In this document: one piece after another, positions 1 through 29,386 of the stretch | Layout: every line of letters begins with the position of its first letter | How positions within the stretch are numbered: position 1 is the stretch's first letter | Virus genome (UHGV): UHGV-0074812 | Length of the DNA: 29,386 nt | Reading direction: 5' to 3' (one strand) | From: a virus | The notes under the pieces: model-generated | The model's database searches: none | What the model was told of the DNA's origin: nothing | The model's input: the letters and a program-made list of their open reading frames with translations, nothing else | Program-made: the position numbers and the translations under genes

Positions 1-616
1 AAAAAAGAGGCTGACCCGGTATTCTCTCAAATAAAAAACGAGCATTTTTAAATCGACTGACATCTGGAAGAGTTGATACTTTAAAAGTAAGCCCTCGCCC
101 ATCTATCTTTTCACCACCTGTTGCAACAGAAAGTAATTCTGATAGAGCTGATGTATCATCATGAACACCATCACCAATAGCCCCCCAACCTCTTACATCA
201 TAACTGTCTCTCCATCTTGCTATCTGAAGTTTTGGGTATTTATTCGCTCCATCTGTGTCTTCTAATTGCTGCCGTAACTGATCAGGATCATACTTCAGCA
301 CATTAGGAAAATAGAACTGCTGCACACCGTACGCATCATAAACAGCCATAGAATGGCCCTGTACAGTAACGAATTTGGCAATCTGTCCGTTATATACCGG
401 ATATCCAGCAGCGTTAATGATGATTGGTTGAGAAACAGGAACGTGAGAGCCATCTTCGTTCTCTACATAAACCTGAATCTGGTTTTCAGGATTTACAGGG
501 TCAGTGTCAATTTTTCCTATATAAATTTTGCCATTGGCTACGGCTTTAAAAGAACGAGCCATAGTGAAGAGTTGCGAAGGCATCGATACGATCACATTGG
601 CTGTAATGTCTGTCAT
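1..616 (-). CDS. Tailspike protein, N-terminal ~205 aa only (gene continues beyond window start); P22 gp9-type head-binding domain followed by a non-P22 receptor-binding domain
   Basis: Reverse translation from ATG at 616 gives [58 protein letters not shown]..., the conserved head-binding domain of P22/Sf6/HK620 tailspikes; GGAG RBS 9 nt upstream; downstream part ([16 protein letters not shown]) looks like start of a beta-helix enzyme domain different from P22 endorhamnosidase. Confidence 0.8.
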
Positions 617-672
617 TTAATTTGCTCCAGATACAAGGAATCGCCGCAGCATGGCTACGGTGAATTTTGGGC

Positions 673-696
673 ATAAAAAAACCCAGCCGAAGCTGG
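673..696 (-). terminator. Rho-independent terminator between ant and tailspike (hairpin cccagc-cgaa-gctggg followed by U-run on minus-strand transcript)
   Basis: Perfect 6-bp stem at 681-696 with A7 run at 674-680 on plus strand (= U-run 3' of hairpin on minus strand). Confidence 0.6.
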
Positions 697-716
697 GTCG
701 TTGCGTTGGTTATCTG

Positions 717-1607
717 TCAGTAGTTATGTACTGAAGGAGGTAATTCTTTATTCTTAAGTCTCATCCATGCGGAAAGATTCGTTGGTCCGTCTGGCTCATT
801 GATATCAACATCTCGTGAGTGATTGATTAAAACGTCTCTCGCTATATCGATAATACGGGAGAACTCATAACCGCAGTCATGACATCTGCCGGAATAGTTC
901 GATTGAATTTGTTTCAGCGCCGGATACAGTTCGCGGAATAATGCCTGTGAACGGTTGGCATAATCCCATAGCCATACAAGGCTGTTTGCTTCTTTTGCAG
1001 AAAGCTCGTTTGCTTTCTTCTCTTGTTTGCCGATGAACTCGCCTTCAAGCACTACCCTGTGGATGTACTCTACGGCCAGCGGGATTTGTTCAATTGAAAG
1101 TTCATCAATGCTGTCAATACCAAAACGCTGATGAACCATATTGTATGCATCGTCATAGCGAAGTCCTTTCTTTCCTACCAGCATGTTTACTGCATCGCGT
1201 AGCGGTGTGCGTTCAGCTACTGAAGTTTTACCGCCAATAGTCTTCCTCTCTTGTGTGGCAGTAACCATTGCGTCATATGCACGGATAACCTTCAGCGCAA
1301 ATGCTGCGCTAATCCACATGGCGTAGGAGTAAACAAGCTCCTTGCACACGTAGGTTCCACCATATCGACCTTTCTTAGAAATGACGGGATTCTTATTCTG
1401 CATATCCGCAGAATTAAAAATTTCATTAATCAATTCAATAGTTTCATTTCTACGCATGAAGAAAGCTGGCTGATGTTTTTCCTCCTTTCCAGACGCTACA
1501 TGAAGGTCATTAAGCGAGTAACGCCCCTCTGAATCCATATGAATCTTGACGTCAGAAATGATGATGCTATTAGTGCAATTTACAGTTGACTTTGCTAAGC
1601 TTGACAT
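717..1607 (-). CDS. ant: Antirepressor Ant (KilA-N domain plus ANT/KilAC domain), ~296 aa
   Basis: ORF track 717..1673; likely true start ATG at 1607 (MSSLAKS..., GAGG 10 nt upstream). N-terminal [36 protein letters not shown] resembles KilA-N; position downstream of arc and upstream of tailspike matches P22 immI. Confidence 0.75.
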
Positions 1608-1619
1608 ATCAATAATACC

Positions 1620-1690
1620 TCGTAAGTTTTGTTGATACCGAAGCCCTGACTGTTCCCGCAGTTGGGGCTTCACTGTTTTTGTAAGTCACT
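1620..1690 (+). ncRNA. Candidate sar-like antisense RNA opposite the ant translation-initiation region (hypothetical)
   Basis: Plus-strand intrinsic terminator (stem gaagccc / gggcttc, 1637-1668, then ctgttttt) lies antisense to the arc-orf73-ant transcript just upstream of the ant RBS; P22 is known to make a ~68-nt sar RNA in the equivalent place. Promoter not confidently identified (weak TTGACA/TTGACT candidates at 1586-1606). Confidence 0.3.
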
Positions 1691-1891
1691 GTAGCTATAA
1701 AGCCACTGACCACTCATTTTTGATTTGATTGACTCTACTGAGTCACGGCAAGGAATGATTCCGCCTGACATCATTCTGATCTCCGTAAATTCACCACTCC
1801 TTATCGATTCAATGCCATCAATGTTAACTAAAGATTTACCTCTACCAAGTGCATTCTCATAGCCAATCTCATCAACCTCAATAAACCTCAT
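1670..1891 (-). CDS. Hypothetical 73-aa protein inserted between arc and ant
   Basis: [47 protein letters not shown]...; ATG overlaps the arc stop (ATGA at 1888-1891), GAGGGG 9 nt upstream; no family recognised. Confidence 0.5.
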
Positions 1892-2046
1892 ACCGTTATC
1901 CCCTCTCTCTTCAGGCTGTCCAACACTCGCTTGTAAATCTCAGAGTTAACAGATCGCCCGTTCTCTTCAGCTACCTTGCGCACCAAATCCAATACTTCTT
2001 TAGGCCACCGCAAATTGAACTGAGGCATTTTTCTTGCACCTTGCAT
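1888..2046 (-). CDS. arc: Arc repressor (ribbon-helix-helix), 52 aa; not in the ORF track because it is under 60 aa
   Basis: Manual reverse translation: [52 protein letters not shown], near-identical in pattern to P22 Arc (MKGMSKMPQFNLRWPREVLDLVRKVAEENGRSVNSEIYQRV...); GGAG 6 nt upstream of ATG at 2046. Confidence 0.85.
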   Translation of the reverse strand: MQGARKMPQFNLRWPKEVLDLVRKVAEENGRSVNSEIYKRVLDSLKREGITV

Positions 2047-2139
2047 ATTCAACTCCATTTCACTCATTGATAGTACCGTACTACTATTGAAAGCGTACTA
2101 CTACCGTTCTAGCATGTCAACAAATAAAAGGAGAACGAC
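2047..2139. promoter_or_regulatory. Divergent immI control region (Pant/Pmnt with Arc and Mnt operator-like palindromes)
   Basis: Intergenic region between divergent arc (-) and mnt (+); contains palindrome TAGTA-ccg-TACTA and repeated GTACTACTA motifs at about 2070-2106. Confidence 0.5.
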
Positions 2140-2382
2140 GTGGCTAGAAATGATCCACAATTCAACGTAAGAATGCCTGATGAGATAAAACAGCAACTTA
2201 CGCATATTGCTGCAACAAATCGCCGCTCGATAAACGCAGAGATTATTTCAGCTATCGAACTATGGATAAAAATTCATAAAGGGCAGCTAATACCTTCAAG
2301 TAGTCGAATCCTGACAAAGTCTGAGCAAGAGGCGTTTGATGTAGCTATTGATGTGTTAAAACGTGTAAGAGATGGAGGATAA
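2140..2382 (+). CDS. mnt: Mnt-like repressor (Arc/MetJ ribbon-helix-helix family), GTG start
   Basis: MARNDPQFNVRMPDEIKQQL... parallels P22 Mnt N-terminus (MARDDPHFNFRMP...); AAAGGAG RBS upstream of GTG at 2140; divergent from arc as in P22. Confidence 0.8.
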   Translation: MARNDPQFNVRMPDEIKQQLTHIAATNRRSINAEIISAIELWIKIHKGQLIPSSSRILTKSEQEAFDVAIDVLKRVRDGG

Positions 2383-2384
2383 CC

Positions 2385-2618
2385 ATGGAGCAACAACAAG
2401 GGTCGCCATTATCATTGATTATTATGGTGATTTTTTTCGTTTTTATCTTTTTTATACCTGCGTTAAAAATATCCAAAAAGGCCGGTTTTGACTGGAAGAT
2501 GGCTGTATGTTTAACAATCCCTGGCTTTAACGTGGTGGCGTGGCTCGCGCTTGCGTTCATGGATTGGCCAATTCACAAGTATCTACCAAAAGATGTGAAT
2601 CGTAAGGATGCAAAATGA
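2385..2618 (+). CDS. Hypothetical small membrane protein (77 aa, two predicted transmembrane helices)
   Basis: Strong GGAGG RBS 8 nt upstream of ATG; hydrophobic stretches LSLIIMVIFFVFIFFIPAL and VCLTIPGFNVVAWLALAF; immediately downstream of mnt on same strand. Confidence 0.6.
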   Translation: MEQQQGSPLSLIIMVIFFVFIFFIPALKISKKAGFDWKMAVCLTIPGFNVVAWLALAFMDWPIHKYLPKDVNRKDAK

Positions 2619-2824
2619 ATAAAAAACAGCTTATTAAGTCAAAAACGTCAAGCAAGGAAGAATTAGAGAAGGAGCTAAACTCCCTGAAATATGCTCTGTG
2701 TCTGGTTTACTCAAGACTGCCAATGGAAGATAAAAACGCCATTTACAATGAAATGATTAGCAGCCTTGATTTTAACGATAGAGACCTAGCATCCCACCTC
2801 AACAGCTTCCGCGTCCCTGAGTAA
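2615..2824 (+). CDS. Hypothetical 69-aa protein, translationally coupled to upstream membrane protein
   Basis: ATGA start/stop overlap at 2615-2618, AAGGA RBS; no recognisable family. Confidence 0.5.
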   Translation: MNKKQLIKSKTSSKEELEKELNSLKYALCLVYSRLPMEDKNAIYNEMISSLDFNDRDLASHLNSFRVPE

Positions 2825-2984
2825 TTCTGTTGCGGATTTGCTTCTTGCGGTGGTTTAAGCTGGAGAGCTTGGCTTCTGCTTCTGATATTTGCGCATCTAG
2901 ATCTTTAAGCTCAAGATCTGAAAGTCGCTGGTCAAGCAGGGTTTGATTCAACTCAATGTTGTTCAGACGTTCTTCTATGGTCAT
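2799..2984 (-). CDS. Hypothetical 61-aa coiled-coil protein
   Basis: Strong AAGGAG RBS 7 nt upstream of ATG at 2984; heptad-like sequence (LSDLELKDLDAQISEAEAKLSSL); converges on and overlaps the 3' end of the plus-strand ORF by 26 nt, so one of the two may be spurious. Confidence 0.4.
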   Translation of the reverse strand: MTIEERLNNIELNQTLLDQRLSDLELKDLDAQISEAEAKLSSLNHRKKQIRNRITQGRGSC

Positions 2985-2996
2985 GATTACTCCTTA

Positions 2997-3022
2997 TAAA
3001 AAACCCACCTGACGGTGGGTTT
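2997..3022 (-). terminator. Intrinsic terminator hairpin (cccacc-tgac-ggtggg) flanked by A-run and T-run; strongest in the minus direction
   Basis: Perfect stem 3004-3009/3014-3019; on the minus strand the hairpin is followed by UUUUUUUAUAAGGAG, i.e. terminator directly abutting the RBS of the 61-aa ORF. Confidence 0.6.
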
Positions 3023-3319
3023 CATAGTTAGTTTGGGACCGGACTTCTCCATTGAAAAATAAGAGGTTTTTTGAATTTTTCTAGCAAAAATGGATCAACA
3101 AAATCAGCCATATAATTCGTATTTAGAAAACGATCTACATTCCTCACATGCTCACCGATTCCTGCACATCAACGCCAAGTTTTGATGCAGGCGTTGCCAT
3201 TCTGGAAAGTCTCTACAAAACACAATTGTACCGCTCTCAAAGAGCGGAACTAGCATCTTTGGTACTTTTCCAATGTTAACTTTTTTCATGGTATCCTGCG
3301 TAAAACTAAGGAGGTTGGT

Positions 3320-3742
3320 GTGTTTGGTATATTAACGAGAAGCAAGATAAAAAAATTAAGGGCAGAACTCGCCGAAACACAAAAACTGGCTTCACATTTT
3401 TACAAAATGAAATACGACGCTGAAGAGCGTGCATTCGTTGAGTTATGCGATTTATCTATTCGTATGGGAGTAGAGCCAGATGTAGCGGCAAAAACTCAAC
3501 AAGGCATTGATATACTTGCAGATGTTGTTTTAAACAGGCAATATGCGTTTTATCTAAACGAGAAGGCCATTCAGATTTACTCGCAAATCTTCCTCCTGGA
3601 AAAAAGAAGAGGAACTCACGATCGAGAAGAGTGGTTAAATGAAGTTGTTAAAAAATCTGGCTGGGAAGTTGTTTCATCAGAACTACCTCTTATTTGTGCT
3701 GATTTAATCGAAGAGGCAAAAGAGCGCCTATCCGATGGCTAG
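3320..3742 (+). CDS. Hypothetical 140-aa soluble protein in accessory island (GTG start)
   Basis: GGAGG RBS 5 nt upstream of GTG at 3320; preceded by ~300 bp AT-rich non-coding DNA; opposite orientation to flanking late genes; no recognisable family. Confidence 0.65.
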   Translation: MFGILTRSKIKKLRAELAETQKLASHFYKMKYDAEERAFVELCDLSIRMGVEPDVAAKTQQGIDILADVVLNRQYAFYLNEKAIQIYSQIFLLEKRRGTHDREEWLNEVVKKSGWEVVSSELPLICADLIEEAKERLSDG

Positions 3743-3766
3743 ACGAATCCATCCGTGGATTACTAA

Positions 3767-5923
3767 TTACTCCTGTGCCATTCCGCTTAGCGATGCCACA
3801 ATTCCAGCTCTTGCTAAACGCTGGAACTCTTCGTTTCCTAGTGCCTCGCGTATTGCTTTTACGGCGGCCTTATTTGCCATAAATCTGCGTTCCGCCGCCG
3901 CTAATGCACCATCACTTGCCCCAACCTTAACTGCCTTTGTTGCCTCTTGAACAGCCTTTTCAATAGCGTAACGACCACTGCGGGATGCAGCTAACTTTTC
4001 TATCGTCCCTTTAGCTATAGATCCAGAAACAGCCCCTACAACACCGCCAACAATCCCTCCACCAGTAGTACCAACAATAGCCCCTGATGTTGAATTGCCT
4101 ATTGCATTGAGAACTGTCATGACAGCTTTTGGCAGTCCTTGCTCAAGAGAGTTAATTGCCGGTATAGAGCGCCCCGTATGCTCTACATATCGCAGTGGTC
4201 TGGTTGCTGCTCTGGCAAGGTCGCTGTATGCCCTAGCAATCCTACCCATTTCTGGCGAGTGCCTACTAATGGCAGTAATGTTCTGCGGCGTAAGGATCGA
4301 CGCTATATGGAATACGCCAGCAGACTCTGATTTACCGCCACGCACCCCTTGCGATACCGCATCTTGTAATATTGATGCAATTGCAGGAGATCGCTCAGAC
4401 TCTGGCAGCGCGCCAATAATCTGATGAAACTTTCCTGTCCCACTTTTTGATGAATTTTGCAAGGCTTTAATACCATCAGTGACTAACTGATCAGTTGCAA
4501 GGTTTCTAAACGCTGCTTCAGCCTGTTCTTGTGCTGTAAATCTTGCTTTTGACAGATCATTAGCTTTTTGCCAGTCATCAAGAAAACCGCCATTTTGAGC
4601 CATTATGCGCATATCTTCCGTTGCTGCATCACGAAGCTCCGCCATGCGCCTTGCCGTATTTGCCTCACCAGACCTTATATACTTCTGCTCAGCGTCAGAA
4701 AGTTTGCTTCGCCATGCCTTCATGGCATCAAACGTGATTCCTTTTTTACCAGTTTTAGCATAAGCAGATGCAAATTGTTTCATCTCAGGAGTTAGCGGCA
4801 TACCAGCCAAAATATCACCCTGAATTGTAGCGTTCAGGTTTGACATTCTGGCCTTTGCGTCAGGCATCGTGGAGCGGACGCTATCCCATGCTTCCTTTTC
4901 TGAGTTCTTCATTTTATCAATACTTGCTAAAACCCTTTGTTTTATGGCTGCACTTTTTTCTGATGCAGATCCAGCCTCAGCACCAAGTTCATCAAGTGCT
5001 GAGTGGAATTTCGACTGTATTTCACTAAACGCCCTAGTATGTGCATCCTGAACAATTCCTGGTTCGGATGCCAATATCCCTTCGGCTTGTGCAATTCCAC
5101 GACTTCCAGATCGCATTCCTGGTGTTAATGCGTTTATATCAATTCCAGCAGACTCAGCAGCTTTTGCTACATCTTCGGACACATTAGCGGCCTGACTGGC
5201 AATTGACTGACGCCCAGCACCTGACTTTGCCATCCTGGAAACATCATTAGCAGAATTCAGTGCTGCACCACCAAGAGCCTGTGAAACTCTTGGCGCAATA
5301 ACGCGCCCGACACCTGAAAGAACGCCTTGAGCACCAATATTGATACCACCGTTAATGGCAGCATTTTGTGCAAAGTCGCCCTCCTGATTTGCAGCATCAG
5401 CAAGAGAACCGGCAATCATGTTTCCTGCGGAACCGATGTCTCCTGCGAGCTTTGCTGGCGTTCCAGCAGCTTTTGCTGCTGTGCCAATTGGCAGGAGATA
5501 CCCACCAATTGTTTCACCGGCTTGCGCGTAAGGGTCTGTCGGTCGATCGACTGGACGATAGACATCATCCAAAACCTTGGGGCCACCAAGCCCCTGGCTG
5601 ATTGCATTAATCAGACTTGCGCCACCCTGCAATACGTCAAATGGTATGTTTACCAGACCACGACCAGCCTGTTCAGCAATTTGCCCTGCACTTTGACCAC
5701 CTGTGAGCCAATCACCAGCTTGTTGCATCAATGATGGTTCTTCTTTCTGCTGCTGAGGCGGAGGGTATGCTGCATAAAACTGATCTCTTGCTTCAGCCCA
5801 TTTGTCACCAGCCTTAGGGGCAACAACCTCATCAAAATATTGCGCTTGAGCCTGTGCTTTCTGTTCTTCAGTTAACGCCTGATACTGTGGAGAAGCGATA
5901 ACATCTTTCCATGCTTTAGCCAT
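3767..5923 (-). CDS. Ejection/internal virion protein, gp16-like (718 aa)
   Basis: Position last in the gp7-gp20-gp16 ejection-protein block; Ala/Gly/Gln-rich low-complexity sequence typical of these proteins. Confidence 0.7.
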
Positions 5924-7272
5924 TAATCACCCCATAAAGACGAGAAACCGGACTTATTGCTGTCGCTTCCTGATTTTCGCTCACTAACATATGTGTCATA
6001 ACCTGATGAACTATATCCCATTGATTCAGCCTCCCTTGCTGCAACCTTTTGAAATACAGAATATTGCGATCGGATTTCAGATAACTGTTTTCTGACGACC
6101 TCTTCAGGCTGTGTTATATCGAGTTTCGCGATCAGGTTTTCCAGTTTTTGGCCTTCAGCATTGGAGAGGCTACCCATACCTCGCATAGTCTGCACGTTCT
6201 GGACAAACGCACCCGACTTTAATTCTTCTATCGCATTACGGTTTGCAAGCCCTTCAGCACTTGTGAAGCCATCTATATTTCTTCCTTCGAAGCGACCGAT
6301 ACCTTCAAGCTCCTTCTTACCAAGCAAAGAATCAATTTTCTCTATCCCTCGCTCACCAGTAATCAACGCATTGTTGTAATTATTGTTGCCATCAAGCCAT
6401 CTCTTAGCCTGAGACATTCTGGCTGACGTTGCAGCTTTACCGGTTAGCGGATCAATTCCCGTCGCTGCTATCTGTGAGTTAAGAGACAAAACATCCATAT
6501 CCTGAAGTTGTCCTGCTCTTTCAAGGGCCGCCTGTGACTGCTTAAACACATACTTGTCGTGATTCAGTCTTGCCATTTGAGCCTTATAGGAAAGATCCTG
6601 CCCCCTAATAGCCCTCGCATTCGTCATGTCATTATTGCGAATGGTTTCGTTAATTCTTTGCTGCTCCTGCTGGCGACCAACCATCTTATCCTGAACAGCA
6701 AACGCCTTTTCTGGTCCAAGCGCACCGAGAGACATAGTAGTCAGCATGTGTGATAGCTGCTCTGGATTCTGAATACCTGTCTGAATCATCCAGTCAGCAT
6801 TCGCGCCAACGCGATTTAACCTATCCTTGTTGTCAGTAATGAATTTACTGTAGGCTTCCGGCCCCTGAGAAAGAGCGACGTTAGCCCTCATGGCTAAATC
6901 GCCCATATCGTTGCGTTGCTGCTCATTAAGACCGGAAAATGCCTGTTGTGCCTGTGCAACAAACGCTGGATTTTCCTGGGCAAACTTAAATAGTCCCGAT
7001 GGATCACCAGAAGCCCATGCATCAGCGTGAACCTTATTGAACGCATTAATCGCTTTCTGTTGCTGTTCCTGCTTATAAATATCAGCAACTCCAGCCAGAC
7101 CACGTAACGCGGTCAGACCAACGTTATTTGCACCTGAGCGAGCCAACTCATTGTTTTCGCGGATCAGACCAAGCGTTGCGTTAATGTCGCTTGCTTTTGG
7201 CGCATTCTCATTTTGCGCACCAATGCCAGCCAGAAAACCACCAGAATTAATACCCTGTTGCCACGTAGCCAT
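5923..7272 (-). CDS. Ejection/internal virion protein, gp20-like (449 aa)
   Basis: Synteny between gp7 and gp16; size close to P22 gp20. Confidence 0.7.
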
Positions 7273-7282
7273 TGATTACCCC

Positions 7283-7975
7283 TTAAAACAACGAGCCAAG
7301 CAGACCAAGACCAGCACCGATACCAGCACCCCACGGAGTTGATAGCTCGAGAGCACTGGCTATGCCACCACCCAAAAGCGCACCGGATGCAGCACCACTA
7401 ACCCCCTGCTGCAATGCTGACGGTCGGTTGGCGTTTGCCGCAGCCAGCGCCGCGCTTTGCTGCGAAATCTGACTCATGTTGTTGGCATATGTCTGCCCGG
7501 CGTTTGCCTGACCTTGCAGTGCGCCAAGACCTATGTTTGCCAGATTCTGGTAGTTGTTCATCTGACCAGACAGCCACTGCTGACCAAGCGTTGGTGCGAT
7601 TGTTGCTAACTGATTACCGGTTGCAGTGGAACCCAATCCACCTGTTGCTTCCGCTGCCGCCAGACTCTGATAGCGAGCCTGACCAGCAAGATCTTTGTAC
7701 TGCTGAGAGTTGTAATACTGGTTTAGCGCCTGACCTTGCCCCTCCAGAGACGATAAGTTCTCGAGGCTGCCGACATACTTATCAGCCAGAGGAGTAAACG
7801 GCTTCAGGTTATTCATGATGGTGTTGAACTGCTGATTTTGCAGGTCTGCGGCATACTTCTGAGCTTCTGCTGCATACTTTGCGCTTTTATCAGAGCTGCC
7901 ACCTTTCCCACCTTTTTCAGGGCAATAAGGTTCCTCGCCGCGCAGTTTTCTGCCCAGCTTAAATGCATATAACAT
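7283..7975 (-). CDS. Ejection protein gp7-like (230 aa)
   Basis: Size and position match P22 gp7 (229 aa); Gly/Ala/Gln-rich C-terminus. Confidence 0.75.
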   Translation of the reverse strand: MLYAFKLGRKLRGEEPYCPEKGGKGGSSDKSAKYAAEAQKYAADLQNQQFNTIMNNLKPFTPLADKYVGSLENLSSLEGQGQALNQYYNSQQYKDLAGQARYQSLAAAEATGGLGSTATGNQLATIAPTLGQQWLSGQMNNYQNLANIGLGALQGQANAGQTYANNMSQISQQSAALAAANANRPSALQQGVSGAASGALLGGGIASALELSTPWGAGIGAGLGLLGSLF

Positions 7976-7977
7976 GG

Positions 7978-8433
7978 CTATCTCCCGTGATTCAGGAAGT
8001 CGATTAGTTCTTCGCGTGTGGCGCTGTAAAATGTCACGTCATCCACGCCTTTGAAGTATTTCTTGATGGTTCCTACTCGCTTAAGGCCAATCATTGCGCA
8101 GTACATCTGACCGTGGCGGAATTTGCGTGCGGCGAACGATGTGACGCACTGAACGGTGGTGTTAGTCAGAATGTATCGCCAGAACGCCAGCCCTATTTCC
8201 TTGCTGAAGCCGCGAATCTCTGGCAGGTACATGGCGTGGCAATCGAATGTAAGCGGCTGAATCTCCTGATAGTAAACAATGCCGCCAAACTGACCGTGCA
8301 CGTTCACCTCAAAGTAACGGCAATCAGGTTTGTAGTCGTATCCATCACCGTTGTTGCTCCCGGCGATGATGTCAGGGTGATTTCCTACTGCTTCGATCAG
8401 GTCGATGTTTCGCGTTGGTTTGAATGTAATCAT
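7978..8433 (-). CDS. Tail/virion protein gp14-like (151 aa)
   Basis: Synteny directly downstream of tail needle gene. Confidence 0.7.
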   Translation of the reverse strand: MITFKPTRNIDLIEAVGNHPDIIAGSNNGDGYDYKPDCRYFEVNVHGQFGGIVYYQEIQPLTFDCHAMYLPEIRGFSKEIGLAFWRYILTNTTVQCVTSFAARKFRHGQMYCAMIGLKRVGTIKKYFKGVDDVTFYSATREELIDFLNHGR

Positions 8434-9134
8434 CAGTCAATCAGCCCATGTAATCTAAGTGCTGTTTCAAGCGCCAGAATACGCTGCCGCGCCTGCTCCA
8501 AACCTGTAGCGATAGCTGCGACTTCGGATTGTGTGTACGTAGTGCCGACCGTGTATGACTGGTTAGCGTTGAATGAGCCAAGAAGTGGTGTGCCTGTGGC
8601 CGCTGTCCATCCGGTCTGCCTTGCTCCAACGACCTGAATTCCATCAACTGAATATGATGTTTTTACATCCAGCGGTGACGCAAGAGACTGCGATTCTGTT
8701 ACGGTTTTCGATACGTAATCACTCTTAATGTCAGATATATCGCTTTCTACGCCATCCAGTCTTTGGTCAACAGTGACCAGATGCGCCTGAATATCGATAA
8801 CCTCATCCAGCAAGTAATCAACATCGCTACGCAGTACAACTATCTTCCCTTCGGCGGTTGTTAACCTGACCTCAAGGAGATTTATCGCTTTTGTGTTTGC
8901 GGTGATTCTTGCATCGTGGTCAGCCAGTTCGACATCCTGTTCATCGTTTTTCACCTGAGCATCGTAAGCGCCCTGACCAGCCTGATTTGCTTTCCCGGCA
9001 ATTGCGCCGACATCAGCCCCCTGATTAATGACATACAGCAGGTAAGACTGGCTGAATATATTGCGTGGAAGGATTGATGTATCGAGCCGCGTCGCCTGCA
9101 CAATAACAGGGGTGTTGAGATTCGAATCAGCCAT
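8433..9134 (-). CDS. Tail needle protein gp26-like (233 aa)
   Basis: From ATG at 9134: [36 protein letters not shown]...[13 protein letters not shown], matching the P22 gp26 coiled-coil needle; ORF track start at 9236 is an upstream in-frame extension overlapping gp10. Confidence 0.85.
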
Positions 9135-19842: not shown

Positions 19843-20331
19843 CTACGCTACATGTTTAATTTTCTCTACACGTTTCCGGTTTTTAAACGCACTATCCAGA
19901 ACCGGGTAAATCATAAACAACGAGGCATTGAGGATTTCGTCAACTTCCCGACGACAGGTTGCGAGCGATGGTTTTTGAATGCGCCCGCCGCCCCGGCATA
20001 ACATCTTGCGAGGTCTTGCGACGCGATGATAGTAAGATGCAATGGCGTGCTTGGAAGAGCCGTGGGCGTAGTAGCTGAGGAGGATGCCAAAGGCTTTCTT
20101 GTCAATGTACATGACGGAATCGACGACCTGAGAAATCAACATTCCATCATCATCATTACACATTGGCCTTGTCATAACTCTTCCCGGCTCTACGCTCTCC
20201 ATGAATTTCGCTATTACGCTGCTCATGCGCTTTTCCAGGCGGCCTGAATAAACCCATGCGCCCCACAGTTCAAGCCAGCCATTCAGCCAATCGTGCTGTT
20301 CTTTGGTGAGGTTTAGTTCTCTTATGCTCAT
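19843..20331 (-). CDS. Q: Late-gene antiterminator Q-like protein (162 aa, short Q21-type candidate)
   Basis: Position between ninH and the late promoter/lysis cassette; size matches the short Q family; Cys/His-containing segments. Assignment by synteny and size, not by a remembered alignment. Confidence 0.55.
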   Translation of the reverse strand: MSIRELNLTKEQHDWLNGWLELWGAWVYSGRLEKRMSSVIAKFMESVEPGRVMTRPMCNDDDGMLISQVVDSVMYIDKKAFGILLSYYAHGSSKHAIASYYHRVARPRKMLCRGGGRIQKPSLATCRREVDEILNASLFMIYPVLDSAFKNRKRVEKIKHVA

Positions 20332-20516
20332 CGCCTTCCCTTTTTTCCTGGCGTTACCATCAGGACGCCGTTAACTATTACATGACGCTCGCCTTTGCTG
20401 TCTCGGTTGTACTTGAGCACTGTTCCTCTTGCGCAGGAAAGCATCCTCGCCACTTCGGTCTGATTGCCTCGTGTCTGGATAAGAAGCTCTAGTATCGTTT
20501 GAATTGTGGCGTTCAT
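20328..20516 (-). CDS. ninH: NinH (62 aa, HTH)
   Basis: ...GNQTEVARMLSCARGTVLKYNRDSKGERHVIVNGVLMV closely parallels lambda NinH (...GNQTEVARRLKCSRGTVRKY...). Confidence 0.8.
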   Translation of the reverse strand: MNATIQTILELLIQTRGNQTEVARMLSCARGTVLKYNRDSKGERHVIVNGVLMVTPGKKGRR

Positions 20517-20875
20517 ACGTTCTCCAGTTCGGTGATTTTTATTCCAAGCCTTCCGCCTGGTACTTTCACGCCACGAATTACGCGAATGTCATCGAATTGC
20601 TCGTCGTCTTCCGCAAATCCGGCGTGGATAAGGGAGTCGAGTAAACCTTTAAGAATGTTGTCGAGGTCGCGGCGGCGGGAGTCTGGAACGTCTGCGATGA
20701 CTTTGATTCGTAGTCGTGATTTGGTGAAAATGTCTAACTTGAGTTGGCGGATGATTTGCTGAACGTCTTTTCGGTATTTCTGGCCTTTATCGCTGATGTA
20801 GTATTGGCTTCCCCGTCTTCGCCAGTAGGTGTTCACCGACGGCGGGTATGGAAGCACAAACTGATATTCGTTCAT
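20513..20875 (-). CDS. rusA: Holliday-junction resolvase RusA (120 aa)
   Basis: MNEYQFVLPYPPSVNTYWRRRG...DVPDSRRRDLDNILKGLLDSL matches RusA signature (...PDRRRRDLDN...). Confidence 0.85.
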   Translation of the reverse strand: MNEYQFVLPYPPSVNTYWRRRGSQYYISDKGQKYRKDVQQIIRQLKLDIFTKSRLRIKVIADVPDSRRRDLDNILKGLLDSLIHAGFAEDDEQFDDIRVIRGVKVPGGRLGIKITELENV

Positions 20876-21162
20876 GACTTAATCTTCCCCTCCTTCAGCA
20901 GTATCGCCTGCGTCCTGATCACGCCTTCGAGGTGGTAAAGTCTGGCGTCTTTGTTGTCGAGATTATAGGTGCGTCGGTCGATTTCATCGTGACACGCGCT
21001 ACAAGCCCATGCGCCGATCAGGTCGTCAGGCTTCATTCCCGTTCCGCAAATTCCAGCCATCCGGTAATGTGCCAGAACTGTAGTTTCAGGATTGCCATTG
21101 CATACGCCGTAAATACGTACCTGGCATTCTCTGCCGCGTGCTTCTTTGCGTAGATTAGCCAT
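20872..21162 (-). CDS. YbcO-like nin-region protein (DUF1364-type Cys-rich putative nuclease, 96 aa)
   Basis: Cys-rich 96-aa protein directly upstream of rusA, as ybcO is in DLP12-type nin regions. Confidence 0.6.
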   Translation of the reverse strand: MANLRKEARGRECQVRIYGVCNGNPETTVLAHYRMAGICGTGMKPDDLIGAWACSACHDEIDRRTYNLDNKDARLYHLEGVIRTQAILLKEGKIKS

Positions 21163-21884
21163 TAAGCAGCCTCCCCTGTTACTTTCAGCATTCCGTTATC
21201 GAGCAGCTTTCTGGTCAGCCACTGTTGACCACGCCCGGTGATTTTTGTGGTGAACGATATCTGTATTCCGTGATTTGTGTTGACCGCTGTTTCTTTCACT
21301 GTGAAATAGCCGCGATCCATATATTCCTGCATTGGCACATTGCGCCGGGAACCTGAAGCAATAAGGATTTTGTGATCGCGCATCCACGCAAACAGTTTGT
21401 TTGGACCAATTCCAACAACCTTTGCAAAGTTTCCAATCAAAATTCCGCTGGCCTCGCCAACGCGATCGGCAAACTCAACTTTAGGTGCGGCAATTGCGAG
21501 CTGGTTTTCCAGTTGCATTTTCTTCTCAGCAAGATCAGCAGCAAGGCGCAACGCTTCCGGTAGCGTTTTGGGGATATTAACCGTAGTTTCTTCAAGCTCT
21601 CGCCAACGATCAACAAGACGAGCGGTGAATTCCGGCGACAACTGGGCTACAACGACAATACTGTCTCGCTTACCTTGTTCGCCCTCAAAAACGTAAGCCT
21701 CTACGCCACGAAGTAATCCTAAGTTATTGATTTTTTCGAAAACCACCATTGGGGGATTTCGGATCACACCTCGAGCCGCCAGTCGTTCAATAGATTGTTT
21801 CACCTTGTCATGACGACTTCCCACCAACTCAGCGATTTCAATGCTTGTCATTTTGATGGCATTGCCATTTATTAACTCATTCAT
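21162..21884 (-). CDS. Rha-family regulator / antirepressor with C-terminal ANT (KilAC) domain (240 aa)
   Basis: N-terminus MTSIEIAELVGSRHDKVKQSIERL typical of phage Rha domain; C-terminal half resembles ANT/KilAC domain. Confidence 0.7.
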   Translation of the reverse strand: MNELINGNAIKMTSIEIAELVGSRHDKVKQSIERLAARGVIRNPPMVVFEKINNLGLLRGVEAYVFEGEQGKRDSIVVVAQLSPEFTARLVDRWRELEETTVNIPKTLPEALRLAADLAEKKMQLENQLAIAAPKVEFADRVGEASGILIGNFAKVVGIGPNKLFAWMRDHKILIASGSRRNVPMQEYMDRGYFTVKETAVNTNHGIQISFTTKITGRGQQWLTRKLLDNGMLKVTGEAA

Positions 21885-22053
21885 CGTCTTCTTCCTCGTA
21901 CATTGAGCTATTCGGATCGCTCATCAGTTCTGCGCAGCAGTGCTCACACACGTGAACTTCCAGCACATGCAGCTTCTGACCGCAGTTAGCGCACGTTAAA
22001 GCCCGCTCGACGCTTTCTTTCTGGTATTGAATGGATTGGGATGGACTAAGCAT
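21877..22053 (-). CDS. ninF: NinF (58 aa, Cys-rich)
   Basis: From internal Met: MLSPSQSIQYQKESVERALTCANCGQKLHVLEVHVCEHCCAELMSDPNSSM... matches lambda NinF; ORF track start at 22110 is an upstream extension. Confidence 0.8.
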   Translation of the reverse strand: MLSPSQSIQYQKESVERALTCANCGQKLHVLEVHVCEHCCAELMSDPNSSMYEEEDDE

Positions 22054-22447
22054 GGCTTTCACCATTAAAAAGTCGCTTGTAAGCATCAATATCTCGTTTT
22101 GCTTCACCAAGCTTTCGTCTTAATTCCATGTTTTCTGATTCAAGCTTTTCCATGTCTTGTTGGTATCGATCGCTGTGTTCTTTCCATGCTTTTCGATACG
22201 CCTTCATGTATGTCGTTTCGGCCTTTCTCTTTGCCTGACGAACAGCGTGATGGTTTTCTACAAACCACTCAGGGTCGTTAAATGCTGCTCTGGCGCATGT
22301 ATACCAATAATTTGTTGCCTCCCTGTTTAGCCAATAAATACTGATAAATGGCAACCGGATAGACACCATTTTTCGTTGAGACTCTTTCTCGCCGAACATG
22401 TGCCCTTTTTTGATGCTAAGGCCAAATCCAGGTTGAATTAAAAGCAT
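22046..22447 (-). CDS. Hypothetical ~133-aa protein between ninE and ninF
   Basis: ORF with AGGA RBS 8 nt upstream of ATG at 22447 (MLLIQPGF...); C-terminal coiled-coil-like region; not part of canonical lambda nin set. Confidence 0.5.
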   Translation of the reverse strand: MLLIQPGFGLSIKKGHMFGEKESQRKMVSIRLPFISIYWLNREATNYWYTCARAAFNDPEWFVENHHAVRQAKRKAETTYMKAYRKAWKEHSDRYQQDMEKLESENMELRRKLGEAKRDIDAYKRLFNGESHA

Positions 22448-22449
22448 TG

Positions 22450-22626
22450 TCATTTCCTCGCACGATGTCTTAGCCACCGGATATCCCACAGGTGAGCCGT
22501 GTAGTTGAAGGTTTTTACGTCAGATTCTTTTGGGATTGGCTTGCGTTTATTTCTGGAGCGTTTCGTTGGAAGGTATTTGCAGTTTTCGCAGATGATATCG
22601 GTGAAACTTCGTCGCTGTCGCCTCAT
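22450..22626 (-). CDS. ninE: NinE (58 aa)
   Basis: [58 protein letters not shown] matches lambda NinE. Confidence 0.85.
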
Positions 22627-23063
22627 GCCGCCCTGTCTCCCCATCTCGCTTTCCACTCCAGAGCCAGTCGCGCTTCGTCTGACCACTTAACGCCACGTTC
22701 TGTACCGAATGCCTGTATAAGCTCTAATAGCTCCGCAAATTCGCCTACCCGCATCCTGCTGGTTGACTGGCCTATTACCACAAAGCCATTCCCGGCAAGG
22801 TTAGGAACAACATCCTGCTGCTTTAATGCTGCGGTAAACACACACTTCCAGCTTTCTGCATCCAGCCAGCGACCATGCCATTCAACCTGACGCGAGACGT
22901 CACCTAAGCAGGCCCATAGCTTTCTGTTTTGGTCTAAGCTGCGGTTGCGTTCCTGAATGGTTACTACGATTGGCTTGGTTGGGTCTGGAAGGATTTGCTG
23001 TACTGCGTGAATAGCGTTTTGCTGATGTGCTGGAGATCGAATTTCAAAGGTTAGCTTTTTCAT
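22623..23063 (-). CDS. ninB: NinB (recombination mediator, 146 aa)
   Basis: [50 protein letters not shown]... matches lambda NinB; G-rich RBS upstream of ATG at 23063. Confidence 0.85.
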
Positions 23064-23079
23064 GACTTCCCTCTCCCCC

Positions 23080-23111
23080 AAATAAAAAGGCCTGCGATTA
23101 CCAGCAGGCCT
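23080..23111 (-). terminator. tR2-like intrinsic terminator between helicase gene and nin region
   Basis: Stem aggcctgc / gcaggcct (23088-23111) followed on the minus-strand transcript by UUUUAUUU; position equivalent to lambda tR2. Confidence 0.6.
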
Positions 23112-23136
23112 GTTATTAGCTCAGTGATGTAGATGG

Positions 23137-25530
23137 TCATACGTCAGCCCCTTGCGCATATCGTCTGCCACGCGCAGCAGGTGCATTTGATGCTGTGCAA
23201 ATCAGTCTGGCTTCATCCTGGTCACATGCAACAAAGTGTCCGTTGCAGAACCGCTGGTAAACCGTACCAAGTGAGCCAAAACGGTTTTTCGTCACGATGA
23301 TTTCAGCAAATGGCGCGGCGCTACTGTTCTCGTCATATACCGCTTCCCGATAGAGCATGATGATTGAGTCTGCGTCCTGCTCAATGCTTCCTGAATCACG
23401 CAAATCTGCGTTTGTCGGGCGTTTGTTTGGTCGCTTCTCAACATCGCGCGAAAGCTGACTCAGGGAGATAACAGGCGTTTTCAGGTCTTTCGCCATCGCC
23501 TTAAGGCTTCCTGAGATGTGAGCAATTGCGAGGTCGTTGCGGTCTGCTTTCGGCTTCTCAATCAGGCCAAGATAATCCGCCATGATGAGTGACAGGTTTG
23601 GATTTTCCTGTTTGTGCCGTTCTGCGATTGAGCGTATTTCTTCGACCGATAACCGCGAGGCATCGACTACCCATACATCCAAATCTGCAAGCTGACTCAT
23701 GCCGTTAGCAACACGCGCCCAGCCTTCGTCATCCATCGATGCAGGATTTCGCAGTACGCTAACCGACATCCTCCCGGCGTTGGCAATGCTTCGCTCTGCA
23801 ATCTGCAATGCGCTCATTTCCATTGAGAAAATCAATACCCCGCGCCGGACGTCAGAACCAGGAATAACGCGGCTTGCAACGCCTTCGGCAATCTTCAGCG
23901 CCAGTTCCGTATTGTGCGTAACGATGTAATCCGTTGTCACATAGAGATGGCTAGGATGGCTTACCATGATGCAGAGACACTCTTCTGGCTCAACAACTTC
24001 AACCGATTTGATACCCACACCAAGGTCGCCAAGCCTGTTAATCCCGAGATTTTTGCGTAAACGTGGTGAGTGAATTTGCTCTATCAAAGATGATGGCAAC
24101 TTCATGCTGACCATGTGTGCATCAAGTCCGTCATGCTTCTCTCCTTTGTACGTGTAAACTATTCCCGTCCTGCTGGATTCTTTGGCGGTTCCACCTAAAG
24201 ATCTAACAAGCCTTACTAATCCTTTAGCTAATTTCTGACTGGATGAACTAAAGCGGATGCATCCGGACTTCTCAACCCAGCCATCTGTCTCGAGAAGGCC
24301 AGTTAAAACACCGGTACGTATTTCTTTGCTAGCACTAAAAATTTCTGCTGGGATTTCCTTCTCGGACGCACCTTTCCCGATCATCCCAATGCCACGTAGT
24401 TTGTCCAATAGTGGGTTCTTCTGGCCTTTTTGGTTGCTTATCAAATAATCATTCTCTCCTACCTTAACCAGTCGCAGTGGTGCAATTGCATCACTCATGC
24501 GGCTCAGGACATATTCTTCCGAGTTGGTGAATTTGATGCCTTTTATCAACGAACCGTCACCAAGTAGAGCCCCAATAACCCAACCATCAAGGGGAATATT
24601 TTTACCAAAGTCTCCGGTCAAGGATGGCACTCTTATTCTTCCCTGATAACGTGTTTTTTGTAGCATCCCAGCCAGCGCATCAGTATCAACAACGCGCTTA
24701 CCAGTAAATCTTGATGATGAAATTTCCCATAAGTGGTTGTCGGCACATTTCACGCTACGTCCGTCTTCAAAGGTGACTAAATATGTGAATTTCTTCCCTT
24801 GCGGGAAGACGCCAATTACCTCCGAAGGAAGCCCGTCTATTGACGCGATGCGATCGCCAATTTTGACTTCTCCGTGAGTAGTCCAGGTGCCATCTGCAAG
24901 TAAAATCCCTTCGCTTAGCGCCATTGCTTTCCCCATACCAGGACGAGCAGCGATAATCACCAGGTCTTCCGCGTTCATCCCTCCGGTGATGGCGTCAAGT
25001 TCTTCGATTCCGGTCTTCAGGGTATCTGACTCTTCTCCGTTCCTCAGACGCCTGTCAAGCGTGTCAGTGTAGTCAGTTATGATTTCCCCTAACCGTACAG
25101 GTTTAACCTCGTCACGGGGCTTTCTGATGGCTGAAAGACGTTTTACCAGTTCATCCATCGCCTGACTCGATGCGTCGATGGTTCCGCTCTGAATTGGTTC
25201 ACGCATTTCATCCATGATTTCCAGCACCAGACGGCGGTGATAGTTATCCGCGACCATTCCGGCATATCCCTTCAGGTTTGCGGCGCTCGGGCAGTTTTTG
25301 CTGGTCATCAGGATTGACGTGAAATGCTCCTCTCCGCACGCCTCGGCAACCATCAACGCGTCGATTAGGTTTCTGTTTCGCGCCTGCTTCCGGATAACTT
25401 CGAAGGCTTTCCGGTAGAGCGGAATTGAAAACGCTTCCGGCTCAAGCGTTGCCAGAACGTCACTGGCGGTTGGAGTTAATCCACCAATCAGCAGGCCACC
25501 GATAACGCTCGCTTCGATATCCTGTCTCAT
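23137..25530 (-). CDS. Replicative DnaB-family helicase interrupted by an in-frame intein (797-aa precursor; predicted mature helicase ~458 aa)
   Basis: DnaB N-terminal domain, P-loop ...[10 protein letters not shown] then ~339 aa of intein-like sequence, then [10 protein letters not shown]... and DnaB C-terminal motifs ([33 protein letters not shown]). Confidence 0.85.
23911..24927 (-). mobile_element. Intein with LAGLIDADG homing-endonuclease domain inserted in the helicase P-loop (residues ~202-540); candidate class 3 intein (Ala1, Trp in block B, Cys in block F, Thr-His-Asn at C-terminus, Thr +1)
   Basis: Block A-like [14 protein letters not shown]; block B ..KCADNHLW; two LAGLIDADG motifs ([11 protein letters not shown] and [11 protein letters not shown]); block F ..EECLCIMV..; block G ..YIVTHN followed by Thr; removing the segment restores a contiguous GMGK-T Walker A. 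Confidence 0.7.
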
Positions 25531-26474
25531 GCAATCCCCCTGTCTGCAAACTTCCCTTCCCGAACTCCCGTTAACGAGTCTTCCCTCAGCAGGTAATCAA
25601 AATCAGCCGTCCAGCCCGTGTCGTTGTCTCCGAAGTAAAACGGCTTGGCCTGATGCACAAACGCCCTGACATACGCTCTGAAACCGTCCACATTTGGCGT
25701 TTTCAGTTGCGGGATGATTTTCTTCAGGCGGCGTTTGCGTTTCTCGTTGACCGCAACAGCGTGTGGCAGTCTGTCACCGACTTCGGTGTTGTAGGCGTTC
25801 AGGAAGGATTCGTAGTCGATTCGTTCTGCCTTGCGACGTTCAGGTTTAACCTGCCCATCGCCTCCCCCATTGGGGGGTAGGGGGGTATTATTTATATTCT
25901 TGTTAATACCTTCTTGTTCATGATGTGCGGTTGTTTGTGCGGCTTCATGTGCGCTTTCATGTGTGGCATGTACGCTGAAAGCCGCGCCATTACTGGCTTC
26001 ATCATGTGCGGCATCATGTGCGGTTGTTTGTGCGGCTTCATGTGCGGGTGAATTGTCCATTTTTTGAGCGTATTCATGGTAATTTGTGATGGTGATCACA
26101 CGCCCTTTTTGCTTCTCTCCATCAATGGAAATCATCCCCTCTTTCACAAAAACCTGAAGCATCCGCTCAACCTGATCACGGCTTGCTGGCTTGCCATGCC
26201 TGTCGCATAACTGAAGACCTAAATCAGCTGCTGTCACAACCAGTTGACCGGGTTGCAGATGCCATTCATGACCTTTGAAATTCGCTTTGTATGGCTTTCT
26301 GGCGGCATTCAGGAGAAGGTTTTCCCACAGGGTGCGAAGATAAACATCTTTCGCCCATGACTGTTTCAGAATGCTCCGGTACAACGGAATGTAACCAGTT
26401 TTCTGGTTCTCCATCCTGTTGCTCCTGCGCTCGTGTGCGGCGCTGAAATCGTAGATTTTTGCTGTATTGCTCAT
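25527..26474 (-). CDS. Replication initiator, lambda O-like N-terminal domain (315 aa)
   Basis: [17 protein letters not shown]... parallels lambda O N-terminus (MTNTAKILNFGR...); contains repetitive His/Ala linker encoded by iteron-like DNA repeats; directly upstream of the helicase gene (ATGA overlap). Confidence 0.7.
25918..26047. repeat. Iteron-like direct repeats inside the O-like gene with adjacent AT-rich tract (candidate replication origin)
   Basis: 31-bp perfect direct repeat atgtgcggttgtttgtgcggcttcatgtgcg at 25923-25953 and 26015-26045, plus at least 10 copies of the core (A)TGTGCGG; AT-rich stretch gtattatttatattcttgttaat at about 25885-25910 and G/C palindrome cccccattgggggg at 25864-25878. 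Confidence 0.55.
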
Positions 26475-26476
26475 AA

Positions 26477-26752
26477 CTACCTGCCTTGACGAAAGACCTT
26501 AAGAACATCGTTAAACTGACTTACGGATATGTCTTCTTTGAGAAGCTTTTCCAGAAATGCGTTTGGAATGAACGTATATCCCTCCTCTTTTGGTAGAGAC
26601 GGGAGCAACGCCCTCGCCTCAGCCTTCAGAAACTCAGTTCTGGCAACTTTCACAAAAGAGATTTGAGTTCTTTCATCAATGGAACGAAGGAAGCGCAAAC
26701 GCTTAGCTTCTTTGTGTGTATCAGGTGGATTAAAGCCTTTGTTTCGCATATA
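26477..26752 (-). CDS. Hypothetical ~91-aa protein between cII and the O-like gene
   Basis: Internal start MRNKGFNPPDTHKEAKRLRF... at 26752 with GAGG upstream; the longer 193-aa ORF in the track overlaps cII out of frame and is unlikely. No family recognised. Confidence 0.4.
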   Translation of the reverse strand, partial: YMRNKGFNPPDTHKEAKRLRFLRSIDERTQISFVKVARTEFLKAEARALLPSLPKEEGYTFIPNAFLEKLLKEDISVSQFNDVLKVFRQGR

Positions 26753-26771
26753 ATTACCTCGTTGGATGTTG

Positions 26772-27065
26772 TTAAAATTCCATTTGTATTTGATCAGAAC
26801 GCTCGGTTGCCGCCGGGCGTTTTTTATTGGTGAGAATCGAAGCAACTTGTCGTGCCAATCGAGCCATGTCGTCGTCGACGACACCCCATTCAAGAACAGC
26901 AAGCAGCATTGAGAACTTTGGAATCCAGTCCCTCTTCCACCTGCTGATCTGCGACTTATCAACTCCCACAGCTTCCGCTGTCTTCTCAGTTCCAAGCATT
27001 GCGATTTTGTTAAGCAACGCACTCTCGATTCGTAGAGCCTCGTTGCGTTTGTTTGCACGAACCAT
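26772..27065 (-). CDS. cII: CII transcriptional activator (lambda-type, 97 aa)
   Basis: MVRANKRNEALRIESALLNKIAMLGTEKTAEAVGVDKSQISRWKRDWIPKFSMLLAVLEWGVVDDDMARLARQVA.ILTNKKRPAATERS.QIQMEF is lambda CII nearly residue for residue as I remember it. Confidence 0.9.
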   Translation of the reverse strand: MVRANKRNEALRIESALLNKIAMLGTEKTAEAVGVDKSQISRWKRDWIPKFSMLLAVLEWGVVDDDMARLARQVASILTNKKRPAATERSDQIQMEF

Positions 27066-27124
27066 ATGTAAGTATTTCCTTAACAAATAAGAAGTTATGC
27101 GCATCAACTTATGCGCGTTGTATT

Positions 27125-27167
27125 CCCGCATTTCGGCGGGAATGAGGACCATGACTGTTAAAGAGCA
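27125..27167 (-). promoter_or_regulatory. nutR (boxA tgctctttaa and boxB hairpin cccgc-cgaaat-gcggg on minus-strand transcript)
   Basis: BoxA-like motif plus stem-loop between cro and cII; identical boxB sequence occurs in opposite orientation at nutL (28280-28295). Confidence 0.6.
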
Positions 27168-27173
27168 ATTTGC

Positions 27174-27359
27174 TTATGCCGCTTTGCGGTAAGCGCTTTC
27201 TTGATACTTCAGGGCGCCAGCTGTAACGACTTCCAGTCGATAGGCGTCTTTCTCTGGGATGACTTCCTTCCACTGAGAGACTGCTGCGTCGCTAATGCCT
27301 AACGCTTTAGCTACAGCACGCTGGGTTCCGAAGTGGTCGATAACATCTTTCTTGTACAT
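27174..27359 (-). CDS. cro: Cro repressor (P22-type, 61 aa)
   Basis: MYKKDVIDHFGTQRAVAKALGISDAAVSQWKEVIPEKDAYRLEVVTAGALKYQESAYRKAA matches P22 Cro as I remember it; divergent from c2. Confidence 0.9.
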   Translation of the reverse strand: MYKKDVIDHFGTQRAVAKALGISDAAVSQWKEVIPEKDAYRLEVVTAGALKYQESAYRKAA

Positions 27360-27439
27360 AGACTCGCTCCGAAATTAAAGAACACTTAAATTATCCACTA
27401 AAGGAATCTTAAGTCAAGTTTATTTAAGATGTCTTAACT
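27360..27439. promoter_or_regulatory. OR/PR/PRM region with P22-type operator palindromes
   Basis: TTAAG-containing palindromic sites, e.g. atttaagatgtcttaact (27422-27439), cttaagtcaagtttatttaag, cacttaaattatccactaaag; lies between divergent cro and c2. Confidence 0.65.
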
Positions 27440-28090
27440 ATGAAAACTCAATTGATGGGAGAGCGCATTCGCGCTCGGAGAAAAGAACTCAAGATCAGGC
27501 AGGCCGCACTTGGAAAGATGGTCGGCGTGTCTAATGTTGCCATATCTCAGTGGGAACGCTCTGAGACAGAGCCAAATGGAGAGAATCTTCTCGCCCTGGC
27601 TAATGCGTTGAAGTGTTCCCCTGACTATCTGATGAAAGGAGAGGAAAGTCTTTCAAACATTGCCTATCACAGTAGGCATGATCCAAGAGGGTCATACCCT
27701 CTGATTAGCTGGGTGAGCGCAGGATGCTGGATGGAAGCTGTAGAACCATATCATAAGCGTGCAATAGATAACTGGTACGATACAACCGTAGACTGTTCAG
27801 ACGATTCGTTTTGGTTGGACGTGAAGGGAGACTCAATGACGGCTCCGGCCGGTCTCAGTATCCCTGAAGGAATGATAATACTCGTCGATCCTGAAGTAGA
27901 GCCGCGTAACGGGAAACTGGTAGTTGCAAAGCTCGAAGGAGAAAACGAGGCAACTTTCAAGAAGTTAGTTATTGATGCAGGCAGGAAGTTTCTAAAACCA
28001 CTTAACCCACAATATCCGATGATCGAGATCAACGGGAACTGCAAAATCATCGGCGTAGTTGTCGATGCAAAACTAGCAAACCTTCCATAA
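27440..28090 (+). CDS. c2: C2 repressor (P22 c2 / lambda cI family, 216 aa, HTH plus LexA-like peptidase domain)
   Basis: MKTQLMGERIRARRKELKIRQAALGKMVGVSNVAISQWERSETEPNGENLLAL...DSMTAPAGLSIPEGMIILVDPEVEPRNGKLVVAKLEGENEATFKKL closely parallels P22 C2. Confidence 0.9.
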   Translation: MKTQLMGERIRARRKELKIRQAALGKMVGVSNVAISQWERSETEPNGENLLALANALKCSPDYLMKGEESLSNIAYHSRHDPRGSYPLISWVSAGCWMEAVEPYHKRAIDNWYDTTVDCSDDSFWLDVKGDSMTAPAGLSIPEGMIILVDPEVEPRNGKLVVAKLEGENEATFKKLVIDAGRKFLKPLNPQYPMIEINGNCKIIGVVVDAKLANLP

Positions 28091-28091
28091 G

Positions 28092-28112
28092 GGGGCATTC
28101 GCCCCTTTTTTT
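28092..28112 (+). terminator. Intrinsic terminator after c2 (ggggc-attc-gcccc plus T7)
   Basis: Perfect GC stem 28092-28105 followed by ttttttt. Confidence 0.7.
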
Positions 28113-28129
28113 ATTTCCTTTAAAAATCA

Positions 28130-28215
28130 AAGCCAAACTTAAGTTACGAAAGAAAATTTAAGTTTTCTTCAAAAATACTCTTGACCATTAATTAAAGAGA
28201 TCTTAAATTTAAGCC
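28130..28215 (+). promoter_or_regulatory. OL/PL region (operator palindromes and candidate PL -35 TTGACC / -10 TAAATT)
   Basis: Palindromes aacttaagtt (28136-28145) and cttaaatttaag (28202-28213); TTGACC at 28181-28186 with 17-nt spacer to TAAATT at 28204-28209. Confidence 0.5.
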
Positions 28216-28254
28216 ATCAGCAGGACGCTGGTAGCCAAACGGAACAGATTGGCA

Positions 28255-28295
28255 GGCTCTTTAACATTGATGGAATTGTCCCGCCGAAATGCGGG
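28255..28295 (+). promoter_or_regulatory. nutL (boxA ggctctttaa, boxB hairpin cccgc-cgaaat-gcggg)
   Basis: Same boxB 16-mer as at nutR, in the orientation of PL transcription, upstream of N-like gene. Confidence 0.6.
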
Positions 28296-28438
28296 AACCA
28301 AAGAGTAGTTGGCTTTGGGATTGGATGAATGCGCAGGCTGATGCGCGCAGGAGAGCTTCGGGAGAACAAGGTGCCTGTAAATAAGCCGGAGTTCAGCACC
28401 GGCCATCCAATCGCCAAAGTCAATCATCGGAGGTCAAC

Positions 28439-28744
28439 ATGGCAGTAGTCATTACATATCTGGCTGACGATAACGCCAGAAATCGCCGCAGAGCACGCAG
28501 ACAGGCTCAACGTGAACAGGCAATGCAAGAGCAGCGACTGGCGCGAAAAATTGCGCTAAAGCTCTCTGGTTGCGTCAGAGCAGATAAAGCAGCATCACTC
28601 GGAAGCCTTCGCTGCAAGAAGGCAGAAGAAGTCGAGCGTAAACAGAACCGTATTTACTACCGCAAGCCACGCAGTGAAATGGGTGTGACTTGCTCAGGCC
28701 GCCAGAAACAACGCGGAAAATCAATTCCAGCTTATTACGATTGA
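28439..28744 (+). CDS. N: N-like transcription antiterminator (101 aa, N-terminal arginine-rich motif)
   Basis: N-terminal ARM DNARNRRRARRQAQREQ; GGAGG RBS; first gene downstream of PL/nutL. Confidence 0.65.
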   Translation: MAVVITYLADDNARNRRRARRQAQREQAMQEQRLARKIALKLSGCVRADKAASLGSLRCKKAEEVERKQNRIYYRKPRSEMGVTCSGRQKQRGKSIPAYYD

Positions 28745-28752
28745 GGTGAGCC

Positions 28753-28890
28753 ATGCTCAAGAAAGTCAAACGCCGACTTTACAAAGAAGGTAGATATTCA
28801 TGCCATTTGCCAAAATGCGACACAGCAAAATGGAGTGTCGATGATTGGTGTAACTGGATAGATAGATACGGAACTTGGTGGGATAAATAA
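28753..28890 (+). CDS. Hypothetical 45-aa Cys/Trp-rich protein (not in ORF track, under 60 aa)
   Basis: Manual translation MLKKVKRRLYKEGRYSCHLPKCDTAKWSVDDWCNWIDRYGTWWDK; RBS ttGAGGTGAGcc before ATG, the same motif as the next gene. Confidence 0.4.
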   Translation: MLKKVKRRLYKEGRYSCHLPKCDTAKWSVDDWCNWIDRYGTWWDK

Positions 28891-28944
28891 CAGGTAACTT
28901 AAGCGGATTTATTTTCGCAGCAAACCACTTATTTGAGGTGAGAT

Positions 28945-29208
28945 ATGGACGAGAAAATTAAATCATTGAAGCCAGGAATTGTTATCAGAGACATAAGTGG
29001 TTATTACGATACAGAGACATATGATATTTTATATGTGCATGCAGATGGAAAATGTCAGTATTCGAACGACATTTTTAATAATAAAGGCGATGCCGAAATT
29101 GCTGCCACCACAGTTAATAAAGAGCTCGTAGCTAACGAGTCGTGGGATTATTTTATGCCATCATCCACTTCTATGAACTGGAAAGTGGTTTTGTACATTC
29201 CATCATAA
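28945..29208 (+). CDS. Hypothetical 87-aa protein in early-left operon
   Basis: ORF with RBS tttGAGGTGAGat before ATG; AT-rich codon usage; no family recognised. Confidence 0.55.
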   Translation: MDEKIKSLKPGIVIRDISGYYDTETYDILYVHADGKCQYSNDIFNNKGDAEIAATTVNKELVANESWDYFMPSSTSMNWKVVLYIPS

Positions 29209-29249
29209 TTGTAGCTGCCGTTCAAAAATGAAAGTAAATCTAACATCAC

Positions 29250-29277
29250 AGGCCGCATAGTCGGCCTTCTTTTGGCA
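29250..29277 (+). terminator. Intrinsic terminator in early-left operon (aggccg-catagt-cggcct plus tcttttgg)
   Basis: 6-bp stem followed by T-rich tract, directly downstream of the 87-aa ORF. Confidence 0.6.
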
Positions 29278-29386
29278 TAAACAACAGAATAAACACTGCA
29301 CTGTGTATTCATTCCAACGAGTGAATACACTGAGCAATGTCGCTCGTAACTAAACAGGAGCCGACTTGTTCTGATTATTGGAAATC

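Follow-up and report, generated by a model that had tools for sequence, protein, structure and literature searches.

The gene fragment at the edge of viral genome UHGV-0074812 is very probably the 5' part of a CUS-3-type endosialidase tailspike gene

The window analyzed here, the whole 29,386-nt stretch of viral DNA (UHGV virus genome UHGV-0074812), holds a P22-like genome together with the start of a tailspike gene. The gene lies on the minus strand, with an ATG start codon at window positions 616-614, and translation of positions 616 to 2 yields 205 codons without a stop before the frame exits at the window edge, in agreement with an earlier note on this DNA that had described the gene as cut there. 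A Shine-Dalgarno sequence (GGAG, 625..628, minus strand), identified by direct reading of the sequence, lies 8 nt upstream of the start codon, and a terminator scan located an intrinsic terminator (680..699, minus strand) between ant and the tailspike gene, within the boundary sequence annotated as bsq1 in CUS-3; the same element is annotated as tANT in HK620. The upstream neighbor (717..1607, minus strand) encodes the antirepressor Ant, as indicated by its KilA-N and P22_AR_C Pfam domains and by the CUS-3 gene order, and is part of a P22-like immI region. The tailspike fragment itself (2..616, minus strand, codons 1-205) was assigned to a gene of the CUS-3 type and comprises three parts: a P22-type head-binding (capsid/tail-hub attachment) domain in codons 1-113 (278..616), with the pentapeptide YDPDQ at its end (aa 109-113); a linker or neck in codons 114-145 (182..277); and an endosialidase N-terminal extension domain in codons 146-205 (2..181), the remainder of which lies beyond the window. 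The two other peptide strings cited in the earlier note are present at aa 114-135 and 143-158.

The head-binding domain of P22-like tailspikes docks the spike trimer onto the P22-type tail. Residues 1-113 of the fragment match the entire Head_binding profile (PF09008, positions 1-113 of 113) with an E-value of 4.6e-67 and 223.8 bits, against a cut-off of 24, and align with two N-terminal domains of solved structure, those of Sf6 gp14 (7sg7, E 8e-67) and P22 gp9 (8tvr and 1lkt, 1e-51). These matches are far beyond chance and bear out the proposal that the first ~110 aa correspond to the capsid-binding domain of P22, Sf6 and HK620. The genomic setting is that of a tailspike gene as well, with the domain at the N-terminus of the product of the final late gene in a P22-like virion module (gp7/gp20/gp16, immI, tailspike), in a window whose gene order follows HK620, CUS-3 and Sf6 and whose structural genes are 95% identical to theirs at the nucleotide level. 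The P22 gp9, Sf6 gp14 and HK620 gp9 tailspikes have the head-binding domain in common with the fragment (aa 1-113, E 1e-46 to 8e-67), and their genes likewise follow the immI region within a P22-like late operon, but for receptor binding they carry right-handed beta-helix endoglycosidases that act on O-antigen. The resemblance to these spikes ends where the note had placed it, after the DPDQ hinge: the structural alignments to P22 (1LKT, 8TVR) and Sf6 (7SG7) stop at aa 115-118, and the DNA matches to HK620, Sf6, epsilon34 and P22-like phages stop at approximately codon 113-118.

Beyond the hinge, the linker (codons 114-145) yielded no Pfam family match. Its nucleotide sequence is 100% identical to that of CUS-3, and it is ~87-89% identical to the tailspike genes of phages Gally and vB_EcoP-683R2 until approximately codon 150. 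The stretch following DPDQ can be regarded as a mini-module of its own, common to the Gally and vB_EcoP-683R2 tailspikes, and it also matches residues 213-262 of 9vvr, the structure of an 843-aa 'Tail spike protein' that additionally matches query residues 786-911, around the C-terminal chaperone domain. Residues 146-205 match PF12218 ('N terminal extension of bacteriophage endosialidase') with an E-value of 1.2e-32 and 111.8 bits, against a cut-off of 26.3. The match covers profile positions 1-60 of 67, its missing end being due solely to the window edge. The same 60 residues align to residues 2-61 of the endosialidases endoNF of coliphage K1F (1v0e, 3gvl) and of phi92 (4hiz), with E-values of 1e-17 to 3e-18, so that both the head-binding domain and the endosialidase extension are covered by solved structures at E <= 1e-17. 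In a homologue search with the 205-aa fragment, almost all matches were partial proteins at contig ends; among these, the 278-aa partial homologue P0001 (99% identity), the cluster representative of 378 member sequences, carries the endosialidase beta-propeller family PF12217.

Among phages, CUS-3 (CP000711) gives the best match along the full length of the fragment, at 100% coverage and 97.3% nucleotide identity, and the protein encoded by the fragment is identical to CUS-3 siaK1 (ABQ88383 / CAJ29292) at 203 of 205 residues. The CUS-3 endosialidase tailspike and prophage were reportedly described by Stummeyer et al. in 2006 and King et al. in 2007. In the CUS-3 GenBank record, siaK1 is annotated as 'endosialidase tailspike protein' with endo-alpha-sialidase activity under evidence code IDA (PMID 16689790), an activity also listed for the CUS-3 protein elsewhere (PMC5380687). 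CUS-3 itself is a P22-like prophage found in K1 strains (PMC3046976). Its tailspike has the N-terminal domain common to HK620, Sf6 and P22, yet carries an endosialidase catalytic domain that it shares with K1F (PMC5380687, citing Stummeyer et al. 2006). The window and CUS-3 agree in gene order and in the upstream terminator, ribosome-binding site and ant gene, but the other prophage sequence is only ~95% identical, with 60% of the window's first 25 kb covered.

The differences between the two tailspike genes are unevenly distributed. All 18 coding differences fall in codons 20-98, where 16 are synonymous and two are not (P43T and V98A), and the remaining 323 nt, codon 99 up to the window edge, match CUS-3 at every position. 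Over nucleotides 1-300 of the coding sequence, the HK620-like phage HZ41 lies closer to the window, with 10 mismatches, than CUS-3 does, with 18. This pattern points to a site of recombination within the head-binding domain and, on this comparison, to a putative allele in which an HK620-like 5' part is joined to CUS-3-identical sequence from codon 99 onwards. A pattern search for this allele-specific junction (head-binding allele plus endosialidase segment) returned 0 matches in the genome-contig and viral-contig collections. A search of E. coli genomes with window positions 1-3200 was dominated by the immI region, such that genomes carrying other tailspikes were matched, and the search was hence repeated with the 616 nt alone. 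In this search, 155 of 5,426 complete E. coli genomes presented a match spanning at least 80% of the 616 nt, the top matches listed being ~97% identical; the matching genomes include the K1 strains UTI89, IHE3034, NU14, PMV-1 and APEC O18.

Contexts in which the gene continues past codon 205 were collected by looking up the window's own gp16 and Ant proteins in public contigs. Four distinct public contexts were found to be identical to the window over 616 of 616 nt: L138, L139 (also handled as L004), L140 (L005) and L147 (L007). All four continue as an endosialidase, with the beta-propeller (PF12217), beta-barrel (PF12195), stalk (PF12219) and chaperone (PF13884) families. L004 is 100% identical to window positions 1-15923, and its record, analyzed as L012, differs from window positions 13137-29386 by two SNPs only, both in ninB. 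The gene is intact in L007, encoding a 981-aa protein identical to CUS-3 at 978 residues, and in L138, encoding 980 aa. In the full-length L007 protein, residues 145-817 align to endoNF (1v0e/3gvl) with an E-value of 0 and 1048 bits, and residues 698-979 to 3gw6, the structure of the chaperone domain. The residues H350, R549, E581, R596 and R647, which are key catalytic residues of endoNF (PMC12632334), are conserved in the relatives at positions 250, 456, 488, 503 and 554. The propeller carrying these five residues and the inserted PF12195 barrel lie beyond the window and are present and fully conserved in L004, L007 and CUS-3 (the first two identical to the window over the first 616 nt, the last 97% identical). 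Likewise beyond the window, the PF12219 stalk and the PF13884 chaperone/autoprotease with its cleavage serine (...NPVVTS/DG...) are intact in L007, L138 and CUS-3. The architecture of the relatives, from N-terminal extension through beta-propeller, beta-barrel and stalk to chaperone domain, is thus that of endoNF of coliphage K1F (1V0E, 3GVL, 3GW6) and of the phi92 enzyme (4HIZ), with conserved catalytic residues and an E-value of 0 over 670 residues for the full-length relative. These enzymes are homologous yet clearly diverged, their overlap with the window fragment amounting to 60 residues, and K1F attaches its spike via a T7-fibre-like N-terminal domain rather than a P22 head-binding domain (PMC5380687).

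The locus order in the relatives (gp16, arc/mnt, ant, tailspike, neuO with AAGACTC repeats, integrase, tRNA-Arg(CCT)) is the CUS-3 arrangement. The neuO, int and tRNA-Arg(CCT) genes are seen only past the window edge, in the near-identical loci L004, L005 and L007. In L138 (10241-12053), an intact gene for a 980-aa endosialidase is followed by a lysis cassette of holin, GH19 endolysin and DUF2514 genes instead of neuO and integrase, and its downstream context is therefore unlike that of CUS-3.

Taken together, these observations make it very probable that window positions 616..2 contain the first 205 codons of the tailspike of a CUS-3-like prophage of E. coli K1, a member of the P22 family (Lederbergvirus), and that the protein is a three-part chimera. 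In the proposed mechanism, the head-binding domain (aa 1-113) would dock the trimeric spike on the P22-type tail hub, and the short linker would join it to the third part, a predicted endosialidase (endo-N-acetylneuraminidase, GH58) of which the N-terminal extension (aa 146-205) alone falls within the window. The remainder, as read from the contigs with identical 616 nt, would consist of a six-bladed beta-propeller with an inserted beta-barrel, a triple-beta-helix stalk and a C-terminal intramolecular chaperone domain. The latter is expected to drive folding of the trimer and then to cleave itself off, as described for chaperone domains of this type, which act in folding and trimerization before self-cleavage (PMC12632334; PMC3742443). 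[quoted passage not shown] Since the window includes no more than 60 residues of endosialidase-specific sequence, the catalytic part has been deduced from other assemblies, and we infer that the remainder in the source genome would be the same, intact and enzymatically active.

The receptor assignment of the earlier note has to be revised in part. Its proposal that receptor specificity differs from that of P22 holds, since the receptor-binding module is unrelated to the P22 endorhamnosidase and host specificity should accordingly differ from that of P22. The O-antigen receptor that it named does not fit a module recognized by the endosialidase family PF12218 (E 1.2e-32). Given that all four contigs with identical 616 nt continue as a CUS-3-type endosialidase, the predicted receptor is the K1 capsule (alpha-2,8 polysialic acid), which is a K antigen and not an O-antigen. 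Nor is the spike novel, as the note had implied. A search against known tailspikes returned, within the limits of the window, 203/205 aa identity to the characterized CUS-3 tailspike, and full-length identity to CUS-3 reaches 978/981 in a contig with the identical 616 nt. The protein is already known, in a known type of prophage, and there is nothing new in its mechanism or family.

A different question is whether the gene works in the source genome. In L004, a 1310-bp IS3-family element (18049-19358, beyond the window edge) is inserted after endosialidase codon 914, flanked by a 3-bp GAC target duplication. Its inverted repeats begin TGAACCGCCCCGGG, it encodes a 108-aa OrfA, and from the size of the element and the lengths of its ORFs we take it to be IS629-like. 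As a result, 12 IS-encoded residues take the place of the final 67 aa of the chaperone domain. In L005, which has 2 mismatches to the window, the same IS occupies another site in the tailspike gene, at L005 16917 and approximately codon 537. L005 carries further IS copies in the prophage, one of them in the coat-gene region. Judged by these insertions, L004 and L005, two of the four contexts that share the 616 nt with the window, probably carry a non-functional spike, so the source copy may lack a working one as well. It is conceivable, though on balance doubtful, that the endosialidase of the source genome is a pseudogene disrupted by this IS3-family, IS629-like insertion, in which case the prophage would produce no infectious K1-specific virions and would persist carrying cargo such as neuO. 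L004 is the only contig 100% identical to window positions 1-15923, L005 is nearly so, and the part lost in L004 matters for folding: the chaperone-domain loop T977-H1026 of the K1F enzyme is reported as essential, and endosialidases lacking the chaperone (ICA) domain apparently fail to fold or trimerize (PMC3742443; PMC12632334). Against this stand L007 and L138, which match the 616 nt just as completely and have intact genes of 981 and 980 aa; moreover, with 2 SNPs separating it from the L004 record, the window is not provably that genome, and no disruption is visible inside the window itself. The corresponding view of the whole element, as a degraded and domesticated CUS-3-like prophage with its endosialidase knocked out in the chaperone domain by an IS629-like insertion, after the example of L004 and L005 as its closest public relatives, and neuO retained with 32-33 heptamers, is entertained only as a tentative possibility.

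The neuO gene, a capsule O-acetyltransferase cargo gene, carries a poly-psi tract of AAGACTC heptamers that is unusually long in L004 and L005 (32-33 copies). The tract comprises 32 copies in L004 (19725-19948), 33 in L005 (19724-19954), 8 in L007 (18412-18467) and 19 in CUS-3 (L001, 8189-8321). Expression of neuO is phase-ON when the repeat number is divisible by 3 (PMC13001214), and among these four copy numbers this applies to 33 alone. A phase-ON state with 33 repeats fits the 293-aa Hexapep product, which was called in L005 only.

The idea of module exchange raised in the earlier note is well documented, and it is plainly visible in the neighborhood of the window's own genes. Identical Ant and gp16 proteins are followed elsewhere by at least eight non-endosialidase tailspikes of 478-901 aa (L002, L003, L006, L141-L146), among them an HK620-type spike and spikes of 478, 603, 618, 640, 662, 743 and 901 aa. 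In every spike gene whose start coincides with that of the window's gene, nucleotide similarity breaks down immediately behind YDPDQ, at approximately codon 113-116. Two of the alternative spikes present a Peptidase_S74 chaperone match only, and several of their loci sit at another chromosomal site, adjoined by PBP, aminotransferase and biotin synthase genes and not by argW. This mosaicism allows for a further recombination event, in which the endosialidase extension has been kept and the sequence beyond codon 205 replaced by another catalytic or receptor-binding module: mosaicism is pronounced among P22-like tailspikes, at least eight other spike modules are found attached to the same Ant/gp16 cassette, spikes that are not endosialidases contain the linker (aa 114-150) too, and the window ends inside the gene, with the rest unseen. 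Such an arrangement is nevertheless very improbable, since 4/4 public contexts with 616/616 identity continue as endosialidase, P0001 (99% identity, 278 aa) also carries PF12217, and PF12218 combined with another catalytic domain was not found in any spike with this head-binding domain.

The interpretation put forward in the earlier note, that the module after DPDQ is the start of another right-handed beta-helix glycanase directed at the O-antigen of another serotype, has in its favor a motif at aa 143-158 resembling the N-terminal cap motif of many beta-helix depolymerases, weak PDB matches to a beta-1,3-glucanase (5m5z, E 1.5e-4, 25 residues) and to mannuronan epimerases and the beta-helix tailspike 4oj5 (E 0.3-0.9), and the presence of PF12708 in many other tailspikes with the same head-binding domain, but its probability is negligible, given that PF12708 (Pectate_lyase_3) has no match to the fragment at E<=0.01 in a Pfam profile search versus 1e-32 for PF12218, that endosialidase structures match 60 residues at E about 1e-17, that identity to the CUS-3 endosialidase reaches 99% in amino acids and 100% in nucleotides from codon 99, and that the gene runs on into a beta-propeller sialidase in every contig sharing the 616 nt. 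Alignments to solved beta-helix glycanases did not extend beyond the GDGxxDDT cap motif, consisting of 25-30-residue matches only with E-values of 1.5e-4 and worse, and the reading was rejected on the PF12218 score, the lack of a PF12708 match and the motif-only nature of these alignments. The family matched at aa 146-205 is PF12218, and the catalytic domain of the relatives is the six-bladed beta-propeller sialidase PF12217.

Identification as a CUS-3-like prophage implies a K1-encapsulated (polysialic acid) E. coli host, and the K1 capsule serves as a lineage marker for extraintestinal pathogenic clones, ST95 among them. The tailspike constitutes a textbook case of receptor-binding module exchange on a conserved P22-type adaptor, and it matters little beyond annotation.

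Two further features of the window were observed outside the tailspike region. Over 29.4 kb, the window differs from GCA_964047705.1 only at positions 22812 and 22827, which lie 15 nt apart in ninB (minus strand). A pattern scan with the window's 51-nt ninB allele returned more than 120 exact matches in IMG/VR lambdoid contigs, and the frequency of the allele in these contigs suggests that the two SNPs may represent a small gene-conversion patch, and not two independent mutations. Window positions 23137-25530 (minus strand) encode a 797-aa DnaB-type replicative helicase in which the DnaB_C domain is split in two, with LAGLIDADG_3 and Hom_end matches at aa about 393-454. By eye, the insert interrupts the Walker A motif (ARPGMGK / AMALSEG...IVTHN / TELALK), and its boundaries, with an Ala at the start and HN at the end before a +1 Thr, are consistent with an intein harboring a homing endonuclease, presumably resembling the class-3-like inteins of phage helicases. 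The public collection lists an identical 797-aa protein in 192 blocks.

Follow-up and report, generated by a model that had tools for sequence, protein, structure and literature searches.

The sar RNA of phage P22 is a 69-nt RNA that blocks the ribosome-binding site of the antirepressor gene ant (PMC7968456, PMC3134472) and is detected by RNA-seq of P22 infection (PMC13397905). It is a cis-antisense RNA of the immI region (Rfam RF00262): its promoter, Psar, lies in the first ant codons, its start adjoins the ant ATG, its first stem-loop carries an anti-Shine-Dalgarno (anti-SD) sequence, and its second is a 14-bp terminator hairpin abutted by the stop codon of the upstream gene. P22 sar was reportedly studied by Liao et al. 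in 1987, by Wu et al. in 1987, and by Schaefer and McClure in 1997. Lambda OOP RNA and P22 sas RNA are likewise short phage antisense RNAs that end at intrinsic terminators and tune lysis-lysogeny regulators, but their targets and mechanisms are different (OOP acts on cII mRNA via RNase III), and they share no common sequence or structural homology with sar. Closer relatives are the sar homologues of the P22-like Escherichia coli phages EC.P3, Kapi1, and PhiR12, which are also unannotated.

The features of P22 sar recur in the DNA analyzed here, a stretch of 29,386 nucleotides (UHGV virus genome UHGV-0074812; hereafter, the window). The plus strand at 1608 to 1680 belongs to the sar family by covariance model, by a two-hairpin structure with covariation, by positional identity with P22, and by its immI context. 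The element is an unannotated, otherwise ordinary member of a well-characterized, Rfam-curated family. We consider it likely that the region encodes a homologue of P22 sar, a cis-antisense RNA of about 70 nt that represses ant and is transcribed from the homologous Psar. P22 sar is experimentally proven; for the window copy, we infer from the sequence that the homologous promoter is active, where exactly the RNA begins and ends, and that ant is repressed.

The regulated gene, ant (717 to 1607, minus strand), encodes an antirepressor with KilA-N and P22_AR_C domains (PF04383, 1.6e-19; PF10548, 6e-27) and is annotated as ant in Salmonella phage vB_SemP_Emek (JQ806763); the KilA-N domain at its N terminus distinguishes it from the Ant of P22. 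Upstream lie orf73 (1670 to 1891, minus strand), a small open reading frame between arc and sar/ant that appears in the ORF list and in the Emek annotation and matches phrog_11805 (function unknown) but no Pfam family, and arc (1888 to 2067, minus strand; annotated start, 2046; Pfam Arc, 2.6e-26; also annotated in Emek), the first gene of the arc-orf73-ant operon. The start of orf73 overlaps the stop of arc in an ATGA (1888 to 1891). These three genes are co-oriented on the minus strand, and an mnt-like gene with an Arc domain by Pfam (2140 to 2382) lies on the plus strand. Just past the ant stop, an intrinsic terminator on the minus strand (680 to 699; GACCCAGCTTCGGCTGGGTT followed by TTTTTAT), which is annotated in Emek, separates ant from a minus-strand tailspike gene downstream. 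The gene upstream of the sar terminator is orf73, an extra gene after arc, whereas in P22 it is arc itself.

The 1-kb segment from 1400 to 2400 is 100% identical to Emek. Over the full length of the window, the best matches are HK620-like E. coli podophages (611R6, HK620, and CUS-3), at about 95%. Identity to Emek is limited to the immI piece, the distal 300 nt (3′ part) of ant being ∼8% different. The window is thus a P22-like (Lederbergvirus) mosaic genome or prophage with an Emek-type immI; that it is phage Emek itself was ruled out, since only the immI segment is identical.

In a scan of the whole window, RF00262 (sar RNA) was the sole Rfam family to exceed its gathering score, matching 1609 to 1674 on the plus strand with 61.7 bits (gathering score, 43; E, 1.2e-10), over model positions 1 to 68 of 68 and with no non-standard pairs flagged. 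Our own covariance model (R1), seeded with P22-type sequences only, found the copy at 1608 to 1680 (55.7 bits; E, 5.6e-10). Together with the fold, these matches define a predicted sar RNA of about 72 nt (1608 to 1680, plus strand) that would start at A1608 or U1609 and end in the U-run at 1676 to 1680, both ends being taken from the P22 and epsilon34 annotation. Its minimum free energy fold consists of two hairpins (−29.1 kcal/mol; z = −6.4), and the centroid fold is the same. The element lies in the immI module, on the strand opposite ant and in the intercistronic gap upstream of that gene. Its predicted 5′ end is 1 to 2 nt from the ant ATG (1607), the offset annotated in both P22 and epsilon34, and in alignment the offsets of the −10 element, start site, ant ATG, and Shine-Dalgarno (SD) sequence are the same as in P22. 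The initial annotation had suggested a sar-like antisense RNA of 60 to 100 nt at 1586 to 1690. A sar-like identity is supported by the RF00262 score, by the identity of the terminator to those of P22 and epsilon34, by the position relative to ATG and SD, and by covariation in stem 1, and the size range fits the ∼72 nt predicted from the homologous start. The proposed interval takes in all of the predicted RNA (about 1608 to 1680); the homologous promoter, beginning at 1573, is covered in part only.

The second stem-loop of the predicted RNA (1640 to 1671, plus strand) is an intrinsic-terminator hairpin by terminator scan, by fold, and by its identity to P22 and epsilon34. Its arms, GAAGCCCTGACTGT and GCAGTTGGGGCTTC, form 14 pairs (seven G-C and three G-U) around the loop TCCC (UCCC in the RNA) and are followed in the DNA by ACTGTTTTTG, with a T-run at 1676 to 1680 (ACTGTTTTT). 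The corresponding U-tract, ACUGUUUUU, is longer than that of P22, where it reads AACUUUA. With its 14 pairs, the hairpin was the strongest and longest terminator-like site found by the terminator scan in positions 1 to 4000, and the plus strand folds with −23.4 kcal/mol (z = −5.6), a value equaled by 0 of 200 shuffles. On the minus strand, the same hairpin reaches −18.4 kcal/mol (z = −3.2), being weaker because three plus-strand G-U pairs turn into A-C, and the terminator scan found no U-run in the sequence that follows it on that strand (GGUAUCAACAAAAC). Because the minus-strand hairpin is weaker and lacks a subsequent U-run, the site is terminator-like on the plus strand only, as the initial annotation had read from the hairpin and T-run. 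A bidirectional terminator or an attenuator of Pant transcription was ruled out, as the minus strand has no U-run past the hairpin.

The hairpin lies in the 62-nt gap that separates the orf73 stop (1670 to 1672) from the ant ATG (1607) and is antisense to the ant leader; viewed along the mRNA, it precedes the ant SD, GAGG (1621 to 1618), on the 5′ side. This agrees with the earlier placement of the terminator antisense to the arc-orf73-ant transcript and upstream of the ant ribosome-binding site, the co-orientation of the three genes having been confirmed. The U-tract of sar derives from the end of orf73, whose final codons read Gln-Lys-Gln-stop, so that the two overlap at the 3′ end of orf73. 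The hairpin is 100% identical to that of epsilon34 and 97% identical to the annotated P22 sar terminator (BK000583), from which it differs at one loop base. In Edwardsiella GF-2 and SPN3UB, which are distant, independent BLAST matches, the only hairpin changes are pair preserving, e.g., U-G to C-G and G-U to A-U.

Could the hairpin act instead in the arc-orf73-ant mRNA, in processing, stability, or ant translation, with its likeness to a plus-strand terminator being incidental? The minus-strand RNA does fold, with the energy and z score given above. On the minus strand, however, A-C mismatches take the place of three G-U pairs in the terminator and of many G-U pairs in helix 1. The U-run is confined to the plus strand, and the same hairpin is annotated as the sar terminator in P22. 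We regard a sense-strand element as extremely improbable.

The 5′ half of the predicted RNA is unlike that of P22: all 32 nt between the complement of the ATG and the hairpin differ, but the stem is kept by compensatory changes. Fold, Rfam alignment, and covariation place stem-loop 1 at 1608 to 1636 (plus strand), with an 8-bp stem, AUCAAUAA/UUGUUGAU (1608 to 1615 paired with 1629 to 1636), and an apical anti-SD, CCUC (1618 to 1621), that is exactly complementary to GAGG, the SD of ant. The stem-loop contains a plus-strand-specific U-G pair. All six stem-1 pairs modeled by Rfam are standard in the window copy, though in five of the six both bases depart from the family consensus. The arms of stem 1 are identical to those of the EC.P3/Kapi1 type, and the loop has diverged. 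EC.P3, Kapi1, and PhiR12 have the stem-1 arms UCAAUA/UGUUGA in common with the window, as well as the stem of hairpin 2 (only loop bases differ in PhiR12) and a related ant N terminus. In contrast, their loop 1 (UUUCCUAAUCCGAUU) and SD are unlike those of the window, and they have a strong −10 element, TGcTATACT.

The design of stem-loop 1 is conserved: a 5′ hairpin beginning at nucleotide 1 was found in 16 of 16 leader types folded singly, including those of Edwardsiella GF-2 and Salmonella SPN3UB. Among 73 relatives, double changes occur at six of six helix 1 pairs, with 95.9% of cells paired, 100% in helix 2, and 98.8% over both helices, counts that are biased upward because the alignment was fitted to the structure by a covariance model. 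None of 500 shuffles reached the observed values, and slid controls were 35 to 44% paired. G-U pairs are frequent in both helices of this alignment and strengthen both hairpins on the plus strand, which points to the plus-strand RNA, rather than the ant mRNA, as the selected structure. RNAalifold applied to a plain MAFFT alignment of 24 variants recovered the invariant terminator alone; this result is uninformative on stem 1 because MAFFT misaligned the diverged 5′ halves, and the run was replaced by per-sequence folding and model-guided alignment.

The target of the predicted RNA would be the ant translation initiation region (1605 to 1621, minus strand), which by sequence comprises the SD (GAGG, 1621 to 1618), a 10-nt spacer, and the ATG (1607 to 1605), the start being as annotated in Emek. 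We propose that the plus strand is transcribed from a promoter buried in the first ant codons (GTGCAA, 17 bp, TGcTAAGCT), that the first nucleotide of sar is 1608 or 1609, immediately beyond the start codon of ant, and that the RNA ends at the hairpin and U-run (1640 to 1680). The 5′ stem-loop would offer its CCUC to the ant SD, and sar would pair with the arc-orf73-ant mRNA and also with any late read-through transcript. Pairing would occlude the ant ribosome-binding site, and synthesis of the antirepressor would be held down. This repression of ant translation by the candidate sar is predicted solely from its perfect complementarity in cis. Geometry, structure, and complementarity are all preserved, and the mechanism is therefore most likely that of P22, operating on a KilA-N-type ant; sar-type repression of such an ant within an arc-orf73-ant operon is the most likely reading of our analysis.

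The promoter, which the initial annotation could not place with confidence, is the weak point of the sar reading. The homologous Psar as a whole (GTGCAA, 17 bp, TGcTAAGCT) spans ant codons 3 to 12. Its −35-like hexamer, GTGCAA (1573 to 1578, plus strand), lies inside ant codons 10 to 12, matches TTGACA at three of six positions, and is assigned by homology only; the aligned hexamers are GTGTTA in the annotated Psar of P22 and GTGTTC in epsilon34, with GTG invariant in our alignment A1. The extended −10 element (1593 to 1601, plus strand) consists of TG (1593 to 1594), c, and TAAGCT (1596 to 1601), is the reverse complement of ant codons 3 to 5 (Ser-Leu-Ala), and has the same offset from the ATG as the TGcTATACT of P22. 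That sequence is the family form and is the reverse complement of Ser-Ile-Ala at the same codons. Across 123 copies, the −10 region reads TGCTATACT about 100 times, TGCTAAGCT 8 times (the type found in the window), and TGCTACACT 7 times. Nearly all 123 copies preserve the bases TG, T-12, A-11, and T-7, and the window retains all of them; T-12, A-11, and T-7 are present in every variant listed, and TG is present in all except one (L062, CGcTACAAT).

Ant N termini that are otherwise unlike all start with M-x-S-I/L-A (MNSIA in P22, MKSIA in EC.P3, and MSSLA in the window). This conserved start is explained by the Psar −10 element being written into ant codons 3 to 5, and these codons appear to be under a dual-coding constraint from the antisense promoter.

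The −10 hexamer of the window, TAAGCT, matches the consensus at three of six positions, compared with five of six for the TATACT of P22, and both of its differences from the family norm lead away from the consensus. On a crude position weight matrix (PWM), based on textbook frequencies for the consensus and giving too much weight to the −35 element, the homologous Psar scores 6.0 in the window, 8.2 in epsilon34, 9.4 in P22, and 11.9 in EC.P3. It is the local best in the latter three, while a score of 6.0 is within the background (∼4 chance occurrences per kb per strand). The homologous Psar is therefore weaker here than in P22. The Psar of P22 is activated by convergent transcription from Pant and is reported to need it.

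A second, non-homologous promoter candidate, TTGACA (1601 to 1606) and TAAGTT (1623 to 1628) with a 16-bp spacer (1601 to 1628, plus strand), sits 27 bp downstream of the homologous Psar and would start transcription near 1635. The perfect TTGACA arises 5 bp downstream, with the change from TATACT to TAAGCT. The ancestral Psar might thus have decayed and the sar promoter have migrated in this leader type, yielding either an RNA of ∼45 nt with little more than the terminator hairpin and no anti-SD, or transcription from both promoters in tandem. The shorter RNA would base pair with ant leader sequence upstream of the SD and be incapable of direct SD masking. It might work through duplex cleavage of the leader or through transcriptional interference (RNA polymerase collision with transcription from Pant), or it might have no effect. 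In favor of a shift, the downstream candidate scores 11.0 on the crude PWM, compared with 6.0 for the homologous promoter, and only eight combinations in the whole 29-kb window, both strands included, score ≥10. Moreover, the perfect TTGACA owes its existence to the very substitutions by which the old −10 element is weakened (AGT ATA to AGC TTA, with codon 2 TCA).

Several lines of evidence nevertheless speak against a shifted promoter. First, the TTGACA/TAAGTT pair is found in this leader type only and has no comparative support. Second, its score comes from textbook frequencies in which the −35 element is over-weighted, and TAAGTT matches the consensus at three of six positions. Third, stem-loop 1 is intact, with a plus-strand-specific U-G pair and, despite the diverged loop, arms identical to those of EC.P3 and Kapi1, which argues that 1608 to 1636 is still transcribed on the plus strand. 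Migration of the promoter is thus unlikely, and the comparative evidence favors the homologous start at 1608/1609 over one at ∼1635.

Natural variants of the leader type found in the window were inspected in three E. coli prophages and in seven copies from IMG/VR or phages. Together they show one substitution in the promoter and stem-1 region, at 1586 in a single copy (L015), which is also the sole substitution within 115 nt of the hairpin. Since it falls outside both promoter candidates, these variants neither reveal selection on the homologous Psar nor discriminate between the two promoters. A further −35 candidate, TTGACT at 1586, was rejected as part of the main promoter: its spacer to AATAAT is 19 bp, it reads CTGACT in the same variant copy, and other leader types lack it.

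Promoter candidates for the surrounding genes were located by consensus scan. The Pant candidate (2092 to 2120, minus strand) combines TTGACA (2120 to 2115) with TACGCT (2097 to 2092) over 17 bp (crude PWM score, 12.0), and the Pmnt candidate (2087 to 2115, plus strand) combines TTGAAA (2087 to 2092) with TAGCAT (2110 to 2115), also over 17 bp (score, 11.8). The two are divergent and overlap between arc and mnt, in the layout of the annotated P22 pair. A 10-bp direct repeat, CGTACTACTA (2077 to 2086 and 2094 to 2103), lies inside the overlapping candidates, and a palindrome, TAGTAC-C-GTACTA, occupies 2071 to 2083 in the same region (2071 to 2120). Repeat and palindrome are probably Arc/Mnt operators with a specificity unlike that of P22.

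From arc to the terminator of sar, the interval resembles a slot for cargo genes. The combination of orf73 and the hairpin is also found in phage 611R6, where it is joined to a P22-type ant. Elsewhere, the same slot is occupied by a 270-nt open reading frame (EC.P3 and APEC strains) or by a gene annotated as “ClpX C4-type zinc finger protein” (E. coli LR-64-1).

The 181-bp stretch from 1540 to 1720 is 100% identical in the chromosomes of two E. coli strains (Z1323CEC0019 and CH468) and 99.4% identical in a third, and a full or partial match to the region occurs in 321 of 5,426 complete E. coli genomes. Scanning IMG/VR with the hairpin as a pattern recovered 119 loci, with ∼40 different sequences upstream of the hairpin that fall into 12 leader types; the invariance of the hairpin among these loci is imposed by the search pattern. 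Among these sequences, the hairpin behaves as a mosaic joint, leader and downstream types occurring in many combinations. The CUS-3 “bsq2 boundary sequence” was considered as prior recognition of this joint and rejected, being a 482-bp feature that is not hairpin specific.

Such mosaicism invites the reading that the hairpin is a silent relic, kept as a joint for recombination between ant and the arc-side module, with no useful level of antisense RNA. The 32-nt hairpin is invariant (by search pattern) between variable flanks, 115 IMG/VR copies combine 12 leader types with 22 downstream types in many ways, at least five different downstream sequences follow the Emek-type leader, and the homologous promoter is weak. 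However, the window retains the family-invariant promoter bases (TG, T-12, A-11, and T-7), its stem-loop 1 and anti-SD are intact, its U-tract exceeds that of P22 in length, and its leader type is unchanged in several independent prophages. We therefore consider a silent relic very unlikely and retain the reading of the region as a sar homologue.

A second, divergent sar-like element was found with our own model in two IMG/VR contigs, at 4268 to 4342 of L032 and 8365 to 8436 of L104, both on the plus strand (31 to 32 bits). It has the same promoter-and-start layout (TGcTACAAT/CAT) and another terminator hairpin, GAGGCCCGG...CCGGGCTTC, followed by a T-run, which suggests a sister lineage of sar RNAs in contigs with two ant modules.

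Annotation of sar is uneven across these genomes. The gene is annotated in epsilon34 and in P22 (BK000583, with promoter, RNA, and terminator), whereas both the GenBank and the RefSeq records of Emek lack it. Four E. coli prophage regions with this or a near-identical sequence were inspected in RefSeq (e.g., NZ_CP148401.1, 2507533 to 2507713), and none has an RNA feature there, and the hit tables for the other E. coli matches listed give protein-coding genes only under the sar sequence.

The main value of the present finding is in annotation, as a sar RNA that passes the Rfam threshold is missing from Emek and from four E. coli prophage regions; the understanding of immI regulation is unchanged by this copy. 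The family is also a clean case, taken from nature, of co-evolution between the 5′ half of an antisense RNA and the sequence it targets, at least 12 ant leaders keeping a 5′ hairpin that presents the anti-SD, while the 3′ terminator hairpin is nearly fixed across mosaic boundaries. The 32-nt hairpin may also double as a recombination joint at which ant alleles and arc-side cargo reassort, leaving the antisense gene unbroken.

Follow-up and report, generated by a model that had tools for sequence, protein, structure and literature searches.

The window, a 29,386-nucleotide stretch of viral DNA analyzed here as a whole, carries an additional 73-codon gene, orf73, between the arc and ant genes of a P22-type immI region. 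The reading that we favor, if only modestly, is that orf73 is a real accessory gene, coupled to arc and driven by Pant, whose product is a divergent FlbD/SwrD-like protein that probably forms rings and binds protein. As an open reading frame orf73 is already known, being recorded in GenBank as the hypothetical protein 'orf73' (YP_006560572.1) of phage Emek and as PHROG 11805 (phrog_11805), a family of unknown function, and a literature search found no study on it. The link to FlbD/SwrD and the anatomy of the cassette in which the gene lies are new in this analysis.

The immI region of P22, with Mnt, Arc, sar, and Ant, is a textbook regulatory circuit, and a conserved extra cistron coupled into it would show, as a natural experiment, how circuits of this kind take up additional parts. 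Further, through the gene the FlbD/SwrD fold would be tied to a tiny enterobacterial prophage family, which forms two clusters at 50% identity among 1.84 billion representatives. Small FlbD-like proteins are common in phages, and the tractable pair of E. coli or Salmonella and a P22-like phage is a possible entry point to the partners of FlbD ring proteins. If orf73 is a plain accessory gene without phenotype, it would be an ordinary finding.

Position and coding status of orf73

In a program-made ORF list, the 73-codon frame between arc and ant was found exactly at 1670..1891 on the minus strand; the first-pass annotation had reported the same frame but had left the strand unstated. The minus-strand genes are ordered as arc (from 2046 or 2067 to 1888), orf73 (1891 to 1670), ant (1607 to 717), and tailspike (from 617), with a 62-nt spacer between orf73 and ant, and mnt (2140-2382) is divergent from arc-orf73-ant. 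The frame starting at 617 encodes the N-terminus of a P22-type tailspike, and the arc-ant-tailspike order is that of P22. All parts of a P22-type immI region, that is, Mnt, Arc, putative divergent overlapping promoters, sar, and Ant, were present between a gene-16 homologue and the tailspike gene. The features of this region are as follows.

717..1607, minus strand: ant, 296 aa; Pfam P22_AR_C (94 bits) and KilA-N (70 bits); a GAGGT Shine-Dalgarno upstream; ant in the Emek annotation
1609..1674, plus strand: homologue of the sar antisense RNA; Rfam RF00262, 61.7 bits (gathering score 43), E 1.6e-11
1640-1671, plus strand: sar terminator hairpin, from a terminator scan
1670..1891, minus strand: orf73 CDS, 73 aa plus TGA stop; acidic (pI 5.0), beta-rich, divergent FlbD/SwrD-like by sequence comparison; match to PHROG 11805 with E 2.8e-53
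1673..1899, minus strand: segment of 227 nt that replaces 18 nt of epsilon34/N7 and consists of the last 3 arc codons plus orf73, from BLAST and alignment
1675-1680, plus strand: sar T-run, the reverse complement of the last orf73 codons
1888..1891, minus strand: ATGA overlap of the orf73 start and the arc stop, a putative translational coupling signal, read from the sequence (TCAT on the plus strand)
1888..2046, minus strand: arc, 52 aa from the annotated ATG at 2046, with a further in-frame ATG at 2067; Pfam Arc, 91.6 bits; arc in the Emek annotation
1900..1905, minus strand: putative orf73 Shine-Dalgarno GAGGGG, 9-14 nt upstream of the ATG, within the arc codons Arg-Glu-Gly (R-E-G)
2087..2115, plus strand: candidate Pmnt (TTGAAA, 17 nt, TAGCAT), from a promoter scan
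2092..2120, minus strand: candidate Pant (TTGACA, 17 nt, TACGCT), read from the sequence and placed by its position relative to P22/epsilon34, in face-to-face overlap with Pmnt; its -10 was too weak to be reported by the consensus promoter scan
2140..2382, plus strand: mnt, 80 aa, an Arc-fold repressor; Pfam Arc, 47.3 bits; mnt in the Emek annotation

Both start signals that had been described earlier, the ATG overlapping the arc stop as ATGA and a G-rich ribosome-binding site, were read at the junction, at 1888-1891 and as GAGGGG at 1900-1905, respectively. The arc tail preceding them, ...DSLKREG(I/V)(T/A)(V/A), is common to every orf73 locus, whatever the Arc type. At the other end, the conserved TGAAGCCCC of the sar hairpin foot begins with the orf73 TGA (1672-1670), and the same hairpin-foot TGA is also present in phages without orf73.

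The coding status of orf73 was evaluated over 29 loci, which comprised the GenBank phages Emek and 611R6, four complete E. coli chromosomes, eight Salmonella contigs, and 15 IMG/VR contigs. These loci represented 11 distinct nucleotide alleles with zero stops or frameshifts, and each of the five other frames over orf73 contained 4-14 stops. The pN/pS over the 11 alleles was 0.34 in the orf73 frame, which is weak evidence, as only 20 sites were variable; an antisense frame had a pN/pS of 0.32, yet four stops in every allele. A 45-aa ORF on the opposite strand (1725-1862, plus strand) was rejected, as every allele has 4-8 stops in the antisense frames over the orf73 span.

Further, an exhaustive HMMER (phmmer) search of the 1.84 billion representatives returned one further true cluster, P0008 (84 aa, 65% identical), which has an in-frame 11-codon insertion in a loop relative to orf73; a third match, the low-complexity repeat protein P0009, was judged spurious. 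The contig carrying P0008 (L013) encodes mnt, a quite different Arc, the orf73 homologue, the hairpin, and ant. Start overlap and Shine-Dalgarno are conserved in this homologue, the start/arc-stop overlap being GTGA, and the gene ends in the same TGAAGCCCC hairpin foot. Between orf73 and the L013 homologue, dS was ~1.1, dN 0.25, and dN/dS 0.23, and 29 of the 63 nucleotide differences were located at third codon positions. A family-profile scan of one genome per species returned zero relatives, since the family is too rare to be met among representative genomes.

These comparisons indicate that orf73 is a genuine protein-coding gene under purifying selection. Frame conservation in relatives had been proposed earlier as the test of the gene, and the frame was open in all the 29 loci as well as in the L013 homologue. 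We give very little credence to an untranslated segment, in which the 227 nt would be non-coding filler or an RNA element of the ant leader and the frame would be open by chance. The few variable sites among close alleles, which make the pN/pS weak, and the similar antisense ratio would fit such a segment, but the antisense frame is interrupted by stops in every allele, and the orf73 frame stays open through the amino acid divergence, the synonymous divergence, and the in-frame insertion found in P0008. The segment is also at odds with the conserved start overlap and Shine-Dalgarno, with significant protein-level similarity of the product to PF06289 proteins, and with the Rfam results, in which no family besides sar matched the region.

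The cassette between arc and the sar hairpin

P22 itself carries the mnt-arc-sar-ant set without orf73. The epsilon34 arc ends at 15539, its ant begins at 15608, and sar takes up the space between them; N7 has the same arc-sar-ant arrangement. BLAST of the window against N7 (L003) and epsilon34 (L004) produced homology blocks at 1900-2297/2055 and at 1637-1672, and the gap between the blocks was 227 nt here vs. 18 nt in both relatives. The extra gene that had been claimed relative to P22 thus holds for close P22-type relatives. Similarly, epsilon34, N7, and HZ41 have a homologous arc and identical hairpins without orf73. In detail, all orf73 loci have in common a cassette made up of the sar hairpin, orf73, and the final ~20 codons of arc, of which only orf73 and the final 3 arc codons are new with respect to epsilon34/N7.

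The surroundings of the cassette are mosaic as well. Window positions 1550-2140 were 100% identical to Salmonella phage vB_SemP_Emek, and the Emek match was confined to 278-3025 (95.3% overall); the remainder of the window is that of an HK620/611R6-like E. coli Lederbergvirus and also resembles CUS-3. Since the Emek match covers only 278-3025 and the rest is 611R6/HK620/CUS-3-like, an identity of the whole window with phage Emek was rejected, and the immI block is itself a mosaic module. In the CUS-3 annotation, the sar hairpin is called 'bsq2 boundary sequence', and the 'ant moron' region between gene 16 and gene 9 of P22-like phages was reported to be highly mosaic (Villafane et al., 2008; PMC2629481).

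A scan between arc and ant found neither a promoter nor a minus-strand terminator, so orf73 should be on the Pant transcript, and the ATGA or GTGA overlap together with the Shine-Dalgarno inside arc argues for translational coupling to arc. The first-pass annotation had stated that orf73 would be co-expressed with arc and ant; given the overlap, the Shine-Dalgarno, and the lack of an intervening promoter or terminator, co-transcription from Pant and coupling to arc are the natural reading, and co-expression is retained here at that strength. The candidate Pant is probably the only route of orf73 expression; read-through from the late operon was considered as a second route and downgraded on the basis of PMC8022706, and late expression is not claimed.

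The sar homologue at 1609-1674 maps downstream of the orf73 body, and orf73 is outside the ant mRNA stretch paired by sar. The site of sar pairing is the ant leader, downstream of orf73, and the antisense control that acts on ant should therefore not reach orf73. The sar-strand terminator tail is ACTGTTTTTG here, the complement of the last orf73 codons, vs. AACTTTACGC in epsilon34, so the insertion also gives sar a better T-run. In the mechanism that we propose, orf73 would be transcribed from Pant, its product would appear alongside Arc and Ant in the burst that immediately follows infection, and ribosomes finishing arc would translate it. Mnt would shut the gene off in the lysogen and Arc at later times, but, unlike ant, it would not be subject to sar.

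Full-length orf73 was found in 51 of the 5426 complete E. coli genomes, 660 of which match part of the 361-nt query (full-length in ~8% of these 660), and in the GenBank phage collection only in Emek and 611R6. Its flanking genes encode at least four Arc types and at least five Ant types, and most related prophages lack it. These results indicated that orf73 is not a constant immI component, as epsilon34, N7, and HZ41 lack it and it is full-length in just 51 of 660 partially matching E. coli genomes. Together with the unrelated phage contexts of its nearest outside relatives, the same absences make the sequence evidence lean to an optional accessory of immI. It had been suggested earlier that orf73 is a new immI component or a moron riding on Pant; the gene is indeed inserted between genes that are adjacent in relatives, but, lacking both a promoter and a terminator of its own, it does not qualify as a classical moron. 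As an optional accessory of the immI operon, orf73 would not be required in the Mnt/Arc/sar/Ant circuit. The short mosaic cassette that carries it is found in a minority of P22-like (Lederbergvirus) phages and prophages, where it separates arc from the sar terminator hairpin, and this pattern fits an optional cistron recombining in and out between two conserved boundaries.

However, the gene keeps strictly to its place between arc and ant over many Arc and Ant types, which could just as well reflect a functional link to immI and would then make 'optional accessory' too weak a term. It is possible, though unlikely in our estimate, that orf73 is a dedicated component of the immI switch, e.g., a ring protein that binds Arc or Ant and thereby adjusts how large the antirepressor burst is or how long it lasts. 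The gene always lies exactly between arc and ant, whichever of the Arc and Ant types flank it and in the divergent L013 lineage too, and translational coupling would give its product a roughly fixed ratio to Arc. Further, the orf73 protein is acidic and Arc is strongly basic (pI about 10), and the orf73 stop lies in the foot of the sar/ant-leader hairpin, much as the arc stop lies 4 nt before it in phages without orf73. Against such a component stand epsilon34 and N7, which carry mnt-arc-sar-ant without it, and the ~8% share of E. coli genomes with a partial match that carry orf73. The fixed position is also explicable by recombination at the arc 3′ end and at the hairpin, the 'bsq2 boundary sequence', and the related FlbD-like phage genes are not beside Arc or Ant genes. 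An optional accessory gene is the reading that we retain, at the strength given above, and a modulatory role in immI would be compatible with the same pattern.

Relationship to FlbD/SwrD and predicted structure

The orf73 protein matched Pfam FlbD (PF06289) with 14.6 bits (E 0.025), which is below the gathering threshold of 24.7 bits, and FlbD was the sole Pfam match of all six orf73-family members tested, including the divergent one (E 0.007-0.025). An hhalign comparison of orf73 with a 40-sequence alignment of bacterial FlbD gave P 0.006 at a low probability of 6%, in the same register, with residues 19-58 of orf73 paired with FlbD 11-50 at 30% identity. When IMG/VR was scanned with the FlbD profile, ~70-aa phage proteins (L033 and L035) were found above the Pfam cut-off (30.4 and 30.6 vs. 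24.7 bits). To these two proteins, orf73 showed 39% identity over 41 aa with a pairwise E of 1e-6, and the Smith-Waterman scores were 63-69, compared with 23.6 ± 4.5 for shuffled sequences, 0 of 5000 of which reached them; P0008 scored 55-56. Consistently, a profile search returned, outside the orf73 family, only relatives annotated as PF06289. Searching the GenBank phages with bacterial FlbD by tblastn yielded one unannotated record, and the gene context of phage FlbD was drawn from IMG/VR and Logan contigs.

In the joint alignment, orf73 and the FlbD proteins of phages and bacteria have five invariant residues in common, N23, I27, E28, T36, and I38, whose SwrD counterparts are N15, I19, E20, T28, and I30, respectively. 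The motif N23-I-D-G-I27-E28 is invariant throughout the orf73 family and aligns with SwrD N15, I19, and E20. Crystal structures of SwrD are hexameric rings held together by Asn15-xxx-Ile19 (Ile/Leu19) and Glu20, and Thr28 is part of the conserved surface loop Pro26-Asp27-Thr28 (2026 bioRxiv preprint, PMC13232269). SwrD Glu23 and the P-D-T loop are missing from orf73, which has R31 for E23 and a loop S-G-E-F-T that keeps only the Thr (T36). A location in a flagellar (fla-che) operon was not seen either, as orf73 lies between arc and ant in every locus. By these alignments, orf73 is a divergent relative of FlbD/SwrD (PF06289). A weak, partial match to FAIM1 (E 0.06) in a profile search of PDB sequences was dismissed, and NCBIfam and PADLOC gave zero matches, thus no known defense-system link for orf73.

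Of five AlphaFold models of orf73, with pLDDT values of 86.5, 67, 51, 44, and 42, one was confident. This best model has strands at residues 2-8 and 19-23, a helical turn at 24-26, strands at 27-32, 36-40, and 45-48, and a helix at 52-60, and its order of elements is, in this one confident model of five, that reported for SwrD. The model of P0008 reached a pLDDT of only 41, so the fold is not independently replicated. A Foldseek search of the orf73 model against the PDB gave nothing significant; against BFVD it gave many 60-80-aa phage proteins with TM 0.6-0.8, several of which are named 'Flagellar and swarming motility protein'. Distinctive of orf73 are a long b1-b2 loop and an aromatic C-terminal tail, SGQW-YSY-DL, which is invariant even in P0008.

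RemA (DUF370), the biofilm activator of Bacillus/Geobacillus (PDB 7BM2/7BME), is an octameric DNA-wrapping ring, and it binds DNA via arginines on a helical insertion between b3 and b4 (R50/R51 in PMC8481266; R51/R53 in PMC13232269). That orf73 is a small RemA- or LytTR-type DNA-binding regulator, acting at Pant, Pmnt, Psar, or a host promoter, appears decidedly improbable. Its product is net acidic (pI 4.99; 9 K+R vs. 11 D+E) and lacks the arginine-bearing insertion that RemA needs for DNA binding, having a 3-residue turn (S32-E34) in its place. In sequence, orf73 showed no significant similarity to RemA (Smith-Waterman 26 vs. 22.7 ± 4.1; hhalign P 0.03), and neither a Pfam LytTR match nor a strong AgrA/ComE fold match was found. 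SwrD, the closer relative, is likewise without DNA-binding elements (PMC13232269). Because orf73 is acidic and lacks the arginine insertion of RemA, binding to protein is likelier than binding to DNA. By homology to SwrD and RemA, orf73 probably forms a homo-oligomeric ring, and by the same analogy it probably acts via protein-protein contacts, perhaps through the aromatic tail.

P22-like phages use the O-antigen, not flagella, and this was counted against a role in motility, in which orf73 would act on the host flagellar motor or motility regulon as FlbD/SwrD does (stator power, sigD) and alter motility during infection. Such a role is improbable as we see it, although orf73 is related in sequence to PF06289 proteins, the related phrog_8458 is filed by PHROGs as 'flagellar protein' under host takeover, and loss of SwrD impairs swarming and perturbs sigD/flgM (PMC13232269). 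PF06289 is absent from Escherichia (PMC13232269), so no native partner is known in the host; orf73 is without the P-D-T surface loop and E23 of SwrD; and its tail is aromatic rather than charged and disordered. Moreover, binding of SwrD to MotA could itself not be shown, and the predicted MotA and CheD partners of SwrD did not validate (PMC13232269).

A more specific proposal, quite unlikely at present, is that a SwrD-like ring protein was recruited as an additional layer of immI. Produced at a fixed ratio to Arc and exempt from sar, it would bind Arc, Ant, or C2 through its aromatic tail and set the length or strength of the burst. If true, this would give the first defined molecular partner for any FlbD/SwrD member.

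Comparison with known systems

Compared with the immI regions of P22 and epsilon34, the window has the same canonical parts in the same order. It differs in the additional cistron between arc and the sar hairpin, in an Ant of the KilA-N/P22_AR_C type, and in a sar terminator whose T-run is supplied by orf73 codons. Similar to morons and to the 'ant moron' region (PMC2629481), orf73 is a presence/absence gene at a junction of two genes that relatives have side by side, and the region is highly mosaic. Unlike morons, it has no promoter or terminator of its own and lies within an existing operon, to which, as predicted from its start signals, it is translationally coupled.

With FlbD/SwrD (YlzI), the flagellar and swarming proteins of Bacillota, Actinomycetota, and Spirochaetota, orf73 shares the size of ~70 aa, in its one confident model the predicted topology of b1-b2, a 3-10 turn, b3-b5, and an alpha-helix, the N-xxx-I-E interface motif with T36, I38, and G43 (orf73 numbering), and an acidic-to-neutral charge without DNA-binding elements. 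In contrast to SwrD, the b1-b2 loop is longer in orf73 (10 aa) and in P0008 (21), and the tail, which is variable, charged, and disordered in SwrD, is invariant and aromatic. The genes also differ in their setting, a flagellar operon for FlbD/SwrD vs. a phage immI operon of Enterobacteria, which are without SwrD, for orf73.

The closest outside relatives are the phage PF06289 proteins (PHROG 8458, 'flagellar protein'; 'Flagellar and swarming motility protein' in BFVD; L033, L035, and P0130-P0157), with 30-41% identity and pairwise scores of high significance. These proteins score above the Pfam threshold, whereas orf73 does not, and their genes lie between DUF5131 or Prim-Pol genes and terminase on non-enterobacterial-looking contigs, not beside Arc or Ant genes, but they have the same length as orf73 and share with it the core NxDxIESI...(S/T)EIR(L/M)..G.

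Mosaic block and small ORFs beyond mnt

Window 278-3025 matches Salmonella phage vB_SemP_Emek at 95.3% (100% locally), and outside this block the window is an HK620/611R6-like E. coli phage; the joints of the mosaic, at ~278 and ~3025, are sharp. The Emek-matching block carries the tailspike head-binding domain, ant, orf73 (the 73-codon ORF between arc and ant), arc, mnt, three small ORFs and a terminator, the last four of which are:

2385-2824, plus strand: two small ORFs 3′ of mnt, counterparts of Emek orf77 and orf69
2799-2984, minus strand: 61-aa coiled-coil-like ORF, Emek orf61
2996-3023: strong hairpin-plus-T terminator adjoining the 61-aa ORF

Stops and starts overlap or abut in the plus-strand pair. 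The orf77 counterpart encodes a hydrophobic product of 77 aa, probably a membrane protein, and the orf69 counterpart one of 69 aa; Pfam and PADLOC searches returned zero matches for both. The two ORFs would be expressed from Pmnt, the candidate promoter of mnt, in a lysogen, and are therefore candidate lysogenic-conversion or exclusion genes. The 61-aa ORF gave weak PADLOC matches only (PbeC, E 7e-4, and JetC), which are probably an effect of composition. The terminator scored weakly in Rfam as Phe_leader and sroH, and these scores were taken for chance.

Cargo, antirepressors and variants at other orf73 loci

The cargo upstream of mnt differs between the window and other orf73-bearing prophages, illustrating the variability of this region:

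L005/L008/L011 (Salmonella prophages), 2947-3483: HicA toxin and DUF1902 (HicB-like) pair, upstream of mnt
L029-L031 (E. coli prophages), 1262-2520: PIN-domain protein and partner, upstream of mnt

The window Ant (717-1607, minus strand) is a 296-aa fusion of KilA-N and P22_AR_C, and Ant is flagged "Defective?" in the Emek record. The antirepressors at other orf73 loci, of 292-309 aa, are composed of P22_AR_N and P22_AR_C.

Among the database entries for orf73, P0002 is a 90-aa variant in which the stop is read through into the hairpin, and P0006 and P0007 (45-48 aa) are truncated or internally deleted; misassembly or gene decay could account for all three. On phage contig L033, which carries an FlbD-like gene, an intein (Pfam Intein_splicing) splits the gene of a phage minor capsid protein 2 homologue (2109-4205).

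Promoters, operator and sar RNA of immI

1573-1601, plus strand: candidate Psar, at the same position as Psar of the P22-like phage epsilon34
1609-1680 including the T-run, plus strand: sar antisense RNA homologue (Rfam RF00262, 61.7 bits)

In the Pant/Pmnt operator region (2073-2105), a direct repeat of TAGTAGTACG (minus-strand reading) with 7-nt spacing was found instead of any obvious P22-type palindromic arc operator. The -35 of the candidate Psar is indistinct and its -10 is TAAGCT, whereas epsilon34 and E. coli phage 611R6 have TATACT; Psar may be weaker or different alongside the KilA-N-type ant. Read as its reverse complement, the T-run of the sar terminator, ACTGTTTTTG, gives the final orf73 codons Q-K-Q-stop; the penultimate AAA codon of orf73 is retained across all alleles seen. 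In contrast, epsilon34, which is without orf73, has the poorer sar tail AACTTTACGC.

What the first reader, a model, noticed from the sequence alone, without database searches (positions are those of the whole stretch)
2385..3742. Accessory island of four small unknown genes at the sieA/hkc position between gp16 and mnt
In P22 this interval carries superinfection-exclusion cargo. Here it holds a different set: a 77-aa two-helix membrane protein coupled to a 69-aa protein downstream of mnt, a convergent 61-aa coiled-coil ORF, and a 140-aa protein with its own AT-rich upstream region and GGAGG/GTG start. None resembles a family I can name. The region looks more AT-rich than the flanking structural genes and is transcribed against the late operon, the usual signature of lysogen-expressed morons such as exclusion or anti-phage genes.
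Basis: partly seen in the sequence, partly recalled or inferred. Interest (0 to 1): 0.75.

Follow-up and report, generated by a model that had tools for sequence, protein, structure and literature searches.

The report
Swappable accessory genes in P22-like prophage
A short AT-rich stretch of an HK620/P22-like E. coli prophage holds four real but uncharacterised small genes in a region already known to be swap-prone; one replaces the sieA exclusion gene behind its promoter, and another has a membrane helix resembling host YajC, which P22 needs to inject its DNA, so there is a testable idea for how it might block rival phages.

Summary
The four ORFs are at the stated coordinates and are real genes (dN/dS 0.01-0.17). 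The interval is the mnt-to-gene-16 half of the "ant moron", a hypervariable region of P22-like phages described in 2008. It is a mosaic of separately exchangeable cassettes. ORF77 and ORF69 are translationally coupled to the mnt repressor gene. ORF61 lies on the late-operon strand, directly behind a bidirectional terminator, so it is not a lysogenic moron. Two gene fragments (P63C-domain, hkcC) are deletion scars. ORF140 starts exactly where sieA (P22) and hkcB (HK620) start, behind a 95% conserved PsieA promoter and ribosome site. ORF140 is not SieA. It is a soluble helical-hairpin protein of a small family absent from Pfam and PHROGs, and it always sits convergent to gene 16. ORF77, ORF69 and ORF61 are already annotated as hypothetical proteins in phage Emek, and ORF69 and ORF61 also in Kapi1. 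One new lead: the N-terminal cap and first membrane helix of ORF77 resemble host YajC (hhalign 91%). YajC is essential for P22 DNA injection, so ORF77 may exclude phages as a YajC decoy. No function was tested, and prophage expression is only inferred. Verdict: ordinary in kind, new members, moderate interest.

The parts
2087..2115 (+). Pmnt-like sigma-70 promoter (TTGAAA-17-TAGCAT) in the arc-mnt divergent control region
   Evidence: Consensus scan. The position matches Pmnt in the P22 annotation. Function is inferred.
2140..2382 (+). mnt-type ribbon-helix-helix repressor, first gene of the lysogenic-direction operon
   Evidence: Pfam Arc E=1.8e-12; 42% identical to P22 Mnt over the N-terminal 40 aa.
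2385..2618 (+). ORF77: small two-helix inner-membrane protein, translationally coupled to mnt; its N-terminal cap and first helix resemble host YajC
   Evidence: phrog_32536. The family has 12 clusters, found in ant morons of E. coli, Salmonella phage Emek, Pectobacterium and Pluralibacter. dN/dS 0.01-0.03. YajC similarity.
2615..2824 (+). ORF69: soluble 69-aa protein, ATGA-coupled to ORF77; in other prophages it is coupled directly to mnt
   Evidence: phrog_16466. 46 clusters in E. coli and Salmonella. dN/dS 0.06-0.14. Contexts.
2799..2984 (-). ORF61: 61-aa coiled-coil protein with a basic tail, on the late-operon strand; SD AAGGAG at 2995-2990 begins 2 nt after the terminator U-tract
   Evidence: phrog_7586. 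dN/dS 0.06-0.17 with intact 61-codon frames at 75-79% aa identity. It also occurs alone, with the match starting exactly at its stop codon.
3001..3022 (.). Bidirectional intrinsic terminator: 9-bp stem AAACCCACC/GGTGGGTTT with loop TGAC. U6 follows on the - strand and UUUCAUAGUU on the + strand
   Evidence: Fold. Annotated as a terminator in phage Emek. It plays the same role as the P22 mnt terminator and HK620 tORF59A.
3043..3162 (-). Internal 40-codon fragment of a P63C-domain gene (deletion scar)
   Evidence: tblastn: 95% to residues 83-122 of the PK8241 P63C protein.
3170..3289 (-). First 40 codons of hkcC (deletion scar); overlaps PsieA on the opposite strand
   Evidence: tblastn: 90% to HK620 hkcC residues 1-40.
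3259..3289 (+). Homologue of the P22 sieA promoter (PsieA)
   Evidence: One substitution against the 31-nt annotated P22 promoter. 84/88 identity over the 85 bp upstream plus the start codon. That fragment suffices for sieA function in P22 (PMC10883804).
3308..3314 (+). Shine-Dalgarno AAGGAGG shared with sieA and hkcB
   Evidence: Alignment A1; sequence.
3320..3742 (+). ORF140: soluble all-helical protein (long hairpin plus three short helices) occupying the sieA/hkcB slot, convergent with gene 16
   Evidence: Family. AF2 pLDDT 94.6. dN/dS 0.07. Immediately next to the gene 16 3' end in every IMG/VR locus where gene 16 is recognised, 16 of 21, and in Citrobacter.
3767..5923 (-). Gene 16 ejection (DNA transfer) protein, HK620 type; right border of the island
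   Evidence: phrog_770; 87% to HK620 gp16 and 99% to UMNK88 gp16.

Best explanation
The interval is the mnt-to-gene-16 half of the 'ant moron' of an HK620-like member of the P22 group (Lederbergvirus). It is a patchwork of cassettes that recombine independently at gene boundaries, not one four-gene system.

(1) ORF77 and ORF69 are appended to the mnt repressor gene and translated by coupling. They are made whenever Pmnt fires, and the transcript ends at the bidirectional terminator at 3001-3022.

(2) ORF61 lies on the late strand, and its ribosome site starts 2 nt after that terminator's U-tract. It can only be read when late transcription, antiterminated by gp23, runs from gene 16 towards the tailspike. 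In the lysogen it is also covered by the convergent mnt transcript.

(3) ORF140 has replaced sieA/hkcB precisely at the start codon and keeps the PsieA promoter and ribosome site. It should therefore be expressed the way sieA is.

Most likely function (inferred): ORF77 and ORF140 are prophage-expressed protection against superinfecting phages. For ORF77 I commit to a mechanism. It inserts in the inner membrane N-terminus-out, and its cap plus first helix (QGSPLSLIIMVIFFVFIFF) copies the YajC transmembrane helix (QGSPMSLILMLVVFGLIFY). YajC is the host protein P22 needs to get DNA across the inner membrane. ORF77 would then act as a decoy or competitor at the YajC-dependent step and block DNA delivery by P22-like phages. 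ORF140 would act from the cytoplasmic side by an unknown route.

Shown: the anatomy, coding status, cassette structure, promoter and start conservation, slot fidelity and the YajC resemblance. Inferred: expression in the lysogen and every functional statement.
For: Anatomy and coupling.

Coding status: dN/dS 0.01-0.17 for all four genes.

Cassette independence:
- ORF77 alone, ORF69+ORF61, and ORF61 alone (match starting at its stop codon) all occur in E. coli genomes.
- mnt-ORF69-ORF61-SieA(type B)-gp16 occurs in L014/L015.
- mnt-ORF77-gp16 occurs in L037/L038.
- mnt-orf59a-hkcC-ORF140-gp16 occurs in L052.
- UMNK88 has the same four genes plus a Panacea cassette.

The sieA slot:
- P22, HK620 and the window are identical through promoter, SD and GTG, and diverge straight after.
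- 84/88 identity to the fragment that is sufficient for sieA exclusion (PMC10883804).
- ORF140 relatives at 33-52% identity sit next to gene 16, convergent, in Citrobacter and in the metagenome locus L019.
- The same holds in all 16 IMG/VR loci with a recognisable gene 16.

ORF77-YajC resemblance:
- The top hit of the family profile in all PDB sequences is YajC 2rdd_B (E=0.2; next hit 1.3).
- BLASTP 30 bits, E=5e-7, 14/34 identical.
- hhalign 91%, E=9e-7, against 0.2% for the multi-helix SieA control.
- In a local background of 3,535 ORF segments, 447 of them membrane-like, YajC scores 18-19 bits and the best unrelated segment 8 bits.
- Shuffle p is about 1e-6.
- YajC is essential for P22 injection, with plating <1e-7 on a yajC- host (PMC10883804).
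Against: - No function was tested, and no known defence, exclusion or anti-defence family matches.
- The YajC resemblance covers only about 26-34 residues. Under a null that keeps the polar cap, hydrophobic core and basic flank in place, p is only 2e-4, so a proteome-wide chance match is not excluded.
- The Pfam YajC model gives no hit, and the YajC cytoplasmic domain is absent.
- Within the ORF77 family, the invariant part is the loop, helix 2 and tail. The core of helix 1 varies, and four members score only 21-47 against YajC.
- Lysogen expression is not shown. Kapi1 mnt is undetected in LB and simulated intestinal fluid, and Gally has no moron above background in LB.
- ORF140 sits next to gene 16 alleles that are 99% and 21% identical to this one, so there is no allele matching to suggest a direct gp16 partner.
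Confidence: 0.45

Rival explanations
1. The genes are ordinary moron cargo with no role in phage exclusion, for example tuning of the mnt/arc/ant switch or of host envelope physiology. On this reading the ORF77-YajC resemblance is chance, or reflects a shared membrane-insertion signal. It could also reflect binding to SecDF or AcrB for a host-directed purpose.
For: - No hit to any defence or exclusion family.
- ORF69 and several ORF140 relatives sit directly in mnt operons, which would fit accessory regulators.
- The block-preserving shuffle p is only 2e-4.
- The conserved core of ORF77 is helix 2 and the tail, not the YajC-like helix.
- The mnt side of Gally is induced 6-40-fold in macrophages rather than in broth.
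Against: - The only characterised cargo of this slot, SieA, is an exclusion protein.
- YajC is the top hit among 177,635 PDB sequences and stands 10 bits above 447 membrane-like background segments. It is also the one inner-membrane host factor reported as essential for P22 injection.
Confidence: 0.3
2. ORF140, and possibly ORF69, help the phage itself. They could be anti-defence proteins or helpers of lytic growth that happen to sit in the moron, like the Tad2-like gene proposed in Kapi1.
For: - Both are small, soluble, helical proteins with no enzyme motifs.
- sieA is reported to be upregulated during induction (PMC10883804), so PsieA cargo can also act during lytic growth.
- The same region elsewhere carries Panacea-domain cassettes.
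Against: - They are oriented against the late operon and behind the prophage-type promoters Pmnt and PsieA.
- There is no similarity to known anti-defence families in PHROGs or Pfam.
Confidence: 0.15
3. ORF77 (membrane toxin) and ORF69 (antitoxin) form a toxin-antitoxin or addiction pair.
For: They overlap as ATGA, and the first is a small hydrophobic protein.
Against: Each gene occurs without the other. ORF77 lacks ORF69 in Pectobacterium, Pluralibacter, ETEC1703 and L037-L042. ORF69 lacks ORF77 in AHM8C212RI, Kapi1 and L013-L015.
Confidence: 0.04
4. ORF140 is a very divergent SieA or hkcB, or the ORFs are non-coding debris of the flux in this region.
For: ORF140 has the same slot, promoter and start codon as sieA and hkcB. 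Real debris (P63C and hkcC fragments) lies next to it.
Against: - ORF140 has no membrane helix, whereas SieA has several.
- hhalign against a SieA type A+B alignment gives 0.2%, and the RYPGEA..FNK motif is absent.
- dN/dS is 0.07, and the family spans 33-47% identity with conserved length.
- AF2 pLDDT is 94.6.
Confidence: 0.02

Closest known systems
The 'ant moron' (immI accessory region) of P22-like phages, between genes 16 and 9 (Villafane et al. 2008, PMC2629481)
   Same: Same location and same mnt/arc/sar/ant core. It shows the same rapid flux of unrelated small genes and has lower GC than the late operon.
   Different: This particular cargo set (ORF77, ORF69, ORF61, ORF140) was not among the ten types described. 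The contiguous arrangement is found in 1 of 5,426 complete E. coli genomes.
P22 SieA (types A, B and C; Leavitt et al. 2024, PMC10883804)
   Same: ORF140 uses the same promoter, ribosome site, start position and orientation next to gene 16. [quoted passage not shown]
   Different: Neither is homologous to SieA (hhalign 0.2%). ORF140 is soluble. ORF77 has 2 helices and 77 aa, against 164-212 aa with 4-5 helices for SieA.
HK620 hkcB / hkcC and P22 orf59a
   Same: These are alternative occupants of the same slots. The first 40 codons of hkcC survive here as a fragment at 3170-3289.
   Different: No sequence similarity to the four ORFs. Their functions are also unknown.
Host YajC (Sec translocon accessory subunit; essential for P22 DNA injection)
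   Same: ORF77 residues 3-38 align with YajC residues 15-50. The region runs from a polar cap through a transmembrane helix to a basic cytoplasmic flank, is 41-46% identical, and has the same predicted N-out orientation.
   Different: ORF77 lacks the YajC cytoplasmic domain and instead adds a highly conserved loop, a second helix and a periplasmic tail. There is no DNA-level identity (47%), so it is not a recent capture.
Small prophage or phage proteins that block DNA entry at the inner membrane: T4 Imm, HK97 gp15, and DicB of the Qin prophage (PMC6832061)
   Same: They are small, expressed from a resident phage, and act on an inner-membrane step that incoming phage DNA needs. This is what ORF77 is proposed to work like.
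   Different: No homology (PHROG search). Mimicry of the host factor itself has, to my knowledge, not been described for these proteins.

Membership tests
Moron / 'ant moron' of P22-like phages | Lies between the gene 16 and gene 9 (tailspike) homologues | tested here: met
   gp16 is at 3767-5923. ant, arc, mnt and the tailspike N-terminus lie to the left.
Moron / 'ant moron' of P22-like phages | Gene content differs among relatives that are otherwise syntenic | tested here: met
   Searches show many alternative gene sets between the same flanks.
Moron / 'ant moron' of P22-like phages | Own promoter and terminator, and base composition unlike the flanks | tested here: met
   PsieA homologue 84/88 identical. 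Pmnt-like site. Bidirectional terminator. GC 0.399 against 0.482. This is sequence evidence only.
Moron / 'ant moron' of P22-like phages | Expressed from the repressed prophage | not testable with these tools
   The literature on relatives is mixed. P22 sieA and mnt are expressed in lysogens. Kapi1 mnt is undetected. Gally mnt is low in LB and up 40-fold in macrophages.
SieA (Pfam PF26849) | Several transmembrane helices; inner-membrane protein | tested here: not met
   The ORF140 hydropathy maximum is 0.75, with no window above 1.6. P22 SieA has 43 such windows.
SieA (Pfam PF26849) | Sequence or profile similarity, including the FxRYPxEAxxFNK motif | tested here: not met
   hhalign of the ORF140 and ORF77 families against a type A+B SieA alignment gives 0.2% each, and the motif is absent. 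The local Pfam copy lacks PF26849, so a Pfam scan was not a valid test.
SieA (Pfam PF26849) | Position next to gene 16, behind PsieA | tested here: met
   (for ORF140).
YajC (Pfam PF02699), for ORF77 | N-terminal transmembrane helix of YajC type | tested here: met
   hhalign 91%, E=9e-7. BLASTP E=5e-7. Top PDB hit. 10 bits above the local membrane-like background.
YajC (Pfam PF02699), for ORF77 | Conserved cytoplasmic C-terminal domain, and a match to the family model | tested here: not met
   The alignment ends at ORF77 residue 38 and the rest is a second helix. No PF02699 hit at E<=5 in any of 13 members. ORF77 is therefore a partial look-alike, not a family member.
XhlA haemolysin family (Pfam PF10779), for ORF61 | Score above the Pfam gathering threshold, and a C-terminal membrane anchor | tested here: not met
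   14.1 bits against a cut-off of 34.7, and no hydrophobic segment. The 'XhlA' label in some RefSeq and Kapi1 records rests on an upstream-extended ORF.
ESCRT-III / PspA / Vipp1 superfamily, for ORF140 | Profile similarity, and a hairpin plus short-helix fold match | tested here: not met
   hhalign against E. coli PspA gives 0.2%. No Snf7 or PspA Pfam hit in 11 members. Foldseek hits to CHMP3, Snf7, CdvB and Vipp1 reach only E 0.5-1.4.
Type II toxin-antitoxin pair (ORF77/ORF69) | The two genes travel together | tested here: not met
   Each occurs without the other.
Known anti-phage defence systems (PADLOC-DB 2.0) | Match to any system protein model | tested here: not met
   ORF77, ORF69 and ORF140 have no hits. 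ORF61 has only coiled-coil noise (PbeC E=7e-4, JetC E=0.0075, at 16.2 and 12.1 bits).

The most novel reading that the evidence does not exclude
ORF77 is a superinfection-exclusion protein that works by molecular mimicry of a host dependency factor. Its first membrane helix imitates the YajC helix that P22-like phages need for DNA entry. It would therefore either occupy the docking site of the gp16/gp20 conduit or displace YajC from its partners, shutting the door to related phages. ORF140 would be a second, cytoplasmic exclusion or defence protein of a new family that has taken over the sieA expression slot.
Probability: 0.25. Interest if true: 0.8.

Novelty: new member of a known kind. Interest (0 to 1): 0.5.

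Why it matters
The region itself is textbook moron biology. Two things make it useful.

First, ORF140 defines a small protein family that is faithful to one slot. It is found in 30 of 5,426 complete E. coli genomes, including ST131, and in Citrobacter and metagenomic P22-like prophages. It inherited the sieA promoter and start but is soluble and unrelated to SieA. The slot therefore accepts mechanistically different cargo, and ORF140 is a clean candidate for a new exclusion or defence activity.

Second, why P22 needs YajC, and how prophage membrane proteins stop DNA delivery, are open questions. A prophage protein carrying a YajC-like helix gives a simple genetic handle on both, through plating assays, YajC titration and a helix swap.

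Tried and rejected
- Pfam, PHROGs, NCBIfam and PADLOC scans of all four proteins found only PHROG families of unknown function for ORF77, ORF69 and ORF61, and nothing for ORF140.
- tblastn of ORF140 against 50,697 phage records found no relative.
- ESCRT-III/PspA idea for ORF140, prompted by the MFG N-terminus and hairpin: rejected by hhalign against PspA.
- SieA relationship: rejected.
- The XhlA label for ORF61: rejected.
- The ORF77/ORF69 toxin-antitoxin idea: rejected by gene distribution.
- The idea that ORF140 is matched to a particular gene 16 allele: rejected, because neighbouring gp16 proteins are 99% and 21% identical to this one.
- Recent capture of yajC DNA by the phage: rejected, with 47% nt identity and 11/34 identical third positions.
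- The Rfam scan found no RNA family in the interval itself; it found only sar further left.
- The hairpin between ORF140 and gene 16 (3746-3761) folds no better than shuffles.
- Two recent preprints that mention yajC and P22 could not be read.
Full report
WHAT THE WINDOW IS. The window is an HK620-like member of the P22 group. 70-77% of its first 25 kb aligns at about 95% to HK620 and vB_EcoP-611R6. The late operon runs on the minus strand. Going left from gene 20 (5923-7272) and gene 16 (3767-5923; phrog_770; 87% identical to HK620 gp16) one reaches the finding. Beyond it lie mnt (2140-2382), arc (1888-2067), an extra orf73, ant, and the start of the tailspike gene. Rfam finds the sar antisense RNA at 1609-1674 (61.7 bits), so the immunity I module is complete.

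The mnt stop, a GGAGG and the ORF77 ATG are contiguous, and ORF77 and ORF69 overlap as ATGA. ORF140 has AAGGAGG 5 nt before its GTG. GC is 0.399 in the interval, against 0.482 in gene 16 and 0.474 overall.

All four are real genes. I compared them with diverged copies: 75-80% aa identity for ORF61 and ORF69, 82-83% for ORF77, and 94% nt identity for ORF140. dN/dS came out at 0.06-0.17, 0.06-0.14, 0.01-0.03 and 0.07 respectively. Every alternative frame carries stops. ORF140 also has ten relatives at 33-47% identity and 138-146 aa that all begin MF (nine of them full-length matches). With that alignment AlphaFold gives pLDDT 94.6.

WHAT IT IS: A KNOWN HOTSPOT, FOUR SEPARATE CASSETTES. The stretch between genes 16 and 9 of P22-like phages was named the 'ant moron' in 2008. 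It was described as being in rapid flux, with ten types in sixteen genomes (PMC2629481). The present interval is its mnt-to-16 half.

It is mosaic at the DNA level. Positions 2100-3028 are 99.7% identical to Salmonella phage Emek, where the genes are already annotated as orf77, orf69 and orf61. Positions 3155-3326 are 94% identical to the P22 sieA promoter region.

Among 5,426 complete E. coli genomes, 476 carry some part, but only one (CH468) has the contiguous arrangement. UMNK88 has the same four genes with a Panacea-domain cassette inserted between ORF61 and ORF140.

Matches break at gene boundaries. ORF77 occurs alone. ORF69 plus ORF61 occur together. ORF61 occurs alone, with the match starting exactly at its stop codon. 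Other prophages show these orders:
- mnt-ORF69-ORF61-SieA(type B)-16
- mnt-105aa-ORF61-orf59a-hkcC-16
- mnt-ORF77-16
- mnt-ClpP-like-ORF77-16 in Pectobacterium
- mnt-orf59a-hkcC-ORF140-16 (L052)

Between the terminator and ORF140 the window keeps two scars on the late strand. One is 40 internal codons of a P63C-domain gene (3043-3162). The other is the first 40 codons of hkcC (3170-3289).

TRANSCRIPTIONAL LOGIC (inferred from sequence and from P22). A Pmnt-like promoter sits at 2087-2115. No terminator-like structure lies on the plus strand until the hairpin at 3001-3022, so mnt, ORF77 and ORF69 should form one transcript.

The same hairpin read on the minus strand is followed by six U residues. 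Two nucleotides later comes the AAGGAG of ORF61. ORF61 is therefore a late-strand gene. It can be reached only by transcripts that read through the terminator, as the gp23-antiterminated late transcript does in P22 on its way to gene 9. In the lysogen the convergent mnt transcript lies opposite it.

ORF140 SITS IN THE sieA SLOT. An alignment of P22, HK620 and the window shows near-identity through the annotated PsieA, the AAGGAGG and the GTG. The three diverge completely from the second or third codon onwards, into sieA, hkcB and ORF140 respectively.

The 85 bp upstream plus the start codon are 84/88 identical to the P22 fragment that, with sieA alone, gave full exclusion in single copy (PMC10883804).

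Slot fidelity is striking. In every IMG/VR locus where gene 16 is recognisable (16 of 21), the ORF140 relative lies 30-70 bp from the gene 16 stop, convergent. The same holds in Citrobacter and in metagenome locus L019. This is so even for relatives at 35-52% identity, and for gene 16 alleles only 21% identical to this one.

ORF140 is not SieA. It has no hydrophobic segment. It lacks the RYPGEA..FNK motif. hhalign against a type A+B SieA alignment gives 0.2%.

ORF77 AND YajC. ORF77 belongs to a 12-cluster family confined to ant morons of E. coli, Salmonella phage Emek, Pectobacterium and Pluralibacter. It always runs in the mnt direction, and sometimes it is the only cargo.

A profile of the family was searched against all PDB sequences. 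One hit came below E=1: the YajC peptide of entry 2rdd (E=0.2), with the next hit at 1.3.

Comparison with full-length E. coli YajC:
- BLASTP with compositional adjustment: 30 bits, E=5e-7, 14/34 identical (QGSPLSLIIMVIFFVFIFF against QGSPMSLILMLVVFGLIFY).
- hhalign: 91% probability, E=9e-7.

Controls:
- The same profile against the multi-helix SieA gives 0.2%.
- Among 3,535 ORF segments from all loci fetched, 447 of them membrane-like, YajC scores 18-19 bits and the best unrelated segment 8 bits.
- Composition-preserving shuffles give p of about 1e-6.
- Shuffles that keep cap, core and flank in place give p=2e-4.

YajC matters here because it is reported as essential for P22 DNA injection. 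Plating is <1e-7 on a yajC- host, and SieA-escape mutants do not bypass the requirement (PMC10883804). The SieA authors raise occlusion of YajC as one possible mode of action for SieA.

I therefore propose that ORF77 is a YajC-helix decoy that blocks DNA entry by P22-like phages. The cautions are real:
- The match is short.
- The Pfam YajC model does not hit.
- The YajC cytoplasmic domain is missing.
- The invariant part of the family is the loop, helix 2 and tail, not helix 1.
- Four family members score only 21-47 against YajC.
- There is no DNA-level identity.

ORF69 AND ORF61. Both are soluble and have no informative relatives. They have diverged together to 75-80% aa identity, but ORF61 also occurs with a different upstream partner. 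The 'XhlA family' label that some records give to an upstream-extended ORF61 is not supported (14.1 bits against a cut-off of 34.7, and no membrane anchor). I cannot assign either protein a mechanism beyond its expression logic.

EXPRESSION CAVEAT. Prophage expression is inferred from P22. In two E. coli relatives the mnt side is weakly transcribed in broth. Kapi1 carries ORF69 and ORF61 as Kapi1_062 and Kapi1_061, and its mnt is below detection in LB and simulated intestinal fluid. Gally shows no moron above background in LB, and its mnt rises 40-fold in macrophages.

VERDICT. In kind this is a known hypervariable moron, and three of the four genes are already deposited as hypothetical proteins. 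What is new is (a) the exact anatomy, including the start-codon-precise replacement of sieA by an unrelated soluble protein family that is faithful to that slot, and (b) the YajC-like helix of ORF77, which turns a vague 'maybe exclusion' into a specific, cheap experiment.

Noticed in passing
window 1609-1674 (+): sar antisense RNA (Rfam RF00262, 61.7 bits, above the gathering score). The immunity I module (mnt, arc, sar, ant) is therefore complete in this phage.
   Followed up: partly
window 1670-1891 (-) and 717-1673 (-): An extra 73-aa gene (phrog_11805, unknown function) sits between arc and ant and abuts sar. The PHROG alignment of Ant starts at residue 23 of the listed ORF, so ant probably starts at the ATG near 1607 rather than at the GTG at 1673.
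   Followed up: no
window 3043-3162 (-) and 3170-3289 (-): Two gene fragments lie back to back: 40 internal codons of a P63C-domain gene (95%) and the first 40 codons of hkcC (90%). They are deletion scars showing that this copy derives from a larger moron.
   Followed up: yes
window 2981-3025: The terminator sequence recurs at 98-100% identity in many E. coli chromosomes outside P22-like prophages, including beside the yafO toxin gene. It looks like a mobile or widely reused terminator module.
   Followed up: no
window 2431-2453: The helix-1 coding region of ORF77 contains T7, T5 and T6 runs. Three database variants (P0005, P0006, P0013) are frameshifted across exactly this stretch and return to frame before the conserved loop. 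This could be sequencing error or slippage-prone variation.
   Followed up: no
L001 3426-4299; L025 3422-4564; L009 4269-4805: The same region in relatives carries other cargo. Emek and UMNK88 have a Panacea-domain (antitoxin-like) cassette on the late strand. Several E. coli prophages have a P63C-domain gene. A Pectobacterium prophage has a ClpP-like protease gene coupled to mnt.
   Followed up: no
L004 5221-5793 (E. coli CH468): The only complete E. coli genome with the contiguous arrangement is a deleted prophage. ORF140 loses its last codons and is joined to a gp4 fragment next to the cro/c2 region, so ORF140 is left unannotated there.
   Followed up: partly
tool note (window 3767-5923): The local Pfam copy lacks PF26808 (Phage_P22_gp16) and PF26849 (SIEA). 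The window's gene 16 got no Pfam hit, although precomputed tables list these families for homologues. Absence of a Pfam SieA hit is therefore not evidence, and direct profile comparison was used instead.
   Followed up: yes

Follow-up and report, generated by a model that had tools for sequence, protein, structure and literature searches.

The window analyzed here is the whole 29,386-nucleotide stretch of UHGV virus genome UHGV-0074812, a P22-like (Lederbergvirus) genome whose late operon lies on the minus strand. A gene for a Q-type late antiterminator (19843-20331, minus strand; PF06530, Phage_antitermQ, E 1e-24) is followed downstream on the same strand by the genes for terminase, portal, coat and injection proteins, down to the gp16 homologue (3767-5923). 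Between gene 16 and the tailspike gene, which starts at 616, lies the variable 'ant moron', a region of P22-like phages that is counted among the lambdoid morons (PMC2629481). In the window, this region comprises, in order, orf140, gene fragments, a hairpin, orf61, the mnt-orf77-orf69 operon, arc, orf73, the sar RNA, ant, and a second hairpin resembling the Tant terminator. orf140 (3320-3742, plus strand) converges on gene 16 and is driven by a homologue of the P22 sieA promoter (3258-3288, plus strand), which has one mismatch to the feature annotated in BK000583. The plus-strand mnt operon consists of an mnt-like Arc-family repressor gene (2140-2382; PF03869, E 1.8e-12) and orf77 (2385-2618), both annotated in phage Emek, and of orf69 (2615-2824; 69 codons, phrog_16466) as its last gene. 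orf61 (2984-2799, minus strand; 61 codons) belongs to phrog_7586 (E 3.3e-44, residues 1-61 of 61) and overlaps orf69 tail to tail by 26 dual-coding nucleotides (2799-2824), in agreement with what an earlier, sequence-only reading of the locus had described. Farther along, orf73 (phrog_11805; 1670-1891, minus strand), which is present in Emek and not in P22, is inserted between arc and ant. A homologue of the sar antisense RNA (1609-1674, plus strand; Rfam RF00262, 61.7 bits, above the gathering score) overlaps the orf73/ant junction, and the immI control circuit therefore looks intact. The Tant-like terminator (675-697, hairpin 682-697, minus strand; CCCAGC-UUCG-GCUGGG-U7) is located between ant and the tailspike gene, and the records of P22 and Emek label its homologue a terminator.

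The hairpin ahead of orf61 is compact and directly followed by the translation signals of that gene. Positions 2990-3022 of the plus strand read CTCCTT-AT-AAAAAA-CCCACC-TGAC-GGTGGG-TTT, and the same stretch on the minus strand, carried on to the start codon, reads AAA-CCCACC-GUCA-GGUGGG-UUUUUU-AU-AAGGAG-UAAUC-AUG. The core (3004-3019, minus strand) is a perfect 6-bp stem (CCCACC at 3004-3009, tgac at 3010-3013, GGTGGG at 3014-3019) made up entirely of G-C or C-G pairs, as is typical of the stable stem of a Rho-independent terminator; its energy is -10.9 kcal/mol, and three additional A-U pairs can extend it to 9 bp (3001-3022, -14.5 kcal/mol). The U-tract of such a terminator is also present directly 3' of the stem on the minus strand (2996-3003, UUUUUUAU), with a U6 run and 7 U in 8 nt. 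The sequence-only reading had given the stem and loop correctly, whereas the U7 that it assigned to the tail is actually U6-A-U. Since palindromes of this 6-4-6 pattern are expected only 0.02 times per shuffled window with one mismatch allowed, and since the fold z-score at the hairpin is -2.74 (the hairpin alone being the centroid structure), its occurrence is beyond chance. A program scan of the window for promoters and terminators did not call the hairpin, because greedy extension of the stem into the U-tract left too few T in the tail. In an Rfam scan, the two hits on the hairpin, to the terminator ends of Phe_leader and sroH, were far under their gathering scores, and the sar RNA was the sole real match. 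The Shine-Dalgarno sequence AAGGAG of orf61 (2995-2990, minus strand) lies 2 nt past the U6 run and 5 nt from the ATG (2984-2982), and the distance from stem to ATG in the window is just 19 nt; thus, the earlier statements that the terminator ends a few nucleotides before the ribosome-binding site and that no space for a promoter is left between them both hold.

The strand on which this hairpin acts can be judged from its two tails. The terminator discriminant, as d'Aubenton-Carafa et al. reportedly formulated it in 1990, combines hairpin energy with a weighting of the T-tail, and the hairpin was rescored by hand on this basis. The minus-strand tail UUUUUUAU has an nT of 4.52 and a discriminant of +30.9, compared with an nT of 2.88 and a discriminant of -4.2, which is below the threshold, for the plus-strand tail UUUCAUAGUU (UUUCAU); the Tant-like hairpin, scored alike, reaches +36.5. 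Two relatives have a flipped loop (TGAC for GTCA), and their T-run is still found on the late strand. On account of both the discriminants and this constant position of the T-run, the hairpin is predicted to be primarily a late-strand Rho-independent terminator, and it may play a weaker part in ending mnt-operon transcripts. The flipped-loop copies are located at 3966-3981 of the locus L052 (35 nt before orf61) and at 5929-5944 of L068 (54 nt before the second of two orf61 genes), and their unaltered stem and late-strand T-run look like the outcome of inversion or template switching inside the palindrome.

In a less probable alternative, the hairpin would end mnt-operon transcripts on the plus strand, either as its main role or as a second one, and would be a bidirectional terminator between convergent units, like tORF59A of HK620. 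The mnt-orf77-orf69 transcripts would then run approximately 180 nt antisense through orf61 before halting at the hairpin, and any orf61 message in a lysogen would be masked by this antisense 3' UTR. It is consistent with such a role that the hairpin is the first stable one downstream of orf69 on the plus strand, that an A-tract precedes it on that strand, and that in relatives without orf61 it stands 10-24 nt past the stop codon of the last mnt-operon gene. Furthermore, a bidirectional terminator is annotated in HK620 where the corresponding units converge: both tORF59A and the P22 mnt terminator occupy the same position in the ant moron, where late-strand accessory genes (hkcC) meet the convergent mnt operon. 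However, the sequence is unrelated (AAGCCGGGTCACTCCGGCTT), and the window hairpin has a strong U-tract on one strand only and is separated from the end of the mnt operon by orf61. Although the site does lie between convergent units, as would be expected of a bidirectional terminator, its plus-strand tail scores under the threshold, and the T-run remains on the late strand when the loop flips. The difference between the two discriminants also speaks against the hairpin being only a plus-strand terminator for the mnt operon, a case that the sequence-only reading had considered.

The distribution of the hairpin across relatives provides a clue to its role as a putative late-strand terminator. A total of 74 orf61 copies were gathered from viral contigs, assemblies, and phage records, which are prophage-rich collections whose loci are phylogenetically non-independent. 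An identical hairpin is found just upstream of 23 of the 74 copies, 19-39 nt before the start codon (the hairpin start lies 35 nt before the orf61 start in most carriers and 54-55 nt before it in two contexts), and no sense-strand terminator could be detected within 260 nt upstream of the 51 others. In most of the hairpin contexts, a codirectional cargo gene ends just upstream of the hairpin, 41-60 nt before the orf61 start. At least four distinct cargo genes of this kind were observed, including those for a 143-aa lipoprotein, the Emek orf149/161 Panacea pair (SocA/Panacea domain), and two variants of a P63C-domain protein (343-355 aa). Two exceptions to this pattern are the L056-type loci, in which the hairpin lies between the divergent orf59a and orf61, and the locus L027, where 237 nt separate orf61 from the end of the closest codirectional gene. 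The hairpin is absent from all six contexts in which orf61 has a divergent gene (e.g., one for a SieA homologue) starting 25-28 nt upstream of it, and, together with AAGGAGTAATCATG, it is also present in phages without orf61. Such junctions came from a hairpin-pattern scan of viral contigs, which yielded 119 matches, mostly unrelated terminators in unrelated viruses, of which 11 were relevant.

Because the hairpin accompanies codirectional cargo, is missing beside divergent genes, and is present without orf61, sequence comparison identifies it as the fixed border at which a variable slot for late-strand cargo meets the convergent mnt operon, and orf61 is an optional insert downstream of this border. 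The view of the hairpin as a regulatory element of orf61 is not borne out in that form, considering that most orf61 copies have no terminator ahead of them, that the hairpin goes with the cargo, and that it occurs without orf61. In mechanistic terms, it would close a slot of interchangeable codirectional cargo genes at the point where the slot meets the mnt operon, and may thereby keep ordinary RNA polymerase from antisense entry into mnt-orf77-orf69. As the fixed right-hand boundary of a hypervariable slot with defence-type genes (Panacea toxin-antitoxin pair, P63C protein, lipoprotein), the hairpin offers an easily recognized marker when P22-like prophages are searched for cargo genes. Overall, the practical value of these findings is modest. 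In four loci (L093, L118, L148, and L186), an 85-codon ORF (MIYPSNNPP...) runs from a relic Shine-Dalgarno sequence and ATG, at +12 to +269 past the hairpin, and is wholly antisense to a 178-codon gene of the mnt operon; one of these two is probably not a gene.

In the window itself, the slot no longer contains an intact gene. In most relatives a codirectional gene ends a few nucleotides before the hairpin, whereas here only gene fragments are found upstream of it. A 134-nt internal fragment of a P63C-domain gene (3030-3163, minus strand; P63C domain E 9e-14) abuts the terminator, and its 39-codon ORF matches residues ~110-148 of the product of the intact gene in L052 (349 aa) with 97% identity. 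Approximately 600 bp of the 3' part of this gene have been deleted, and the blastn junctions share a 5-nt microhomology at 3030-3034. On its other side, the fragment is joined to a 5' remnant of hkcC, which forms a 45-codon ORF (3152-3289, minus strand; 94-96% nucleotide identity to P22 and HK620); the remnant retains the first ~40 codons (3289-3163), and its N-terminal ~36 residues match HkcC of HK620. The exact hkcC/P63C scar was found in only one of 5426 complete E. coli genomes, and others possess an intact P63C gene. With this cargo gene reduced to fragments, the putative terminator is an orphan, and the sole known minus-strand transcription reaching the hairpin in the window is late transcription. 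It was also observed that hkcC and the P63C gene (window position 3289, and L033) share the upstream sequence and the start codon and diverge right after the ATG, so that their start is a second mosaic junction located exactly at a start codon.

Regarding the expression of orf61, the sequence-only reading had argued that a terminator placed directly ahead of the gene would confine it to antiterminated late transcription. This does not follow from the hairpin, which is the terminator of a neighbor and not a switch of orf61. Nevertheless, late and Q-dependent expression is plausible on other grounds: the strand of orf61 carries a Q gene farther upstream, no evident promoter precedes orf61, and the Tant-like hairpin provides a close parallel. 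orf61 is invariably encoded on the late strand, at a site between gene 16 and the tailspike gene, and one relative has it as the very next gene downstream of gene 16, without an intervening terminator. Terminators inside operons may halt transcription in the absence of antitermination (PMC8022706). Late transcription must cross orf61 to reach the tailspike gene, and it would be expected to pass the Tant-like hairpin 2.3 kb farther on in the same way. The mRNA of orf61 would then most likely come from Q-modified, terminator-resistant late transcription, and translation of orf61 from such a transcript is, in our estimation, somewhat favored.

Alternatively, orf61 might have its own promoter or depend on leaky read-through from promoters on the cargo or hkcC side, which would make it an accessory gene expressed from the prophage instead of a late protein. 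We consider this unlikely. Relaxed sigma-70 scans of the minus strand upstream of orf61 revealed no site above background (8/12 matches occur at 2.5 per kb per strand), and no promoter-like site conserved across the upstream contexts of orf61 was found. A candidate promoter inside the 5' end of orf61, which might have served divergent sieA-like genes, was rejected since its 8/12 match is at the background rate and not conserved. In the window, 19 nt leave little for a promoter, in several relatives a divergent gene begins 25-28 nt upstream, and the hairpin would halt most of the unmodified polymerase coming from the cargo side. On the other hand, the promoter result is a weak negative, because the homologue of the annotated sieA promoter of P22 likewise escaped these consensus scans, and a weak or non-canonical promoter of orf61 is therefore possible; moreover, the region is dominated by accessory genes that are expressed in the prophage (PMC2629481). 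In an RNA-seq study of Kapi1 lysogens, the orf61 homologue Kapi1_061 is absent from the list of undetected genes, and the paper gives no per-gene values for it. This result is compatible with either spontaneous induction or lysogenic expression, and Kapi1 does not have the hairpin.

The anatomy of the site, the coding status of orf61, the association of the hairpin with cargo genes, and the deletion scar are direct observations. The reading built on them, namely an orphaned cargo terminator with a real orf61 behind it and late read-through as the source of its mRNA, appears fairly probable to us, with termination, insulation, and late-only expression as its predicted components. One of the closest known counterparts is P22 Tant, which precedes the tailspike gene 9 and is read through with the help of the gp23/Q antiterminator; it belongs to the same transcript and has the same design as the orf61 hairpin, i.e., a 6-bp G+C stem, a 4-nt loop, and U6-7 on the late strand ahead of a gene with its own Shine-Dalgarno sequence, with a Q-family antiterminator encoded upstream. 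However, gene 9 is an essential virion gene whose expression has been studied experimentally, whereas orf61 is optional and most of its homologues have no terminator ahead of them. Like the lambdoid morons, the locus lies in a hypervariable accessory region inside the late operon, and the hairpin would act as the terminator end of its cargo cassettes. Unlike a moron, orf61 has neither a promoter of its own (none was found) nor a downstream terminator, and its 3' end overlaps orf69; in this respect it resembles a passenger carried along on the late transcript.

Salmonella phage vB_SemP_Emek (JQ806763) is nearly identical to the window from mnt to the hairpin (99.7% nucleotide identity) and encodes an identical orf61 protein, and the same hairpin has already been annotated by its depositors as a rho-independent terminator. 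In Emek, an intact Panacea-type orf149/orf161 pair ends 5 nt before this terminator, whereas the window has gene fragments at that position. Thus, orf61 behind a terminator is an ordinary arrangement for this phage group, with its elements already annotated in a near-identical phage, and the mechanism invoked here has already been established for another gene of this transcript, the tailspike gene. If late-only expression is true, orf61 would be a further case of terminator read-through control, which is well known from that gene.

The only mildly unusual aspect of the locus is that the unit of hairpin, Shine-Dalgarno sequence, and ATG behaves as a mosaic junction. In L052 and L058, a direct repeat of 14-15 nt, A(A)GGAGTAATCATGA, stands on either side of the orf61 cassette (~250 nt) and comprises the Shine-Dalgarno sequence and the start codon. 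A single repeat copy directly follows the same hairpin in L093 and L186, which have no orf61, and in the window only the upstream copy is present (2981-2995). Such a pattern suggests, as far as sequence comparison can tell, that orf61 was gained or lost by recombination between the flanking repeats. In addition, three different contexts are found on the right-hand side of the hairpin and at least five different cargo genes on its left. A broader proposal would be that 'hairpin-U6-AAGGAGTAATC-ATGA' is a portable module boundary and that orf61 and its junctions serve as anchors for recombination and thereby drive the exchange of cargo in the ant moron; we regard this as rather doubtful. One Salmonella prophage (locus L068) contains two orf61 paralogues (4001-4177 and 5983-6168, 58 and 61 aa), which bracket a cargo insertion that includes a SocA/Panacea pair.

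Judged by its conservation at the codon level, orf61 is a genuine protein-coding gene under purifying selection. It is annotated as a gene in phage Emek and is called WP_000151196.1 by PGAP, and its product is 100% identical to those of Emek and Kapi1. The family includes 42 protein clusters in Salmonella, Escherichia, and Serratia, with full-length members down to ~72% identity. Among 54 distinct orf61 coding sequences, the variable columns at codon positions 1, 2, and 3 number 31, 23, and 53, respectively, and the dN/dS ratio is 0.05-0.24 against the seven most diverged copies; several closer copies have synonymous differences alone (up to 9 synonymous and 0 non-synonymous). The start codon is kept in 27 aligned homologues and the 61-residue length in most of them, internal length variants (P0018, P0020, and P0036) remain in frame, and a Shine-Dalgarno-like element (AAGGAG, TAAGGT, AAAGGT, or AGGA) precedes the ATG in every upstream context. 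The conservation of the 61-aa frame in related phages, which had been recommended as a check on the earlier reading, is therefore strong, and both a translation signal and a conserved frame, whose lack would have counted against that reading, are present. It is highly improbable that the ORF is untranslated and owes its conservation to the overlapping 3' region of the mnt operon or to DNA or RNA structure: the ORF is indeed short and has no relatives outside a small family, but low dN/dS is confined to the orf61 frame while the other five frames have accumulated 14-43 stops, its indels, start, Shine-Dalgarno sequence, and length are constrained as described, the overlap with orf69 covers a mere 26 nt, and orf61 persists where orf69 is absent. 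This small ORF, which is labeled hypothetical in hundreds of prophages of Salmonella and E. coli, thus proves to be a real gene confined to P22-like phages.

orf69 is likewise under purifying selection (dN/dS 0.08-0.10). The overlap of the two genes is retained, with a nearly invariant sequence, in lineages down to 72% nucleotide identity (L066, L069, L072, and L074), and orf61 is also found beside other genes without any overlap. The sequence-only reading had suggested that convergent transcription may be regulatory here, and this is a candidate role only. As a part of the rather doubtful proposal on module boundaries given above, the conserved convergent orf61/orf69 pair could form a late-phase switch acting on the mnt operon.

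The AlphaFold2 model of the orf61 product is a single helix (residues 3-60, mean pLDDT 93.7) with an acidic leucine-rich body and a basic C-terminal tail that ends in a conserved Cys, and to the extent of this prediction the earlier 'coiled-coil' label appears reasonable. A profile search of 1.84 billion representatives detected no relatives of orf61 beyond its own family, and searches with Pfam, PADLOC, PDB sequences, and profiles produced sub-threshold coiled-coil noise (DUF3847, MscS_porin, XhlA, JetC, and the HY5 zipper). The name XhlA haemolysin (PF10779), which some sources attach to 89-92-aa calls, was rejected because the score is below the cut-off (14.1 bits versus 34.7, E 0.056) and those calls are merely over-extended at the N-terminus, in an upstream context that differs. 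Finally, an E. coli protein of 58 aa (P0040) consists of the first 28 residues of orf61 fused to the C-terminus of Ant (DVDINEPDG...HNY), which indicates that the whole mnt-arc-ant region has been deleted in that prophage.

Follow-up and report, generated by a model that had tools for sequence, protein, structure and literature searches.

The DNA analyzed here, referred to below as the window, is the 29,386-nt virus genome UHGV-0074812, and the host element is a P22-like lambdoid prophage of E. coli. A tRNA scan of the whole window found no tRNA. The part considered in this work consists of two adjacent replication genes, one of which is interrupted by a long in-frame insert predicted to be an intein:

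25527..26474, minus strand: O-like replication initiator, the upstream partner gene
23137..25530, minus strand: precursor ORF, DnaB-type replicative helicase with the intein, 797 aa, 87.0 kDa
24928..25530, minus strand: N-extein, aa 1-201, the DnaB N-terminal domain and the start of the ATPase domain, ending in ...ARPGMGK (Lys-1)
23911..24927, minus strand: predicted intein, Ala1 to Asn339, 339 aa, 36.9 kDa, 1017 nt in frame
23137..23910, minus strand: C-extein, aa 541-797 and the stop codon, Thr+1 followed by the rest of the DnaB_C ATPase domain
23908..23910, minus strand: Thr+1, the Walker A Thr, codon ACG, first of the C-extein

The start of the helicase ORF and the stop of the O-like gene share 4 nt, and the two genes are apparently translationally coupled. 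The O-like gene contains repeats with a 12-nt period at 25919..26070. The 2394-nt helicase frame is free of frameshifts and internal stops, and Pfam recognized the DnaB N-terminal domain, DnaB_C, and LAGLIDADG_3 in the 797-aa product.

An earlier note, made from the sequence alone, had described this ORF as about 340 aa longer than a normal DnaB, with the extra block at 23911-24927 exactly between GMGK and T of the P-loop and with flanks that re-join into a canonical motif. Alignment to an intein-free homolog, which that note had proposed as a check, bears this description out to the base. Outside the insertion, the gene is 97% identical to gene P of phage HK97 (1377 nt, 458 aa), and the alignment is interrupted once, by a clean gap that corresponds to minus-strand positions 24927..23911 and measures exactly 1017 nt, an excess of 339 aa. 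The gap is bordered by the codons AAA (Lys) and ACG (Thr) and its placement is unambiguous; therefore, Ala1 is certain as residue 1 of the insert. The insert separates the Lys of the Walker A motif from its Thr (GMGK|T), and the rejoined flanks read GMGK-T and are identical to HK97. In gene P of HK97 or CUS-3, the sequence spanning the site is GGTATGGG(T/G)AAA|ACCGAACTGGCG. Since the host protein has the DnaB N-terminal and DnaB_C domains and its P-loop is split at GMGK|T, the site is the classic DnaB-b site. The 37 full-length homologs of the intein all interrupt P-loops at GK|T or GR|T. The intein is absent from HK97, CUS-3, and P22, and about 100 phage records as well as some 690 E. coli genomes contain intein-free alleles of 1377 nt; the occurrence of the same gene without the insert in so many phages and genomes rules out chance resemblance.

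Inside the insert, we located the sequence blocks that are associated with protein splicing:

24889..24927, minus strand: N-terminal splicing block; residue 1 is Ala, which is non-nucleophilic
24721..24762, minus strand: splicing block B, with His65-Leu-Trp67
24733..24735, minus strand: His65 of block B, conserved in 38/38
24727..24729, minus strand: Trp67, W of the WCT triplet, two residues past His65, conserved in 38/38
23935..23982, minus strand: splicing block F, containing ECLCIMV; Tyr329 is the conserved aromatic residue
23971..23973, minus strand: Cys319, predicted initiating nucleophile, C of the WCT triplet, conserved in 38/38
23911..23931, minus strand: splicing block G, DYIVTHN, with Thr337 (T of the WCT triplet), His338, and Asn339 (predicted to cyclise)

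Conservation was assessed in a set that comprised the window sequence and the 37 full-length homologs (n = 38). In the family alignment, His65, Trp67, Cys319, Thr337, His338, and Asn339 are each present in 38/38 sequences and Ala1 in 34/38, and the +1 residue is Thr in 36 sequences and Ser in the remaining 2. The catalytic cysteine of block F is assigned to the second one of ECLCIMV, the invariant Cys319, whereas position 317 is occupied by Cys in only 16 of the 38. Two features are atypical: residues 2-3 are Met-Ala here as opposed to Gln-Pro in the family, and position 7 of block B, which is occupied by Cys, Ser, Thr, or Asp in relatives, is Ala62. The non-nucleophilic residue 1, the WCT triplet (block B:12, F:4, G:5), and Thr+1 agree with the definition of class 3, and the C-terminal His338-Asn339 followed by Thr+1 agrees with that of an intein. 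As judged from its sequence, the insert has every defining feature of a class 3 intein. All HINT-like motifs quoted in the earlier note (ALSEG, ECLCIMV, and the others) were located, and its class 3 (WCT) reading of Ala1, the block B Trp, the block F Cys, and the block G Thr is supported at each of these residues.

The central part of the insert corresponds to a homing-endonuclease domain:

24028..24630, minus strand: LAGLIDADG homing-endonuclease domain, nested in HINT, approximately intein aa 100-300
24547..24579, minus strand: LAGLIDADG motif 1, VIGALLGD124GSL, with catalytic Asp124
24358..24360, minus strand: Lys190, invariant
24274..24306, minus strand: LAGLIDADG motif 2, LTGLLETD215GWV, with catalytic Asp215

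Both LAGLIDADG motifs pointed out earlier are thus present with their catalytic Asp, and Asp124, Asp215, and Lys190 are kept in 37-38 of the 38 sequences. The domain scores above the Pfam cut-offs with LAGLIDADG_3 (29.0 bits, cut-off 22.5) and Hom_end (21.8 bits, cut-off 21.1). The endonuclease is apparently intact and is predicted to be active. Of the two profile matches anticipated in the earlier note, only the LAGLIDADG one was obtained at threshold; among the Pfam HINT models, searched against the whole protein and against the intein alone, only Hom_end_hint gave a match, at 18.6 bits and below its cut-off of 32.1. The HINT assignment therefore rests on homologs, on sequence matches to solved structures, and on the predicted fold. 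Phmmer matched the sequence to the solved structures gp41-1, PI-SceI, 6BS8, and 6RIX. The AF2 model of the intein (pLDDT 94.6, pTM 0.92) was matched by Foldseek to PI-SceI over both domains (E=8e-18, TM 0.67), to the class 3 mini-inteins Msm DnaBi1 and Mch DnaB-1 (target TM 0.72-0.82), and also to TliVMA; the best whole-model matches were intein-borne LAGLIDADG endonucleases. Together, model and sequence argue for a HINT fold built from the N- and C-terminal parts with the LAGLIDADG domain nested in it.

The intein was found in 24 of the 713 complete E. coli genomes that have this helicase. Three carriers were compared: their inteins show 1-7 differences in 1017 nt, whereas their exteins show 25-29 in 1377 nt (Fisher p=6e-6 and 0.002), and by extein sequence the carriers are no nearer to one another than to intein-free alleles. 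Near-identical inteins in diverged exteins point to recent homing, but the low intein divergence could partly result from flank-shuffling recombination instead of endonuclease-driven homing. The exact 797-aa protein is encoded on 66 E. coli contigs, and its 90%-identity cluster includes proteins of 797 aa from several Salmonella serovars. The same gene is carried by Stx2a phages of the O121, O157, and O103 outbreak lineages, as well as by a lysogen named WG5::TT12A and the apparent donor strain TT12A; these strain names, from which alone transfer is read, suggest that the phage is transmissible. Six partial megablast matches in E. coli were considered as decayed inteins and rejected; inspection of at least one of them showed a fragment of 52 nt at the scar of a prophage deletion.

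Class 3 inteins have been known since 2009, and the present insert is a real, hitherto unannotated example of this well-known type of element. GenBank labels the gene only as 'DNA helicase', and in RefSeq the PGAP annotation breaks it into fragments and, for every complete E. coli genome that carries it, flags the N-terminal part as a pseudogene. In the literature, we found this particular intein undescribed and only the paralogous one of phi24B/Min27 mentioned, although it may already be listed in InBase.

We consider it very probable that the insert is a class 3 intein of full length that carries a LAGLIDADG endonuclease nested within it, occupies the DnaB-b site, splices to yield the helicase, and spreads by homing. 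According to this model, the 87-kDa precursor would be translated with a split P-loop and would be incapable of ATP binding or hydrolysis. The thiol of Cys319 in block F would attack the Lys(-1)-Ala1 bond with the help of His65 and Trp67, giving a thioester branched intermediate, and the N-extein would then be transferred to the hydroxyl of Thr+1. Cyclisation of Asn339 would free the 37-kDa intein, and an O-to-N acyl shift would restore GMGK-T; the resulting helicase (50 kDa, 458 aa) would be virtually the same protein as HK97 P. The freed intein is expected to act as a site-specific endonuclease. Lambdoid phages residing in the same cell would have their intein-free helicase alleles cut, and repair of the cut alleles by copying would transfer the intein to them.

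The RefSeq annotation implies a different picture, namely, a dead or decaying intein in a helicase pseudogene, the prophage being defective or using another helicase. Besides the fragments and the N-terminal flag assigned by PGAP, the atypical residues 2-3 and block B position 7 would fit such decay, and an inactive class 3 intein pseudogene, Arsp-FB24, has been documented. However, the 2394-nt frame is unbroken and all catalytic residues of the splicing and endonuclease domains are intact. The exteins differ from HK97 in 35 synonymous and only 3 non-synonymous codons, which supports purifying selection on them and a functional host gene and gives indirect support to splicing, and changes in the intein among carriers are mostly synonymous as well (4 versus 2). 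The recurrence of the exact protein on 66 E. coli contigs and of 797-aa cluster members in Salmonella serovars, and its presence in Stx2a phages of outbreak lineages, likewise speak against a pseudogene, and we regard this explanation as improbable.

Two further alternatives concern the insert itself. Splicing might follow a non-class 3 route, for example, with Thr+1 attacking the N-terminal junction as in class 2 and with Cys319 having a structural or activating role. Ala1 is common to class 2 (KlbA-type) inteins, and position F:4 is coordinating rather than nucleophilic in class 1 inteins; class 2, however, is known only from archaeal KlbA, with Cys+1 and without the WCT triplet, whereas the triplet is conserved here in 38/38 sequences and followed at +1 by Thr (36 sequences) or Ser (2). 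Moreover, the C320A and C320S substitutions in the MP-Be intein, which aligns in register, kill all splicing and cleavage, and a solved class 3 DnaB-b intein shares the H65 and W67 numbering. This route thus appears very improbable, somewhat more so than decay. Finally, the insert could be an in-frame homing endonuclease that involves no protein splicing, either tolerated as a domain or removed at the RNA level, as the restriction of above-threshold Pfam matches to endonuclease families might suggest. Yet the HINT halves on both sides of the endonuclease match solved inteins, the boundaries are occupied by the splice-junction residues Ala1 and His-Asn/Thr, a P-loop split between Lys and Thr would be intolerable in a RecA-fold ATPase, and intron-like RNA features are not expected in an open in-frame insert. 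The fold and the junction residues effectively refute this last possibility, and the probability left to it is negligible.

For the preferred reading, a splicing class 3 intein, we also considered whether splicing is conditional, the intein being more than a selfish passenger. Trapping of the catalytic Cys by oxidation or zinc has been shown for a mycobacterial DnaB-b class 3 intein, and reversible trapping of Cys319 is conceivable by analogy because of the Cys317-x-Cys319 pair and of Cys61 beside block B. We think this unlikely; if true, it would place a stress-sensitive post-translational gate on the replication of induced Stx2a-type and P22-like prophages and, in Stx2a carriers, on toxin gene dosage too. 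Phage replication in Stx2a carriers, and with it the amplification of the toxin gene, would depend on the predicted splicing, a step that can be inhibited chemically. The broken-fragment and pseudogene calls in RefSeq mean that intein-carrying prophages may be mis-scored as replication-defective. The locus also offers a clean natural pair of intein-plus and intein-minus alleles, with flanks 97-98% identical, in tractable coliphages (HK97, CUS-3, and P22 relatives), and is therefore convenient for studying how class 3 inteins splice and home within E. coli itself.

Comparison with known inteins revealed relatives at several levels. The closest annotated relative is the intein in the primase-helicase (P) of phi24B, Min27, and Stx2a_F451, with 50% identity over the whole intein; it was noted, without test, by Smith et al. 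2012. It too interrupts the P-loop of a replication protein of lambdoid Stx phages (GHGK|A...THN|T), and its block F (ECLCIMV) and LAGLIDADG motifs are the same as here. However, it comprises 342 aa and starts with Ala-Cys-Pro, and its host combines a TOPRIM primase and a gp4d-type helicase in one fusion protein, whereas the host here is of the DnaB/P22 gp12 type. Given the different host protein and the 50% identity, the two inteins are paralogous and are not the same allele.

The same two-domain build, with the endonuclease inside HINT and with the two catalytic Asp and the Lys conserved, is found in PI-SceI, VMA, and PI-PfuI. These inteins, however, belong to class 1, with Cys1 and with Asp or a different residue at F:4; they interrupt unrelated host proteins and share 15% identity with the present intein.

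The class 3 prototype, MP-Be of mycobacteriophage Bethlehem (Tori et al. 2010), resembles the present intein in being a full-length class 3 intein with LAGLIDADG (341 versus 339 aa), and the two align in register at H65, W67, C320/C319, T339-H340-N341, and T+1. Block B position 7, one of the atypical positions here, is dispensable in MP-Be. The earlier note placed the first description of class 3 in a mycobacteriophage DnaB; the prototype, although called a 'DnaB' intein, sits in Bethlehem gp10, which is annotated as terminase large subunit (TerL1-c per Kelley et al. 2016). Two other Bethlehem proteins were rejected as its host: gp61, a DnaB-like helicase of 273 aa, contains no intein, and gp51 ('may contain intein') has a different, Cys1-type intein. 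MP-Be starts with Pro1, as opposed to Ala1 here, and lies in a poorly conserved helix and not at the P-loop. In tblastn, related mycobacteriophage terminase inteins, as distinct from MP-Be itself, matched at about 27-31%.

Since MP-Be is not at the P-loop, the inteins nearest to the present one in mechanism and position are those of class 3 at the DnaB-b site in the P-loop, represented by M. smegmatis DnaBi1 (6BS8), M. leprae DnaB, and M. chimaera DnaB-1 (6RIX). They interrupt the same host family, DnaB, at the same point following the Walker A Lys, likewise use the Ser/Thr of the P-loop as the +1 nucleophile, and share the catalytic set of Ala1, His65, Trp67, the block F Cys, and Thr-His-Asn; the overall sequence similarity is low (phmmer E about 1e-5). 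The DnaB-b examples have Ser at +1 and Asp at block B position 7, whereas Thr and Ala, respectively, are found here. They are mini-inteins, the endonuclease having been lost, and are located in the essential chromosomal dnaB of actinobacteria, whereas the intein described here has an apparently intact LAGLIDADG domain and resides in a phage-encoded helicase of Enterobacteriaceae.

Comparison of the 2394-nt helicase gene with phage genomes (megablast) revealed 158 matching phage records. All 2394 nt are covered in 51 of these records (48 unannotated Stx2a phages, phage TL-2011a, and a few others); the remaining records show 58% coverage and a target span of exactly 1377 nt, and these 1377-nt alleles include HK97, HK544, CUS-3, Stx2 phage 1717, and P22 and its relatives. 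Alignment with the intein-free gene P of HK97 produced one clean gap of 1017 nt (339 aa) between flanks that are ~97% identical, preceded by AAA (Lys) and followed by AC(G/C) (Thr), window 24927..23911. With the insert taken out, the exteins join to read the P-loop motif GMGK-T. The bases flanking each junction differ, so the gap position cannot slide, and the interval 23911-24927 proposed in the earlier note proved exact. The following features were assigned to this region:

Features of the helicase region (window coordinates or precursor residues)
23137..25530, minus strand: helicase precursor, 797 aa
23911..24927, minus strand: intein, precursor residues 202-540, Ala1 to Asn339, with Lys-1 and Thr+1
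23908-23910: Thr+1 codon
24931-24933: Gly-2 codon, flagged with the Thr+1 codon as a candidate marker
25527..26474, minus strand: O-like initiator gene
Precursor residues 3-95: DnaB N-terminal domain (Pfam)
Precursor residues 405-454: LAGLIDADG_3 (Pfam)
Precursor residues 540-762: the better of two stretches matched by DnaB_C (Pfam)

The reading frame is open from end to end, and the NCBIfam DnaB models also match it in two pieces.

A search of a large protein collection identified 87 relatives of the 339-aa insert, and the 37 that span both junctions were aligned with the window sequence (38 sequences). In all 37 relatives, hosted by DnaB helicases, PhoH, and other ATPases, the insertion follows the P-loop Lys or Arg (GK|T or GR|T). 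Several positions are invariant in the alignment: the block B His (His65 in the window) and the Trp two residues after it (Trp67), the block F Cys (Cys319), and each residue of block G (Thr337-His338-Asn339). The block F aromatic position, Tyr329 in the window, is Tyr or Phe in 38/38, position 1 is Ala in 34 of the 38 sequences, as in the window (Ala1), and the +1 residue is Thr in 36, including the window, and Ser in two. The neighboring Cys317 is shared by 16/38. The intein also aligns in register with the biochemically studied class 3 prototype, the mycobacteriophage Bethlehem 'DnaB' intein MP-Be (P1, H65, W67, C320, T339-H340-N341, T+1). By these residues it is a class 3 intein as defined by Tori et al., and the class 3 reading of the earlier note, built on an apparent Ala at position 1, a Trp after the block B His, a Cys in block F, and a Thr in block G, is supported.

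The fold agrees with this assignment. A sequence search of PDB matched the gp41-1 helicase intein, the LAGLIDADG domain of PI-SceI, and the class 3 DnaB mini-inteins of M. smegmatis (6BS8) and M. chimaera (6RIX/6RIY). With 53 sequences as input, AlphaFold2 gave a confident model (mean pLDDT 94.6, pTM 0.92); in Foldseek searches, both of its domains matched PI-SceI (E 8e-18, TM 0.67) and other intein endonucleases, its HINT part matched class 3 mini-inteins (target TM 0.72-0.82), and its middle part matched I-DmoI-type LAGLIDADG enzymes. Two LAGLIDADG motifs are present, and 37-38 of the 38 family sequences keep each of Asp124, Asp215, and Lys190; judging from these features, the endonuclease looks intact. 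Of the profile hits anticipated by the earlier note, those for the endonuclease were obtained, LAGLIDADG_3 and Hom_end exceeding the Pfam thresholds when the intein was searched alone, whereas the HINT models stayed below theirs (Hom_end_hint reached 18.6 of the required 32.1 bits), which is probably why annotation pipelines miss the intein. Together, these data support identifying the insert, at the DnaB-b P-loop site of this lambdoid coliphage helicase, as a full-length class 3 intein that carries a LAGLIDADG homing endonuclease and is apparently active.

The splicing steps can be proposed by analogy with MP-Be, Dra Snf2, and Msm DnaBi1, for which the class 3 pathway has been established. 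Cys319 would attack the Lys(-1)-Ala1 bond to form a block F thioester branch, the Thr+1 hydroxyl would receive the N-extein, Asn339 would cyclize, and an O-to-N shift would complete the reaction. From the 87.0-kDa precursor, the helicase is predicted to emerge at 50.1 kDa and the intein at 36.9 kDa. The helicase is orthologous to P22 gene 12 (84% nucleotide identity), an essential phage replication gene; because of this, replication of the window phage should require splicing.

The gene content of the window is that of a P22-like lambdoid prophage: a CI-type repressor, cII, the O-like replication initiator, the helicase, NinB, an anti-repressor, the large terminase, portal, coat, and DNA-transfer proteins. 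The initiator stop codon and the helicase start codon overlap by 4 nt (ATGA, 25527-25530), which suggests translational coupling of the two genes. Six overlapping copies of a CATCATGTGCGG-like repeat with 12-nt periodicity lie inside the O-like gene (25919-26070) and coincide with a local GC-skew reversal and strongly negative AT skew (25650-26100); they are probably the iteron array of a replication origin within the initiator gene, as in lambda.

RefSeq annotation of this helicase is systematically wrong. RefSeq/PGAP splits the intact gene into two or three CDSs in E. coli MS20659 (L001:2227-4620) and in all 24 carriers; the N-terminal CDS carries the pseudogene flag 'incomplete; missing C-terminus', and a C-terminal CDS begins within the intein. 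In GenBank records the full 797-aa protein goes only by 'DNA helicase' or 'hypothetical protein', and none of the deposited 797-aa proteins or cluster members is named as an intein.

The exteins differ from HK97 at 38 codons, 35 of them synonymously, which indicates that purifying selection acts strongly on this helicase, whose function would depend on restoration of the P-loop. Between the three carriers compared (the window, TL-2011a, and E. coli MS20659), 1-7 of the 1017 intein nucleotides differ, as do 25-29 of the 1377 extein nucleotides (Fisher p = 6e-6 and 0.002), and the carrier exteins are no closer to each other than to intein-free alleles (22-38 differences). Thus, the intein appears younger than the allelic diversity of its host, a pattern that recent homing into a varied pool of lambdoid helicase genes would produce. 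Among complete E. coli genomes (5,426 searched), 713 have the helicase family and only 24 the full intein. In a small sample, the Thr+1 codon is ACG in three of three carriers examined and ACC in five of five intein-free alleles; this may reflect co-conversion of donor markers or, alternatively, a change affecting endonuclease recognition. No intein-free allele identical to the joined flanks of the window was found in the 5,426 genomes (best 62/63).

The exact 797-aa protein has been deposited from 66 E. coli contigs under the names 'DNA helicase' or 'replicative DNA helicase', and several Salmonella serovars contribute further 797-aa proteins to its 90%-identity cluster. The carriers include O157:H7 strain TT12A and 'WG5::TT12A', names that suggest the phage is transferable to a laboratory strain; a literature search found no paper on this pair. 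In E. coli Res13-Lact-ER02-39 and its sister isolates from pigs, a fragment of 52 nt (L008:2501-2552) identical to the intein 3' end (window 23911-23962) stands by itself, with a truncated DNA-transfer gene on one side and a cro-like regulator on the other; it marks a deletion scar in a degraded, formerly intein-carrying prophage.

The intein is new or at least unannotated; no paper on it was found in a literature search that did not extend to InBase or to the Tori & Perler 2011 catalogue of class 3 inteins. With it, class 3 splicing and homing gain a tractable system in E. coli; it is also relevant to Stx2a phage replication and corrects the RefSeq mis-annotation. Its class, site, and phage setting will not surprise a specialist. 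DnaB is the commonest bacterial intein host, and its insertion point 'b', between the P-loop Lys and Ser/Thr, is the 'classic' P-loop insertion of Kelley et al. The well-characterized mycobacterial DnaB-b class 3 inteins have lost the endonuclease, whereas the window intein retains a LAGLIDADG domain. The earlier note likened it to a mycobacteriophage DnaB prototype; the name follows the literature, but MP-Be (N-extein VSQDQ, C-extein TKNTF) actually resides in Bethlehem gp10 (L007:7260-9971), annotated as terminase large subunit (TerL1-c of Kelley et al.), and does not sit at a P-loop. The DnaB-like helicase of Bethlehem, gp61 (273 aa), contains no intein; a second intein of that phage, in gp51, is of the Cys1 type.

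The nearest annotated relative (50% identity) is the putative primase-helicase intein of Stx phages F451, phi24B, and Min27, noted in 2012. In Stx2a_F451, it occupies the toprim primase-helicase gp36 (L005:3001-4026; 342 aa, starting Ala-Cys-Pro), is also inserted at the P-loop (GHGK|T), and shares the ECLCIMV block F; this paralogous intein is hosted by a different replication protein. In 79 further complete E. coli genomes, a match of ~70% nucleotide identity over 173 nt lies in toprim (primase-helicase) genes, which suggests that this paralog is widespread. Two related inteins are thus found, one in each of the two alternative replication modules that lambdoid Stx phages have.

Follow-up and report, generated by a model that had tools for sequence, protein, structure and literature searches.

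The 29,386-nucleotide stretch of viral DNA analysed here (UHGV-0074812, referred to as the window) very probably carries at positions 25864-26047 the replication origin of a P22-like (HK620/CUS-3-like) E. coli phage, located within the part of the initiator gene that encodes the linker between two protein domains. This assignment draws on sequence comparison and on analogy with the origins of phages lambda and P22. The features of the region are compiled in Table 1. A likely origin of replication had been proposed for this segment in the initial annotation, and homology, the order of the elements, and the constraint seen at synonymous sites as well as in a population sample agree in pointing to the same reading. 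The kind of origin is well known; the iteron specificity within it seems to be new and is apparently undescribed. Our literature search for the repeat strings returned only chance primer matches in unrelated papers, and for the origins of CUS-3 or Stx phages it found only work on lambda-type O.

Table 1. Features of the candidate origin and the neighbouring genes in the window
Feature	Position	Strand	Remarks
O-like replication initiator gene	25527..26474	-	ORF, 315 aa; candidate origin in the inter-domain linker
N-terminal winged-helix domain (aa 21-141), coding region	26052..26414	-	presumed iteron-binding domain
Iteron cluster 1, four 12-bp units	26000..26047	-	gene strand CCGCACATGAAG CCGCACAAACAA CCGCACATGATG CCGCACATGATG
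Central spacer, 33 bp, fixed length	25967..25999	-	AAGCCAGTAATGGCGCGGCTTTCAGCGTACATG; contains the motif CCAGYAATGRCGCGGCT
Iteron cluster 2, four 12-bp units	25919..25966	-	gene strand CCACACATGAAA GCGCACATGAAG CCGCACAAACAA CCGCACATCATG
A-rich tract (gene strand), presumed DNA-unwinding element	25886..25918	-	AACAAGAAGGTATTAACAAGAATATAAATAATA
G/C element ("palindrome")	25864..25885	-	CCCCCCTACCCCCCAATGGGGG; junction with the P22-type C-terminal module
C-terminal domain, P22 gp18 type	25530..25885	-	presumed helicase-recruiting domain, from about aa 197
DnaB-type replicative helicase gene (P22 gp12 type)	23137..25530	-	directly downstream of the O-like gene

Gene context and anatomy of the repeat array

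The whole window represents an HK620/CUS-3-like (P22-like) E. coli phage or prophage. Its gene order, cI (divergent, encoding a cI-type repressor), cro, cII, the O-like gene, and the DnaB-type helicase gene, is that of a lambdoid early-right operon. The O-like initiator matched the Pfam family Phage_rep_O (PF04492) over aa 20-132 with an E-value of 3.4e-15 and 56.8 bits against a cut-off of 28.7, and it is 98.7% identical to the gene annotated as O in CUS-3. Genes with 98-99% identity were found in CUS-3, JEP4, Gally, HF4s, and about 50 Stx2a-converting phages. The CUS-3 record does not annotate an origin at the O gene, and the same holds for all records examined. The predicted structure of the N-terminal domain has a winged-helix fold in a model of moderate confidence (mean pLDDT 67, core 73-87); the homologous proteins retrieved for the initiator were mostly partial and were used solely to add depth to the alignment behind this model. 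A sequence search of the PDB gave no matches to the initiator, nor was it assigned to an NCBIfam family. Its C-terminal domain shares 53% amino acid identity with the C-terminus of P22 gp18, and at the DNA level positions 25527-25901 are 95-96% identical to gene 18 of ST104, mEp213, HK446, and others. The helicase gene is interrupted by a 339-aa intein (23911-24927; boundaries GMGK|A...THN|T) and has Pfam matches to DnaB, DnaB_C, LAGLIDADG, and Hint. Its matches to the NCBIfam models DnaB and phage_DnaB scored under the curated cut-offs because of the intein insert. At the gathering threshold, Rfam gave no match in 23000-29386.

The boxes lie at gene nucleotides 428-556, between the N-terminal domain (aa 21-141) and the C-terminal domain (about aa 197 onward). 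Eight boxes with the core CCGCACA on the gene strand follow each other at 12-bp spacing in a 4+4 arrangement, and both TRF and a repeat search gave the period of 12. The gene-strand consensus of the iterons is (C/G)CGCACAT(A/G)A. The boxes have no dyad symmetry and are head-to-tail direct repeats. The cores of cluster 1 are located at 26041-47, 26029-35, 26017-23, and 26005-11, and the first two cores of cluster 2 have one mismatch each; the variant CCACACA of box 5 also occurs in 7 of 74 close relatives. A perfect 31-bp direct repeat had been reported for this region, and we found both copies of ATGTGCGGTTGTTTGTGCGGCTTCATGTGCG to be exact, at 25923-25953 and 26016-26046, because boxes 1-3 of cluster 1 equal boxes 2-4 of cluster 2. 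The core, reported to recur at least ten times, had been overcounted: exact TGTGCGG occurs six times and ATGTGCGG four times. The eight boxes include the in-register one-mismatch variants TGTGCGC and TGTGTGG, and one further variant, TGTACGC, is off register. The repeats encode a linker rich in His and Ala as had been described, with 14 Ala and 8 His in 50 residues. Alternative-frame ORFs over the repeats (25892-26077 on the minus strand and 25914-26051 on the plus strand) were taken as by-products of the stop-free repeats.

It is the clustering and phasing of CCGCACA that stand out, not its overall count. The total in the window is ordinary (seven against 4.2 expected, with seven reached by 17 of 100 shuffles), and the sole copy outside the array lies at 26434-26440. 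Six cores share one strand and fall within 124 bp at distances that are all multiples of 12 bp, for which a Poisson estimate gives a probability of about 1e-9 when all start positions are allowed for. We also searched for sites of host factors. Between 25500 and 26500, there was neither an exact DnaA box (TTWTNCACA) nor an IHF site (WATCAANNNNTTR); allowing one mismatch brought up DnaA-like sites only outside the array and still no IHF site. The origin has no GATC cluster.

Read along the gene, the A-rich tract lies directly 3' of the iterons, and its position and purine strand bias are as in the lambda and P22 origins. An AT-rich stretch had been noted next to the repeats; the richest 40-bp window, starting at 25885, contains 77.5% A+T, a content matched by only 0.35% of the 40-bp windows in the 29 kb. 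Regarding the G/C palindrome that had also been noted, the dyad CCCCC-ATT-GGGGGG is present at 25864-25877, with another G6 run reaching to 25885, but as a single-strand hairpin it performed no better than shuffled sequence (z = -0.85 and -1.5). Among the C-terminal domain and iteron types with which the G/C element occurs, insertions and deletions within it shift the reading frame. The folding of the spacer was unremarkable (z=+0.38).

Constraint on the array in close and diverged relatives

To compare the array across deeper divergence, we used a scan of one genome per species, which gave 28 prophage loci from genera that included Enterobacter, Citrobacter, Brenneria, Sodalis, Yersinia, and Pantoea; amino acid identity in the domain was 67-83%. 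The codon alignment of 29 sequences drew on the prophage loci, the window, and the Klebsiella and Yersinia phages (67-86% amino acid identity in the domain). The layout was the same in 29/29 loci, namely 3+3 or 4+4 boxes with a 12-bp step. Moreover, the step between the two boxes that flank the spacer was 45 bp in all 29 loci, and in all of them the conserved sequence CATCATGAACAAGAAGGTAATAACAA..AATA.AAA follows the array. The A-rich tract was also kept in all 29, whichever C-terminal domain was present. The initial annotation had named absence of the repeats from functional relatives as evidence against an origin, which did not come true: the array was found in every relative examined, including the isolated phages CUS-3, JEP4, Gally, HF4s, Klebsiella phage 2b LV-2017, and Yersinia phage vB_YenM_210.17.

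Normalised synonymous-codon entropy was 0.19 in the origin segment versus 0.62 in the N-terminal domain (Mann-Whitney p=1.9e-8). The His codons of the origin segment were CAT in 189 of 195 cases and CAC in the other 6, and the Ala codons in the cores were either GCA only or GCG only within one phage. Core positions 1-7 were near-invariant across 198 boxes (80 + 118), whereas codons and residues between the boxes differed freely. The core even outlasts a change of the encoded residue, as CCGCACTT encodes Ala-Leu in the Yersinia phage. These patterns indicate that the array DNA itself, beyond the peptide, is under purifying selection at the cores and the A-rich tract.

More distant relatives extend the comparison. 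Salmonella phage S.Inf 5-2 (46% amino acid identity) has CACCCGATGAAC-type repeats and Enterobacter phage ENT1 (47%) has GTCGAA/GACGAG-type repeats, both with a period of 12 bp, and the phage-L-type initiator gene (22%) has TGTCCAACGGA repeats with a period of 11 bp. All three kept two sets (3+3) of direct repeats, the spacer motif, and the A-rich tract, with wholly different cores and linker peptides. Therefore, the DNA architecture is conserved rather than the His/Ala peptide. The spacer motif CCAGYAATGRCGCGGCT is thus shared with relatives whose iterons are unrelated, and it is polymorphic among close relatives.

For the population level, a scan of viral contigs gave only loci with 99-100% identical N-terminal domains, which were of no use for deep comparison and made up a sample of 74 close relatives with 47 origin haplotypes. 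Nucleotide diversity (pi) was 0.008 in the box cores, 0.047 between the boxes, and 0.058 in the spacer, and the cores varied less than the inter-box plus spacer positions (Fisher p=5e-4). None of 34 sites was variable in the A-rich tract, a count that adds the final base of box 8 to the 33 positions of the tract itself. The free part of the G/C element likewise had no variable sites, in a sample for which eight bases of this element served as the extraction anchor and from which a length filter left out two loci with a C run one base shorter. Gene conversion between the clusters was visible in two loci (L014 and L019), in the latter of which cluster 2 equals cluster 1, and could help to homogenise the cores. 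We also considered concerted evolution as the cause of core homogeneity and set it aside as weak, with a same-register identity at variable positions of 0.59 within versus 0.49 between phages.

These data bear on whether the repeats could be a mere low-complexity His/Ala linker that arose by slippage, the DNA periodicity being a functionless by-product. The array is in frame (12 bp being four codons) and encodes AH-x-x repeats between two folded domains, and hypervariability of the spacer and of the positions between boxes is what a relaxed linker would show. However, this explanation accounts neither for the frozen synonymous sites of the cores nor for cores that persist where the residue changes. 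The linkers of the relatives (PDEPCDKPSD, VEGSDEPPVE, and CPTDVQR) differ, yet the 3+3 layout of the DNA stays. Unlike slippage-prone tracts, the array showed no change in box number among the 74 close relatives. We consider a slippage linker highly improbable and favor a set of DNA sites that belong to an origin.

Exchangeable modules and comparison with known origins

The DNA matches of the initiator gene split at about 25891-25901, the 3' end of the A-rich tract as read along the gene. The 3' third matched P22-type gene 18 (ST104, mEp213, HK446), the 5' part of which is unrelated and contains no CCGCACA boxes. The 5' two-thirds including the repeats showed a 75-80% match to the Klebsiella and Yersinia phages. 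Klebsiella phage 2b LV-2017 and Yersinia phage vB_YenM_210.17 have a C-terminus of the lambda O type, and their downstream gene is annotated as replication protein or P. The split matches thus define one exchangeable module that comprises the N-terminal domain, repeats, and A-rich tract and a second one made up of the C-terminal domain and its helicase or loader partner. The split follows the classical two-domain logic of lambdoid initiators (PMC2629481; PMC8022706). The N-terminal 162 residues of lambda gpO bind the origin (PMC2629481), and lambda, P22, and L each have their own distinct iterons in the O/18 gene (PMC8022706).

The mosaic joint between the two modules at this place could also mean that module swapping is what the spacer motif, the A-rich tract, and the G/C element mainly serve, as "boundary sequences" rather than parts of an origin. 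The G/C element accompanies three types of C-terminal domain and several iteron types, and the CUS-3 record has "boundary sequence" features elsewhere in the same region. Such a role would leave the iteron cores, the synonymous-site constraint, and the fixed architecture unexplained, and the P22 record places its equivalent of the G/C element, ACCCCCTTACCCCCTAAAGGGGG, inside the rep_origin feature. Moreover, a boundary role is compatible with origin function and is not its alternative. We regard it as very unlikely that swapping is the chief role of these elements, and retain them as origin parts.

The arrangement had been likened to that of lambda, with the origin inside O but with a different iteron sequence. 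The candidate origin shares with the lambda origin its location in the linker, the PF04492 N-terminal domain, and a two-domain modular initiator. The order of iterons, A-rich tract (purine-rich on the gene strand), and dyad is also that of the lambda and P22 records. The repeats differ from the iterons of lambda and P22, as had been stated. The lambda record has four iterons of the ATCCCTCAAAACGAGGGA type inside O, which are about 18 bp long, palindromic, bound by O dimers, and spaced 20-24 bp, whereas in the window 12-bp direct repeats run head to tail, eight in all and in two sets of four, and there are no lambda-type iterons. The N-terminal domain is remote from lambda O, with which BLASTP gave the initiator only a marginal alignment (32% over 69 aa, E=0.004). 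The C-terminal domain is of the P22 gp18 type instead, and its partner is a phage DnaB-type helicase, not a P loader with host DnaB. The likeness to lambda stands for an origin inside the initiator gene, but the short direct repeats in two sets are closer to gene 18 of phage L.

P22 has its rep_origin feature at 32840-32984 of BK000583, in a gene 18 / gene 12 replicon, with four units of about 20 bp containing ATCGGTAAAA, an A-rich tract, and then the G/C element. The gp18-type C-terminal domain, the DnaB-type helicase downstream, and a G/C element (CCCCC..TA..CCCCC..GGGGG) after the A-rich tract are common to both. The N-terminal domains, in contrast, are unrelated at the BLAST level, and the window is without ATCGGTAAAA units.

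The closest architecture is that of phage L, where six imprecise 11-bp repeats, TGTCCAACGGA, in gene 18 have already been proposed as the origin (PMC8022706). Two equal head-to-tail sets, a central spacer with CCAGTAATG(A/G)CGCGGCT, and then AACAATAATATAAATAAT are common to phage L and the window, and both layout and spacer motif recur in the L-type locus L127. The two initiators align collinearly from end to end at 22% identity (E=6e-10). They differ in the repeats (TGTCCAACGGA versus CCGCACAT.. in the window), in the period (11 versus 12 bp), and in the number of boxes (3+3 versus 4+4). As in the window, the origin function of the phage L repeats is inferred.

Iteron plasmids are similar in having direct repeats that all face one way, a winged-helix initiator, and an adjoining AT-rich unwinding element (PMC4081077, PMC10602881). 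By comparison, the repeats in the window are 12 bp and not about 17-22 bp, the origin lies within the initiator coding sequence, and there is no DnaA box. No sequence match of the initiator to plasmid Rep families was found, only the match to PF04492.

Proposed mode of action and candidate specificity switch

Following lambda O and P22 gp18, we propose that the N-terminal winged-helix domain would bind the eight 12-bp iterons, arranged 4+4 around the fixed 33-bp spacer, and that the nucleoprotein complex would destabilise the adjoining A-rich tract at 25886-25918. The P22-gp18-type C-terminal domain would then bring in the phage DnaB-type helicase encoded immediately downstream, which would need intein splicing for its activity. 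We infer iteron binding, unwinding of the A-rich tract, and helicase recruitment by analogy with lambda and P22 (PMC7466680; PMC8022706). Since the boxes are direct repeats and not palindromes, the stoichiometry and binding mode of lambda are not transferable. The asymmetric direct repeats at 12 bp make one monomer per box likelier than one dimer per palindrome as in lambda, and such a monomer-per-box mode, as in plasmid Rep proteins, is speculative.

In iteron plasmids, the same sites are used for initiation and for negative control. The boxes might similarly bind the initiator mainly for control, that is, autoregulation, handcuffing, copy number, or incompatibility, while opening and helicase loading take place elsewhere. 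Ectopic ori-lambda iterons inhibit lambda replication (PMC3349717), and the equal number of boxes per cluster (3+3 or 4+4 in 29/29 loci) would suit the pairing of sets. Against a mainly regulatory role, the array abuts an invariant and strongly A-rich tract as in the lambda and P22 origins, and the N-terminal domain, the boxes, and the A-rich tract are exchanged as one unit. Furthermore, TRF detected no second repeat array in the last 12 kb, and only one CCGCACA lies outside the array. A mainly regulatory function is therefore very unlikely in our estimate, and we prefer boxes that serve initiation at the array itself.

Among the diverged loci, the fifth base of the core is A (CCGCACA) in 12 and G (CCGCGCA, with the variant CCGAGCA tolerated) in 17. 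This A/G change is synonymous (GCA/GCG) in the boxes encoding Ala and extends to essentially every box of a phage, with single-box exceptions in Yen210 and L099. The split coincides perfectly with residues 82 (A versus S/T), 100 (D versus H), and 118 of the initiator. The moderate-confidence model places residue 82 at the start of helix 2, residue 100 at the start of the recognition helix, and residue 118 in the wing, which are the usual contact positions of a winged helix. The association of residues and base fits base-specific contacts in this model, and a combination of Asp100/Ala82 with core A may switch to His100/Ser-Thr82 with core G. The association could also be plain physical linkage because the co-varying residues lie in the array-proximal half of the domain. 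In the recombinant loci L100 and L104, the array-proximal half-domain and the array were kept together.

More tentatively, and with considerable doubt, the loci could represent a distinct origin architecture widespread in Enterobacterales prophages, with equal sets of 11-12-bp repeats, a fixed spacer bearing the motif, an invariant A-rich tract, and a specificity that is re-tuned by few changes. If this were true, the rule of equal sets together with the conserved spacer motif would suggest that a host factor or a mode of binding is involved that differs from the lambda O-some.

Conceptually, our results add little to the long-established rule that each lambdoid O-type initiator recognises its own iterons within its gene. 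Only three points go beyond the textbook: the fixed layout in equal sets, the deep conservation of the spacer motif, and the candidate one-residue/one-base switch. The replicon is common, occurring in CUS-3-/HK620-like E. coli phages and in about 50 sequenced O157 Stx2a-converting phages, with diverged forms in phages of Klebsiella and Yersinia and among the prophages of many Enterobacterales. A known origin and specificity determinant could be used for building mini-replicons, for predicting replication incompatibility or cross-activation of co-resident prophages, and for reading the replication of Stx phages, which drives toxin gene dosage. If the link between residues and base is causal, it would offer a natural and easily engineered system for the co-evolution of an initiator and its gene-embedded origin.

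Polymorphism of the putative origin linker

The initiator linker that holds the putative origin was compared in a population sample of 74 close loci from IMG/VR (L006-L085), using the segment that corresponds to window positions 25864-26065. With 47 haplotypes in 74 loci that are 99-100% identical across the N-terminal domain, the linker proved to be a polymorphism hot spot. Its nucleotide diversity (pi) was 0.0225 overall, as opposed to 0.0103 in the adjoining domain. Some haplotypes show signs that 12-bp boxes were shuffled, or that one set of four was converted by the other: set 2 is identical to set 1 in L019, and one box is duplicated in L014.

Database proteins of the initiator family are mostly annotated as partial (146-211 aa; protein matches P0001-P0071). 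These partial proteins stop within or shortly past the repeat array, an indication that assemblies from short reads frequently break at this array or mosaic joint.

Features in and around the initiator gene
Feature	Window position	Strand	Location	Also in
Intein (339 aa) with LAGLIDADG homing endonuclease	23911-24927	minus	inside DnaB-type helicase gene 23137-25530	
G/C element, ACCCCCC(T)TACCCCCC-N1-3-GGGGG	25864-25885		after the A-rich tract	P22 (L116, 964-985); Enterobacter phage ENT1 (L114); L109; L005
Spacer motif CCAGYAATGRCGCGGCT	within 25967-25999		central spacer separating the two iteron sets	L005; ENT1 (L114); phage-L type (L127, within 3478-3510)
Ninth exact CCGCACA	26434-26440	minus	codons 12-14 of the initiator gene	
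Gap of ~300 bp	26475-26771		between cII and the initiator gene	

Neighboring interval and helicase intein

The gap between cII and the initiator gene is the same in CUS-3 as in the window. In lambda and P22, this interval contains the promoter and terminator of the oop RNA, and in P22 also orf48. A search of the window interval against Rfam at the gathering threshold gave no match.

The intein is inserted into the Walker-A loop of the helicase (GMGK|T). Its first residue is Ala instead of Cys or Ser, and the C-terminal junction reads THN|T. Unlike the window helicase, those of CUS-3 and the Salmonella phage S.Inf 5-2 (458 aa) carry no intein. Most of the helicase gene is covered by 51 phage records. 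O157 Stx2a phages account for at least 48 of these, and the best 12 of the 51 match the gene over its full length, intein included.

Motifs outside the iteron boxes

On the same strand as the array, the ninth copy of the core lies about 390 bp upstream of it. CUS-3 has this copy too. It could be either a chance occurrence or an outlying initiator site.

The spacer motif is common to relatives with very different iterons and N-terminal domains, down to 22% identity in the phage-L type, and it varies among close relatives despite its presence in remote ones. The length of the central spacer is constant in all 29 diverged loci. Comparison of the motif with the DnaA and IHF consensus sequences revealed no match.

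The G/C element occurs with three types of C-terminal domain and several iteron types, and is missing where the C-terminal domain is of the lambda-O type. Small indels inside the element shift its reading frame, giving PLPPNGG, PLTPQGE or PLNPPMG. It resembles a DNA-level element or mosaic boundary sequence more than it does a conserved peptide.

Follow-up and report, generated by a model that had tools for sequence, protein, structure and literature searches.

Lambdoid boundary sequences (bsq) are short conserved sequences that lie at the boundaries of unrelated modules. The concept reportedly originated with the work of Clark et al. on phage HK620 in 2001, and our literature search on 'boundary sequences' returned only papers citing the concept. 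One such element, the 'bsq4 boundary sequence', is annotated in the record of phage Sf6, and its homolog in lambda lies in the ral-ea10 intergenic region. In lambda, the segment that extends from N to this sequence is occupied by orf28 and ral. The region is recognised as a counter-defence accessory region: Silas et al. (bioRxiv 10.1101/2023.04.06.535777) screened 200 genes, including ral (orf87), orf184, orf60 and orf47, and reported that orf184, which shares its accessory region with ral, is a trigger of the gop-beta-cII abortive-infection system.

In Sf6, gene 36 directly follows N and is annotated in the phage record as similar to T4 orf55.4. The T4 protein, gp55.4, was classed as 'early-RNA_early-Protein' in time-resolved omics (PMC9697503, supplementary files 4 and 6). 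Literature searches found no papers on DUF5484, the Pfam family of these proteins, and nothing relevant on '55.4'; a paper on T4 55.2 makes no mention of 55.4.

We analysed a stretch of 29,386 nucleotides (UHGV virus genome UHGV-0074812, referred to here as the window), near the end of which two short open reading frames (ORFs), of 45 and 87 aa, follow an N-like gene. The original prediction had described them as two small genes of the early-left operon that share an identical translation-initiation motif, lie in an accessory-gene slot and are followed by a terminator, and had suggested that the 45-aa product might bind metal or membranes. The genes, their operon, the motif as a Shine-Dalgarno sequence and the slot stood up to analysis; the metal- or membrane-binding idea did not. 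Overall, we consider it very probable that the ORFs are two genuine accessory genes of the pL operon, that their shared motif is a duplicated junction from the end of N, and that conserved flanks at this locus bracket swappable cargo.

Setting of the two genes in the early-left operon

Megablast assigned the window to an E. coli prophage of the P22-like kind (Lederbergvirus; HK620/CUS-3/Sf6-type), and the stretch that carries both ORFs is the promoter-proximal part of its pL (early-left) operon. A 100% identical stretch is present in the chromosomes of E. coli MS1657 and VTB96929v. The genes downstream in MS1657 encode a 322-aa protein, cIII, kil and recT, the order of a classical early-left operon, which places both ORFs, within the early-left operon as had been proposed, between N and the cIII/kil/recT genes. 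In both chromosomes, the PGAP annotation lists N and the 87-aa ORF as 'hypothetical protein' and leaves the 45-aa ORF uncalled. The whole 687-nt segment used as a query was carried by 6 of 5426 complete E. coli genomes, and some part of it, mostly the 3' flank, was found in 2249 of them.

The features of the locus are listed in Table 1. A pL-like site lies between the cI-like repressor gene and N, which is the same layout as in Sf6, HK620 and lambda. The N-like gene gave a sub-threshold match to Pfam N_peptide (E 0.002), and its 3' part is homologous to N of Sf6 and lambda. The GC content is 51% in N, 40% in the 45-aa gene and 36% in the 87-aa gene, as compared to 47% for the window; the low values point to a foreign origin of the two genes, and that of the 87-aa gene suggests horizontal acquisition. 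An Rfam search of positions 28000-29386 returned nothing credible.

Table 1. Features of the early-left region near the end of the window (positions are those of the whole window)
Feature	Position	Strand	Basis or remark
cI-like S24 repressor gene with its own terminator	27440-28090		window end
pL-like early-left promoter, TTGACC-17-TAAATT	28181-28209	+	promoter scan
N-like antitermination gene, 101 aa, C-terminus ...GRQKQRGKSIPAYYD (stop)	28439-28744	+	PHROG 271, E 5e-36
Junction copy 1, TTGAGGTGAGCCATG	28741-28755	+	N stop TGA inside Shine-Dalgarno sequence
45-aa DUF5484 gene	28753-28890	+	Pfam PF17583, PHROG 1871
Junction copy 2, relic N 3' end with Shine-Dalgarno sequence and ATG	28916-28947	+	sequence comparison
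87-aa acidic orphan gene	28945-29208	+	PHROG 33140
Terminator-like hairpin (AGGCCG-CATAGT-CGGCCT) with T-rich tail	29250-29275 (stem-loop 29250-29267)	+	terminator scan, folding
Conserved 3' flank, homolog of lambda ral-ea10 intergenic region and Sf6 bsq4	29280-29386	+	alignment

A scan of the plus strand found no terminator-like site from 28109 to 29250, and the pL-like site was the only sigma-70-like promoter upstream of the ORFs. Thus, both genes should be made with N and be silent in the lysogen. We infer from these signals that transcription of both would set in together with that of N as soon as infection or induction begins, before antitermination is needed. Rho-dependent termination between N and the two ORFs may act against such early co-transcription.

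The terminator that had been predicted 3' of the two ORFs is represented by a terminator-like hairpin, though a modest one. Its stem has 6 bp, five of them G-C pairs, its loop has 6 nt, and it is followed by TCTTTTGG. The elements of a putative intrinsic terminator, a G+C-rich hairpin and a U tract (tail UUCUUUUGG), are therefore both present in the sequence, with a weak predicted folding energy for the hairpin (-9.7 kcal/mol, z -1.7). The hairpin is kept in Sf6 and in the prophage sequences of E. coli strains SCU-124 and 266917_2, in each case directly after the cargo genes described below. We also considered whether it is the annotated tL2A of Sf6; this assignment was dropped because tL2A maps just beyond the end of the window.

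The 45-aa gene as a member of DUF5484

The 45-aa ORF is already known, as a member of Pfam DUF5484 (PF17583) that is annotated in Sf6 as gene 36. The Pfam match scored 44.5 bits against a gathering score of 27 (E 1.2e-11) and spanned profile positions 3-41 of 43, and the ORF also matched PHROG 1871 (E 1e-21). Its product, MLKKVKRRLYKEGRYSCHLPKCDTAKWSVDDWCNWIDRYGTWWDK, is 96% identical to the Sf6 gene 36 protein, and a homolog is likewise annotated in the mEpX1 record. Homologs were detected by tblastn in 1053 phage records, where 11 are close lambdoid or P22-like copies and the rest, more than 1000, are T4-like copies of about 50% identity, from phages of Escherichia, Klebsiella, Enterobacter and Yersinia. 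T4 gp55.4 itself is about 50% identical to the 45-aa product and of the same length, within the range of 42-48 aa expected of a stand-alone DUF5484 protein. The core G-x-Y...P-x-x-D-T-x-K-W-S-V-x-D-W...I-D-x-x-G-x-W is common to Sf6 gp36, T4 gp55.4 and the 45-aa product. Ten residues (G13, Y15, P20, T24, W27, D31, W32, D37, G40 and W42) were invariant when Sf6, T4, KP27, CIP9 and a related polymerase tail from phage CB4 (see below) were compared. The lambdoid clade differs from the T4-like members in having three Cys and two extra Trp, and in its place: the gene described here belongs to the pL operon of a temperate phage, whereas the T4 copy lies in the 55.x early cluster.

The variation within the lambdoid phages also speaks for a coding gene: the 80 viral contigs yielded 22 nucleotide alleles, in which we counted 9 synonymous and 11 non-synonymous distinct changes; the synonymous excess has a binomial p of 0.0036, and dN/dS (omega) is about 0.26. 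We also looked for disruption of the frame in relatives, and found it intact in the 80 contigs except for one truncated allele of 38 aa. The gene is present in 145 of 5426 complete E. coli genomes, as a single copy each time. In 40 of 40 RefSeq E. coli genomes sampled, no annotated feature covers it.

That one or both ORFs are merely chance, non-coding frames in an intergenic leader is a reading to which we give almost no weight. The shortness of both ORFs and the absence of a PGAP call for the 45-aa ORF throughout the 40 sampled genomes would agree with it. It is contradicted, as far as the sequences can tell, by the family matches of both ORFs, by their conservation across families and by frames that are intact save for the single 38-aa allele among the 80 contigs. 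Furthermore, the DUF5484 family is translated, since T4 gp55.4 was detected at the protein level (PMC9697503).

A predicted structure of the 45-aa product (AlphaFold2, pLDDT 90.6) has the order helix-strand-helix-strand, and the protein is thus predicted to be a soluble alpha/beta mini-domain. It is strongly hydrophilic (GRAVY -1.14), with a net charge of +4.6, 17 charged residues out of 45, no hydrophobic stretch, and a basic N-terminal helix, KKVKRRLYK. No match was found for the ORF in NCBIfam, in the PADLOC-DB defence models at E<=1, or, by sequence and by predicted fold, among solved structures.

These properties bear on the proposal that the 45-aa product is a small CxxxxC metal-binding or membrane-active peptide, similar to Kil-type toxic peptides, which we now regard as quite improbable. 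The richness in Cys and Trp was correctly described, with 3 Cys and 5 Trp in the product as in the lambdoid clade; C17 and C33 are retained in more distant temperate relatives; and Kil-like small peptides do exist in early-left operons. However, the cysteines are not conserved, and for this reason the idea fails: C17, C22 and C33 give way to L, G and I in T4 gp55.4, most T4-like members have other residues in their place too, and H18 is Q in the commonest lambdoid allele and in most lambdoid alleles. Four family-wide zinc ligands are thus not available. A membrane segment of the Kil-like or holin-like kind is likewise absent from this hydrophilic protein with its confidently modelled compact fold, zinc-finger and Kil profiles of Pfam did not match the ORF, and in the identical prophage kil is annotated as a separate gene further downstream. 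The tryptophans W27, W32 and W42 are conserved in the family, and they are probably the core of the DUF5484 fold.

The duplicated N-end junction and the cargo slot

The 10-mer TTGAGGTGAG has two exact copies in the window, at 28741-28750 and 28933-28942, each of them 2 nt before an ATG, while simple arithmetic gives a chance expectation of about 0.06 copies. The 7-mer GAGGTGA within it is present 3 times in the window, a count no higher than chance; therefore, it is the position and the extended identity that carry the signal. GAGGTGA is a perfect 7-nt complement of the 3' end of 16S rRNA. With this pairing and with six bases between GAGG and ATG, efficient initiation is expected at both genes. 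The identical initiation motif ahead of the two ORFs was thus confirmed as a strong Shine-Dalgarno sequence. It does not consist of two separate initiation signals, however; alignment with true N ends showed instead one duplicated end-of-N junction.

In copy 1, the stop codon of N (TGA, 28742-28744) falls within GAGGTGA, with 8 nt between it and the start of the 45-aa gene, so that translation of DUF5484 is probably coupled to that of N. The same junction (GATTGAGGTGAGCC) was found in 59 of the 80 viral contigs that carry the 45-aa gene. In copy 2, the upstream sequence cgc agc aaa cca ctt att tga reads RSKPLI followed by a stop, in frame with the TGA, and a 33-nt stretch of the copy agrees base for base with true N-end junctions of other phages. 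The linker of this type, GCAGCAAACCACTTATTTGAGGTGAGATATG, is about 31-32 nt long, and its TGA is the stop codon of full-length N proteins that end in ...SKPLI in at least 40 contigs; these N proteins have lambda-type or P22-type arginine-rich motifs. By this comparison of sequences, the two copies of the motif are shown to share one origin, consisting of the last codons and stop of N, a Shine-Dalgarno sequence and an ATG. The DUF5484 gene is thus bracketed by two versions of one junction, the first being the N stop and the second the RSKPLI relic.

The junction is widespread. A 19-mer from the linker, TTATTTGAGGTGAGATATG, was found in at least 120 IMG/VR viral contigs, where it precedes at least 12 unrelated ORFs and follows at least 6 kinds of upstream context, the commonest of which, among the matches listed, is the 3' end of N itself. 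The ORFs behind it encode proteins of 156 aa (the commonest among the matches listed), 107, 83, 118, 62, 60, 56, 53 and 52 aa, as well as orf28, a transmembrane (TM) protein and the 87-aa protein. Of the 5426 complete E. coli genomes, 698 carry the 32-mer linker, and a single genome may have it in as many as 4 places. Certain alleles have a deletion through which DUF5484 runs in frame into the relic tail (...WWERIYFRGKPLI, stop). The TTGAGGTGAG junction therefore behaves as a boundary sequence should, the same short sequence lying between non-homologous modules in many phages. We rejected the linker as a universal lambdoid junction, because HK620, with an N of the H-19B type, has a different, analogous N-end junction (GGCGAGGTAATTATG).

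An alternative account of the shared motif is that the two 10-mers are independent strong ribosome-binding sites without common history, which converged by chance or by selection for GAGGTGA. Complementarity to 16S rRNA and a 7-mer count within chance would fit such convergence. This account is contradicted by the 33-nt identity of copy 2 to true N ends, the RSKPLI reading still in frame, the real N stop inside copy 1, the in-frame fusions to the relic tail and the recurrence of the linker in hundreds of E. coli genomes, and we think it has hardly any chance of being correct. In the preferred account, that of a duplicated junction, the low-GC DUF5484 gene would have entered directly behind N, and the junction would have ended up on both its sides. 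Copy 1 would still terminate N, with this termination coupled to DUF5484 translation, and copy 2 would be a non-coding relic that provides a Shine-Dalgarno sequence and an ATG to whichever gene follows. The pL promoter would drive both genes together with N immediately on infection or induction, and both would be repressed in the lysogen.

Comparison with Sf6 delimits the exchanged segment. Homology between the window and Sf6 extends from inside N through the 45-aa gene, a 54-nt spacer, the second TTGAGGTGAG and the ATG, breaks off at 28952, a few bases into the next gene, and resumes at 29249, at the terminator. In Sf6, the second motif precedes an unannotated acidic ORF of 28 aa, which overlaps ral and is equivalent to lambda orf28. 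Among the 80 viral contigs with the DUF5484 gene, 68 have the linker after it, in most of them at the same 54-nt distance, followed by one of six types of cargo: orf28, plus ral (35 contigs), the 156-aa protein (12), the 83-aa protein (11), the 87-aa protein of the window (5), the TM protein (3) or the 60-aa protein (2). The 107-aa orf184 protein and further ORFs stand behind the same linker in other contexts. Several of the genes studied by Silas et al. (bioRxiv 10.1101/2023.04.06.535777) are thus found behind the linker, namely ral, orf184 (the 107-aa protein), orf60 (the 83-aa protein) and orf47 (the TM protein). Since ral and orf184 belong here, the earlier description of the slot as an early accessory-gene region was also correct. 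When nine of the alternative cargo ORFs were compared with Pfam, DUF7167, for one of them, was the only match besides some below threshold; two of them compared with PADLOC-DB gave no match at E<=1.

The 3' side of the slot is conserved as well. Positions 29233-29386 align at 90% identity with a lambda segment that begins in the 3' end of ral and reaches into the ral-ea10 intergenic region, with almost no differences from 29280 on; this flank is the sequence annotated as bsq4 in Sf6. It contains a strong 12-bp hairpin at approximately 29303-29330 (-18.9 kcal/mol, z -5.1). E. coli SCU-124 has a tandem arrangement, in which the 87-aa cassette, the terminator and the start of bsq4 are followed by the 156-aa gene, itself preceded by a third linker copy, whereas strain 266917_2 has the 156-aa cassette only. 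Approximately 12% of the linker copies, among the matches listed in viral contigs, directly follow a bsq4 start.

We infer that cargo moves by homologous recombination at the linker and bsq4, both from where the linker is found and from the points at which homology breaks off in Sf6, SCU-124 and 266917_2. The linker of about 31 nt upstream and the terminator/bsq4 region downstream would then bracket unrelated cargos in related phages, and exchange at these flanks would presumably be carried out by general or phage (Red/RecT) homologous recombination. It is also possible that the linker is conserved without a role in recombination; coding for the C-terminus of N and providing a strong Shine-Dalgarno sequence could by themselves account for it.

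The slot is the same as that of the lambda orf28-ral segment, from N to the ral-ea10 intergenic/bsq4 sequence, with the 5' linker of lambda diverged to CCACTATTTAAGGTGATATATG. In contrast to lambda, the phage of the window lacks orf28 and ral, and its 87-aa cargo is unrelated to them in sequence and in predicted fold. The 5' linker behaves like a lambdoid bsq; it is not annotated as one in the Sf6 record for this region, and, unlike the annotated bsq, it is made up of the 3' coding end of N, the stop codon and the Shine-Dalgarno sequence and ATG of the next gene. A looser analogy can be drawn with integron gene cassettes, which similarly place variable single-gene cargo between conserved flanks behind one upstream promoter, and of which the tandem array in SCU-124 is reminiscent. 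There is no integrase and no attC-like site here, however, and the slot is not of that class.

The 87-aa gene and possible functions of both proteins

The 87-aa ORF matches PHROG 33140, a family without assigned function, from end to end (E 1.2e-48; residues 1-87 aligned with positions 1-88 of the 88-position profile). A HMMER scan of 1.84 billion representative sequences returned 15 matches, of which about 10 are true homologs of 79-117 aa; three repeat proteins (P0040, P0045 and P0048) were rejected as repeat-inflated artefacts. Homologs with 37-45% identity share 14 invariant residues in the alignment. Three other prophage contexts have such homologs, of 41-45% identity, in their early-left region, adjoining the S24 repressor or N, and another homolog was found in the lytic Klebsiella phage KB57. 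The predicted structure (AlphaFold2, pLDDT 83.6) has three strands, two helices and one strand, and its only fold match was the protein's own homolog from KB57. The ORF had no match at E<=1 in Pfam/NCBIfam, including the Ral profile (PF11058), or in the PADLOC-DB defence models, and a search of solved structures by sequence found nothing. The protein is acidic (pI 4.6, net charge -5.4). The few close alleles differ by approximately 5 non-synonymous and 2-3 synonymous changes, too few for dN/dS. With its full-length family match and with homologs in the same early-left position, the 87-aa ORF is, judged by conservation, a genuine but rare orphan gene, and both ORFs are thus confirmed as conserved genes downstream of N.

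The most likely role of both proteins would be early host takeover or counter-defence through protein binding. Early timing, the early class of the T4 homolog and the company of genes in which both are found point to such roles. Searches for known folds and for defence or anti-defence models gave no match for either protein, so that this functional part is drawn from position and analogy. DUF5484 would bind a target that lambdoid, T4-like and N4-like enterobacterial phages have in common.

More specific roles are tentative. The 87-aa protein might stand in for Ral, or for a different factor of anti-restriction or counter-defence, and attach to an immunity protein of the host immediately after infection, and we hold this as a possibility that falls well short of probable. 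Its gene occupies the exact slot of orf28 and ral in Sf6, N7 and SfI, inside the accessory region recognised by Silas et al. (bioRxiv 10.1101/2023.04.06.535777), and lies ahead of the first terminator-like site, which makes it probably immediate-early. The protein shares its acidity with most of the alternative cargos, and its distant homologs keep the early-left position, with one present also in a lytic Klebsiella phage. On the other hand, it resembles neither Ral, Ocr and ArdA nor any solved structure, whether in sequence or in fold, PADLOC gave no match, and its gene was not in the 200-gene screen. Such regions also hold exclusion and defence genes and abortive-infection triggers, and with neighbours of these kinds, position alone leaves the direction of action unfixed.

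For DUF5484, a connection with replication comes from Pectobacterium phage CB4 (Schitoviridae), in which a DUF5484-like segment is fused in frame to the C-terminus of a family-A DNA polymerase. The segment follows the DNA_pol_A domain, contains all ten invariant residues, and was detected by Pfam (E 5e-4) at residues 841-863 of a translated stretch of 866 residues and by tblastn (E 7e-4). In a second Pectobacterium phage, phiA41, a tblastn match lies under the annotated DNA polymerase. The CB4 match is sub-threshold for Pfam (20.1 bits, under the gathering score of 27), and a replication-linked binding module is therefore treated as a hypothesis. We think it rather unlikely that DUF5484 serves as a portable binding module of replication, in contact with DNA or with a factor of the host or phage replisome. 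The two polymerase matches, the basic N-terminal helix of the stand-alone protein and the position of T4 55.4 as an early gene within the nrd/55.x cluster would fit such a module; the sub-threshold score, gene neighbours of the T4-like copies that are not conserved and a structure search with the DUF5484 model that returned no match speak against it.

A broader proposal is that the linker and bsq4 form an integrase-free cassette system for counter-defence genes, with DUF5484 as a portable domain that has one conserved target. This is a speculative reading, and we would not expect it to hold. If it were true, lambdoid phages would swap single immediate-early genes, each cargo gaining N-coupled translation automatically, and DUF5484 would be used by three unrelated lineages: temperate lambdoid phages, virulent T4-like phages and, as a polymerase tail, N4-like phages.

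As it stands, the region is a case of ordinary lambdoid mosaicism in the known ral accessory-gene hotspot, and nothing in the understanding of that mosaicism is overturned. The analysis does reveal an annotation gap, in that a conserved 45-aa gene whose product is an early protein in T4 is unannotated in the 40 genomes sampled from its 145 carriers. The connection of DUF5484 with a DNA polymerase provides a lead, if a modest one. The linker offers a simple handle with which to harvest immediate-early accessory genes of lambdoid prophages. The DUF5484 gene, the 87-aa gene and the commoner 156-aa gene, all three absent from the 200-gene set of Silas et al. (bioRxiv 10.1101/2023.04.06.535777), are candidates for counter-defence screens, from a region that has already yielded Ral and the abortive-infection trigger orf184.

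Cargo genes behind the linker

Overall, the most frequent cargo behind the linker, the conserved junction of N 3' end, Shine-Dalgarno sequence and ATG, was a basic protein of 156 aa, which accounted for 54 of 121 cases among the viral-contig matches listed. Searches of Pfam and PADLOC with this protein gave no match, and its gene is absent from the set screened by Silas et al. (bioRxiv 10.1101/2023.04.06.535777); it is thus an abundant, uncharacterised early-left gene. E. coli SCU-124 carries two cargo cassettes in tandem, which are connected by a terminator, the start of bsq4 (a boundary sequence annotated in Sf6, which forms the 3' flank of the cargo slot) and a third copy of TTATTTGAGGTGAGATATG. 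In the viral contigs, the bsq4 start directly precedes approximately 12% of the linker copies among the matches listed.

Following DUF5484, the cargo found most often behind the linker was orf28 (35/80 viral contigs). In Sf6 this 28-aa ORF, MEEEFEEFEEHPQDVMEQYQDYPYDYDY, is unannotated and very acidic, with a net charge of -12, and it is identical to the annotated orf28 of lambda. The Sf6 copy overlaps the start of ral. Since orf28 is the leading cargo after DUF5484, it and ral appear to move as a pair.

Coordinates of the features described in this part
Feature	Sequence	Coordinates	Strand	Remark
156-aa protein, MTKSWSVPFPESETEH... (start of sequence)	L011	1246-1716		cargo behind linker
Two tandem cassettes	E. 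coli SCU-124 (L008)	1246-2093		87-aa gene, then 156-aa gene
28-aa ORF, unannotated	Sf6 NC_005344 (L002)	1746-1832		overlaps ral start
orf28, annotated	lambda (L216)	1072-1158	minus	
Conserved strong hairpin	window	29293-29340 (core stem 29303-29330)		inside bsq4/lambda ral-ea10 intergenic homolog
Junction segment, copy 1	window	28741-28770		MLKKVK
Junction segment, copy 2	window	28933-28962		MDEKIK
DUF5484-like segment	Pectobacterium phage CB4, NC_048654 (L005)	2501-2590		in-frame C-terminal fusion to family-A DNA polymerase
N-like gene	window	28439-28744		PHROG 271 match
N-like gene	L001	3740-4045		PHROG 271 match

A hairpin in the bsq4 flank

The bsq4 hairpin has a 12-bp stem and a folding energy of -18.9 kcal/mol (z -5.1), which was equalled by none of 200 shuffles, and the segment is near-identical in lambda. 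When a 687-nt query was compared with 5426 E. coli genomes, about 2249 of them contained a match, mostly to the bsq4 flank. Since no T tract follows the hairpin, it is not an obvious terminator; it is possibly an RNA processing or stability element.

DUF5484 variants and the junction copies

In the polymerase of phage CB4, the DUF5484-like segment lies after the DNA_pol_A domain and retains 10/10 invariant residues, with a sub-threshold Pfam score of 20.1 bits. Another Pectobacterium phage, phiA41, had a match at the position of an annotated DNA polymerase. Eight viral contigs (e.g. L035; some also found among L136-L215) encode a 54-aa variant, in which a deletion makes DUF5484 read in frame into the relic tail of N (ending ...GTWWERIYFRGKPLI before the stop), and this fusion re-creates a stop codon within the Shine-Dalgarno sequence of the next gene.

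The likeness of the two junction copies in the window extends past the ATG through the first six codons: aligned in register, the two 30-nt segments are 77% identical. Chance could account for this, as could selection for initiation regions rich in A.

The N-like gene and N-end relics

RefSeq labels the N-like gene only as 'hypothetical protein' or 'regulator'. Its match to PHROG 271 was strong, whereas that to Pfam N_peptide was sub-threshold (E 0.002), and its N-terminal arginine-rich motif, NARNRRRARRQAQREQ, is unlike the corresponding motifs in lambda, P22 and phage 21. The N C-terminus is reshaped in the DUF5484-insertion phages examined here (PAYYD-stop versus PLI-stop). In 41 viral contigs, e.g. 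L013, we observed an approximately 50-nt relic of a phage-21-type N 3' end (MTCVGRQKMKLGSKPLI, then stop), preceded by an apparent, out-of-frame H-19B-type N 3' end. This arrangement suggests that N-specificity modules are also swapped, with the breakpoint falling in the conserved C-terminal part of N.
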